Below, one piece after another: positions 1 through 64,000 of a DNA stretch of 64,000 nucleotides. Location: contig NC_092677.1 in NCBI RefSeq assembly GCF_964355755.1, positions 14,282,101-14,346,100 on the forward strand, in the 5' to 3' direction. A program made the position numbers and the translations under genes. This DNA comes from Antedon mediterranea (taxonomy: Eukaryota > Animalia > Echinodermata). A model generated the notes under the pieces. The model saw only the letters and a program-made list of their open reading frames with translations. It made no database searches and was not told the origin of the DNA. How positions within the stretch are numbered: the first letter of the stretch is position 1; the number at the start of each line of letters is the position of its first letter.

Positions 1-256
1 AAAAAAAGTTCTATGTGCCCAAATATAGTAGTGATATGCCCAATAGTAATTATGACATCATTGTGTCCATATAATATGGGCACACCACATGTTTGTTGTC
101 ACATAAAGTCTGATAGTGTAAACAAAGCTTTAGAAAGCTTAAAAGACCTTAAGCAACCTATGAGAGATTTCAGACTTAACACAGGGTTAGCAACAAATGT
201 TTTCATCTTTTCGTATTGATTATAACAATTTTATTTTCTTTATAAAATTATTTCGG

Positions 257-540
257 CCCCGAAACCTTGACTCAGAAATACCGGGATGGTGTCCGGCGGG
301 GGATAGTTTTACCTTAGTTAAGCATAGTTAAGCTTAGTTACATTTTTTCACATTATTGATAGTCTCCATCCCCGAAACCTCGACTAAGAAATACCAGAAT
401 GGTGTCCGGCGGGGGATAGTTTTACATTAGTTAAGCTTAGTTACATTTTTTCACATTATTGATAGTCTCCATCCCCGAAACCTCGACTAAGAAATACCGG
501 AATGGTGTCCGGCGGGGGATAGTTTATTACCATTAGTTAA
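257..540. repeat. Tandem repeat, about 3 copies of a ~103-113 bp unit
   Basis: CCCCGAAACC..GACT.AGAAATACC.G.ATGGTGTCCGGCGGGGGATAGTTT recurs at ~257, ~370 and ~473. Confidence 0.85.
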
Positions 541-544
541 GGTC

Positions 545-619
545 TAATGTAAAGCACCTAGAGGGGTCAGTGATCCAGTAGGTGCTATATAAATACTGTT
601 TATTATTATTATTATTATA
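545..619 (+). mobile_element. L2-like LINE/SINE 3' tail fragment
   Basis: TGTAAAGCACCTA...TAGGTGCTATATAAAT stem-loop followed by (TTA)n, the same organisation as the 3' end of the LINE at 15182-15245. Confidence 0.5.
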
Positions 620-1495
620 AGCCTAATACACAACTACTTAAGATACAGTATTGTACCCCTAAAAAATAATTGTTACAAACTTTTTTGTTAAATATTTGTC
701 AACAAATGTTTTGTTTAAATAGTAAGGAAGACAAATTGTCTGTAAATGTTTCTAATTAGATTTAAATTTATTTTTTAGAACTAAAATCAGTATTTTTTTT
801 TGTTTTTTGTTTCACATTGAAAGTAAATAACTTTACTAAAACTATATTTGTTATCCAATCTTTATTTTTAATGAGTCAAATAGAATGTAGTTAAATGATT
901 TATGCCTCGAAAAGAATTTCCATGGAGAAATTATAAGTTTAAAAAAAAATTAGCTGTTACCTTTAAAACATCAAAATCACTGGGATAATGAGTGGCAGGA
1001 TTGTCCCTTTTAAGTATGCTCCATGTTACCACTTGGGGATACTTTTTAATTGCTGCTTTTATGTAGTTATATCGACTTTTTGATGAATAATAATTGTCAA
1101 ATATCACAATATATTCTTTGGAAAAAATAAATGAAAAGAATGATTAGGACGGTCGGCTATATTTTTTAAATAATAGAAACTTAAATTTCACTATTTCACA
1201 GAGGAAGTGGGAAGTTTACTTATTAAAATACAAACTAAACAAAGTTACAGTTTTAAAAAGGGTAACTGTATCTACTGTAGTACAAGAAAAAATAAAAAAC
1301 AATAAGATAAAACATTATAGGGATATATGGAAAAAATTGTTTTGACATAGAATGATATATTATTCATATTTTTAAAAGCTTTGATTAACTGTAGTGTACT
1401 GTACCGTACAACATAAATATATTTTTATTTTAAATAATAAAACACTGTATTACAGTATTTTTTTGGAAATAAAGAGAATATTGTTTAAAACCTAC

Positions 1496-1706
1496 CATGT
1501 TCAACATGTTCTGATGAAAACTCTATTTTTAATTCTGGTATATCTTCATCTGTGGTAACATTACTAAGGCAAGGTAAAAACTGCAACACGTCAACGCTAT
1601 CAGATGTATTGAGACTAACATCATCGTTGTCCAATTTTATTGCTATTGTCCCAGTCCACAGTATCAAAAATAGCACCACAAAAGAAATTGAGCTGAACAA
1701 ATACAT
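1496..1706 (-). CDS. First coding exon of a secreted/membrane protein; the gene continues left beyond the window
   Basis: ATG at 1706; MYLFSSISFVVLFLILWTGTIA looks like a signal peptide; phase-1 donor CATG|GTAGGT at 1496/1495; possible upstream acceptor near 2035. No domain recognisable. Confidence 0.55.
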
Positions 1707-2129
1707 GTTCTAATTCAGCCTAAATGTTTGTATCTATAAAACCTTGTGTTACCTATTGAAACAAATTGTACCTTTCCTCCTCTTCATTTCACAAAGTCTA
1801 TACAGTACACTCAATATTAATGTACAAAATGTTTTTAAAATTATATATTTTTATTACTGATCATCGAAGGATTATTTAATGATGTAAGTGCAGTATTGTT
1901 TAATCCAAAGATCTGTAAAATATAATGTCGGTCAGAGTAAATTACTAATCTACAAACTGAAATATGGTAAGAACATTGATGAATACATTGTGATATAAGG
2001 ATCCTACATACTAAAACACACTCGTTGATCCTGGCCTGTAACATATTTCATACAGTCAATACTCCCAAAAAAAATTGATTTTTACATTGATGTGGCCTAA
2101 GATCCGTGATAAACAACATAATTTTATTA

Positions 2130-2665
2130 CAAATTTAGAAAAACAATATGCCTTTTTCAGGAAACGGAAGACATTTTGATCAATGACAAACAATGCTGTG
2201 CAACAGAAATAACATACAGTAGTGTTTTCAGGGGATTTCAGGACACCATGTTTTTGAGGGTATTACTGTAAAACGATTGGCCATGATTAAAAAAAAATGT
2301 TGATTGCCTAAAATCCAACACAAAAAAGAAACAGTGTTGAAGCATCAAGGCATACTGTCTACACCATTTTATTTATTGGTGCATATGCTATTATACTGTA
2401 CACTGTGTTTTACAATACAAATCATTTTTTTTCATTTCTTTTTTAATAATACATAGAGAGATGTAGGCCTAGGCTAATATTTTAGGAACATTTTACAGTA
2501 AAAATGCTGTCCATCAGTTTGTCCGTTAGGGAATTACGAATTTTTAAGTAACTTTTCCTCTAAAAATATGCTTGCAGCGCTATGTTATTTCTGTTGGTAT
2601 GCTTCCCAGCACAGCATTGTCATCGATCGAAGATGTCTTCCGTTTTGTTAAAAAGGCCTATTGAG
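2130..2665. mobile_element. Degenerate inverted-repeat (MITE-like) element
   Basis: CAATATGCCTTTTT..AAACGGAAGACAT..GATCAATGACAA..CAATGCTGTG (~2143-2200) is inverted relative to CACAGCATTGTCATCGATC..ATGTCTTCCGTTT..AAAAAGGCCTATTG (~2610-2663). Confidence 0.55.
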
Positions 2666-2981
2666 ATTGGTGAAAGAAGAGCGTAATTTTTGATGCACGG
2701 TGTGAGAGCTTGATATGTGTGTATATAGCTGCAATCCACTCGCAAATTTAATACTCTAGTACTAACTAATAGTCTGTATTATAATTATAAAGTTGTTAAA
2801 TAAATTCTAAAATATGCAAATAATATTCCGGTCAAACTGTGCCTGTGAGTGGCGTGCTATCCTCTGTAGATAGGCTAGTGCAATTTATCTCTCCAAAATA
2901 CATTAACTAGATGGCTTCACTTGTGAACTACAAGGCCTAGGCTAACTCTACTATCAATACTATAGTACTAGGCCTGGATTA

Positions 2982-3790
2982 GGCCAAGTTGAGCCGCCGA
3001 CAAGTTGAGCCGCCGCCAGAAAAACGTTATTTTCTATGAAACGCCAAATGCTTACTTTCGCCGGTGCTCGTTTCTATTTAATAGAAGTTCTATTTATATT
3101 AATTATTAGATATAACGATGTATATTCCAAAGTTTATATATCACGGTTTTTAGTATATATTATTAAATATTATAATTAAAGAGAAATAATTATGAATATC
3201 TGACTTGTAGATTCCAAAATATAAGGCCTAAAACATGACCGAAAATGATCGTTTTTAGCCAAAAATGACGTAAACATGTTGCCCCCTTAGGCGGCAGTTG
3301 TATGAACTAGGCCTACTCCATTTTCGGTAAAATAATTGCATAAAATCACCGTTTTTTAGTAAAATATTTTGTGTATTAACATTGTAAAATTCAATAAAAT
3401 ATGATATTAAAAGATAGTATATAAAAAATAATAATTATTTAACCTCATTCGAAGAGTATCAATACTCTATTATAGTCCTGAGAGACAACGTGATTTTACG
3501 CGAGAAAAATATTATGGAGTGCACTGCATTTTTACCTTGAAAGATTAAAAACAATTAAATTATTAAATATGACTACTTTCCTTTGCTGTGTTGTTATGGC
3601 GGTTCAAACCAACAAAATTGTAGTATGTAATTATTATTTATTTTCATGACACAATAAACCTAAAGACCATGAACTTATGTACTAGGACACCCCTCTATCA
3701 CTACGCGAAATGTCGTAAAAGACGCACTGGGCGTTTCATAGAAATTACCGGCGGCTCAACTTGTCGGCGGCCCAACCGGTCATATCCCCT
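2982..3790. mobile_element. MITE / non-autonomous DNA transposon
   Basis: Left GCCGCCGACAAGTTGAGCCGCCG...TTTCTATGAAACGCC is the reverse complement of right GGCGTTTCATAGAAA...CGGCGGCTCAACTTGTCGGCGGC. Confidence 0.75.
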
Positions 3791-4103
3791 AGGCCTATAA
3801 GACATCCTCTCCCGCCTGTCCCCTGCTGCTGCTCTGACTCAGTTTCAGGCCTAGGCCTAGCTAGGCAGCTAGGCTAGGCCAGCAAGCTGGCTGGATGATG
3901 GGTCTTGTTTTACCCAACTATATTATACACAAAACCAATATACCTATGGCAGCGAACCATTTCTATACTTATCTGTGTATTAAACTTACATTTATTATCA
4001 TAATCATGTGTAAAAGTCTAAATTATTATGAATAAAAAACGATTTTTAAACTCTTCTTCTTATTGTTCCTCTTTTTCTCTCTTTCCATGTTTTTTTTGTT
4101 GTG

Positions 4104-4152
4104 AATTCCCATGATGCATTTTGTTTGTTAGTGAAAGGTCAACAAGAGGTCA
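4104..4152. promoter_or_regulatory. Bidirectional promoter core: ZNF143/Staf-like site plus perfect DR5 nuclear-receptor element
   Basis: AATTCCCATGATGCATT (4104-4120) resembles the SBS consensus TTCCCA(T/G)(A/C)ATGCA. AGGTCA-acaag-AGGTCA lies at 4136-4152. Both sit between two divergent genes. Confidence 0.55.
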
Positions 4153-4727
4153 TCATCACAAAATCATGTACAATAGTAAATATTAAAGGCAAGAGGCCTA
4201 AGAAATATCAATAAAAACAGATGTAAACATAGTTTAAATGCGATTTCAACGTCATATTTTAGTGATTAATTAATCAGGAAGCAATAGAGATTCTAAAAAA
4301 TGTCACATAAATTGTAAGTAGACTGTGTTTTCATGATTTTTTAAATAGATATCGGAGGGAGTCTGGAGTGTGTGGTAGGCCTAGCTAGGCCCAAGTTCCA
4401 TACGGAAGTTGCTCATTGAATTGAATGCTTTGGCGGCTATACTAGCCTAGCTAGGCCAATAGTGAGGCCTGGATTGCCTGACAAAAGTTGTACGTGTAGT
4501 AGATAAAGGTTTGCGTAGGCCTATGTTCTAAATACACTATAAACTAAAGTAGGCTTGATTCTATTACAATAAACTTACTAAAATTAAACGTTTATTATTA
4601 ATTATTTAATTGTTCTTTGTTTTTTTTTTGTCGTGTACATTGATGCTATAGCCTATTAAAAGTATTATGTATGTAATGTTTTATGCTCGCACACTAGGTC
4701 GATGGAAGAGGAAGAAAAAAGCCTGTA

Positions 4728-4812
4728 TGTTATGCGCATTTGAACGATTTGCACAATTTGCAATTATGCAATTTTGCAATTTGAATCAAAATACTCAATT
4801 CAAATTGCACAG
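4728..4812. mobile_element. Degenerate end fragment of the TTGCGCAA foldback family
   Basis: TGTTATGCGCATTTGAACGATTTGCACAATTTGCAATT matches the terminus of the element at 32752. Confidence 0.7.
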
Positions 4813-5060
4813 AGAATTTCAGTAATTGTTTGATAAAACGTTTTGTGTTATTATACTTTGTGTTCAACATATAATATATACATATAAAGCCTATAATGTA
4901 ATTATTAAATTTCATTCAATGACAATCCACGCATAACTGTAGCCTAATATATAAAATTTCTTTTTTAATGAAATCATCCTTTCTAAACTATGCCAATAGC
5001 AATACTTCACTTTTAAAATATTATTATTATTACAGACCAAAAACTTGAAAATAAACTCAA

Positions 5061-8000
5061 ATGGCAGCACAACAGGATATGGAAGAGAATGGTGGTATAA
5101 GAGATGAATTATCGGAATCCTCTCAAACAAATGGTACAAAAAAGAAACATATTCAAATTCAGTTTATGGAAAACAACAACTCAGAAGATTGGCACGGTAC
5201 AAGGATGAGCCTTCTAAGCGAAATTCATGTAGGCTACAGGAACATTGAAAGAACACTGAATGAGAGGCCATCATATACCATTCCTTTCCAAGCCAGATCT
5301 GATTATCCATTTGATTTTGAGAATGAACAGCATATTGCAAGAAATCATGTTGGCCCAGAGTGTGTTGATCACTTGAATGGAGATATGTCCAATAATGAAT
5401 CACATCATAACAGACATTTAAATGGCTTCTTTCTCACAGACATAAACAGTAGAGACGGGTTAATGCCACAAATGACAAATGGAACTTCTGCAGATCATGT
5501 AACCTCTGCAGATGTAACTTCTAACAATGATGTCCAAACAAAGAGTGAACATATAAACCACATTGGCACTTCTGATAGTAATTTAAGCAACTGTACATCT
5601 CTGCCAGATACCTTACCTTATGAAATTGATGAAAATCAATTTGATACACAGAGCACACCACATGAAAGAAGAGATACATTTAGGCTCCAATCAAATGTGT
5701 TGCCTGAACGAGACACCAATACCTCAGAACATTTAAATGAGGATTTTAGGGAAGAGTTTGTTCAAAATGGACATCATTCTGTGGCAGAAGATGCTGTAGT
5801 CAATCAGGATTATTTAAATGAATATAGAACTTCAGAAGTATTTCAGAACAATTTAGATCCTTGTGATGCTGTTTCAGAAGAAAATCGTAGATGTTGTGCA
5901 GATGCTACAGAATCAGTTCTTAATGTCATTTCAGGAGAAGTTGAAGATTTTGATGAAAGACAAAGTCATAAAAACAGTGAAACTGATCTTGAAGTTGAAC
6001 TAAATAACTTGTTACTTGAAAATTTTTCAGAGCAACAAGAAAATAATGTTTGTGAGGACAAAGGTGATGATGTTGATAGTGACCTCGATGCTGGAAGTCA
6101 GGATAACTCTTCTTCATCGTCGTCATCATCCTCTGATATTGTTGATGATATGGTTATGAATGTAGAGATGGGAAACCATTTGCTTACATCATCAGGAGCG
6201 ACACCAACCTGTGTTCCAGGAGCAAATTCATCAGATGACAGTGATGAGGGACTAGAAGCAGATGTTTGTGATGATGTCAGCGAACGTGAAGATGAATCAA
6301 ATAATGATGAGGTTAAGAATCTACCAATGGATGATGGAGATGATGATGGCTGTCTTGACATTTGGGACATGCCACAAACAATAGCACCAGAATTTGATGA
6401 AGATGAACAAGAAAGACTTATTGATAATAATTCAATGTCTTTTCTTGATTATTTACCAGAAAATTATACATTGATTAACAATGATAATTTATGTAGGAAT
6501 GGCAATAATGATGGAGCTTTTAATGAACTTTTAAGACATCATTCCGACTTCCAACATAGTACCAATTTTGTTGGAGATTTTTCTGAGTGTTCTGAACATC
6601 TTGATACTCACAGACCTTGCCGACAATCATTAGCTACTGGTCATAACTGTAATAAGTTGGATGAGCAGTCAATATCTCTGGAGGCAACTCATGCCTCATT
6701 TGGTAGAGTTTCAATGAATTCTTTTCAGGCAGTGCCACATCAACCTTCTTTTAGGCAATCTATTTCAGAAGGTGAACATGTTAAACCTAATTCCTTTAAT
6801 AGAATTGATGATGAAAATATTCTGGAAGACATGTCTAATGTCTCTAGTACAGAGTATGGGTTTAATCATCATTTGGAGAGCATGCATAGAGAGTATAAGG
6901 ATTCTAAAAACAAGGGTATTAATGAAATGTTTTCCACGTCAGTCTCCCATAATCAGTCAAGCCCATTTTTAAATACTGAAGATCACCCAAACGTTAGCAG
7001 CACATGCAACAGTGCATCCTCATTTCTGTCAGAAGGTGTCCGGAACTGTCATCTTTCAGAAGATGGCATGATGTCCATTAAAAATGACAACATATCTATA
7101 AACCAGAGACAATATTTTGGTATGGCTACTGGTGGTATTCGTGATCAATCTAATGACCAAGAGGATGAAAAACATAGCAAAGAAAGGCTTCTTTTGCAAG
7201 AGGTAAAAGATCAAATGGCATTGCAGTTGAGACGACTTGATGAACGTCGACAGGAGGAACTACGTTTTGAAGAAGTACTACAAGCAGAATTTGGAGAGGA
7301 GGAACAAGATGACCTTGAACTAGATTACGAAGAGGATGAATTACCGCTGCGGCCTAGTAACTTTGTTGTAGGAGATCTAATACAGGAAGATTCAATAGCC
7401 AGTGAGGAAGAATTGTCGGATGTAATAGAATCGAATCCTAGTTTTGCTGTTGATGATCTTGCTTTTGCAGGAATTGAAGGAGCATGTTGGTGTTTCCAAG
7501 AAGAGCAATTAGCCAATGAAGCCTCTTCGTGTAATAAAAGCGAGCAACAACCTTGTATAAAGAGTAATTGTAGTACTTGGCATAGTTTACAAAATGAGGA
7601 TGTTGGAGAAGAAACAATGGATGAGGAGCAACAAAGAGAACATGATCAGCCATTTATTGTATGGCGTCGCTCATTATTGAAAGGAGAACACGAACCCAAT
7701 GATGATCAAATAAGTGATCTGGAAGGTTATGTTAATGATAGAAATAATGAGTTTGTGGTACGAAGAAAACGTCAGACAAATCAACCTGGTAATACAGACA
7801 GAGACTGTATGCTAGATAGTGAAGATTTTAATCATAATCAAAACGATGAAGAAATTGAATCTCCAGAAAGTGTAGTTGAACTTGAGGAGAATGTTTTGCG
7901 TGACAGACTTTTAGCATTGAAAAAAGATGATGCAGATGCACCTCTTTGGGATGGTTTACATCCAAGGAATGTTCTTGGCACTTCTAATGAATTAACAGAC

Positions 8001-11000
8001 ATACATCAATCAGATACAGCTTCGGCACATGTGGCAAATAGGACTTCTTTTGTACAACATAATGAATTTAAGAGCGAGTTACCTGAAGATTGTATTAATA
8101 TTTGTAATAATACTAAATGTGTAGGAAAAGACGATAATACTTCAACCCATAATATTGTACGGGTAAGTTCACATATTGAGCTAAAATTGATGAAATTATA
8201 ATTTTGTGTGTTAGCAAGAAAGACATTTTTCTGGCGGATCCAGGATTTTTTAATTAGTTGAGCGCTAATATTTTTTTAATAGTCTGTCAAATAAAGGTAT
8301 CACATAATATTTAATAATTTCATGTCAAAAGGTGAACAGGTGAAAAAGTGAACGCACTAGAGCTACCCACTGGATCAACCATGGAGGTGCCATGGAGTTA
8401 CCTCCATGGATCAACCCTGCAGTTAAAATAACAATCCTAACTTGTTCTATAGTTTGTGGGCCAATATTGAAAGTTTTTTTTTCTATTCATTAATATTGAT
8501 AATAGTTTAGTAATTTATTATTTTGATACTTTTGTAATACTTTAGGTTAAAAAACAGAGACCAAAACCTGTAGAAAAGTTACCAAAAAACTCGGCCTTTA
8601 TATGGACACCATGGAACGCTGAGAGAATACAAAAATGTCATAAAGGACCATTACCTTACCTACCAAATGCTGTGAGAAATGCTTTGGTGAGTATTGAAGG
8701 CCCATTGAAGGTTCTTGGGGTTCAAAATACCTCCCTTTTTCCTGAAGTGCCCTTTTCAAACTAGAGACCAGCAGACCAAACATCCTCTGTATTTTCAGTC
8801 CTTTTCGAAATTGCTAAGATAATTTATACACAAGTTTATGCAAGAAAAATGTTTCTTCTGCCATGAGAATAATATTAATAATGTAATCCTGACAATCAGT
8901 CCTCTAATGTTTTATTATATTACAATTTTGTAAATAAAAACTTGTATATTTTGATGAATAGGGTATATTTAATATATAAAAAGGGGATAAATGATGTTTT
9001 CTTTATTTTCAGGTGGCGTTGGGATACAACCCAAACATAAAGGAAGAACAGAACTTAACACAATACATCAAGGAGAACTGTTCGACAGTTCCAAAATTTC
9101 TTATTTCCAGTCGCAAGCATTTTGGACTTCCTGAGGATATCATAGCTAGCTTATCCAAACATTCAAATAATGAAATGTTCTCACGGTTTTTTCCTTTTTT
9201 TCCCCGGAGGAGTGTGAATCTTTACAAATGGCTAAAAGAATGGATATCATTAGGTAAGCGTACAGTAGCAATGAATAATGAGAATAAGCATCTTTTCATT
9301 TACAACAACTAGTTACAGTCATTGTGTGCAGGCCGTGGGGCTTCCTACTGTAACTTGTTTTCTGAACACAGTGTTCAGACGAAGACCAAGACAATGCTTA
9401 GGTCATAGGTCATCATTAATCAAAATATCGAGAGTCAAGCCATGTTTAAACTAGTTGATATTATTTTGATCATCATCATGTTAGTTAATTAATTAACACT
9501 TCGTGTTAGTTATTAGTATTAAAATTAAATGAAATAACTTGGTTGACAATTCATTAAAATATAACTATACATATTTCAATATATACAAAAGATGAAGGGC
9601 TAGTGTTGCCCGAAAGCTCTGCTAACTTTTCTGGCTGTTTACTTTATCGTTTTGATTTAGCTTTTCGCTTTTTTTTTGTATCTCCATTGAGATCCAGCCA
9701 CTGATACCCACAGCATTGTCATTTTTTTCAGTAATTTGCCTTTGGATTAATATAAAAAGAGAAATGTTTAATCAATTTACAAATGTAAAATGTAGTTGTG
9801 TTATTGGATTGCAATTTTAAATGAGTTTAAATTTAATTTGGAAATCATCCATTTTCCCACCTGCTGTGATATACCGATTTCAGTATACATGTGAATGCCT
9901 TATACTTTACTTTAATTTCTTTACAGGTGTGGTTCCAATTGCGTCTTTCAATCCACAAGTTGGAATTGATTCTAATTGTCCGATTCCTAATGAGTGGCAC
10001 CATCAGATGATTTACGGATTGGATGAGCATCAAGTGTACTTGTGTACACCAAACATAACACTAAGTTATAACAAAATAGAGACACAATTAAGCAGTGATT
10101 CAGTATTATTAGTAAGCCTTACATTTTAAAATTTAATTCATTTTTCACTCACATAACAATGAATGGTGATAAGTTGAGGGTGTAGAATATATGGTGAGCT
10201 TTAAAAATTTATAGTATTCAGTTAGGTGAAGCCAAGCCGATTTGAATATAAAAATGGTAAGAATGAAAATATTCTCCCAATACATTCATTTTAGACTTTA
10301 TTCGATTAATCAGCCACTTTCATCTGGAATCAAATGACAAATCTATGACCGGTAACAAAACTCATAATTTAGACAGTTACCAATGGCACAGAGAAACGTA
10401 TTGTCCATTACTCTTTTTTCGGTCAATCATATAAAAATATTTTCGTCTTAAGCTCTGTCTACACTATCAAACCTTATCTGCCAAAAAAATGTATGCCCAT
10501 ATATGGACATGATGATGATGATGAGTCATATCACTACCATATTTAAGCATATCACTACCATATTTAAGCATATCTCTAACATATTTGGGCACGTATCACA
10601 CTCACAAACTATTGATAGTGTAGACAGAGCTTTACTTATTTTTGTTTAACTTAATAACTGTTTTCTTTAGGTTGCCAGAGAGGAGGTAGTAAACCGATGG
10701 GATAGGCGATCTAGGCTAGGTGATCTGAAACAACCACCTGATAATGATTCCAGGTGGATACAAATGAATGTGTTAGGTAAGTGTTGTTTCAATGCCTAAT
10801 TCCCTATAATCCTGGATGCACAACTGTGTGCACCCACTTTACAACACAACAGATGCATTCATAAACATGTAAATCAAATTTCTTTGCATTACACTTAACA
10901 GGGCAAGTTGTGAATGTAATGAGAGAGCAAAGTGCCCCGAAACCCCACGAAGATTATAGTAGACGATACTATTACAAGCCTCTGAAGCAGCGGCGTACTA

Positions 11001-11113
11001 CTCATGTACAGATACCTGCCTGTTATAAAGGTGGAATTACATTATGTGTTAAGAAAGAGGACAAGAAGGCATACGAGGCAGTAAAAAATGCTCCAGAGTT
11101 ACCATTGAGGTGA
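5061..11113 (+). CDS. 1328-aa uncharacterised protein: ~1030-aa acidic disordered region plus C-terminal papain/C39-peptidase-like domain, probably inactive
   Basis: Exons 5061-8162, 8546-8686, 9013-9253, 9927-10111, 10671-10776, 10902-11113; all GT-AG, frame-consistent, 3987 nt. C-terminal motifs SRFFPFFPRRSVNL, GVVPIASFNPQ, IPNEWHHQMIYG, RWIQMNVLGQVVNVMRE, THVQIPACYKGGITL. The gene model is well supported; the fold is inferred. Confidence 0.85.
8380..8408. mobile_element. 29-bp micro-MITE with 7-bp TSD (P-element-like ends)
   Basis: CATGGAGGT...ACCTCCATG flanked by the perfect direct repeat GATCAAC (8373-8379 and 8409-8415). Confidence 0.65.
10451..10632. mobile_element. Abundant MITE family with AGCTCTGTCTACACTATCAAAC TIRs (PIF/Harbinger-like); representative copy
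   Basis: TIRs AGCTCTGTCTACACTATCAA / TTGATAGTGTAGACAGAGCT, TTA/TAA flanks, internal CATATCACTACCATATTT repeats. Other copies at ~1-130, 13003-13140, 18030-18157, 28107-28245, 37162-37310, 41585-41719, 42038-42115, 52240-52338 and 54157-54313. Confidence 0.85.
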
Positions 11114-11214
11114 AGAACGAAGCCATGTTCTACACACAATAAGAATAGCTGTTTATATAAGGAATGGAATCAACTGTGTGTTTGAAGTGAAATGAGTAGT
11201 AAGTCTTCTGATAG

Positions 11215-11400
11215 CTTGTGAAGGTCCTATTCACATGAAATACCTTGTGAATCATCATTATGAAGTACCTTGTGAATTATCATTATGAAGGTCCTATTCA
11301 TTTGAAATACTTTGTGAATCAGCATTATAAGGTCCTGTTCACAAGAAATACCTTGTGAATCATCATTATGGTCCTATTCACATGAAATACTTTGTGAACC
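11215..11400. repeat. Tandem ~40-bp repeats in the 3' UTR region
   Basis: GGTCCTATTCACATGAAATACCTTGTGAATCATCATTATGAA repeated 4-5 times with variation. Confidence 0.8.
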
Positions 11401-14400
11401 ATTGATAAGAAAGCGTTAATGTTAGCAGCAATATTAAACTGTTGATTCACATTGTGACCTAAAATTGATATCTTTACACAGAAATGTAAATTTTAATGCA
11501 TGTATATGCAGTCACTTACACCTAATTTGTTATTGTTTGATTATTTTAATGAATTATGAATTTTAATGCAATATTGAAAAGAGGATTATTATTATTATAT
11601 ATTAGTTTCCTTTGGGATAGTCAATGGAGTATATTAACCACAGTATACTCATTTCTCTACGAACAATTAGAACTACAGTTGAAAAAAACATCTTCATTTA
11701 TGTAAATTGAAAGGCTAAAAAATGTCCTTATTTTGCACAGTTATACAAAGTATGAACTTTGAATTTAATTATTTAAAAAATACATTTTAAAATTGGTGTA
11801 TTGTGTTCTTCCTCAACCTATAGTTTGTACTTGCAATTTTCTAAATTATAAATCTTGCCATAAATTTCATTTTTTCAAATGCAGTGATTTTGGTGCATGT
11901 TTTTCATTTTAATTGTTTCCATTTTTCATTGTTTGCCATAAAAGTTTCCCAAGTTTGTGTTGAGCTTGAGAACTTGACTGTCACAATGTACCATTTGATA
12001 TGTGATTCTCATATTAAACTACTGAAAAAGGTAGTTATGGTAAAATTCTATTGTTTTAATATATTGTCAGCTTTTCTGTTTTCATTTTTAAAATGCTAAT
12101 TTCAGCCCTTCACAAAATTATAATTATAATCATCTTATCATTGAGTTTTGATACAGTATTTTATATTCATCAAGTGCATTGAAGACATAGGTAGAATAAA
12201 GTTCAATGATTTACAATAATTGTCATTAATTAAGCTAAATGAAATCTTTATCCATAAAATGATGGAGGTAAAAACATAGTATTATATTACTATAGACAGT
12301 TACTAGAAAGGCATTATTCAAAATGGCCACTGTATCTATTCCATAATCAAACTAGCCTATGTAATTGGCCCATAATAATTCCTCCATGAATGTGATTGGC
12401 CAATTGAGTATTCAGTCACATGATTGGCTTGCTGTTTCTCTGATTATTTTGCAGTTGGTTTAAAATCATAAAAACATAAATTTGGCACATAACGTAGATA
12501 CTGTAGATAGATGTTATTACATTTTTGTCGTAACAAATTACTTGTTATCAAGTGTGTGAGGAAAAGTTTTGTTATGTTTTATGTACTGTAATAAATTAGT
12601 TTTACGTTTTTATACTTTCCTATGGGAAATTGTTGAATCAACTGGAAAATACCAGTGTAGAGAAGTGGAAAATGTACTATACTATTGTAATTTTATTTAT
12701 TACGCCTAAATATTAAATAGCATAGCGATTATACAAAACATGTGTTGTGGTTAATACTGTATACACTTTTTATATTACACTTATACAACATTGTGGTTTC
12801 CACATACAGACAGGCATATTCTTAGGTAAAAAGCAGATACTGTACGTCAGCGTTCCACAACTGTTTTTGCCGCGACCCCATGATCCTATTTTGGGAATTC
12901 TCGCGACCCAACATTGTGTATTTGAGCTTACAGCAGATTTTACAGACTGCAAACAATTTAAATGAAGACCAAGCTAAACACTTCTCAATACACCAAGCTT
13001 TTAAAGCTGTCTACACTATCAAACTTTGTGACAAAAAATGTGATCTGACCATATATGGACATGATGATGTCATATCACTACCATATTAGGTAACATCACA
13101 CTTTTTTTGTCAAAAGAGTTTGATAGTTTAGACAGCTTAAAAAACTATTTAACCAGACAGTGACTTAATAATGATGTAAAACACTAAAAGAAATTGCAAG
13201 GAATGGAAGTCAACTAAAAATCCTCGTTAGAAGAGCAGCTGAAGCGGAGATTTCTGAGGACTTCTCTGAGGAACAGCCTTAAGTCATACAGACAGATAGT
13301 GTCACTACTCAATATGGTTGTTAAACTATTGTTTTATGGTTGTTAAAATATTGTTTAAAACAAGCAAATCTCTGAAAAAAGATATTGAAAATGAACAAAA
13401 ATATATGAACTCTGAATAATGTTGATGATTATTGTAATCTACGAATTCATTTTCTCACAAATTCTGATATTTCTTTTTGCATTTGACAACACTCATAAGG
13501 AAAATAGTTTACATGGCCATGACTAGATTAAACTTAAGTTTATAACTCTCTGGTCAGACCATTGAGAAATAACTTATCTCTCAATGGTCTGACCAAGGAG
13601 AAATAATTTATGGAACATGGTCAAATAATCATTTGGTCAGTCTAATTACCGATAAACACCAAAAACAATAAAATATTGTTTTTGGTTGTTTCAGGTAGTT
13701 TTCGGTAATTAGACAGACCCCAGTGGTCTGGCCCATTTTATAATAATGGAAACACCAACCCCAAATCATCAGTAACCCTTTCAAAATATATCTGTTACGA
13801 TATTTAAATGACAATAACTTGAGTAAAACATGACAACATTCTTTCATATTTTTGATTTAAATTTATTTATCCACACTAGGAATATAATGTATCTACAGAA
13901 TCTTATGTAAAAAATAATAAGGGATGTGCCAAGTGCTGTGGTACAAAGGTTTTTAACAATAATTAAGATAATATAAGTGACAATGCACCATAATTTGTTC
14001 ATGTTTTCCTAAGGACAATACAACAATATATACATAATCTATTTTATAAATTTTAATCAGAATTAATTAATTTTTAATATCAAAACACTATAACCTTCTG
14101 CTTTAATACAGTCTCAAAATATTCATTTCTAAATAATAATTTGTTCAATATTGTGATGCAAGAAATTAATTTTTAAATTAATTAAACCATGGAGGAAAAA
14201 ATATTTATTTTGTTCAAACTATATGAGCATCTAATATTCTATAATAACGTAAACTATTGAAAAAATAACCTTAATTTTTTTTCAGTTGAAAGTGAAGCCT
14301 ATCACGAATATAAACAGCAAAATGTAAAAGTTATGTATATTTTTTGGCAGTTCCATTGCAGATCTGTATGGATGTATGATACATATTTTGGCAAGCAACA

Positions 14401-15181
14401 AAAATGTTTATTGAATATTATCTAACATTAGGAGAAAATAATGTACATACAAATACAGGTCTCTCTCTAATTAAAGACCCTCCAATCAGCTACCAAAGTT
14501 ACTAAAGACCACTAAAACCAGGGTGCCAAAAGTGGTCTTTAATTGGAGGGAAACATGTAATATGAAGAGACATTTAAGTTTTACATAAATACTATTAATG
14601 CATCATTGTAGGAGATAAAAGATTTGTGCTGTAAAAAGTCTATGTAAACTATACTGTGCCAACTATTCACCTTTATAACAACATGGCTGTGTGACAGATT
14701 CTTTAAATTGTCCTATCACATCTACTGCACCATTAATTTACATAACAAACATTCAATATATGATTACGGAAAACTATAATACATTGAATAAAACTATCAT
14801 TAGTTGGAAACAATATGAATACACTGTACAACACACCACTGTTGTTTCCAAACAATGGATGTACACAGCACAAGATACAAATAAAGGTCACATTAATAAC
14901 AAGGTGGGAGACTAGCCCATTCTCGGTGTACATTATGTATTGTCCAATGTCCAGTATCATAGGCAAATTCTGTAATATCTGTCACATGTGACACCTATGA
15001 CATAAGCCATTGAACTTAATACATAATACAGGCACCACATGTGATACATATGTGACACTGTATTTACTGTGTGGAGATACAGTACAGAGAATTGAGAAAT
15101 GGGAAACAACAAAATATTGACAGTACAGTATAAAATATACACATCTTTGTCCAGAGTAATAAAAGGGTACATACTGTACTG

Positions 15182-16694
15182 TAATAATAATAATAATAAA
15201 TAACATTTATAAAGCGCAAGAGACAAAGGTTTCAAAGCGCTGTGTTTTCCAAGATCAGTGCAAGTAGTAGCGTGCGATTATGCTTCTCTGAAGAGATGAG
15301 TTTTGAGTTTAGTTTTAAATGTGATAACAGATTTTGATGAGCGTATTTCGAGTGGTAGAGTGTTCCAGAGTTTTGGGGCTGCGACAGCGAAAGCACGATC
15401 ACCGTAAAACCGAGTTCTGGAACGGGGTCCAGGTTTTAGAAGAAGTCTGCTGGATGAACGAAGCGAAGAGTTGGTTGACGGAGTAATGATGTCACATATG
15501 TAGGCTGGAGCACATCCGTTGATGGCCTTATATGTCAGCAACAGGATTTTAAAACGAATGCGCTGATCAACAGGCAACCAGTGTAAGTCACGTAAAACGG
15601 GAGAAATATGTTCATGTCGTTTAGTGCCAGTGATAAGTCTTGCGGCGGAATTTTGGATTCGTTGAAGAGGAGACAGATAAGAAGTTGGTAGGCCGTACAG
15701 AAGCGAGTTATTACAGTCCAGACGAGATGAAACAAAAGCATGAACAAGACGTTCAGTTGATGTTTTGTCAAGGTACTTACGAATCTGGCCGATCTGGTAA
15801 ATTCCAAAGGAAGCACCACGGCAAACATAACGAATGTGTTCTTTTAAACCGAGGCTGTTGTCTAGTTGGACGCCTAGATTTCTGGCTGAGCTGGAGGTAG
15901 AGACACTAGTATCTCCGATATGGACCAAAGGAAATGATGATGCCTCACGGAACTTTGAATGAAAATGGATCATTTCAGTCTTGGAGTCGTTGAGCATGAG
16001 TTTATTTTGAATGGCCCATGAGCGAACATCTGCAATGCATGATTCAAGGCTGTTAACAGATTCAGAGTGATGTGTAGGTTTCATGATTAAATATAGTTGA
16101 GTGTCATCTGCATAGATCATATGACGAACTTCCGGGTGGGAATCAATGATGTTGCTGAGTGGTCCAGTGTATAAGATGAAATCGAGTGGACCTTTTACGG
16201 ATCCCTGTGGTACACCCCAGGGTAGAGCGAACTCATCAGACATCGAATCACCCACAATGATTGCTTGTCTACGATTCTCAAAATATGAAATAAACCATTT
16301 CAATGCGGTTCCGCTTATGCCGTATCTTTTATGAAGACGTTGAAATAATAAATCATGATTGATAGTGTCAAATGCTGCGGAGTAGTCGAGTAGAATAAGT
16401 ACCGCTTCATTACCTTTGTCTAAAGCAAGTAGTAGATCGTTTGTAACACGTAATAAAGCGGTTTCAGTTGAGTGGAAGCGGCGGTAGGCTGATTGGACTT
16501 TTGAAAACAGGAAATGTTCATCCATATATGCTTTTATCTGAGCAGTTGCAATTCTTTCCAAGACTTTGAAAAGGAAGGGAAGATTTGCTATTGGTCTATA
16601 ATTTTGTAGGACGTTGGAGTCGAGATTTTGCTTTTTCAACAGTGGCATAACGAGGGACAATTTAAATGCAGATGGTACAGTACCTGATGACAGT
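15182..16694 (-). mobile_element. 5'-truncated non-LTR retrotransposon (L2/CR1 group) with intact RT reading frame
   Basis: ORF 15278-16660 has NYRPIANLPFL, QSAYR..HSTETALL, LLDYSAAFDTINH, GVPQGSVKGP, YADDTQLY and LHWLPV. It is followed by a short 3' UTR stem-loop (GCGCTTTGA...TTGCGCTTTATAAATG) and a (TTA)n tail. No endonuclease domain or ORF1. Confidence 0.95.
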
Positions 16695-18190
16695 CCTACA
16701 CCCCTATTTAATATTTTGTATGTATAATTGATAAACTTTGAAATTCAGAGCCGGATACAGTACCATAATGATGTGGTAAAATACAGACTTCCTATAGAAA
16801 AGATTGTACCGTATATGACCTAGAAAATCCCATGTGATCGAGTAAAAATCCCACCACTAATTTAGGTATTATCCCACCCTTAATTTAAGTCAACTTCACC
16901 ATTAAAGGGAAATCCAAATGTAACCCCATCATTAATGTTTGCCAAATTCTTTGTTCTATAGACTACAATATTATGAAATACATACAGTACCTACATTAGT
17001 TACACAATTATATTTAATTTGATACGAGATATAATATATTTGTGATTTTGTATTGATACAAGTATATCAAGATGCTCACAGTATTATACTTTACTTTAAA
17101 AAATAAGCACCACTACTAAAGTGCACTAAAACATATAAAAACAACTTGTTTTCGATCAAGGTTTAAAAGACTATAAAACTATTTGCCAATACTGCTATAA
17201 CTACTGTACTACTGTTTGTATAAAAGTTGTCTGGAGTCACTAACCTTTGACCTTAGAACGTATTAAAGTTGCTGTCGCTTTATTCTTCTCCCACTATGGA
17301 CTATTCTTGATATATTTGACTAGCATTTTAGGAGCAAATATATTTGCCATGGTTATACACAGAAAGAGTGTTATTTATATAATTTAGGGTGCCTAAAAAA
17401 TTGGCACCTTGTTTAAAAAAAAAACTATTTATATTATAAAATAAAGATTTATAGACACATTTTTAATTAAATTGTTTTTTAAATCACTGTAAAAAAGGCC
17501 TGTAATAAAAAGATCAGTAAAAATCAAATGTTTATAGAAATAAACGTTTAAATAACTAATTATTGTACAATGTTTATCAATAGTTTATCTATTTTTTAGC
17601 AATTTAAATTGGAAAAAATGTCCAGTAATGATATCAAAATGTTGTTGTTTCACGGTAAAATGCATGGCGGTATAAAATTGTTACTGTATATCTTCATGGT
17701 ACATTACACTATTCTGACATGATATTCATAAAGTCATAAATTTTCTTTTTTTTGATCCATATAAATGGATTTGACTTCTAGTGCATACCTATTATACTAA
17801 ACTGCATTTTCAGCAGCTGAAATATTTGACATTCTACAGTATACCACCTGGCAGCTGAACAGATCATACACAAATACAACCAGTTGCGAAGTCATGAATC
17901 CCAGAAAAAAAAGAGACATGAAACAGCAGTTACCAGAAGGTAGCAACTATACTCTCTACTATACTGTGGTTGAATAAAAGTATTTTATACCTCAATGGTC
18001 TGTTGATGATATGCTACATTAAATTACTGTAAGGCTCTGTCTACACTATCAAACTTTATGTGACAAAAAAATGTGATGTCATATCACTACCATATTTAAG
18101 CATATCACTACCTTATTTGGGGACATCAAACTAGTTTTATAGTGTAGACAGAGCTCAAAGATATAAACATATTAGAACTCCTTAATTAAT

Positions 18191-21100
18191 CTATACATTG
18201 TACATGTATATCTCTTCTTTACCAATATGATTTCTAGGCGTGGCAAGAGGGTTAAACCAGTGTATTGACATTGGGCTTCCAAATACGGCCTTCATTCCCA
18301 AACAACGAGTTTTCTTTTCCCATCTTGCCTTCTCTCTCTTCAGCTGCTCAATACCCTGCAATACAAGAGTAGTACAGTGTTTATATTCAGCGTCACAGTC
18401 TCACCATCCTCTTCCCTCTTTGGTGGTGGTCAAATGTAGTTCAAAACCATCCCAGTATAATTTCCATACTCCGTTACGCACCCCAAACCCCAAAATAACC
18501 CTCAACCCATCCCTAGTGTGGGATCAGTTAGTGTAAATACTTCCCAGTACAATTCTCATTATTTTTATTTTGATACTCCATTACTCACCCCCCCCCCCCC
18601 TAACAAAAACAAGCACGAATTTGCGATAGTCGGGGTACCGCAAAAAAAAGCTATAATGACGTCATAAGACCGGATGTAACGTCACATATACATTAATAAC
18701 CTCGCTACTAAATACGGCTATACAGTACCATTTTCGAGACGTGATATGGCTGCATCCGGTTTGAAATTTAAAAATCCGGCTCTATAGCTTTGAGGACATG
18801 TCCCTGTAGTATATTCATGCCAAATCCCAACTCAATACTACAACGAATAAGGGAGGAGTAGTACAAATCTTTAAAAAAGATGAGTACTAGACTTGGGTAC
18901 CCCAAATAAAAACCCCTCAAGCCATCGCCGGTGTCGATTCTCATGTAGTTTAAAACCTTCCCAGTACAATTCCGGTCATGTTGATACTCCTAATCTAAAA
19001 CAGACATTTTAACTCTAAGCGGGTTAATTTTTTCCTTAACATCTTAATTTATAATTTAATGAATACATAATAAGTAACAACAATGAAGAACTTAATAGAT
19101 ATAAAATATTAATGATTCTTACCGTTTCATCAGTGCAAATTGCATGAAGTTGAGTGCTAAACATTATAATTGTGAAAATGCCAAAGAGTAACGATTCAAA
19201 TCCCAAAACGATAAGGAAGACAGTGGTAGATGCTGGAGAAATTGTAGAACAAGTGGGCACTATAAAAAAAAATAATTAAAATTCATAATCAATCATTTTT
19301 CTATTGCTCCATTGCAAAAATCTCCCACATTAAGTTTCTTTAAACACATTTAAAACACTCATTCTTGAAATTTATATCAATAGAAATAGTTTTAGATAAA
19401 TATGTATTGTCTCCCAAAAACATGAAAAATGAAGCTGAATAAAATCAATCTTTGAAAGGCCATTTTGTAGTTCTGCAGTAAAAAATATGTTTTCACTTGA
19501 CAAAATAAACGGTTAAATGCAACAAAAAACCATTGCCTCTGGAAGCCAATTTCACAATTGTTTGCTTTTCGATTCAGTGTTTGGTCAAACTGAATAACTA
19601 TTATGTGACATTAAAATTGCATATTACCTGCCCAATTTGCTCTAACACAAAGAACAAAATGTGTAACTGCCAGAGATATTGCATGAAGTGACATCAGAGC
19701 TATATATAACTACAAGAAAACAGGAAAATATAGTGTAGCAAGAAAATAGGAAAATATAGTGTAGGTGTAAACTAATAAAGAAACTTTTGTCATTGTTAAA
19801 TAAAAGTTGAGATACAGTATCACAAAAACACAGGCCTTTCAAGCCACAGCCAAGATTTTTACTGGGGTTCTTGTTTCCTTTAAAGGGGAAAGTGCAAGCG
19901 TAAGCAACTGAAAAATTTAATTTAGGCCTAGTCTAGTAGAAGTCTTCTGGCTAGGTATAAGATTGGACAATAAATTGTCAAGGGGTTCTTTCGAACGCTA
20001 AGAATCCCCCTGGCTATAGCCTTGCCTTTAAAAGCCTGACTGTTTTATTAAACCTGGCTTCACCTCAATATTCAATTTCAACTCGTCCATGAAAATATTC
20101 TGTGTTTAAAAAATTTACAAAACTACAGTATTTTAGAAGAGAAGACCACTTTTGAACCAGTTTTTTGTAGCTTAGTCCAGTGTTATACTTACTGTAAATA
20201 ATGCAAAATATTTTTGATTGTTTTCTCCAACACAGTTGTTAACCCAAGGGCAGTGATGGTCCATTTTTCTGTAATGTTAAAACAATTCAATTTAAAAGCA
20301 AACACAAAATCATAATTTAGAAAGGTTTAGATACCTGTTGATAATTTACTACAATTAAAACTACAGATTAAAAAATTGCTTATGTATAATAAGTATAATA
20401 GTGTGTTGACAAGTGTGACATCATAATGAAAGCCTTAATTAGAGTAGAGAACGGGCATCAACAAAATCATGATTGGTTGGTTAATTTGACTGGCTTGGCA
20501 TGGCATAGTGATGTGATTTAGGAAGCTGAGGGTTGAGTGTTTTTTTGAAAACATCATCTTCAGTACAAGGGTTAGGACACCTTTACTCAGCATTGTTTAC
20601 AGGGATATTTTTAAGGAGGTAATCTAAGGTACAGTATCTTGCGATTTTAAGGTTGAGATGAGGATCCGTCACAGTGCGGTTGAAACATGTTATCTATCAG
20701 CAAACTCTTAGACTTGGATCCCACTAGAGACACAACACAAGGACGTAACGCAACATAAGGGAATTGACCAATCACAAGCGATACATTATTTGAACTGTCG
20801 CTTGTCATTGGTTAACACATTGGTTGCGTTTATGTCCTTGCATTATGTCTTAGTAGTGGAAACCAATCTTTAGGCCTGGTTGGCAATGGTACTTACCGTA
20901 TACACCTTCTACAAATACTACAGTGGTGGGCTCTATCTGGCTTGATACAAATACATTTTGGACAGCGATACACAACTTGACCAATTTTTAAACCTAGATC
21001 ATTTAACTTTTCTCTCGTGGCATTGCCTAGAGGTACAGCACCCTGAAAAAAATCAATAAAAGTGACTCCATTGATAAATCATTAGGATAATAATTAAAGG

Positions 21101-22717
21101 TATGTACATTTATGGTGTATCTAGGCAAATCATAATTTAAATACTATATACTGTACAGGGAAAATCTAGAGTATCTATGCAAATCATATAAGTAGTATAT
21201 ATAGGGAAATTCCTAAATACAGACTAGTATCACATGTAACATCGATTTTGACTTTATTATTAAAATAAAGTAAAAATAAAAATGATACAGTATGTGACAA
21301 ACATGTCAGACTTTAAAAACAATATTACTAAGATACAGAACAAATATTAATATATTTTACAGTATGGAAAATTGTGTGTGTTCGATTGTATTTGTTTCAA
21401 ATTTGGACTTACCGGGTCTGTCATCATAGCTTTAAGATGTGATAAGAAAGCCATGATGGTGAAGAAGTTAAATATAATCATTTGCGATATACTATAAATA
21501 TTGAATCCAATTGGTAATAGAATGACATGCATCACAGCAAACTCTCCATAGAACATCAGCAGGTATGTAATCACTACACATACAATTCCACATGGATCCT
21601 GTAAAAAGCAATTTGTCTCTTCAGCATTGTCCGTCATATCATATATTAAAATCACAGTACATGGTAAAATAATTGATTTTGGAAATTTCATTTTTAACAA
21701 ACCACTTGAAACAAAAACATATGGTAACAGTTTTATAGTTTATTAATTATATTAATTATACAATTTTATTTTATAAGTATTATTTTTCCTTATTAATTCT
21801 CTTTACTTGCTTGATACTTGCTTGTTATGCACTTGTCAATTGCATGACCCACTATACGACCCCCGGGAGAGGTGCGTCATTTGTCCGATGTGCCATGCGT
21901 CATACCTTATGAATACCATGTGACCTACCTTTAGGTGACCATGACGCACCCATTTTGGCACACTGTGACCATGTTTTTTATGACATTTTTAGTGGTAAAG
22001 TGACGAACATTGACACACCATCGTTCATTGATGTGACGTACCTTCTAAGTTTTTTGACGCACCCCTGCGTCAGTAATTATTTGTAAATAACACACCCATG
22101 ACGCACCTCTCCCGGGGGTGGTATAGTGGGTCCTACAATTGACAAGTGCATTAATGGGTTGAAAACAAATTAAATACATTATATGACACTTTTTTTATAA
22201 TATTATTATAATGATAGGTCTACTAAAAGTAGAACAGATGTTACAGTATGTATGTAGGACTACAATTCTAAATACTGTAAGTGTATAGAAATAACAAAGT
22301 TTAACAGAATTTTATTAATTTTATATATTTAGTTTTTGAACTTTCGTAAAAATATAAAAGCGGAAAACTGCATAGCTTGTCCCACGTAGAATCTGTATCT
22401 ACTATCCTGAGCGGGAACTGCCCGTCCACTCCGTGTTGTATGTAAATGGTCATAATGAATAACAAGATTCTATATTTACCGCTCGTCTGTGTAAATTGGC
22501 CTTTACTGTGTTATTTCATTAAGTATTGTTTATATATTTATATATTTACCTGTACAAACCAGTTATCTCGAATTCCCAATTTCTTTGTAACTCCACAGCA
22601 ATTGCAGCACTGGTTAGTTCTTTTTTCGATCAACTTCTTGATAGTTGCACTTTCCACGTTTGCCAATTCATCCCTCTCTTCTGGATTTAGAGGTTGCAAC
22701 CGAAGTGCTGTATTCAT
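18191..22717 (-). CDS. ZDHHC3: Palmitoyltransferase ZDHHC3/ZDHHC7 ortholog, 319 aa
   Basis: Exons 22717-22550, 21598-21413, 21042-20897, 20268-20193, 19709-19628, 19259-19123, 18355-18191 (960 nt). Motifs [71 protein letters not shown]; C-terminus YMYNV. Confidence 0.95.
18605..18905. mobile_element. Dispersed repeat family (unclassified), copy 1
   Basis: About 300 bp (AACAAGCACGAAT..GACGTCATA..GGATGTAACGTCAC..GGACATGTCCCTGTAGTATATTCATGCCAAAT) matching 61480-61786 in inverted orientation. Confidence 0.8.
21828..22150. mobile_element. PIF/Harbinger-type MITE
   Basis: ~50-bp TIRs TGCACTTGTCAATTG..GACCCACTATAC.ACCCCCGGGAGAGGTGCGTCAT, with TTA target-site duplication at 21825-21827 and 22151-22153. 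Confidence 0.85.
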
Positions 22718-23579
22718 CTTTAACCTATTAGTACTAATTAGAAATTTACATAATTATTAATGCTTCAGTTAACATATATAGGCCTATACAATCCACAATT
22801 AGGCAGCGGATAGTAAACATAAAGGTACATGTTGCCACAAGACACAAAAGAGAAGGAAGGCAGAGTAGCACAATTTGAAATTGCGCAAATCATTCCAATC
22901 CCGCATATATAGGCCTAGGCCTACCCTATTTTAATTTTATCTGTAAAACACACAGTCGATTATTATGTCTAATATTTAGAAAACGTCGAATTAACCGGCT
23001 ATTTTATACAGTATTATGTACAGCAGCATTGGAAATATATGTTCCATTCTGTTTTTTAAAAATGTAATGGTACGAAACGACTTGGAAAATAGCACTGGGG
23101 TGGAAAAATAAAGTTTAGGTACCTGATCACTGGTGAATGATGAGGCCTGTGTCTGTGTTGTGAGAAGTGGGATGGGCAAAAGAAATTAGTGTTTGCTTTA
23201 TCATTACCCTTTTATTATAACCTAAAATGAATTTATCTTTTTTATCAGGAATTGTATATAGGACAAATAAACTTAATATTATATTCAACAACATTACTTA
23301 CCGTGAAACAAGTAAAAACTATCTGTTTAAGTCCTACAAAACATCGGATTATGATTTTTCAATGATCTCACTCCCGGATAATTGCTACCACCCAAGAGTA
23401 GAAATTTGCAGTCCGCAACGATCAACAATATAATATTCTCCTATCGTCTCACGTTTTCTCATCGGTCTCAAACGTTGTTTACACATGGTTTGTGTTTAGA
23501 GATCATTCTTCAATTTATATTGCTGATTTATTTGTGTAAAATGTCAAATTTAAATTAGTTGTAATATATTTAATATAAA
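22718..23579. promoter_or_regulatory. Bidirectional promoter and 5' UTR region of ZDHHC3/EXOSC7
   Basis: Start codons are divergent and ~860 bp apart; a minus-strand donor ACG|GTAAGT near 23300 suggests a non-coding ZDHHC3 exon. Confidence 0.65.
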
Positions 23580-26500
23580 ATGGCATCCATATCGTTAAGT
23601 GAAGCTGAAAAGACATTTATAATCCATGGTATACAGGTATGCCACAACATTTATGCTAGGCTATCTGCTCCGCAATTTCATTTGTTTCTCGCATCAGCAG
23701 ATATACCGGGAGAAACGTCTGGTATGCGCTGCCTAATTGTTGATGGTGTAGGCCTAGCTATAATCAGTATTATTAAATGTAACAATGAATATATCTCTAG
23801 TCTAGGCCAAGTTCTAGTACTCCCCATTTGAATAAAATGATCTCCTAATTTATACCTTATTTATTATTAACCACCTCCCCCCCCCCCCCAACCCTTCTTA
23901 ACAGTTGTGGGCGGGGGGGGGGGGGGGAGGTTTTTTAGTATTGACTATTAAAATATTATTGCGGCAAAAACTCAGATGTGATTCTCACAATTAAAAAGGT
24001 TGTAAAACAGGAACCTATATAAACAGCAATTAAATCCTTATCTTTTTTTTTTCTTTTAAATTTCTATTTAAAATGTAGGATGATTTACGTTCTGATGGCC
24101 GAGAATGCGAAACCTACAGATTAATAGAGGTCGAATGTGGTCTTGTATCCAACTGCAGTGGGTCTGCTAGACTCAAGCTTTCAAACACTGACATTCTTGT
24201 AGGAATTAAAGCTGAGATGGGAACTCCTAAAACCAACCTACCTGATGAGGGTTATTTAGAGTTTTTCGTTGACTGTTCTGCAACAGCTTCTCCAAAATTT
24301 GATGGAAGAGGAGGAGAGGACCTGGCTTCAGAGATTGCTACTACCATGGCAAGGATGTATGGTAGTACTAAGACTTTGAACCTTAAGGACTTGTGTATTT
24401 TGTCTGGAGAATGCTGCTGGGTCTTGTACATTGATGTAGTGGTACTAGAATGTGGGGGTAACTTATTTGATGCGGTTTCACTGGGAATTAAAGCAGCCCT
24501 AGCTGATGCAAGGTGGGACTGTCATTAACTTGATAAAACTTTGAATTACTAAATTCTCAATTAACATTTCTTAATTAACATTTCTTTTTATAATGTAAAT
24601 GAAAATGTATGAAAAAATAACCTGTTTAGCAGAATCACTGCGTTGATACAGCTTTCATCTCCCCTAGGGGGCCCCTCTGTGTCGAACAGCCATCAAACAG
24701 CGCTAATTTGTCTGTCCACAATGAACTATGGTCGAGAACAACCTCGAACCTTTGTCAATTTTATCATGGTATGCTGTAATTTGTTTAATACTAAATCAAT
24801 CAAACCTTTACATTACCCATGTATGTTGTGTACAACAATTTGGAATTTTTGTTTACCATATTTAATGAGGGTGATCCATCCAGCAATTGCTGATTATTAG
24901 GGAGGACCCTCAGAAATTTACAAGACAAACATATACACAAGATGCTCTACATAAACAAAGTCTTAGTCTTTGGGAGTGGAGTTGTAATTTTGTCCCTAGA
25001 AAAAATCCTGACAATTGATGGGGGACCCTTGGAGTAGTAGCCAAGCATCATAACCACAAAGCCACAACTCCACTCTGTGCAGAAAAAAATCAAAGCATTT
25101 ATTACACACCACCAGTGGCATAATTGCTATGAATGCTCACTGACTAAATTCAGAGATTAAAGGGCATGAGCAACCACAATGCAACTACTCAGCATTGGAT
25201 AGTGGCCCCTTAGAATTTCCCTTGACCCCTACAGTACATTCTGCCACTGCACACCACCCGACCAATAGTTGTGAAATCTAGGTTAATTTCTTCAAATAAA
25301 TTGTTCAGAGTGACAAGTTATCTTCCATGTATAATTTGTTCTAAATATTAATTACTTAATATTATAAAACGGCCCTTTTGGTTAGAATTCCCAAGGTGAC
25401 TGTGCAGATGGACGATGAAGGAAACCAGGAGATGGATGTATCTGAAGATCCAGATGACTGCTACAGATTTCAAACAGATATGGTGCCACTACTGGTGACA
25501 ATAAACAAGGTACAGTATCATAAGTTCACAAAGAAACAAAAAATCATCATATGCTTGATTGAATTGAAATATATATATTTATACTGGGTAACCTCTTCAG
25601 TCAAAGACTGCTCTCCCAGAGGGCCCAGTTGGTGATCAGTGGCTGTGTAGTACTAATACACCGGGGTAACCCCCTACTCGTCTCGAAAGATGTACTAGGT
25701 TCTTTAAAGTGCACACGAGCTAGATGTGTACACTGGACCTACGGTTTATAGTCCATATCCGAGAAGACTCGTTCTACCACCAGAACCATGGAGTGAGTGA
25801 GCCTCGAACCCCTGCTGATGTTATGGCTACGTAATTACGGTTCCACTGTTTCAACCGCTCGGCCACTCACTCACTCATATGCATATGCTTTTGTCTAGTG
25901 ATTCTTCATGTCTACAGTGTGATATTTTTTTTCAACTCAACTTCTAAATACTTTTTACTATGGATTGATGACTATTAATGTAGGACAACGATAAAAGGTG
26001 CTATTAGAAAGAAGTCAATCCTATCTTCAGAAAAAGGTTGATGTTCTATTTCTACTCACCAGATGTTAAATCCATTAGTAATAGTTTGAAAAAGCAAATG
26101 TGACCGAGTGTGTGCAACTTTACAGTATGCTTACAGATACTGTACAAGAACAATTTAACAGTTCACAAGGGAACAGGCTTTGCCATTATCTGGAAGGAGG
26201 CAATGCGATGTAGTTTGTGTACATACCTTTTCCCATGTGACAAATAAGATCATGTTTCGTAAATCAAAACAGCTTATAATTTGGGACGAGGAAGGCATCC
26301 CAGGAGCAGTATTTCACTTCTCCGTGTAGGCACTTGGACAAACTCCCTATTATCATTTTATCTGATCCGTTGAGGCTACACATAACATCTTATTTTATTC
26401 CATGCTTTTTATAATTAGGTAAATCAAAAACATATAATAGATGCAACAATAAAAGAGGAGGCATGTAGTCTAGCCTGTGTAATAATGAGTGTGATGCCGA

Positions 26501-26836
26501 AAACTGGTAAAATAACATCAATCGTTAAAAAGGGATCTGGAAGCCTAGATCCGGACAGCACAACAGATATGATACAGGTGGGTACTTGTTTTGGTCTTGC
26601 ATTGGTCCAGTTGTGTAATGGTTACGAGTTAAATATTGCTTGGAAAAGTAAAGCAAATCAACACTGTTGATTCGCCTAGTGGAAAGATTTTAGAGAAACT
26701 GACTGAACTTTTATCGATTTTATTTTGTTAGTGTGGAAAACGTGTTGCAGACTTGCTGCATACAAAACTTAGAAATATCTTGTTGGAGATTGAAAAGTCT
26801 GGCGACAATGTAGAGAAGGTTGGTTTCTTAGCATAA
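23580..26836 (+). CDS. EXOSC7: Exosome complex component RRP42, 292 aa
   Basis: Exons 23580-23636, 24079-24512, 25386-25509, 26419-26577, 26732-26836 (879 nt). Sequence MASISLSEAEKTFIIHGIQDDLRSDGR..FFVDCSATASPKFDGRGGE..CWVLYIDVVVLECGGNLFDAVSLGIKAAL..KVGFLA. Confidence 0.96.
25113..25249. mobile_element. hAT-type MITE
   Basis: CAGTGGCA...TGCCACTG termini with a perfect 8-bp TSD CACACCAC (25105-25112 and 25250-25257). Confidence 0.8.
25588..25876 (-). mobile_element. tRNA-derived SINE
   Basis: The minus strand begins GAGTGAGTGGCCGAGCGGTT (A box) ... GGGGTTCGAGGCTC (B box), followed by a non-tRNA body. A partial copy of the body lies at ~55021-55150 in the opposite orientation. Confidence 0.8.
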
Positions 26837-28262
26837 CAGATTGTTCGATTGCACCAAATTGTCTGTGAAGTTGTTTGCAATGAGGAATGGACTGTAGCAG
26901 ATCAAGTGATGATAGGATATATTGCTGAGAAGAATTGATTTGATTGCAGGTCAAAATATGCATAATATCTCAAATCTTGCTTATGCAACAAACAAACAAT
27001 GTCAGAGAACACTATGTATAAGTACAATAAAAACGTTTATTAATCAACAGTTGACTGTACATTAAAGCCAATACAGTTGGTTTAAATACTAATTGGAAGA
27101 CAATATCACTACATTAAAATAAAACCTTATACAGTACAATTCCTCATGATTATCTTGACATATATAACAGTATTAAAAAATGAAATCAAAATGCTTAATA
27201 CAATTTTACCAAACATTAAATTACTAGGGTGGGTGTAAAAGCAGGGCATGCCAACTGATAAAAACCAGGTAATTGTACACCAACGAGGGTACTTTCACTT
27301 TAATTTAATCCATCATACACCCATCCATGAATCATAAGTGTCATGTAATTTATATAAATGATTAAACACTAACGTGAACAAGGTTAATATATGGCCTAAC
27401 CACCCTAAACAAACAATCTTAAAAACCCTGGATGTTTTATTACGTCATATCTAGCCTAATGTCTGCATGAATGACATTAAACAAAAATTAAATTACTGTA
27501 AAAAGTAAAAAGACACACTGTAAATAATACATGCATGGGTAAAACTTAGCATTGGATAAAACATTATTTTTTAGCATTTCTTTTACTTACAAAATGGTAA
27601 AATACTTTTTTCTTAGGTCTTAAATGTTTGATTCAAAATTTAAAAAAATATACTGTATTAAGTGTTATTTTATGGCTTATTATTTTGTTATAATTTGGAC
27701 CTAACATTTTGGATTTAGGAGATTGTTATCAATTAATTTTTATATATTTTCTTTCTTTTTAAAAAAATATTCAGCTTTGAAATAGTTCAGTCCACTTCAC
27801 TTATTGTTTCCGATTGGTTTTATGCAAATTCAAAAAAGTTCAAAGATATTGAATATTTACATATTTTTCCAACTAGTTTAATAATTATATTAATACTGTT
27901 TAATGTTCCTGAGTCAAGTAGTTTAGTAGGCTGCCTACTTCAATCTAAGCACTATTACAATTTTTCATTTTTGTGGGCCTTTTTTTTTGGACCATGTTAA
28001 AGTTATTAGCAGTTATTAAAATAAATACTATATAATTGTGTTTACTCTTTCAAAAATGTTAGTTTACTGGAGTAACTGAAGTCAGAGTGATTTTGACATG
28101 ATCTCTTAAGCTATGTATACACTATCAAACTAGTTTGACAAAAAGTGATGTGCCCAAATACGTTAGAGATATGACATCATCGTGTCCATATATGGGCACA
28201 TCACTTTTTTTTTTACATACAGTTTGATAGTGTAGACAGAGCTTCACCCAACAATTATGTGT

Positions 28263-31200
28263 TCATTTCTGAAATGTTATTTGATGCTCATCACTAACCT
28301 TATATGGTAATGACAGAAAAACAATAACAAATATCATGATCAAGCAAAATACATAAAAGAAAGACTTCACAGGGCACGTCTTTGTATTCGAACATACCTG
28401 CAAAAAAAAGACAAACTCTATAACTAATTATGTACCATTAACTAAACTCCGGTTTTTCACGATCTCCAACGTGCCAATTTACTTTTACTTGAAATGCGTG
28501 TGGTGCATGTGAAAGACCTGTTTAATATGTTGCTATATTGTTAGTATTTTTATGACATTTTAGAACCACTGCAGTACTGCTTGATTAAATAACCAATACA
28601 TAAACGAAAGTAAACACATTTTTATGTAAAATTGCAAAGAATGGCCAAAACGTAGATTTTTATTTGAAAAAACATCACCTGAATTCAAAATCATATTCCT
28701 CTTGTTCCTGGTATGTTTTAAAACAATTATTATTTGTTTACACTAAAATAAATATACAGTATAATACAGTACCTTTGATGTACCTCTGTGATACTTTGAT
28801 GATGTCATTTGTGAAAGCTCTTCTGATTGTGGCATTGACGTCTGTACATTCTCACTCATCTTCCGCAACCTCACTGACCGTCTGGTTAACGGCGTGGGTC
28901 TTATTTCTGTTTCAGTGCTTTTTGCCGTTACTGCAGTTATTGTTTTTTCCTTTTTATTAAATGTCTTCTTATTGACTGTTTTCAATAGTTCTGTTTTCCC
29001 CTTTTTTTTTTTTTTTTCCCTTTTGGCATAAAATGTTTGAATGGCCTCCTGACAGTCTGTAAGATACTCCTCTGGTTCCCATGAGTCATTGCTGTGGTCA
29101 TAGTTTTTCCATTGAATAAGGTATTTCTTTCCTTTTTTTGTAACCCTAACATCTAAAACTGAATCAACCTAATAAAAGAAAGAATTTTTTTTACAGTTAA
29201 TTTTAGCCTATTCAGTACTGGGACAGATCCACATTTTGAGGAAGGGGTGTTCATGGGGGAATCCGGACCCTGAATATTATATAATAAGGCGCCCTTTTAT
29301 TATTAATAATTAGGCCTTACTAGAGGTAGGCTAGGCCTGTATTTCTAGTATGGTTGGCCTAATATAAAAAAAATATAAGGCCTATACAGTAGTACTACTA
29401 GCCTAGGGCTAGTAGGGCTAGCAATCAGGTGCCGTTTTCGGGCCAGTTTAACCTGTATGGACTATACCATTATAAAAAAGATGAGAAAATAGGGGTGTCC
29501 CATTCATTGGTGTGCTAATTTGTTAAAATATGCTGCTTTTGTTCAAGCTTCTATCTTTTGTTTGTGTCCCAAACAAAGGTAAAACAACTGCGCCCTGCAC
29601 TTTTAATTTATTGATTTATATACTGTATACAGAAAGTATATAAAGAAATTGATTTTTATCCCAGTTACAAATACAAAATATAATACCAGTATTTACTAGT
29701 CATAAAATAAGTGACACACTTAAAACCAAAAGAAATGAAACCCAGAATCATTATTAATTCACAATGCGTTGTGTACAAATTTCAATGTGGTTTACTATGT
29801 GATACAAAGTATGTCTGTTACACTTGCCGACACCTTTACAAACGCATTAATGAACATTATTTATTATTATTAAAAGTATTATAGGCGATCACCTAAAACA
29901 ACATGGCATAACCATGGAGTTATAAAATTAGATTAATTTTATAATATATTTTACTAATACTAGATATCTCAGAATACTTTAAATGTAACAATAAGTTTGA
30001 CAATTGCCTTATTAAGGAGATGCTGTGGATCAAAGAGTTAAAACCTACACTCAATAAACAATCGTATTCCATCTTGAAGCTAAATTGTTTATCTAACTCA
30101 GTAGGAGGAGCTAATTACTTTCATTAGCCCTCAGTAGCATTTCCTAGCACCAACTTTGGTGCTTAGTGCACATAATTAATAACATTTTGTATTTACTTGA
30201 TCTTGAAAATGGTTCTATGATGGTACCGAAACGCCGATCTCTCTTTTTGTCAATAAATTTTATATTGAAACTAATCAATAACAATACAATACATTCACTA
30301 AAACAAATCATTTTCAATTTTTTAATAATACAGTGAGATAGCAATATTTGCTATTATGATAGACAATTTTAGATGTGTTTTACATATATTGAAATTGAAA
30401 TGGTTTATGATTTTTAAAACTGTGAACAGCATTGTTTAAAAAAAATAAAATGTGTATGTACGGACTTGTCACGATAAATATGGTCCGGGGACAAAATCGG
30501 TCCGGCCGGACCAGTTTTGGCTCTAAAATTGTGGCCAAAAGCAGTCCGCCACTGCCAAAATCGGTCCGGGCTTTTCTTCTGTCGATTTTAATTGAATTAC
30601 TAGGCCTATGATGCTGTTTTAAGTTGTTTATGGCTAGAAAAATATCCCATGATATTAGTAAGTTATCTTGTCGGATAAATACTATAAATAAATGTATTTT
30701 ATCTAAAAACATGACTTAGGTGTTCACTCATATTTCGGCCTGCCACACACTCACACGAACGGGTATGAGACGCTGATATTGCCAGCTAGATTTTATTTAT
30801 GATTGAGGCCTTTTTCCTTCCTCAGCCTAATCAATATTGGATAATTGTTTTATAATAATTGTATTGAATTGATATATTGATTGATTAACCATAAATAATT
30901 AATAAATTAAATTGTTTTTAACATCATGGGGAAACGAAGATGTTAAAAAAGAACAAAATGGATTAAAAACAGGCAGAGATACATATTGTATACAAAAAGA
31001 CTAACAATTACAGTAGTACTAATTATTGATGAGTTACTACTAATAATGATAATAAAAAAAACAGGCTTAATTTATAATATTAAAATAACAAATAAAACCC
31101 CATAGTTTTCAATAAATGACTAATCATGGCCTTTTTTTAATGATATATACATTATGACTCATTTTGCACACCATATATTTGTTAGACCGGACCATATTTG

Positions 31201-33756
31201 GCGGCCAAAAACAGTCCTACTGCCCGGACCGATTTTATCCAGGCCGGACCAGTTTTGGCGGCCAAAATTGGTCCGGCCGGACAGGTTTTGGCAGCCATAA
31301 ATGGTCCCCCGGACTGATTTTGGCAGCCAAAACTGGTCCGCCGGACCGATTTTGGCCCGGACTGATTTTGGTGTGACAGACTTATATCGTCGCCGTTTCG
31401 ATATGTACAACTGGTTCTTTATAAAACCACTCTCTTATCTCTATAGTTAAAAGATAAAAACAGAAAATAAAACATACATTGATTTCTGGCAATTTTCTGA
31501 TTCTAAAATGGCCCCAGTTTAATCAAAGTATTCATGAAAAAGGAGCTGTTTTGAAAGGCATTTTTATTGTGATAATATTAAAGATGTATTGTCCCTTTGA
31601 CTAATTCAACAAATTTTTTTTTTATATTTCGAAAAAAAGTGGGTCATTTTGAATTGAAGTATCATAATAGTTATTAACTTTCACCAAAAATTAATTTAAC
31701 CAAAATACAGACGTTTTTTTTAGAATTTAGAATATTTTTTTTTTCATTTGTTGTGTTGGCGCTACTGCAGTTTCGCACCACACTGTTATATCTTCGATTT
31801 CTTGCTTCATTTTTTTCTCGCACTCACATCATACAATTTTGGGCCATTATGTAACATGTTCCCATGATTTAGCCACCGTTATATTACCTTTATCACAATA
31901 AAAAATGCCTTTCAAAACAGCTCCTTTTTTCGCGAAAACTTCGATTGAACTGTGGCCATTTTAGATTCAGAAAATTGCCAGAAATCAATGTATGTTTTAT
32001 TTTCTGTTTTTATTTTTAAACTGCAAAGAGTGGTTTTATAAAGAACCAGCTGTACATATCAAAACGGTGACGATATGAGTCCGTACATAAAACATTGATA
32101 GGAACCATTAATATAAATAATAATAGTAATAAGTAATAATTAAATATTAATTTAACCTTTATTTCGCCAGCTGAAAACATTTCTTGCTTTTCAAAACTAA
32201 ATAGGGTAGGCCTATATGTGTAATCGGATTTTATAACACTGCCCTCTATAGTTTCTACAATTTTTGGGGTAAAATGAAGCATAAATTCTGGCAATTCAGT
32301 GATAAATATAAGATGGCGAACATTTCGCAGTGTGTTGACAGCGAGTTCAGTATTGTTTAAAATGTTTTGAAAAGTATTGTTATTTAAAAAAAATTACTTC
32401 GTAAGTGGTCGAATCGTATAAACATGTTACATAATACGCCGTACATAATATTATGTTGTGAGTGTAAAAAACGAAAGTTTAGGTGAGAAATCGAAGATAT
32501 AACGGTGTGATGCGAAACTGCAGTAGCGCCGTTGTGTTTTAATAAGGGACAATACATCTTTAATAAAAGGTAATTTAACGGTGGCTAAATCATGTGAACA
32601 ATACATGTTACATAATGGCCAAAACAAAATTGATTGATGTGGGTGTGAGAACAGATTTAGGCCTAGGCTAGTAGGTCCTACTAGGCTTTAGGTAGCTAGC
32701 CTAGCTAGCCTAGCCTACTACTAGCCTAGCTAGGCTAGCCTATAATAATAATGTTATGCGCGATTTGAACGATTTGCGCAATTTGAAATTGCGCAAAAAA
32801 ATCCTTGCGCAATTTGAAATTGCGCAAAGAATTCTTGCGCAATTTAAAATTGCGCAAGGATTTTTTTGCGCAATTTCAAATTGCGCAATCAACTTGCGCA
32901 ATTTCAAATTGCGCAAGAAAATCTTTGCGCAATTTTAAATTGCGCTGCACAATTTGTCAATTGCGCAAGATAGTTCTTGCGCAATATGACACCTTTGCGC
33001 AATTTGAAAACGAACTGTAAATTTTCCCATACATGGCTAGGCTAGGCCTAGGCAGAGGAGTTTAAAATTTAGTATTTTATTATATAAATAAGACCATTTC
33101 AATGAAGATAATGTTTAAAACTCACTTTTTAAGTTTTTAATATTAGTTTAAGCTAGGCCATGTAACCTAGTCAGTATCAGTAGTCCAGACCCTAGCTAGG
33201 CTAGAGTAGTATAGACGGCCGCCCGCGCCGCGCCCGCCTGGTGGAACACCACCGCTTCGTTTCCCTTCGTCGGTTCTTCGACGGTATGCTAACTTATAAC
33301 AATATTTGCAGTACTAAAATAAGGAAATGCGATATTTATCTTTAAGTTTGAATCATTCTTAGAAATTACTATAAAAATATGGGTGTGCATGATTTCACAA
33401 TCTGTCGAAAAACCTTGCGCAATTTGCAGATTACTTGCGCAATTTAATACGTTGCTTGCGCAATTTGAAACACATGTTTCAATTCAAATTGCGCAAGGAT
33501 TTTTTTTGCGCAATTTCAAATTGCGCAAATCGTTCAAATCGCGCATAACAATAATACTTTAATATTAATATAGAGGGGGCCTAGAGAAGAGAGTCCGTGT
33601 TTGTTGGTTAGAGGCATACCTACATAATAGCATAGGCTTAGCCTACTGGCTAGTACAGTACTACATTATTATTATTTATCTAACAACCCCTAAATATGTC
33701 ATATTTTACAAGCCTAGGCCTAACCGCTAATAATTTACCTCGTAAATGCCATCCAT
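28263..33756 (-). CDS. 182-aa CDYL/CDY-type chromodomain protein with basic linker and C-terminal transmembrane helix
   Basis: Exons 33756-33739 (MDGIYE, GAG|GTAAAT), 29168-28773 (132 codons) and 28397-28263; all phase 0. Chromodomain YEVDSVLDVRVTKKGKKYLIQWKNYDHSNDSWEPEEYLTDCQEAIQTF; tail SFFYVFCLIMIFVIVFLSLPYKVSDEHQITFQK*. The chromodomain is certain; exon 3 is inferred from its acceptor and frame. Confidence 0.8.
30467..31378. mobile_element. Non-autonomous DNA transposon with TGT...ACA ends and 4-bp TSD (Ginger-like), copy 1
   Basis: Termini TGTCAC...GTGACA, TSD GACT (30463-30466 and 31379-31382), subterminal GGTCCG/CGGACC arrays; near-identical to 56100-58325 in inverted orientation. Confidence 0.85.
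31578..32563. mobile_element. TTAA-flanked MITE (Kolobok-like) nested in an inverted copy of its own family
   Basis: TTAAAGATGTATTGTCCCTT ... AAGGGACAATACATCTTTAA termini. The flanks (~30450-30466, 31383-31577, 32564-32650) reconstitute the reverse complement of internal 31820-32095. Confidence 0.7.
32752..33550. mobile_element. Foldback element with TTGCGCAA arrays, TGT...ACA ends and 4-bp TSD (Ginger-like)
   Basis: TGTTATGCGCGATTTGAACGATTTGCGCAATTTGAAATTGCGCAA and its exact reverse complement ending at 33550; TSD ATAA; about 20 TTGCGCAA octamers. Confidence 0.85.
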
Positions 33757-34477
33757 TTTTTCCAATTTCCCTCCTCTTCTTTTTCGTGTTTTTTTTTCGC
33801 GCGCATACACGACGTCGTCACACACCCGAGGGCTAGAGAGAGGGCGTATGATATTATAAGTGAAACGACTGGATAAAAGGCTAGTTGTTATTGATGATTG
33901 CCAAGTGATAAAGTTGTTTTTAGCTAAAATAACGCGAAAATGTTTTAAAACCATGTATTTTGGTTCCTAATATATTGATTATACATACTAAATAGACAAC
34001 ATGGGCTAGTAAAATACATAAGGTATGTATATATAAATTAACCTCTGTTATAAAAGAACATATTTTAGTGTGATTTGTAGACTAGACTCTCTACTACTAC
34101 CTACTAAATAGGGCTCCCCTATAGGCTAGCTGGCTAGAGAGTAGGTAGGGCCTAGCTAGTAGCCTACCTAGATAGTATAGAGGAGGAGGCTAGACTCTAG
34201 ATTAGGCCGGCCTACTTTCACCTAGAGGCCTACTAGCTTGACCTACTACTACTATTAGGCTACATCTGTCCTGTCTCTACTACACACCAGACAGGGCAAT
34301 TTTTAGGCCTAACCTTATAGGCTATAGTAGTAATACAAAATATCTCTACTGCCAGATATTTATTTTACTCTCTACTACTAGCCAAATCAACTGTTTTTAT
34401 TTTTTAAAATTTATTTTAGAAAATTGTCTGTGGAATGCCATCGGATCATTTTTGAATTTATAAACTTTAACAAATGG

Positions 34478-36043
34478 ATGGGTTTGTCTGATAACAAAAC
34501 AAATAAAAATATGTATAACAAAAAATGTAGCTTCAGTGCAACACCTTTACCATGGGAACAAGAAAATTGTCCGGAAGATGCTAGTGAAGAGCGCAGTGTT
34601 ATCAATACGCTATTAAAATTTAGTGAAAATGAGGAGTACTTTCATCAGATTATCAATTGCCAAGAATGGGCAGAAGCAGTGAATGGATGGAAGGCAACTG
34701 TGCCTAATCCTAAGTATATAACTCTTTCTTCTACACCACAAGAAGAGAAATCAAACAAACGACAGGATAAAGAGAATAAAAAAGAAAGACAAAACCACAG
34801 AAAGGGTCTTAATCACGAATTATTATGGCGAAACAAGATTGAGCCTGGGACGTATCGGTATAATCCACGCTATAATCCAGATTATGCGTGGAAGTTTAAG
34901 GGACACAATACAACAAGAATGTATACCAACATCCAAAAACGAGCAACTGATCCGCAATTGGTAGAACATATCGAAAGAGTTCGCGAACATCTTGAAAAAA
35001 CACTCATGAAGAAAGATTCCAGCCAAGTAACAAAAGATGTAAATAAAGGAGAAACACTGCAGTTTAATAAAACCAATATTCAAGATTTTATATCACAATT
35101 GTCGGAACACAACCAGAAGATTTCTGATCACATGCCTGTGCGAGTCTCACAAAGTCTAACAGATTTGAAGGGTTTAAATGATAAATCATTAGTTTTGCAA
35201 CAGACAAAAATACAACCACTACAGGATGCCCAGCCTTGCCATTTGAACTCCGACAAAGTTGCAAAGGCAGGCGGCGATTTTAACTCAAAACTTGAAGAAC
35301 CACAGTTACCGTTTGTCACAGTCATATCAAAGAAACAAATGGATATAAATCGTGACGGTGTGGGGGATAATAATAAAGTTGTATCTGTGAATCCTCTAAC
35401 TTGCGACATTCAAGAAAAAAAGGACAATGTTGTTAAAAGAATAAAGAAAACTCCAGAGAGACATAGCGCTGATAACCTGCCTACAGCAAATCTAGCTTGT
35501 AGGAGTTTTGAAAAATTTCCAGCCTACACAATACCACAGCAAGATTTAAATCCATTGAAAAAACTCACTCCATCTATGAGAAGAGTTTCGGATAATAATG
35601 AAATTATTATGGTTCATTTAAACGGCAGCCGATTTGACTCTTCTCCGTCATCGGCGCCCCCAGCATTGTCAACTGCAGTTGAACGCACACCTGTTAGTAA
35701 AGAGTCTTCGCAGCAGTATTTCACTACAGTAGATGCTCCAAATAAAAATTTCATACACTCAGGAATAAGCGGTAAGTCTGTGTCGCCAGGAAATCTACGA
35801 AAATTGAAAGGTACATCTTCTAGGTTGGTTACAAAAGATACAAAGCCATCTAGAAAAACACCGACAACTCCTCACAGACTTGCTAGTCTTGGTAAGCCCA
35901 GCGACTATGCAGCAAATTCTCTTCATTCCCTGCACAGAGGTGCCTTTGAAAGAGACGCAGCGACTGCCATAGCATCCGAGATTCTTCCAGGAATAAGTGG
36001 TCGTAAGGTCGGTGTTCCCGTATTAAGCCATCGTGTTTTGTAA
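34478..36043 (+). CDS. C16orf46: C16orf46-like uncharacterised protein, ~521 aa, single coding exon
   Basis: CPEDASEERSVINTLLKFSE...EWAEAVNGWKATVP and C-terminal ILPGISGRKVGVPVLSHRVL resemble my recall of the human C16orf46 N-terminal (CPDGKSEKNHVYCLL..GWEEAVQGWGRTSP) and C-terminal (..VIIPVSTHRIL) blocks. Tail-to-tail with ATMIN. Acceptor at 34419 and an upstream non-coding donor at 34022. Confidence 0.7.
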   Translation: MGLSDNKTNKNMYNKKCSFSATPLPWEQENCPEDASEERSVINTLLKFSENEEYFHQIINCQEWAEAVNGWKATVPNPKYITLSSTPQEEKSNKRQDKENKKERQNHRKGLNHELLWRNKIEPGTYRYNPRYNPDYAWKFKGHNTTRMYTNIQKRATDPQLVEHIERVREHLEKTLMKKDSSQVTKDVNKGETLQFNKTNIQDFISQLSEHNQKISDHMPVRVSQSLTDLKGLNDKSLVLQQTKIQPLQDAQPCHLNSDKVAKAGGDFNSKLEEPQLPFVTVISKKQMDINRDGVGDNNKVVSVNPLTCDIQEKKDNVVKRIKKTPERHSADNLPTANLACRSFEKFPAYTIPQQDLNPLKKLTPSMRRVSDNNEIIMVHLNGSRFDSSPSSAPPALSTAVERTPVSKESSQQYFTTVDAPNKNFIHSGISGKSVSPGNLRKLKGTSSRLVTKDTKPSRKTPTTPHRLASLGKPSDYAANSLHSLHRGAFERDAATAIASEILPGISGRKVGVPVLSHRVL

Positions 36044-38789
36044 GTTGTATAAATAATGTCTTTGAGTTCTTTGAGAATTAATTCAATCAATGCTTCCTAA
36101 AAATTGCAAAAACAAAAAAGTTTACGTCTTGTTTGCAAACTTTATTAGATTTATTCAACCAAGAATTCATTGAAGTTATAAATACAGTTATTAATTATAA
36201 ATGTTTTTACACAGTAAATGGTGGTTTTATATTGTGCAACATAATAGTTTATTTCAATGGCCATTCAATAAGTAATATTCCTTGCATATTTTACAGTATC
36301 TTTATCTACAATTATTTATTAAGATTTTAAAGTTTACTGTATTGATAGTATATACAATATATTTATGGTTTATTCTTATGTACTATTAACATTGCAGCAC
36401 TATTTCTCCGTATCTTATAGATTACATGGCTTATATTGCACATCATGTGACCCACAATCGTCCAATCAAATGACAGGAATTTGATTAGATGTTATATAAT
36501 ATAATCTATTTAATAATATTATTTCTCCATGGTTTAGATACTACTAAGTGTACTGTATATTATACTTCACAGTGCATACAACAAATTACCACCCTCATCT
36601 ACATGTTATATTGTATGATTGTAATAAATCTCTGTAGATCAATATTGATTGGTAATAAGAGACCACATGGGCAGTTTTTATGTAAACTCGGGTAGAACAG
36701 TATTTAACAATACTAATTACTGTACTGCTTAGTTATTTAGAGGCTGTGAAATAAAATATTTTATTCAATAAGTAGCTTCAAAATAACTGTACAGTTAAAC
36801 TGTGTCATACCATTTGCATAGGTGGATTTATCATTTAGTTCCCAAGTTTGGGGGAGGGGGATAGGTATAAAAACCAATGTATTTTATTGTAACAAATAAT
36901 ATGATAGTATTAAGAACATCTAAAATTCAAAATTGAATTGTGTGTTGATCAAAGTATGATTGTATTATGGTATATAAACAAAACAAACATAAAGAGTATG
37001 TCAAAAACTAAACTATGATCCTTCAAATGCATGCAACATGTACCAAACTTCAATAAAATAACCATAGTACAGTATACAGTTTATATACAGTAAGATAGAA
37101 TAAAATTATTTCCTGTCGAATGTGTGAATATAATCATAGATATACTTAAACAATTATTACATCTACACTATCTTATATAACTTTATGTGACAAAAAAATG
37201 TGGTGTGCTAATGATGGACATGATGATGTCATCACCACGCACCATATTTGGGTACATCGCACATCACACTTTTTTGTAGAACTATTTTCATAGTGTAGAC
37301 AGAGCTTTATGATATAAAAATAGGTGTTTATAGGAATACTGTACTGTTTCCCTAACAACTACTACCACAAGGCACTATAAAACCTTGTATACACACGGTG
37401 TTCATTGTAGTCACGTGTACATTTTAACAATACACTCAGTAGGTAACTTCTTGTGAAATAAAGAATGTATTGTCTAGTATTACAGAGTAGTACTGTAATG
37501 TGCGAAATGTGATCTTAAATTAATGTTTTAAAAAATGCTTACACAAGGAAGTGAATATTATTTCATTTTACTGTAATACCACTTTTCAAATGTTGCAAGA
37601 AAGGGGTGGAAAATCATTATCAGTATTCTTTTTATCATAAAATTTTGAATTATTATTATAATAATTATTAATATTATTATTTATATTTTGTATGTTACAT
37701 TCCAGTGAATCTATGGCTGCACCTTGTTAATGTTAGAAACAATTCTTAGTACACCAATTAAAAATAGTGATATGGAAAAGTAAAGACTGCATTAGCTTAA
37801 AAAATAAATAACATATTGTCATCAAGATGTAGGCCTACTTTGGTCTTTGGTCGAATCTGAAAGACCACGCGTTACCTAAGCACTGACCACCCGACCTGTT
37901 TATAGTTTTCTAAATTCCTGATGTATTGTTCAATAAATTATTCTTCCATGCCTGAACCGAGTGTGTGTATACGTAGGCCTACAGTAAAGCATAGAAAAAT
38001 CGTATTAGTATTGTTATGTTTCATACTGTATATTTTTTAATTCGGTGTTCGATAACAAATTTAAACATTAATAGTTAACTATATCTATTGGGTATAAAAA
38101 AAACAGTGTATTTTCAGTCTAGGCCGATCCAGACAAAATTATCGTTAAGAGTTTAAGAGTTGATTATTGTTACAGATGGATGTATGAAGTTATTTTTATA
38201 TTATATATTGCAAAATGAACTTTAAAACGTTGTAATTTTATTGAATTGATATTAAATATAATAATCAGTATACTATTTTCGACTTGAGTGTTGTTTACGA
38301 TTGATGTGTGTTTTTCATTGGCATGGACACGGAAAGAAACTATTTGTATTGAATCGATAAAGGATAATATAATAATCTATACACATAACATAAAACGTTT
38401 TGATTGTGTTTAATCTTGGTTTATTATGTTATATCAAGACAAGGAGAAATACTACGTTTATGATGCAGTTCACTGCCATATAATTGGTTCGCTTGGCTAA
38501 AAGATGGAGGAACTATTTCATGGCTAAAATATTCAGTTGGCAACATCTCCATACCGAAAAGCAATAAACCTGTTTGCTCATATGAATAAACCATATTGCT
38601 CTCTTACATTAGTTCCAGTACAATTTAACACAGTAGGAAAAATATGTTTGTTAAGTTGAGATGTTGATATGTCATCTCTAGTGGTTGTAGTGTCAGCGGG
38701 TGCGGATACAATGAGGTGAATCACCCCTAATGTCCCATATTCCTTCTTCCCGTAAACGTCTTCTTGGGAAATACATTTTCATTAAAAAA

Positions 38790-39278
38790 ATGTTGTTCTG
38801 AAACTCAAATAGTCAGGTTAAAAGATGTCATAAAATAGGGGTCCGTGTGCAATTTGTGGTGAAAGTTGGCAACATGTCTAAATATCTTAAGTGGGTCAAA
38901 ATAAACCCAAAAATACTTGTTGCCCAACCTGTAACCCCGTGGTTTTTATTTATGGGCCTTTTCAAGATGGCGGCCAACATATTCAAATAGCTTATATCTC
39001 GGTAACCGCTGGTCATACGGAGTTTATTTTACTTTCAAATTGTTCAAAACATATATATTTATATTCACTCTATAACATTAATTTGTCTAAAAATGACCGG
39101 AACTACCATCAAATCGTTGAAATATGCATGCTGTGAACTGTTCTGCAAGATCGTTACAATTTTTGATTGCACACAAAATACCTCTTTTAACCTGACTAAA
39201 AGGAAGAGAGAGATTGTAATGTTAGGCTATAACATTACAATCTCTCTCTTCCTTTGAGTTTCAAAACAAAATGTTTAT
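38790..39278. mobile_element. Inverted-repeat element with an embedded near-perfect hairpin
   Basis: GAAACTCAAATAGTCAGGTTAAAAGA is mirrored by TCTTTTAACCTGACTA...TTTGAGTTTC; the right arm is interrupted by the hairpin AAAGGAAGAGAGAGATTGTAATGTTA/TAACATTACAATCTCTCTCTTCCTTT (~39198-39255). Confidence 0.6.
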
Positions 39279-39659
39279 ATATTAATGTAACTCGGGGCTT
39301 ACAAATTTGCAGAGTGCAAGCAGTATAGTAATCATAGAATATAAAATTATAATATTATAATATAACAATAGCGCACATATCCACTAAAAGTGCTCTAGGC
39401 GCTAATCACAACACTGATTATACTTCATTAATACCATATGCCTCGGCAAAAAGGTATGATTTTAATAATATAATATATATATAATAAATACTGCACCCCC
39501 TGTAGGCCTAATAGATAGTTATCTGTTTTTTTTTTTTAAGTAGAAATTTTGAAAATTTGTCGCAAATTTTCCAGGAATTTTTTCGAAAAACGGGCAAAAT
39601 TTCGACCCTTTTATTTTTTGACATAACTACTTGCTGTGGCTCTAAGATGATGTTAACAC

Positions 39660-39950
39660 GACAACGACGATTTATATAGCGCTTACTGTTGTGAAACCTC
39701 TAAGCGCTGAACATTATTACCCCAGTCATTCTTTTTATCTAACACGTAGGGAAACATAATCCCACAATAATGCAGCTAGTAATAAAGCGCAAAGTTGTGT
39801 CTTGATATAACCTGGCTTCCATTTATACACCTGGGTAGAGAGCCAAATGTAAGTAAATATCTTGCCTAAGGATACAAGCAATACTGCGAGAGTTGGATTC
39901 GAACCTCGAGCAGTAGTCGAACGTCAAAACACACTTGCGCCACACGCCCA
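39660..39950 (-). mobile_element. Degenerate SINE-like element
   Basis: B-box-like GGTTCGAATCC on the minus strand (~39895-39905) and an L2-like tail (AGCGCTTAGAGG...AAGCGCTATATAAAT) at ~39670-39710. Confidence 0.55.
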
Positions 39951-42790
39951 CCGGTGACACGCCCTTACTATTAGGTGATATGATACAATTACGGACTGTC
40001 CAGATGTACCCCCGTGACAGATTGCAGTCCCCCACAATTAATTGTGCTCAACAGTACTTATATTTCGCAAACCGTTTGAGCGGAGGATAAAACTTCTAAA
40101 ATTAAGCATTATGAATGGAACGTCAATTTTAGCGGTTTTGTAGAATCATTTTTCGATTTCCCCACTAGTCAAAATAGTTATTCATCATTCTAATGAAGAG
40201 CTTTCGTAGCCCAGCCCTTTTACAGTGTCGCCAATAAAAATAGTATAGATTTCATTTAATTGTTTGACAAAAACGTTTGGAGATTCTTAATAACTTTGAA
40301 AATATTTTTAAAACAAAAATTATAGACTAGGCCTATTCATATTCGTTTTTGCCTCAAAATGATACACACAACAAAATGTATAATCAAACCAACTGAACTT
40401 GTTGTTTCAGTTAAGTATAGTGGCAAATTGTTTACCTTTTTTTTCTTATGCATTTTCCTGGATTAATGACAACTTACATAGGCCTACATGGACAAGGAAG
40501 AACCAACCAGGCATGGGAGTGGGGGAGGGGGGATTCCCCCCACAATAAGGAACTATATCACTAATTTAAGTAGGTCTTATAATGATTAGAGAAAAAACTT
40601 TTAGATAGTATTTAATACATTATGTTTACACTGTATAAATTATACCAACGCAACAACATGCACTATCAAAGTGACTTTATCAGATATCCAGCTTTTCCTT
40701 GGTGTTTTAAATATGCTCAATACAGACAGACGATAGGTCAACATCGCATCAAGACAACGATCGATTTTTGTACGTTAAAAAAACCTGCTGTTAAACAGAA
40801 ATTGCTGATGGTGAAGCACTTATAATTTACGATAATGTATTGTAAAGAGAGGATAATTAATAGAATATAAACAGCCATTGTTCAGTTCGTCTTAATCATT
40901 TTGTTTTCAAACAAAGCACGAACGAAAGACGATTGAAATTAAAAGGAGACAAACGAAAAGACATTATTGATCCGGTGAGATGGAGGAATGGGATGCCGAC
41001 AAATAGGACAATCGGAGGCTAAATCATACGCCCTTATAATTCTCTTATACGATATCAAGACGCACTTTTATTTATATTTTATTTTATCAAAACCAACAGC
41101 AACTTAACGGAGACTTCTAACAAAAAAAGACTTTGAAATTAAAGAGGCGCATTGCTATAGACCTATAGCCTAGGCCTATTTAGATGAATCTCAAAATTTA
41201 CCCGAGTATAGGCCTAAACCGTGTGCCACAAAAAAAAAGTATAAATAATATAGAATACGGTAATCATTATCATCACAAATACAAAATTATATGTACAGTA
41301 TATTGACGTAACTCGTACGCATATTTCAAAATACATTGCAGTTTAGATGCATCTGTAGCCTACAAAAACACTTCCGAATCAATAGTTGTCTCATCATCAA
41401 CAGGAAATTACTAGTTTTGGAAAAAGATTGTAATTTTCATGTAGTCCTGACCTTGCCTAGTTCACACTTACATAGAATATATCTATAAAAAAAAAGAAAA
41501 ACTTTGTTGATTAAATGATGATTAATACGAATACTTTCCGTCACAAAGACCATTGTTAGATCAGAGCGGCGACGTAGACGACTAAGACTATCAAACTTCA
41601 TGTGACAAAAAATACGTGATGTGCCCATATCTGGACACGATGTCTTCATATTACTACCATATTTGGGCACATCACATTTTTTTTGTCACATAAAATTGTA
41701 AAGTGTAAACAGAGCTTTACGTCTTCAATTGAACGATACGCGAACGGTCAACGCATTCAACAGAGTCAACGCGTTCGCTCCCCATCAAACGTATTTAATG
41801 TCACTGTTATTTGGTATTGAATTTCAGAGAGAAACCAGACTCTCACACGCGGGCGCGCCTATATACACATACGTACTGCTAGAAAATGTATAAAGTAGCA
41901 TCTATAATACTGTATTGAGAAACATACATTTTCGATAAATTATAACACATCCGTTGAGAGATGAAAATATAATTGTCATTGGCCCACGAAAGAAACGATA
42001 CAACAGGGAGCCGGTTTACAGACTGTGTTTGATGTTGAGCCTTGTCTACAGTATCAAACTTTATGTGACAAAAAAATGTGATGTGAACTAGTTTGATAGT
42101 GTAGACAGAGCTTTAGTCCACCACTTTATATAGCCCTTGACGTACATCCAACTGTTTGTTAAAATTTTGCTACCTATTTTTATTTATCACATGAAGCTAT
42201 GTGCTAAGTTTATAAATATACAAACAATGTATTAAGCATGACTGCACCACGCTGAAACAGTACATTTCAGGTACATTAAACATAAATGGAAGGAATTTTA
42301 ATTAATAAAATATAATTTATATATATACAGTATACGTAACTATAACAGACATCAAACAGTTCAAAAATGAAAATCCATTGATAATTCTAGCAAAATTTAA
42401 TTACATATCTTTGCATGCTTTTTAAATAATTTCAGTTTTCAGCCTTCTTCATATTACAGTTCGCAACATAATTTTTATTTCTACACAAATACAAATGGCG
42501 CAACGCACAAGATCTCTTGTTTATTATAATTAATAAAAATTAAATATATTTTTGTTTTTTTTATTTTTATATTAGAGTATATAGGCCTAGCTATTTAAAG
42601 CTAATGGCGATAAGACAGCTGGCATAGGGAGGACATTTTTACTCCGACATGCACGGCATTAATACATTGTGGATTCCATTGCTCATATTTTTAAAGCTCT
42701 CACTACCATCCAACGTGCACGGTTTACCGTACTTTAATTGTTTATATCCACTTCTATTTTGCAACTGTTTTACACAGTAACCATTATTCG

Positions 42791-45700
42791 TTAAGTATAA
42801 GTTAAACAATTGTCTACGCGTCTAGTCTGTGTCTCCACACTCGTGGTACCTGCACTGCCTGTGGTATCATCTTTGTTTCGATTGACTACAATAATATCTG
42901 CTTGGATCTCGGCATTACAGTATGTAGGGGCATCTCTAATCTGGTTCTGTGTTGATGACCGATGTGCATTGTGTACATATTCAGATGTAGTCACTTTGCG
43001 ATGATTGGCAGCAGGTGGTGGCAATGGTATTTGATTACTATTACATGATGTAATTGGATTACTATTACATGATGTAATTGAATTACTATATGATGTAATT
43101 GAATTACTATTTGATGATGTAAGTGGATTATTATTACATAATGTAATTGAATTACTATTACATGATGTAATTGGATTACTATTACATGATGTAATTGCAA
43201 TAGTACCAGATGAGGTCATTGCAACACAACTAGATGATGTCATTGCAACACTACTAGATGATGTCATTGCAACACTACTAGATGATGTCATTGCAACACT
43301 ACCAGATGATGTCATTGCAATACTACCAGATGATGTCATTGCAACACTACCAGATGATGTCATTGCAACACTACTAGATGATGTCATTGCAACACTACTA
43401 GATGATGTCATTGCAACACTACTAGATGATGTCTTTGCAACACCACCAGATGATGTCATTGGACTATTGGATGATGTAATTGGAATGTTACTAAACTTTG
43501 TCTGCGTTTCATTATGGCTCATCTCAGCACTAAGTCTACTTCGTTTAAAAGGATAAATATCAGCTTGTGTTTCCACATCACTGAACTCAACATCTCCTCT
43601 TTCAATCGTCTGATGAACATAAGATTTCATCTTATCTGTAGTAATATATTCATTTACATTATCTCCTTCTTTATCGCGTACAACAGATTTATTTAAATAT
43701 GCACCTGTGTGGACTGCTGTAGCTCTATCCACGTCTGAGACAATACTGGAAACTACTTCACTGTCATTCTTACACATGGTTTCCGACAATAATAGTTTAT
43801 CTTTTCCTGATTTTGAAATATCTTTAAGTTGTTCAACACTACTATTAGTGCCTTCATTGTGTGCATCGTCATGGACAGAAACAGCATCCTGATCTAAAGG
43901 ATGTTCTTTCATTGAAATACTCTCTTGATTATTACCACTACTATAGTTTGTTGTGACAGACTTTACTGTATTTTCTATGAACTGGTTTTCAAAAATGAAA
44001 TCTTGAAATTCATCCGTTTGACTTCCAGAATCTGTATGAAGTAAATCTTCAAAACTTTCCCCCATAATGTTCTTCAGCAAAGGAGAAGTCGGTGCCCTAT
44101 TGTCCGCTAGATTGCTATGAGGAGACTCGTGTAAAAAATCATTGAAATTTCTCAGTTGTTCATTTGAATATGTTTGGGTTGCAATGCTTTCTAGAAACAC
44201 ATCACCAAAATCTGGAAATGGATCCATCAAGTCGATAGTTGAAAAACCACTCTGTTCATTGTTTCCATGTTGCATGTCATTTTCTGCTTGTATCCCTATT
44301 GTGTTTCTTTCAGTTTGACATTCTTCCATATTCAAAGGTATTGTGGATTTGTGTGGAGCTTCTCCAGAACATGACCTCTGGTGCTCTAACCCTGTTAAGT
44401 AACTGGTAGAAGATGGTATTGTACGAATGGACTTGTCATGACATCCGTTTCTTGATTCTTGTGACAAGTTCAATACTCCATCATCATACTCACCTAATAA
44501 GTGGTCAGTGTTCTCCAAATTCATAGTAGTTTGGGTATCAGAAGACACCTTTAAGTTCAGAGATGAAATCTTTTGAAACGATCTTTTTCGTTTACTTAAT
44601 GAAGCAACATTATCAGCTACTTGATTTGTCTGTGGAATATTAATTCCTTGATTGGTTGTAGGTACATATTGTGAACTTGTGACATAGTTTGGTGGAGTTA
44701 TCATAGTTGATTGGTGTTGTGTCTGCGTCTCTGACGAAGCTCTCACAGTTATTGGTTGTATACTTGAAGATGTACAAGGTATGTTCAAGTTTGCACCAAC
44801 AAAATTGTTGGGTGTCACATTCAATGGTTGGTTTACATAGTTTTGTGGAGTTACGACTATTGAATGTTGATTTATTATATCTTGATTAACATCCTGTCTT
44901 TGCAGAATTGCAGAAACCATTGCCTGAACAAGCAGATCACTGGACGTCTGAGTCTCCATATTCTGTCCACTAGGATTTAATGGATCTGGTGCAACAGGTT
45001 CTACCCGAAAATATGGCATGGTCTGCACTAATGCATCACTCACGCTATTACCAAGGCTCATGTCTGATGCAAAATTTACATTTGCATTTGCTGGCATATT
45101 TGTCTGAGTGTGAGCGTCTGTTTCAGCAATGCCAGGAAAGTTTGTTCCAACCGTCAACATTTCAGGAAGAACTTGATTGTTCAAATGTGTATTTGTGGTA
45201 CTATCTTGCTGCCAGTCTGCTGTGTCCATTGCACTCCACTGGGCTTGAGCATCACTTAACTGAGGCCTCTCTATGGAGGGTTCATTGGAAAAACCGTTTT
45301 TGATGTCCAAATTGACAGTTTGTGGGAAGTTTGTATGCCGAGTTTGTACAGGCATGATTTCTTTGATGTCTGTAATAACTCCATTGTTGACAGTCACTAA
45401 TGTGGTGTTTTTTGGATGCAATGAAGCTGCCTGGGATACAGACAGGACTTTCGGTTTTGGGAGGATAAACTGTAGTTTTGGTGTTGAACTACTAACTTGG
45501 TTTTGAGCACACTTTGGTAGGACGTTCATTAACACTTGGTGGTTGGTTTTAGTTGTTTTGGGTTTCTTTGGTAACTGCAAACTATAACAAAAAATTAAAA
45601 CAAATTTATAAATATATGAAATAAAATAATATCATCGTATTTCAGGATTGGGCAATAATATTTTAGGCATTATTTTTAGAATAAGGTGAAATACTTACTT

Positions 45701-47013
45701 TTGATATTGCACAGGGACTATATGTCCTTGTCTTTTAGCATGCATTAGGAGGGACTCCTTAGATTTGAAGGGGCACTGACACGAGCAATGGAAAATCTGA
45801 CCACATATAGTCTCATGTCTCTTTTGTGTTGTTGCTGTCCCAAAGCCACGTCCGCATTTACAGCACACAAATGATTTTTCCCCATGGCAAACAAAGAAGT
45901 GCTAAAAGAAAAATAACTGTTAAGAACTTTTAAGCTAACAAAGAAAAAATTGCAGATATATATAACTAATTAATAATAGTGTTCTCCCACAGCAGGTTTA
46001 AATTAGTATCAAAAATAGTGTAAGCAAGTGATGGTTAAGCCTAGCCATTAAAAGACCTTATTTAATTCGGTAGTTTGCTTAATTGTCCAGTATTAATTTT
46101 TATATTGTGAGAACACTGAACTTTATATAAGCTTTTTCCTACATCACCAATGTCGAAACAGTGCTCACATCCGCAAGTATGTATATGTTACATAAGTAAA
46201 AAAATACTGTACTCAACTAACAAGTGCAGTAATAATATACTTTACCTGACGTAAAGAATTTCTTCGATTGAATGGCTTTTGCAAAGTGACACTTCTTGAG
46301 CAATTTTCTACTGGACAGTAAAATACTTTGACTCTGCTTTTTCTCTTTCCACCACGCCCATATGTAATACTTTCTGACTGGTTCTATAAACAAGATATTT
46401 ACAGTACAGTACACATAAGGAAGGTCAATATTGGTTGCTTTTGTATTCTCAAATACATTACTACTGAATGTCCATAATTACTACAAAAAACACTTCTGTT
46501 TTCATGATGTGCAAAACTATATATCTTTCATTTATTTCAACAATATTTTATGAGGGTGGTCCATCCAGCCGAAGCTGATCATTAGGGACTCTCACAATAA
46601 TACATCATGACGAGAAATAAGCATGTAACAATAAAAATTATATTAAAATAAATATAATTTATAAAGATAAAATAAAGCACAAACAAATTAGAATCAAAAC
46701 TATATATCTGTCAAGTTTGAAGATCATTCTGCACAAAAATATGTGTGCATGAGGGGGTTTATTAATTGATGTGACGTATAAAAAAAGACGGAAATATTTT
46801 ATCAAGACTACAGAAATCCTACTACAGTTAATCCTACTACAGTAACAGTAGTAACTGTACCTGAACCAAACCATGTGTTTTTACAACATGCATATGAAGT
46901 GATGGACGAGTTTTAAAGATCATATCACATCCTTCTTCAGGACAAGGAACATTTTTTTCAGGCTGACGGGAGAGCTCTTCAACAGTAGGAATAACGACCT
47001 CGACATCATCCAT
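42791..47013 (-). CDS. ATMIN: ATM interactor (ASCIZ) zinc-finger transcription factor, ~1094 aa
   Basis: Exons 47013-46861, 46383-46246, 45901-45699, 45581-42791 (3285 nt). IPTVEELS..VPCPEEGC..SLHMHVVKTH, FYCPVENC..LRQHFFVCHGEKSFVCCKCGRGF..RHETICGQIFHCSCQCPFKSKESLLMHAKRQGH; many LC8-binding TQT motifs (METQT, SETQT, SDTQT, IATQT, NETQT, VETQT). Confidence 0.92.
43030..43485 (-). repeat. In-frame 24-bp coding minisatellite within ATMIN
   Basis: (GATGATGTCATTGCAACACTACTA)n on the plus strand, encoding (SSSVAMTS)n and then (CNSNPITS)n. Confidence 0.9.
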
Positions 47014-48799
47014 TGTAATCAATTTTTGCAATGTATGTATTAAGTATTTGGTATGGGACTTATTAACCTGCTGTAACCATGATTGTGCTGTAGTTAAAAA
47101 AACAAAGATAAAGGTATTAAAATATTTTAATCTATAATATTATTAATAATTAATTCATTTTCAATCAAACTTCATATTATTCTTAAATTAATTATTTTTC
47201 TTATTATTACAGTATGTGATTAAACACATTGCCATAATATGTTAACTCGTATAAAATGCCTACTAGGCTAGGCCTACTGTACTGTATATACAAACATCTT
47301 ACCTACTGTACTGTAATGAAGAAAGAACGAACCGACTAGCAAAAAAACCTCATCAGCAACTAAACGATTTCTTCCGCGTACTTTATCTTAACCAAACAAC
47401 CCCTTTGTAATGGCCTACTAGGTTTGTTACTATTTTTATGGATAGTTATTGTACAACTACATCTTAAATTGTACTGAAATTTAATAAATATTAATATATC
47501 TGTTTTATGTTTATAACTTAGACCCGCTCTTACCAAAATAGTCACATTTTGCACCGTAAATTCTGTTTAGTTTAGGCCTAGCTTCGAGGTGTTTTTGTTT
47601 GCTTACTATAATATCTATGGAACGCCGCCAACGCCTTTTAAACCATTGATTCTAAAATAAATAGCGGTTTTTTTGTTAGTTTTTTTCTGTTATTCAAAAG
47701 ATATCATAGTCAAGATATACAGTATACAAAAGTCCAAATAACAAACAAAAAATCAACGAAACATAACATTAAATGTAGGATGAATCATAGATTGATTATA
47801 TAATCCTGGTAAATATTATAGACAAAATCACCAACTACTGGCCAGAAGAAAAAAAAACTGACCACAACACAAATGATAAGCATTTACCTTTCAGAAGATG
47901 CTGAACCCTATTTTAGGCTAAATTCAGACATTAGACTCTGGAGGTAAATCAATTATACAATGTCTTTTTACATTTTGACATTCAATACCTTTAATATTTA
48001 TAATCAAACTATACTCTAAAATTGAAGTCATCAATTTCTATTAACATTGTTTGACAATATATAACTGATTATTAATATTTTCTATAATATTATCATAGGT
48101 TTATACAAATATTTGATAAATATAGTATGCCTGGAGAAGAAATTGAATTCAGCTTAAATTCACATTTATGAATGTGGAATGGATTTTGGAAAGTAAGTTA
48201 AAAATATGGAATATTAGTGAGTCTAGGACATTTTAATGTTAGGTATCACAGATAGGAAAGTATATACTGTAATATAATGTCATTTCCAAAAATACCATGT
48301 AACTTAGATCCCTCCAATTAGACACTATATGATAAAAATCTATGATTGCATTTTGACCAGTGACCAGTTTTAACAATAACACATTTTTACATACAGTATT
48401 TTTAGTCACGTACAAACCAGCTCGCTACGTCAGTCGCTTAACACTAACTCAAATCTGTAGCTACATATCTGGCCTTGTGTTTTAACTCTACCGCATAAAA
48501 AAAAATAGGGGGATTCCTTTTGTTTATAATCTATACTTTTACTTGAAATTAGTGACACTGACATCATCATGGTTCACCATTTTTCTCAATTCAAGTACAG
48601 TTTATCCATTTAATGCAATTGAAACCAAGCCTGTAACAAGGATTTTGACATTGGGGGTTCGTTTTTCCACAAAAAGGGCAAACATCATCACGAGCTAGGC
48701 TAGTTGAAAATAAAATAATAGGCCAATAATGCATTACATACTGAAATTTAAATAATCTATATGACCATTAATTTTTTATATTTAAACACTGAGATGCAA

Positions 48800-49846
48800 T
48801 TAATACTGTCCATCAATCCTTTTCTGTTGCTGTTCTGTGTCTGTTATTGGTTTTAAATATTGCAATATAGAGGTTATTAGTTCACTTGTTCTTTTCTTAA
48901 CCTGCTTAAAAAAGGGATGAGCCAATAGCACGGCAGCACTCGGCCTTTCCATAGGATCTCTCTGCAAACAGACGTCAATAAATTGATGGAATTGCGATGA
49001 AAACACTCTTGTATAGGGGTTTGAACTGTTTCTACTTGATGATGGCCGGTTGCCAACTGTGCCGCTTCCTATACCTGAATCCGCCTGGGACATTAATTGT
49101 TCCTCTCCAAGAGTGGTAGCATCCAACAGTTTTGGTGTAGTGCCATTGATTTTCTCCAATAACATTTTAGTTGATACCATATCTGAAAATGGTATGCAGC
49201 CATTGGCTAGTTCGCATGCTGTAATTCCAACACTGTAGATATCGCTTTTTGTGTCGTAACCAAGTAAATTCTGCTCTAGTATTTCTGGAGCAAGCCATTG
49301 TAAGTTTTTGACAGCTTTGCTCGGAAAATCATGAATTGCTCGCAGTCGCTGACCATCCTTGACCATGCTCACCACTGTGTTGAGTCCAGTTACAACAATG
49401 TGACCATTTTGTGACAGGAGAATGTGACTGCTTTTGATACTGCGATGAATAAATCCCATCTTGTGAATGTAATCAAGTGCTGTAAGAACATCACGGATTA
49501 TGTACGCAATAGAAATTTCATCCAATCCATCCGGGAAGTTTGCAGAAACAATATCTTGCGCAGATCCGTAATTCATAAGCGGCATAACTTCCCATAATTC
49601 ATGATCACTTACGAATGCGCAATGATAGGTAAGAAGATGTTCATGCTGTAAAAGCCTCTTCTGATGAAACTCATGTTGCAAGTTTGTAAATGATGTGGTG
49701 TCCGAATCTAAATTCGTTTTCCGCACGGCAACAAAAGTGCTCGATGGCGTGTGGTGAGCTACATAAACTGCATTAGCTAGGCCGAGACCTAGCCCAATGT
49801 TTGACAGCAATTTATAATGACTGGCATCTGGTTCGTAGACAACCAT
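48800..49846 (-). CDS. STRADA: STE20-related kinase adapter (STRAD) pseudokinase, intronless, ~348 aa
   Basis: YEPDASHYKLLSNIG, VAVRKTNLD, ELWEVMPLMNYGSA, LDYIHKMGFIHRSIKSSHILL (HRS for HRD), VTGLN (no DFG), WLAPEILEQNLLGYDTKSDIYSVGITACELANG, MLLEKINGTTP. First ATG at 49846. Confidence 0.92.
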   Translation of the reverse strand: MVVYEPDASHYKLLSNIGLGLGLANAVYVAHHTPSSTFVAVRKTNLDSDTTSFTNLQHEFHQKRLLQHEHLLTYHCAFVSDHELWEVMPLMNYGSAQDIVSANFPDGLDEISIAYIIRDVLTALDYIHKMGFIHRSIKSSHILLSQNGHIVVTGLNTVVSMVKDGQRLRAIHDFPSKAVKNLQWLAPEILEQNLLGYDTKSDIYSVGITACELANGCIPFSDMVSTKMLLEKINGTTPKLLDATTLGEEQLMSQADSGIGSGTVGNRPSSSRNSSNPYTRVFSSQFHQFIDVCLQRDPMERPSAAVLLAHPFFKQVKKRTSELITSILQYLKPITDTEQQQKRIDGQY

Positions 49847-50154
49847 ATTAACCCCAAAATAATGTTTGATAGCAAGGTGAAAATCTAATGTTACAAATAG
49901 TGGTACTTTCAAGTTCAAAATTCAGAAAATAGAAACTTTAACAGGTAAATAACCATGGTCAAAACTGTCTTCATTAAAAAAGATGGCCTGGAAAAAAATC
50001 TGGGATTTTCAGAGGAGGCCCTCTCTCGGTGATATTTTTTTGTTAAAAAAGTCGAGCGATTGTTGTTTGTATCGCATGTTTTTAGGTTTATATATAGGCC
50101 TATTCTTATTCAAAAGAGCATTTACATCATAAAAATCATTTACAATTACAAACA
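49847..50154. promoter_or_regulatory. Compact bidirectional promoter STRAD/CTNNBL1
   Basis: Divergent ATGs ~310 bp apart; YY1-like AAGATGGCC at ~49980. Confidence 0.65.
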
Positions 50155-53100
50155 ATGGATGTTGGAGAATTACTACGCTTTAACGTAAGTTTTTCGTACA
50201 AGAAATACTATTTTTTTTACAATTTTGCTAGGGTAGTTTTAGCTGGACCTTGTTCGATGTTGTATCGAATCGTCCGCGGCGGGAAGAAGACCATGTCTGC
50301 CGCAATGTGCATTGTTGTTTGGATTGGATGGCCTGGCCTAGCGCGTGTATGGGCGGATCGGCTATTATTGAAATTGAAGATTTTCTTTTTGCCAAACCAG
50401 GCGCGCGTCGGACATCATGTTATTTAGTAAATTTAAAGTAGAGATTATAGATCTACATTTTAGCCTGTTTCACTCAGTCTGTATTATTTATTAATAATTA
50501 TATTCTATTTCTATTCATTATGTATTCAATTGTATATAAATTTAATTATATCACAGCCTGACAAGCCAGACTTGAAAAGAAAAACAACAAATGATGAAAC
50601 ATCTGTTGAATCGAAATTGAAGCGGTCAACCGGTGAGGTGACCGGCAATGAACTTACAGAAGAAGAAAGAGAAAAGATACTGCGCATGGTGGAACAAGAA
50701 CCCGATGTAAGGACACAGTTGTCATATTTTTAACATTCAAATCAATTATTCAATTTAATTTAATGAATATATTACAGTACAATATATATGCGTTAAATCA
50801 ATGTTCTCAGTACCGTATCTATTTTTGTTTGTTTGTGCAAGAAAGGCGTGATAGCTGGTTTATGCATGGAGTTTTACTCCATGGTTTATGCACGAAAGGC
50901 AATAACTGGTTTGTGCAAGCAAAGCATGATAACTGGTTTATGCAAGCAAAGCATGATAGCTGCTTTATGCAAGCAAAGCAAGATAACTGGTTTATGCAAG
51001 CAAAGCATGATAACTGGTTTATGCAAGCAAAGCATGATAGCTGGTTTATGCAAGCAAAGCAAGATAACTGGTTTATACAAGCAAAGCAACAACTGGTTTA
51101 TGCAAGCAAAGCATGATAACTGGTTTATGCAAGCAAAGCATGATAACTGGTTTATGCAAGCAAAGCATGATAACTGGTTTATGCAAGCAAAGCATGATAG
51201 CTGGTTTATGCAAGCAAAGCAAGATAACTGGTTTATGCAAGCAAAGCATGATAACTGGTTTATGCAAGCAAAGCATGATAACTGGTTTATGCAAGCAAAG
51301 CATGATAGCTGGTTTATGCAAGCAAAGCAAGATAACTGGTTTATACAAGCAAAGCAATAACTGGTTTATGCAAGCAAAGCAAGATAACTAGTTTATGCAA
51401 GCAAAGCAAGATAACTGGTTTATGCAAGCGAAGCAAGATAACTGGTTTATACAAGCAGAGCAATATAACTGGTTTATGCTAGCAAAGCAAGATAACTGGT
51501 TTATACTGATTTATAATTTCATTTCAATTGTTGATAACTTCGGGCTGATGAGTAAACCACAAACAGTTAATCTCTTTTAAATGTGCTTAACCAAAAGTAT
51601 TGTGTTTATCTTGTTTTTATCTAGGGACCTGCAATGGATGAGGCAGACCTAAGACAACTTATACTCAGATTTGAAAAAAAGGTTTACAAAAATCAAGAAA
51701 TGAGAATCAAATATCCAGACCAGCCTGAAAAGTAGGGAATCAATCCTGTATTGCAACTTAAAAACAATATCTATAACTGTATATGGTTGCTACTATATTT
51801 ATATGATTTAATAATTTATTTAAATAAAGTTTTTAAAGTGTTACAATACATACATACACTCATAACTTATAGTACCTCTGAAAAAATAATTCTTAAACAT
51901 GTTTTGTTGTATATTACCATTTTAATGTCACTTATCCACTTTCACCAAAAAATAGATCAAAGTGCCGTGTTATATTATTTTATTTATTTTCTTGCAGATT
52001 CATGACATCTGAAGTGGATCTAAATGATGCAATCCAAGAAATGCATGTCATAGCCACTAACCCAAACCTGTACCATTACCTGGTGGATCTGAATGCAGTA
52101 AAATCCTTACTTGGTCTCATTTCGCATGGCAATACAGACATTTCTATTGCTGTCATAGACCTTCTACAAGAACTCACCGATGTTGATACTTTAAATGAAA
52201 GTGAGGAAGCGGCAGAGGCCCTAGTTGATGCACTGGTGAGTAAAGCTCTGTCTACACTAACAAACAAGTTTGACCAAATGTGGCCAAATATGGTAGTGAT
52301 ATCCTTAAATATGGTAGTTGATAGTGTAGACAAGGCTAAAGTAATAAACGTCATTCTACTGCAGTTGAACTCTTTACTTTTTTTAAGAAAATAAAACAAC
52401 AGAAAATCAGTGTAGGGTCCAGTCTGTACAAAATCTTAGATGTATTACCTATAGGTTAGATCCAGCTCCTCTACTTTTGTAAGTTAAAAAGACACTCAAG
52501 TTTATAAAAAATAGTGTGTTAGCCTATACTTTGATTGTGAGATGTATTGTAAACATTTTCTTTTTGCTATTTTTTATATAGTTTTTACAATTATTTTTAT
52601 AGTATTGTATTTTCAACATTCAATAATTTGTTTTTGTTTCAGCTTGAAGATCAAATAGTGGCAACATTAGTACAAAATTTAGATAGACTCGATGACAATC
52701 TCAAAGAAGAATCAGAAGCCATTCACAACACATTAGGTAAAAATCAAAGAATGTATATAAGGAGAGCGAAGTAAGTGATGCAGCCATATCACATGTTCCT
52801 TCTCTCCGTGGTGAATCACTTTTTTTAAAGCTGTGATTACATAGGAGTTAACACTGACTCTAGCTAATTATACAGCATCTTGAAAAAATGGAAGAGTTTA
52901 TATAAAGGCTAGAGAACTAACAGTAAGTGATGCCAACAGAGCAGGGTCACTGCAAAATGGTGATGCAGTCATATATATGACCCTTCTCCGTGGTGAATCA
53001 CTTTTGTTAGCTGATTACATTGGAGTCAAGACTCTAGCTAATTATACAGAATCTTTGACAAAAATGGAAGAGTTTCTATAAAGGCCAGAGAACCAACTAA

Positions 53101-56100
53101 GTGATGCCAACAGGATCTTTCTCCGTGGTGAATCATTTTTTTTAAAGCTGTGATTACATATAAGTTAAGACTTTAGCTAATTATATAGCATCTTTGCCCA
53201 AAATGGATTTATTTTCAGTGCAATAGAATAACTATTCATTATTTTGGTATAAGCTTCTACCCTCTAGCTGTCTCATGGTGAAATTATTTTCACTTACATC
53301 CTTGCATGTCTATCATACAATGTTATAATAATATTCTAATTTCTTGAAAACACAAATTTTAAATTAAAAGCATTTTTTTAGGTATTATTGAAAATATGAC
53401 AGAGTTTCGCCCTGAGATGTGTGTAGATGCTGGCCAACAGGGCCTAATGCAGTGGCTGTTGAAAAGGCTCAAATCAAAGTTAGCTTTTGACGCTAATAAA
53501 CTTTACTGTAGTGAAATACTGGCTATTCTACTGCAGGATACACCAGGTATGTTCAGTGAGGCTGGCATTTATCAATCTTTCTACTTAAGTCAATATAGTT
53601 AAGAACTACTTAAGTGAAAAATCTTGCCGCTTTATTGTTAAACCATTACCTTTTGACAGATGATGAACACATTAATCGGAACATATTCGTTTCCAAATAC
53701 AGTTCAGTTTTTATAAAATTAACTATCAATTTTTAAAAGATGATAAATTTTGGTTGCTTACAAAGGCCATATGATATGATGAACACTTTGCAACAGAGGT
53801 CTATCGGAGTATCTGATTGGCCAATGTGATGCAGCTATAGCATGCGCTCTCAATGTTCACTCTAGACTCATTTGTTTAGCTTTGATTGCATAGGAGTTTA
53901 CCTTCTAGTTGTTATACAGTAATATCTATTACTACATGTAACCATTGTATGTTGAATGTGGTGTAACTTTCTTATTTCAGAAAACCGTGAGTTACTAGGT
54001 GAAGTCAATGGAATCGATTCTTTACTTCAACGTCTTGCCGTAAGTTCTTACCATATTATAAGCTAATGAGGACGCTGTTTTTCATGGTTTCACAACCTTT
54101 GTTGGCAGAAGTACCATTTTTACTACTTTCGATCTATTGGATCAACAAAAAGAAGTAAAGCTCTGTCCACACTATCAAATTTTATGTGAAAAAAAAATGT
54201 GATGTGCCCATATATATGGACATATACATATCACTACCATATTTGGGAATATCACTTCCATATTTGGGCACATCATACTTTGTCAAACTAGTTGATTATG
54301 TAGACAGGGCTTAAAAGTAGTAGAAGTATACATTGTATGGTAACTGTAGTTTTGCTCCATCTACATGAATATACACTGCTGGCGTTTACATTGCCAATCA
54401 TAAATGTGGAGTTGAGACTAATCAAGTGCTATTGAATGTGACTACAGGTACTGAATCAAGTTTAAAGTGGAAATTTATCCAGACAGCACAGGTAAAAGAG
54501 GTGTAATTTATAGAGTAATTTTTTCATGCACTAAACTAATTCTATAATACGTTTCTGTAGGGTTTCAAAAGACATGATCCAACTACTACTGAAGAGATAG
54601 AGATGATGGAGAACCTGTTTAACTGCATGTGTTCCGCATTAATGTTGCCTTCAAACCGTGGCAGGTTCCTAAAGGGAGAGGGGGTACAGCTTATGAATCT
54701 TATGTTGAGGTATGTCGTTTTTAATATGTTTATCACTTGAAAATAGTTTACAAGGTTTTATTTCTCAGTCTTTATTTAGTTTTTAAATACTTTGAATTAG
54801 AATATTTCACATTATCGTTCCACTGTTGGCAGTCCTTGACTATGCCAAAAAAAAAATCCTGTGTTATTAAAATACTGTTTTTATCTTTTAATAATATGAT
54901 TACAAATTTAAGGAGTTTATCATTCCATCTTGTTACACTGACTTCAAATCTAACCATAGTAAGGAAATTGAAGTAGATGTTGTCAGTCCATTAAAATTAA
55001 AATAACTCTACCTTTTTTTCTCGGATAAGGGCTATAAATCGTGGACCCAGTGTACACAATAATGCATGTATGCACTTTAAAGAACCTAGTACATCTTTCG
55101 AGACAAGTAGGGGGTCACCCCAGTGTACTAGCTCACACAGCCACTGTTGTCAACAGATGACATGACAAGACCATTAGAGGCGAAGAATGTTGTTGAAAAG
55201 ATTTACTAACATCTTAAGTCCATGAACGTTATTGCGGATATGGCGGCATATAAAACTTTATTAAATCAGTATTTTTTGGTTACAGAGAGAAGAAATTGTC
55301 ACGTTTTAGTGCCCTGAAGGTTTTAGATCATGCTATGACGGGTGACGAGGGAGCAGAGAATTGTAACAAATTTGTTGAGATCTTAGGCCTGCGTAGTGTC
55401 TTCCCATTGTTTATGAAAACACACAAAAAACACAAGAAAGGTGGCATAAGTGAAGACGACCATGAAGGTAAGAAGTGCACCTTGTTAGGGCTAGGCAATC
55501 TTAACAACAGTATGCTGAGCTCCACTAGATCAAAGGGTTATGTTAGGTTGCGACATGATCATTTCCATGCCACAGAAACCAGAAAATAATGTAATTGGTA
55601 CTGTAAAACCGCAAGTAGTCAGAATTTGTAGAAGCCAATCCTAAGATCAAAGGACTGTTACAAGTTCCTATCTTGGCAAGGCGAGTATTTGTCTACTGTA
55701 GTATTTAATAACCATCTCTATAATATGTTTATTTTGACAGAGCATGTTAGTTCAATTATTGCCTCAATGTTAAAACATTGCACAGCAGCAAATAAACTTC
55801 GAGTTATCAATAAATTTGTGGAAAATGATCATGCAAAAGTGGATAGACTAATGGAGTTACACTTTAAATACTTAACAAGAGTACAGAATGTCGATGACAG
55901 GATCGAGAAAGAAAAACAGGTATGTGCGTATATTATTCATTTTATTTCAAACGGCCTTATCACTGGTTCTCATCTGTAAAGATGTTGGTCCTGTGTATAT
56001 ACTTTGCTCATGTGCACTATAAAGTACACTATTAAAACAAGATGAGGGGATCGTCTCCCATTGTGCTGATCTGATAGCATATTCCTGTATCACTAGGCCT

Positions 56101-59100
56101 GTCACACCAAAATCAGTCCGGGCCAAAATCGGTCTGGCGGACCAGTTTTGGCTGCCAAAATCAGTCCGGGGGACCATTTATGGCTGCCAAAACCTGTCCG
56201 GCCGGACCAATTTTGGCCGCCAAAACTGGTCCGGCCTGGAGAAAATCGGTCCGGGCAGTAGGACTGTTTTTGGCCACCAAATATGGTCCGGTCTTACAAA
56301 TATATGGTGCGCAAAATGAGTCATAATGTATATATCTTTAAAAAAAGGCCATGATTAGTCATTATATTGAAAACTACGGGGTTTTATTTGTTATTTTAAT
56401 CTATATATAAATTTACGTAAGGGCAAAATTCGGTAAATCGCGCGTTATTTCTAGAATGTTTACTCGATGGTATATAAAGTTGGTTCGTACTTTCGGTACT
56501 GATTTTAACCACCTGATGTAACCCTGTTTACTAATTAAATTGAGTTCGATAATTAGTTATTGACGATTAAAACGAATTTAGGTTCAACTATTTGCCCCAA
56601 ATAGGGGTGTTTTTCGATCGTGGTATACACTGTCTAATGGATGTCCGTCTTGAAAAATACCCGCCACAAAAATGCGAGGAGGCTTCGCATTTTCCTATCT
56701 CCTCCTACGATAATTGTTTTTAATGGCTGAAAACCGGTTGAACAGCTAGAGTACACCATCATAATGTTGAAGACAGGCCGATTTTCTTTAAAAAATACTA
56801 TTTTGATAGATTTGATATACGATATACAAATCTATTGATTTGCGATGAATGGAACATCCCAATCTCTCAGTCTGCCAGAGTTTGGTTTAACACAAGTACT
56901 GTAGGTAAATTTATGAGCCCTTGGTTTAACACATACGGTAGGTAAATATATGGGCCCTTTGAGAATAAACTTGCGAGATTGTGGATAGGCTCTACTGTTA
57001 GATATATAAACACATTATTATATACAAATAAACTTTATACTGACAGTTCTTTCTCAACGTTTGTATTAATTAATAATTACCAAATATAAACGTCGTAGTT
57101 GTGTATCGTGACATGGTACTTTAATATTTCAATCGATTATGACAGTGACAGTTTTAACTAAACTAAATAAAGAATGTTCTCTAATATAATTAGGAATCTC
57201 TTGCCATACACGGGGAAAATTAGTGTACAATGAATATTTAAAAGAAATAAATAAATAAATAAAATAAAAAAAGTATTAAATCGCAAATGTTTTACTGTAT
57301 TTAGAGGTATATTATTTATAGGCCTATAAAACATGAAAAAAATATTTCGTTAGTGAGTGGATAAAGAATAATAATATTTTAAAATTGTTCCTCTTTGTAC
57401 CTATCCGCTTTCCCATCCCTCAACCCTAATGTTACATACAAAACACAAATTGGGTTTCTTTAAATGAGTCCAAATCAAAAACTTGATTTTGTGATAAGTT
57501 TCTCCTTCGGAAGTAATTCCCAGGGTGCTAATTTTAGTTGACTACATAAATCATCGTGTCTATTTATTCGTTTCTGTAAACGACAATGTATATAGTTCTG
57601 CGGTACGTACATTTGAAATCGCCAGTTTTGTTACGCTGAAATTACTGTGTATTCGAGAACCATCTGTGGGCACGACCTAGATGGTACGCGAGCGAAGCGA
57701 GCGTGCCATCTAGTATTATAAATTAAGCCTGTTTTTTTTATTATCATTATTAGTAGTAACTCATCAATAATTAGTACTAAATGTTAGGCTTTTTGTATAC
57801 AATATGTATCTCTGCCTGTTTTTAATCCATATTGTTATTTTTTAACATCTTCGTTTCCCCATGATGTTAAAAACAATTTAATTTATTAATTATTTATGGT
57901 TAATCAATCAATATATCAATTCAATACAATTATTATAAAACAATTATCCAATATTGATTAGGCTGAGGAATGAAAAAGGCCTCAATCATAAATAAAATCT
58001 AGCTGGCAATATCAGCGTCTCATACCCGTTCATGTGAGTGTGTGGCAGGCCGAAATATGAGTGAACACCTAAGTCATGCTTTTAGATAAAATACATTTAT
58101 TTATAGTATTTATCCGACAAGATAACATACTAATATATATCATGGGATATTTTTCTAGCCATAAACAACTTAAAACAGCATCATAGGCCTAGTAATTCAA
58201 TTAAAATCGACAGACGAAAAGCCCGGACCGATTTTGGCAGTGGCGGACTGCTTTTGGCCATAATTTTAGAGCCAAAACTGGTCCGGCCGGACCGATTTTG
58301 GCCCCGGACCATATTTATCGTGACAGGCCCTCTGGGAGACTTTTTCTCATTCGCACAGATTTCCTCATTTTTATCATTTCAAATTAATTAAGTAAATTTT
58401 AGTATATCACCCAGTGGTTTATAATTCATGTTCTGTGCCTGTTTATATATTTAAATAAATAAAATTTTAAAAATATAATATACAAAATGTGTTAAATTTT
58501 GGATGGCATAAGAATGAAATCGGAAAGAAATTAATATATAAAAAAAAAATTTTGTTTACGAATTAGAAAGAATATTATATCAAAACTAACATTGCATTTG
58601 TGCTATTTTGAGTGCTTGACTGGACAGTATATGTTAAACATTGTTGCTACTTACCAATTCCAATTATATGTGTGATTTTTAATAGGATATTAAACACTGT
58701 TATTTTAACACCTGTCCAGGCACGACTGCAGGGTGGTGATATAATAGACGATGATCAAGAGGATGAATATTACTTACGGCGATTGGATGCTGGGTTATTC
58801 ACACTGCAACTTATTGATTATATAATGCTGGAATTATCGTGTTCATCCGGTGTGTCAACAATTAAACAACGTATTTTACAATTACTCAACATGCATAAGG
58901 GCTCAATCACGGCTGTAAGAAATGTTGTTCGAGGTAAGTTTTTCAAGTGTGGTTTATGCCTGTGAAAAATGCCTGTTTTCCATATATATTTGCACGAGTC
59001 AAAGATTCATGACTTCTGTTTGGTTACACACAGGAGTTCATGACCTTCACCATGCGCTTCAAGTTACATTTTGGTAAACCATGTTAAAACTAACTGGATA

Positions 59101-59529
59101 AAATTATCAAAGTGTGAACAAATTTACCGATGGCCTTGTATAAGTATAGTAAAGTTAGCTAAATTTTGTTTTGTTTTTAAGTTCAATGTGAACAGGGCTT
59201 TAAGTAATATATGCCACTGTGCTTTTTCAAGTTCAGTGTGAACAGGGCTTTAAGTAATATTTGTCACTATTTTTTAAGGTTTAGTGTGAACAGGGCTTTA
59301 AGTAATAGTTGCCACTGTTTTTTTTTTTTAAGTTTAGTGTAAACAGGGCTTTAAGTAATATTTTCCTCTGTGTTTTTTTTAAAGTTCAGTTTGAACAGGG
59401 CTTTAAGTAATATTTGTGACTGTGTTTTACTTTTTTACAGAGTATGCTGGTAATATTGGAGATGCAAAAAGCAAGGAACATGGAGATGCAGAACGACAGA
59501 GATTATTGGAACTTGTCAACAGGTTCTAA
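50155..59529 (+). CDS. CTNNBL1: Beta-catenin-like protein 1 (Prp19 complex), 551 aa
   Basis: Exons 50155-50184, 50557-50706, 51625-51731, 51998-52235, 52643-52736, 53382-53546, 53981-54039, 54561-54709, 55286-55467, 55741-55919, 58720-58933, 59441-59529 (1656 nt). Motifs MDVGELL, KNQEMRIKYPDQPEKFMTSEVDLNDAIQEMHVIAT, NKLYCSEILAILLQ, YLRRLDAGLFTLQLIDY. Confidence 0.97.
50850..51505. repeat. 27-bp intronic minisatellite, ~24 units
   Basis: (ATAACTGGTTTATGCAAGCAAAGCATG)n in CTNNBL1 intron 2. Confidence 0.95.
52760..53210. repeat. Three-copy ~150-190 bp intronic repeat
   Basis: TTCTCCGTGGTGAATCA..AGCTGTGATTACATA..CTAGCTAATTATACAG recurs three times; a diverged copy lies at ~53826-53920. Confidence 0.75.
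56100..58325. mobile_element. Ginger-like non-autonomous element, copy 2, carrying a nested Helitron
   Basis: TGTCAC...GTGACA termini with TSD GGCC (56096-56099 and 58326-58329); colinear with the inverted 30467-31378 copy except for the 1.3-kb insert. Confidence 0.88.
56400..57713 (+). mobile_element. Non-autonomous Helitron
   Basis: Starts TC(TATATATAAA) and ends CTAG; 3' hairpin CTAGATGGTACGC-GAGCGAAGCGA-GCGTGCCATCTAG; inserted between A and T with no TSD. The empty site TTTTAA|TATTATAAATTAAG is visible in copy 1 (~31066-31086, inverted). Confidence 0.9.
59170..59425. repeat. Tandem ~50-bp repeat (5 copies) before the last CTNNBL1 exon
   Basis: AAGTTCAGTGTGAACAGGGCTTTAAGTAATAT.TG.CACTGT-(T)n repeated five times. 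Confidence 0.9.
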
Positions 59530-59587
59530 GAAATATTTGCAGAGTAAATGATTTATAATTTTTACTGCACATGTGACACTGAATATC

Positions 59588-59786
59588 CAGTGGCGTAACT
59601 GCTATGAGCGCTCACAGGCTAAACCCAGGGGCCCCAGTGCTTATGGAGGCCCCTAAGGAGTGCCCAGAGGAAAAAAAATGCATTCAAATATGTAGAAAAG
59701 GGATAAAAACGACGAAGGTCTCCAGCATTGGAGGGCCACTTAGCGTTCCTAAACCAGGGGCCTCAGGCCTCTGCGTTACGCCACTG
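59588..59786. mobile_element. hAT-type MITE just downstream of the CTNNBL1 stop codon
   Basis: TIRs CAGTGGCGTAAC/GTTACGCCACTG; degenerate 8-bp TSD TGAATATC / CGAATATG. Confidence 0.75.
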
Positions 59787-60557
59787 CGAATATGATGCAC
59801 TGAATTTGGACATGAACTGGCTGTAGTAGTCTAATAATGTCTGTCGTGTGAAATTTATGTAAAAATATACCAAAATCTTGAAAACATTTATAAAAATTTT
59901 AATGTAACCGTGTTCGCGGCAATTAAGGTATACATTTTCACAGGTCATTTACAGTCAGGCAAAATATTTTGGTACAGAACCGAGAAAATACTGCTGTTTT
60001 TATTTTTATGCGACTTAATTGAAGTGTACATGCAGTTATCATCAACACATGCAATGGGTTTTTTTTTTCTAAAAGCTATTTTACATTACTAAAAATAGCC
60101 TAGCGCTTTAAGGAACTGTACGACATAAAAAATGTTAAATTATGCGGAGACTTTACAGAAAAGGGGTGTTTTTTCAGCTCAACTACAGAGATAACTTCTA
60201 AAAATTGTGTTCCTTCTGCTGAACTACTACATAGAAACAATGAACTAATAATACAAGCGGTTATTCAGAAGATAAAAATACAAGAAATTATGAAAAAAAT
60301 TAAAATAGCAAACTGTAAAAAGGCAATACTGTTTTGATAAACTTTTTTTTACAAAATCAAAAAGAAAATTTATTTATAGTTTTTTAAGAAAGAAAAACAA
60401 CAATTAACATCAGTCGAAAAGCTAAACAAACTCTTTGTTTTTTTAAATACCATTGAAGTTTCTGTATGTTGCTGTCGGACATAACCATGTACCATATATA
60501 TTTAAGTTTTGTTTATACAATCTGAGGAATTTTTGCACAATTTCTACTTCAATTTAA

Positions 60558-60786
60558 ACAGATCTTGTATTGGTTCATTTTACAATCGAGTACCCAATCT
60601 TTTTATAACCATATCTTCTATCGGCTCATTTTACAATAAACTGCTCAATCTTTCACCAGATCTCCTATTCGTTCATTTAACAATCGATTTCCCAATCTTT
60701 GTATAACCAGATCTTCTATTAGTTCATTTAACAATCGAGTACCCAATCTGTATATAACCGGGTCTGCTATTGGTTCGTTTTATAAC
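60558..60786. repeat. Degenerate ~50-bp tandem repeat immediately 3' of the GPx-like stop codon
   Basis: CAGATCTTCTATT.GTTCATTT.ACAATCGAGTACCCAATCT..TATAACC repeated ~4-5 times. Confidence 0.75.
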
Positions 60787-60789
60787 TAC

Positions 60790-62531
60790 TCAGTCTTTAT
60801 ATGATTTGTCTTGAGGTTCATAGTGAAAGAACTTGTTTCCTTCTATCTTCATTTTCGCTATTCGCTTAATTTGAAGTTCTATGTCATAGCCAAGAGCAGA
60901 CGCTCTTGTTCTAACTGTATACCTCCTTACTGGGAGTCCATCCGGTCCAACTAAAAATTTCTCAAAGTTCCACATTATGTCAGATTTGTTTAGCGGCGAC
61001 CACGTGACGTCATTTTGATTTTCTCGAAAGAGACTCTCCGAATTATCGCTAGTGACTGGCATACGATGTTTAAGAAATTCGAATATCGGGTCTGCAAATC
61101 CTCCGTTGACGTCACATTTTGCCATTACTTGGAATTTTGGAATGAAGTTGCATCCGGGCCTGACGTACTGAAGACACTTCAGGATCTCGTCATTCTCATA
61201 TGGTTCATTATGTCCGAATTGGTTGCATGGAAAAGCCAGAATAGTCAAACCTCGACTACCATACGTGGTAGCTAATTCATTTAGCTACAAGAAAACAAAA
61301 AAATAGTGATTAGATTTCATGTATAATTGCATTGCATTGTTTTTGTTACTTTAAAAGTGAAGTGAGCTATGGGCTGTTCAGAACCAATAGTGCAGTAGCG
61401 ATTAAGGAAAAGTAAAACTAGAACAAACAATTAAAGATACATGTCGCCTGATTTTTACTCGATGTACCCGAGTCTAGGACTCTTTCATCTTCTCCTCTTC
61501 CATCCGACACTATTGAGTAAAAAGTGCGATTTATAAAGTACTACTCCTCCCTTATTCGTTGTAGTATTGAGCTGGAATTTGGCATGAATATACTACAGGG
61601 ACATGTCCTCAAAGCTATAGAGCCGGATTTTTTAATTTCAAACCGGATGCAGCCATATGACGTCTCGAAGATGGTACCGTATTTGGTAGCGAGGTTATTA
61701 ATGTGTATGTGACGTTACATCCCGTCGTATGACGTCATTACAGCTTCTTTTGCTGTACCCCGAGTATCGCACATTCGTGCTTGTTTTATATTGTAATTTA
61801 ATAGGCCATTTTAATTTAACATAATATTTTATTGTAAAATGTTCCGTTTAGTCTTTAAAAAAAAATGTCTTCTGTTAATTTGTTAAGTGAAAGTGAATAA
61901 CTAAAACCACAATATGACCTATTTCAAACTTCATTCTATTCTTTAAATTTATAATTTTTTGGGCGGAGGGGGGGGGGGGTGTGAGGGTAGGGTTAATACA
62001 TTTTTAAAAGACATTTTCTCTCTAACACTACATTAGTTTAACCATGGTTGAACCTAGTAGTATAAGTACGTATATTCACAAATTAATCAATAGGCCTATA
62101 GCATAATCATTGGTTTTCAACAATTTAGGCATGAACAGTTATTTATGAATTCGTGTGGAAATACATTGTTGATTTAAAATCATGCACAGAATACTAATAT
62201 TGTCTGGACTATGATTTACCTGATTTAGTTCGCGTACACAGTGTTTATCTGCACTTGCAATATTTGTCAATAACACCATCTTGCCTTCAAACTTGGCAAA
62301 AGACATTATTTTTCCGTCTAACATCACACCAGATAGTTCATAGAGAGATCGCACGACATGTACTGGTAAAAGTTGTTCAGGCCTAGGCTGTGTGAAGTTG
62401 TCCTCTATATTCTTTCGAGGTATCCCAGGTAGAACGGAGCCCTGGTGGTTTAAATTTTTCTGCGAATGTTTCTTGGATACCAATGTGGCAACTCTAGCCG
62501 TTTGCCATGGCCGTTTTCTTTCGGCTGCCAT
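60790..62531 (-). CDS. Glutathione peroxidase (GPx1/2-like) homolog lacking the canonical Sec/Cys, 268 aa
   Basis: Exons 62531-62220 and 61284-60790 (phase 0). FEGKMVLLTNIASADKHCVRELNQLNEL..GLTILAFPCNQFGHNE..EILKCLQYVRPG..KCDVNG..PIFEFLK..WSPLNKSDIMWNFEKFLVGPDGLPVRRY. Confidence 0.9.
61480..61786. mobile_element. Dispersed repeat family (unclassified), copy 2, in the GPx-like intron
   Basis: Reverse complement of 18605-18905. Confidence 0.8.
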
Positions 62532-64000
62532 TGTAAACCCGCTTAGTATTAAAACGTGATTAAAATATCATTATCCTGACATGACATGTTATTTCTAAGT
62601 ATCCCTTTGTGTAAGCTCTTGTTAAGTATTACTATTATTACTACGATCTACAACTTATTAGGTCTATATCTGATGGTAGTTAAACATCCGTCAAAGATAA
62701 ATACAGTACACAAATGTTGTCCAAAGGTTCACGGACACAAATAAATACCATTTAATCGTAATTTAAAACAAATTGACCGCTTGGTCATCTGCGCTAAATA
62801 ATTAGGTGATATTTTCAAATGTTCATATCAGCCAGATTATTGTTTTTTTCTTCTTTTTGTCTTTATTATATAACTTCGACGCAAGTAACAGTAAATCACT
62901 GTAGATGTTTTGTACTGTATTTCCAAGTTGTCGTTACTGCTGAAATACGTTTTGTTACAGCTCTACAACAACTTTATCCTCTTGCATAAATCCATAGATC
63001 TAACCACGATTTGAAAATGACTTCTTTCTGTTCCAACTAGGCATTGATACGCTACCGTTCACGTCAGTATTCTGGTTTGTTTCATGGTCTCCATTACAAA
63101 CACTACGTTATATACCTATACATTTGTAATATGGATTTAAAGTGCCTCATTAATTCCCATATCTTCTATCACGTCTGAAGTGTCCCGAATGAATGTCATC
63201 ATCAAACAGGTTTAAATCCAGCAAAATGCCTTTAGATCACAATCATGCGTAGTGATTGTTCGTGAAAGTGTTTATTTACAGTCTTATCTAGTTATTTAAA
63301 TGCTAATTCTGTTTAAATTTGTTTTCTATAACCACTGGGGCTAGCCCAGCAACTACAACTCTTTCACATCCCTGCGTATTGAGATTCATGTTTTGTTCTT
63401 TATTATTTTCATTGACAGTTAAATCTTCTCTATTCTACCTGTCTTTTCAAGGTTTCACACAATAGTGTTACTATAATATTTACAGTACTTTTAAGAAATA
63501 CTTAGTGCATATTTGATAACCCAACAACTGTGTTAAGAACTCGCCTTAACAACATACATTTGTTATTTATGTTATCGATTATTGTTTGAACGTTTGCATA
63601 GCGAAGTTGTTTAGCAGACAGTATGCGTTTATATTTAACTCGACAGTAAAATTATTATTTTAATTATACGATTAACAAGGCCATATATATGGCTGCAGTC
63701 GCGTGCTTAAATTTGTATTAGTGTTTACCGACCAACCGACCGACCGACATAGTGAGCTGTAGTGTCGCGTTTGCACTCGACTAAAAATGAATGTTAATAA
63801 GGGGAAATGTTATTCCTTTTTTATAAATCGCGCCACATTCTTCGTACATTATTACAGTATTTTTAATTTATATGTAATACGTTGTTTTCACATTGCCATA
63901 CCGTATATTGTCAGAAGATACCCGCACCTCAACCTCCCTCTCCGATACCCCAACTAAGAGATAATAATAATTGCACTGTTTGCAATATTCTATCAAACAA

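Follow-up and report, generated by a model that had tools for sequence, protein, structure and literature searches.

Introduction

The chromodomain protein CEC-4 of C. elegans is, to our knowledge, without a transmembrane helix. According to the portions of its description used here, CEC-4 binds H3K9me1/2/3 and keeps it anchored to the inner nuclear membrane; neither lamin nor the known membrane proteins that were tested are needed for it to reach the rim, those portions name no anchor, and an obvious mammalian homologue is lacking (PMC4783997). LBR joins a chromatin-reader domain to a membrane anchor through a basic, phospho-regulated linker; it has an H4K20me2-reading Tudor domain, HP1 binding, an RS domain and eight membrane segments. 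Tail-anchored emerin, LAP2beta and LRRC59 are built from a small soluble N-terminal part, one C-terminal helix and a short tail. Emerin and LAP2beta reach chromatin via LEM-BAF, and we know of no protein of this type with a methyl-lysine cage. Excerpts of published accounts describe ER insertion followed by diffusion and retention for proteins of the emerin/LAP2beta/LRRC59 type (PMC6359192), and report that the N-terminal domain of LBR with one transmembrane segment suffices for envelope localisation, its chromatin binding being phospho-regulated in mitosis (PMC5617974). Whether H3K9me2/3 is recognised directly by lamin A/C and LBR is not known, according to a passage of a 2025 paper (PMC12339402). 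The literature found on related themes concerns LBR, CEC-4, PRR14 and other envelope proteins; our search, made largely outside subscription papers, found no described chromodomain-transmembrane protein.

Here we analyse a crinoid gene whose predicted product resembles these systems in different respects. It shares with LBR the order of reader domain, basic linker and membrane anchor, but consists of a chromodomain, an HMGN-like motif and a single segment. It is likened to CEC-4 by description, not by sequence, as a chromodomain protein with a predicted inner-membrane role, and to emerin, LAP2beta and LRRC59 by its layout. Its chromodomain is matched best, in sequence and in structure, by those of CDY/CDYL, and its HMGN-like motif lies between chromodomain and membrane anchor, unlike that of the soluble proteins HMGN, Dsup and Dot5.

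Gene structure and splicing

Within the window, a 64,000-nt stretch of the Antedon mediterranea genome, the translation of three minus-strand exons of 18, 396 and 135 nt, all in phase 0 and bounded by GT donors and AG acceptors, gives a 182-aa protein and a stop codon (Table 1). This model had been proposed in the initial annotation, and its product is identical letter for letter to RefSeq XP_071958502.1 of A. mediterranea (P0003). Support for splicing comes from one contig, record 7 (658 nt) of run X1, whose RNA status is a guess; no run on record is listed as RNA, and these data may also underlie the RefSeq model. Letters 78-478 of this contig correspond to 29170-28770 and letters 479-658 to 28394-28215, and the joint between them is the predicted exon 2-exon 3 junction (28773^28397), allowing a 3-letter ambiguity. 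The contig includes the membrane exon (28397-28263), the skipping of which had been named as a finding that would count against the model, and reads through the stop as well as through the alternative donor AAG/GTTAGT at 28299 that had been suggested, which is therefore unused in this contig. Its first 77 letters no longer follow the genomic sequence beyond the intron 1 acceptor, implying that an upstream exon is spliced on; the exon 1-exon 2 joint itself is predicted, and the transcript would reach about 33817 if these 77 off-stretch letters are exon 1. Run X1 has zero cover over most of intron 2 and over the start of intron 1.

Table 1. Features of the locus, with positions in the window.
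Feature	Position	Strand	Support or remark
Exon 1 coding part, MDGIYE; first cage residue Y5 at 33744-33742	33739..33756	-	Agrees with P0003 and with the Anneissia IYEV stretch
Intron 1, 4570 nt, GT-AG; holds short tandem-repeat arrays	29169..33738	-	X1 record 7 departs from the genomic sequence at the acceptor
Exon 2, encoding residues 7-138 (linker and most of the chromodomain)	28773..29168	-	Covered by X1 record 7
Chromodomain, residues 7-53, with cage residues W26 (29111-29109) and Y29 (29102-29100)	29028..29168	-	Pfam PF00385, PDB sequence matches, structure model, Foldseek
Basic run KREKKKKKGK, residues 55-64, NLS-like	28995..29024	-	Anneissia has KAKKDEIEKQ
Invariant linker block, residues 92-107; TP site and HMGN-like core RRSVRL (28883-28866)	28866..28913	-	16/16 identical to Anneissia
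Intron 2, 375 nt, GT-AG	28398..28772	-	Spliced out in X1 record 7; DNA-like runs X3 and X5 continue across it
Exon 3 coding part, residues 139-182 and stop	28263..28397	-	Covered by X1 record 7 with 0 differences
Juxtamembrane C-x5-C-P, residues 140-147	28371..28394	-	Conserved in Anneissia
Predicted transmembrane segment, residues 150-170	28302..28364	-	Hydropathy, model helix, charge pattern
Polar tail of 12 aa, predicted to be lumenal; includes the donor-like site at 28299	28266..28301	-	Donor unused in one contig
High-copy inverted-repeat (MITE-like) element just past the stop, in the 3' UTR	28104..28244	.	Very high contig depth; many more matches in the window

Chromodomain

Pfam Chromo, the only family found in the protein (E<=0.01), covers residues 5-53 of the A. 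mediterranea sequence with 59.7 bits, and the membership test returned 59.7 and 48.6 bits against a curated cut-off of 25.1. The best PDB sequence match is CDYL (E=3e-14). The intact aromatic cage claimed in the initial annotation is confirmed by alignment with known chromodomains: its three residues Y5/W26/Y29 align with Y7/W29/Y32 of CDYL2, and the orthologue from Anneissia japonica has Y/W/F, the F adjoining a 2-residue deletion. As stated in the part of the source drawn on, CDYL1b requires those cage positions for H3K9me3 colocalisation (10.1101/820647). The Ala-pocket positions V7, I24, W26 and L42 are retained, as mapped by eye, and the clasp, also judged by eye, is uncharged (I4 with T43; V in Anneissia) and thus nearer to the L-L of CDYL2 than to the charged pair of HP1. 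A structure model built from 26 sequences predicts the canonical fold of three strands and a C-terminal helix (pLDDT 96-98, residues 11-60), and Foldseek matches it with a probability of 1.0 to the CDY, MPP8 and CBX1 chromodomains (49 matches at E<=0.001); an earlier two-sequence model scored poorly (pLDDT 52) and matched nothing in Foldseek at E<=0.001. Binding of methylated H3K9 or H3K27 is predicted from the intact cage.

Membership of the CDY/CDYL, HP1 and Polycomb CBX families was rejected. The protein ends at 182 aa, with its stop inside the spliced contig, and has no enoyl-CoA-hydratase-like domain by Pfam, unlike CDY/CDYL; it has no chromoshadow domain (PF01393) of the HP1 (CBX1/3/5) type at E<=0.01; and it has no Pc box of the Polycomb CBX type, no second Pfam family at E<=0.01 being present and the C-terminus being a hydrophobic helix. 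A LEM-domain protein was likewise rejected for want of a Pfam LEM match, in which the protein differs from emerin and LAP2beta. In a chromodomain tree of 56 columns and 59 domains from 44 chosen proteins, echinoderm paralogues not included, the two crinoid sequences pair with support of 99/93 and do not group with CDYL or any other subfamily; the deeper forks are unresolved, and on these 59 domains and 56 columns the origin could not be placed in CDYL, HP1, SUV39 or Gypsy integrase.

Predicted membrane segment and tail

The initial annotation had described a tail-anchor layout, with a hydrophobic segment followed by a polar tail, and this is borne out by the presence of exon 3 in the spliced contig and by conservation of the segment in Anneissia, the loss of which would have told against it. 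Residues 150-170 are uncharged, with a Kyte-Doolittle 19-mer mean of 2.79 compared with -0.15 for the next best window, and the structure model places a helix at 148-167 (pLDDT about 90). By hydropathy, the protein has a single segment near the C-terminus, a 12-aa tail and no N-terminal hydrophobic signal; post-translational membrane insertion is predicted. Chromodomain cage, cysteine pair and terminal hydrophobic helix are all retained in the Anneissia orthologue. The cysteines of the C-x5-C-P motif are possible palmitoylation sites.

It is scarcely credible that the fusion stems from faulty annotation, or that T-rich DNA was neutrally exonised onto a chromodomain gene that had been truncated. 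A hydrophobic frame does follow 5 of the 52 acceptor-like sites in the AT-rich window (overlapping matches counted), and a repeat element closely follows the stop. Because such frames are not rare, we base the membrane exon on the spliced contig and on the orthologue, and not on hydropathy alone: the contig bridges the joint with 401 letters on one side and 180 on the other, and the protein sequence of exon 3 is conserved in Anneissia, the C-terminal ends of the crinoid pair aligning with a score of 82 against 22.6 +/- 4.9 for shuffled sequences, none of which reached it in 1000 trials. This reading is therefore largely refuted already.

A tail anchor alone cannot distinguish the inner nuclear membrane from the ER or other membranes. 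The membrane span was judged by simple hydropathy scales and the AlphaFold helix, the Anneissia segment is weaker (hydropathy 2.22, with a tail of 3 residues), and the conserved juxtamembrane cysteines could redirect trafficking; the tail might thus target another membrane (Golgi, mitochondrion or lipid droplet) or pack against a partner protein. We consider this very unlikely, since the segment has 21 uncharged residues in both species, with a basic N side (net charge +3) and a net-neutral C side (net charge 0), and two chromatin-type modules would be hard to explain elsewhere. A basic N side with a neutral C side is the usual pattern of ER-type tail anchors.

An HMGN-like block in the linker

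Residues 55-150 contain 26 K/R, 26 S/T and 8 D/E, and the linker is modelled at low confidence and probably disordered. Its most conserved feature, overlooked in the initial annotation and new here, is the HMGN-like block at residues 92-107: identity between the two crinoid proteins is 16/16 in this block compared with 11/36 and 6/33 in the flanks of the linker, 35/51 in the chromodomain and 13/30 in the cysteine-plus-membrane region, and such an identity run arose in 0 of 200000 column shuffles. Its core RRSVRL fits the nucleosome acidic-patch motif of HMGN, Dsup and Dot5 (RRSxR[L/I], with three arginines) in both crinoids. RRSVRL agrees with RRSARLSA, RRSSRLTS and RRSARIAT at R1, R2, S3, R5 and L/I6, and its V at position 4 is absent from these three published variants. 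Shuffling the linker produced the pattern 17 and 3 times in 100000, and of 220 other fetched chromodomain proteins 1 contains it. RRS is also a generic basophilic-kinase site, for which reason the block could instead be a kinase or partner site; we propose RRSVRL as a candidate acidic-patch nucleosome anchor. In the main texts of the two papers from which the comparison is drawn, Dot5 RRSARIAT requires its three arginines, which HMGN2 and Dsup use as anchors, and phosphorylation of the motif serine is modelled to repel the acidic patch (PMC12487698, PMC13347269); AlphaFold 3 is described as modelling the HMGN-type interaction poorly (PMC12487698).

The NLS-like run KREKKKKKGK, on which the initial annotation had drawn, was rejected as a conserved feature. 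We doubt that it is the key element, because it is replaced by KAKKDEIEKQ at the same place in Anneissia, is encoded on a poly-A run and is modelled within the long C-terminal helix of the chromodomain.

Proposed function

We propose, as a somewhat probable reading of the sequence features, that the protein is a tail-anchored inner-nuclear-membrane tether with a two-point grip on methylated nucleosomes that is released by mitotic phosphorylation. The C-terminal helix would enter the ER post-translationally, leaving the N-terminus cytosolic, and the soluble part (~17 kDa) would be of a size that can pass the pore by diffusion and so reach the inner membrane; its calculated mass of 17.3 kDa is far under the 60-75 kDa given, in the section consulted, as the size limit for this passage (PMC6359192). 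Retention would follow from two-point nucleosome binding, the cage holding the methyl-lysine of an ARKS tail (H3K9me/H3K27me) and the RRSVRL arginines docking into the acidic patch of H2A-H2B, while the basic linker would contact DNA. At mitosis, the chromatin would be freed when the invariant block is phosphorylated at its TP and RRS sites.

If the protein is an inner-nuclear-membrane nucleosome binder, its main job might instead be to recruit ER membrane to chromosomes in envelope reassembly, the HMGN-like motif acting independently of the mark and heterochromatin positioning being secondary. Such a role would suit the acidic-patch-type motif with phospho-sites, which is the best conserved element, and accords with published passages in which HMGN binding is DNA-sequence-independent and proposed to fall on serine phosphorylation (PMC12487698, PMC13347269), and LBR chromatin binding is likewise phospho-regulated in mitosis (PMC5617974). 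We hold it to be unlikely, as both species retain the methyl-lysine cage, implying selection for reading a mark.

Quite unlikely, in our judgement, is a membrane-sequestered reader on the ER or outer nuclear membrane, freed by cleavage or an isoform switch, or one whose targets at the membrane are methylated non-histone proteins. A long, low-confidence and probably disordered linker does separate reader from anchor, and CDY-type chromodomains also bind non-histone ARKS motifs; moreover, a transcript retaining intron 2 would meet an in-frame stop after 9 codons and so encode a soluble form with 9 extra residues, and the membrane segment is closely followed by a strong donor-like site. However, no retained-intron or alternative-donor contig occurs among the X1 matches listed, no conserved cleavage signal was recognised, and the small size of the protein permits direct access to the inner membrane.

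Should the tether reading be correct, a membrane protein would be added to the short list of non-vertebrate users of the HMGN motif. A 182-aa chain with a reader, a nucleosome anchor and a membrane helix would be a ready-made reagent with three singly mutable modules; expressed in lamin/LBR-deficient mouse stem cells or in cec-4 worms, it could show whether direct mark reading at the membrane restores peripheral heterochromatin. This reach is bounded by the narrow known distribution (two crinoids).

Orthologues and proteins of similar layout

The two known orthologues are both from comatulid crinoids, and the near-length homologue searches returned just these two crinoid proteins (2 of 158 candidates; 2 of 111). 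Orthologues had been expected more widely, and none was found in other echinoderms, hemichordates or amphioxus by homologue and profile searches, the latter covering the best 150 of 5294 matches. Multi-chromodomain proteins dominate these best 150, and further chromodomain-plus-membrane proteins may lie beyond them. The search for longer proteins gave 71 chromodomain-only matches, none of which reached a hydropathy of 2.0; this is weak evidence, and offers no sign of a longer LBR-like fusion. Membership of LBR was rejected on this ground and on the single hydrophobic segment and lack of a Tudor or sterol-reductase Pfam match. Neither the whole protein nor the C-terminal half of the Anneissia orthologue gave a usable feature match in the ESM Atlas.

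The layout of a chromodomain with a C-terminal hydrophobic segment is also found in a bed-bug (Cimex) protein and in a metagenomic protein. Outside the chromodomain, neither P0221 nor the Cimex protein showed significant homology to the crinoid proteins (score attained in 47 to 289 of 1000 shuffles). We tentatively suggest, while regarding it as doubtful, both that the crinoid protein is a minimal 21-kDa integral inner-nuclear-membrane tether, with cage, acidic-patch anchor and mitotic phospho-switch, and that the chromodomain-plus-anchor design has arisen repeatedly and independently in crinoids, the bed bug and the metagenomic protein, forming a widespread overlooked class. A metagenome scan with P0221 gave no match among 594 stretches, and one with the crinoid alignment gave 3 of 71, which are chromodomain-only loci with 38-40% identity.

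Gene structure and splicing

The three minus-strand exons of the initial annotation were reproduced: all are phase 0, with GT-AG ends, and translate to the expected 182 aa. At every residue it matches RefSeq XP_071958502.1 of the feather star Antedon mediterranea ("uncharacterized protein"); this agreement is not counted as independent evidence, since the RefSeq model may draw on the same data. Five sequencing runs (X1-X5) cover the region, none of them on record as RNA, and contigs from four of the five were placed on 28000-29300; the study of X1 differs from that of X2-X5, and its RNA status is a guess. Record 7, a 658-nt X1 contig, joins 29170-28770 (401 letters) directly to 28394-28215 (180 letters); three letters at the joint fit both sides, which places it exactly at 28773^28397. 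The predicted junction is thus bridged, by one contig that is RNA by guess. The same contig continues unbroken across the stop and across the donor-like site at position 28299, which had been suggested as an alternative donor. In a rough matrix this site scores 8.2 versus 7.8 and 5.2 for the real donors. Minor isoforms are possible, since contigs lose rare variants. The X3 and X5 contigs run unbroken across intron 2, indicating that the intron is present in DNA, and no joined copy of exons 2 and 3 is found among the matches listed for these two runs. At the intron 1 acceptor the initial 77 letters of record 7 part from the genomic sequence, in the manner expected of a spliced-on upstream exon. 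Within exon 2, X1 departs from the window sequence at four positions; of the three listed, one is synonymous and the others are E40K and T87M, and none falls in the cage, the linker motif or the helix.

The chromodomain and its aromatic cage

The chromodomain, its aromatic cage, the 21-residue uncharged segment and the 12-aa tail all lie where they had been placed. The Pfam Chromo score is well over the cut-off, and the best relatives of known structure are CDYL, CDYL2, CDY1 and MPP8. A structure model built from 26 sequences matches CDY, MPP8 and CBX chromodomains, with pLDDT 96-98 over residues 11-60 and low confidence in the linker. Y5/W26/Y29 align with Y7/W29/Y32 of CDYL2; in CDYL1b the cage is required for colocalisation with H3K9me3, according to an excerpt of 10.1101/820647 (for cage chemistry, see the relevant part of PMC12035754). 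The clasp positions, mapped by eye, are I4 and T43 (V in Anneissia), unlike HP1, in which the clasp is a charged pair; these residues suggest a CDYL-like tolerance of K9 as well as K27. In a tree of 59 chromodomains from 44 chosen proteins (538 domains extracted), the crinoid pair stands together (99/93), and no deeper grouping emerges.

Conservation of the linker motif and predicted membrane segment

The sole full-length relative found by homologue searches and among the best 150 of 5294 profile matches is the 195-aa Anneissia japonica protein XP_033110030.1, which bears the name "chromobox protein homolog 1-like". The two share 35/51 residues in the chromodomain, 11/36 in the first part of the linker, 16/16 over residues 92-107, 6/33 in the second part of the linker and 13/30 over residues 141-170. 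The linker is basic and S/T-rich as first described; its invariant block, which contains a TP site and ends in RRSVRL, had been overlooked. The NLS-like run KREKKKKKGK is present in Antedon but not conserved in Anneissia. When the linker columns were shuffled 200000 times, no run of 16 identities appeared. The pattern RRSxR[L/I] turned up in 17 and 3 of 100000 shuffled linkers and is present in one of 220 other fetched proteins. HMGN (RRSARLSA), Dsup (RRSSRLTS) and yeast Dot5 (RRSARIAT) use arginine anchors to bind the acidic patch of the nucleosome, R6, R7 and R10 being required in Dot5, and serine phosphorylation of HMGN2 has been modelled as repelling the patch (sections of PMC12487698, PMC13347269). 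All three arginines are kept in the crinoids, as are the serine and leucine; RRSVRL could there be a putative acidic-patch motif, or instead a kinase or partner site.

The hydrophobic segment, whose conservation the initial annotation had left to be checked, is kept in the Anneissia orthologue: the C-terminal ends align with a score of 82, against 22.6 +/- 4.9 for shuffles, none of 1000 of which reaches it. This conservation matters because a hydrophobic frame follows 5 of 52 acceptor-like sites in the window by chance; an artefact is extremely improbable. Both proteins have C-x5-C-P followed by a 21-residue uncharged segment (hydropathy 2.79 in Antedon, 2.22 in Anneissia), with a net charge of +3 or +4 on its N-terminal side and of 0 on its C-terminal side. 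The structure model predicts a helix at residues 148-167 (pLDDT about 90); that it serves another membrane or the binding of a partner is very doubtful.

Proposed mechanism

We propose that the crinoid protein would reside in the inner nuclear membrane, retained there by two-point nucleosome binding, and would in turn keep methyl-marked chromatin at the periphery. Emerin and other tail-anchored proteins enter the ER post-translationally, and membrane proteins with a soluble part below about 60-75 kDa can diffuse to the inner nuclear membrane, where binding can retain them (passages of PMC6359192); the soluble part of the crinoid protein is 17.3 kDa. For LBR, the N-terminal chromatin-binding part together with a single membrane segment is found at the envelope and is under mitotic phospho-regulation (in part of PMC5617974). 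Given this size limit and the precedents of emerin and LBR, such a tether would be the simplest account of the three conserved modules, and on balance a probable one. It is unlikely that the protein is instead an envelope reassembly factor, and less likely again that it is a sequestered or cleaved reader.

In concept the crinoid protein would work as LBR, CEC-4 or emerin do, but Pfam searches found in it none of the defining domains of CDY, HP1, Polycomb, LBR or LEM proteins. CEC-4 is named as the chromodomain anchor, and no mammalian homologue is given, in an excerpt of PMC4783997, and direct recognition of H3K9me by lamin A/C or LBR is stated to be unknown in a passage of PMC12339402. A literature search, mostly outside subscription journals, returned, to judge by the papers listed, known tethers and unrelated topics only, with no described transmembrane chromodomain protein. 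The combination of chromodomain, HMGN-like motif and predicted membrane anchor is real, conserved and, in the literature searched, undescribed. It would make the protein a variant on tethers already known, and in full it is found in two species.

Other chromodomain proteins with hydrophobic segments

Three of 147 further proteins among the best 150 of 5294 profile matches have a windowed hydropathy of at least 1.8, in two of them C-terminally; the third, P0199, was set aside, its hydrophobic stretch being N-terminal. None of 71 matches to longer homologues reaches 2.0. P0221 (JGI/IMG, 172 aa) combines a single chromodomain, its cage being Y/W/F, with a K/T-rich linker and a terminal segment of 2.36. 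The 275-aa P0163 (Cimex lectularius XP_014255481.1) carries three chromodomains, a C-terminal hydrophobic segment of 2.06 and an 11-aa tail; its end recurs in P0223, a near-identical second record derived from Logan, and the two represent a candidate insect membrane-anchored multi-chromodomain protein. Since P0221 and P0163 lack RRSxRL and do not significantly resemble the crinoid proteins in those parts outside the chromodomain that were compared, their layouts look convergent, very remote homology being possible. The P0221 linker also carries SP sites, and the protein has a possibly amphipathic stretch.

Gene neighbourhood

Exons of the chromodomain gene and other features of the window
Position	Strand	Feature	Remarks
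15278-16744	-	Reverse-transcriptase frame, 488 codons (Pfam RVT_1)	Probably a non-LTR retroelement
about 23574-26670	+	RNase PH-type gene	Presumably EXOSC7-like
28104-28244		MITE-like inverted-repeat element	Starts about 20 nt past the stop, within transcribed 3' sequence; copy number very high in every run compared, with several copies in the window
33756-33739, 29168-28773, 28397-28263	-	Chromodomain gene, exons 1-3	
31243-31371		Tandem array, palindromic units	Within intron 1; array type again near 56020-56330
32774-32945		Tandem array, palindromic units	Within intron 1
34382-36043	+	Divergent 553-codon open frame without Pfam match	About 600 nt from the chromodomain gene start; possibly a common promoter
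48800-49921	-	Single-exon kinase-fold frame (Pfam Pkinase)	Between intron-containing genes; we take it to resemble a STRAD-type pseudokinase; perhaps a retrogene
about 50800-51390		Short-period tandem array	Within an intron of a CTNNBL1-like gene; gives rise to several long, repetitive frames, on either strand
60790-62567	-	Glutathione-peroxidase-like gene (Pfam GSHPx)	By eye, Asp at the expected catalytic Sec/Cys position; possibly a pseudo-enzyme

A 1726-nt X1 contig (record 1) reaches below 28137, toward lower coordinates, and may represent a long 3' UTR that approaches the convergent RNase PH-type gene from its 3' side.
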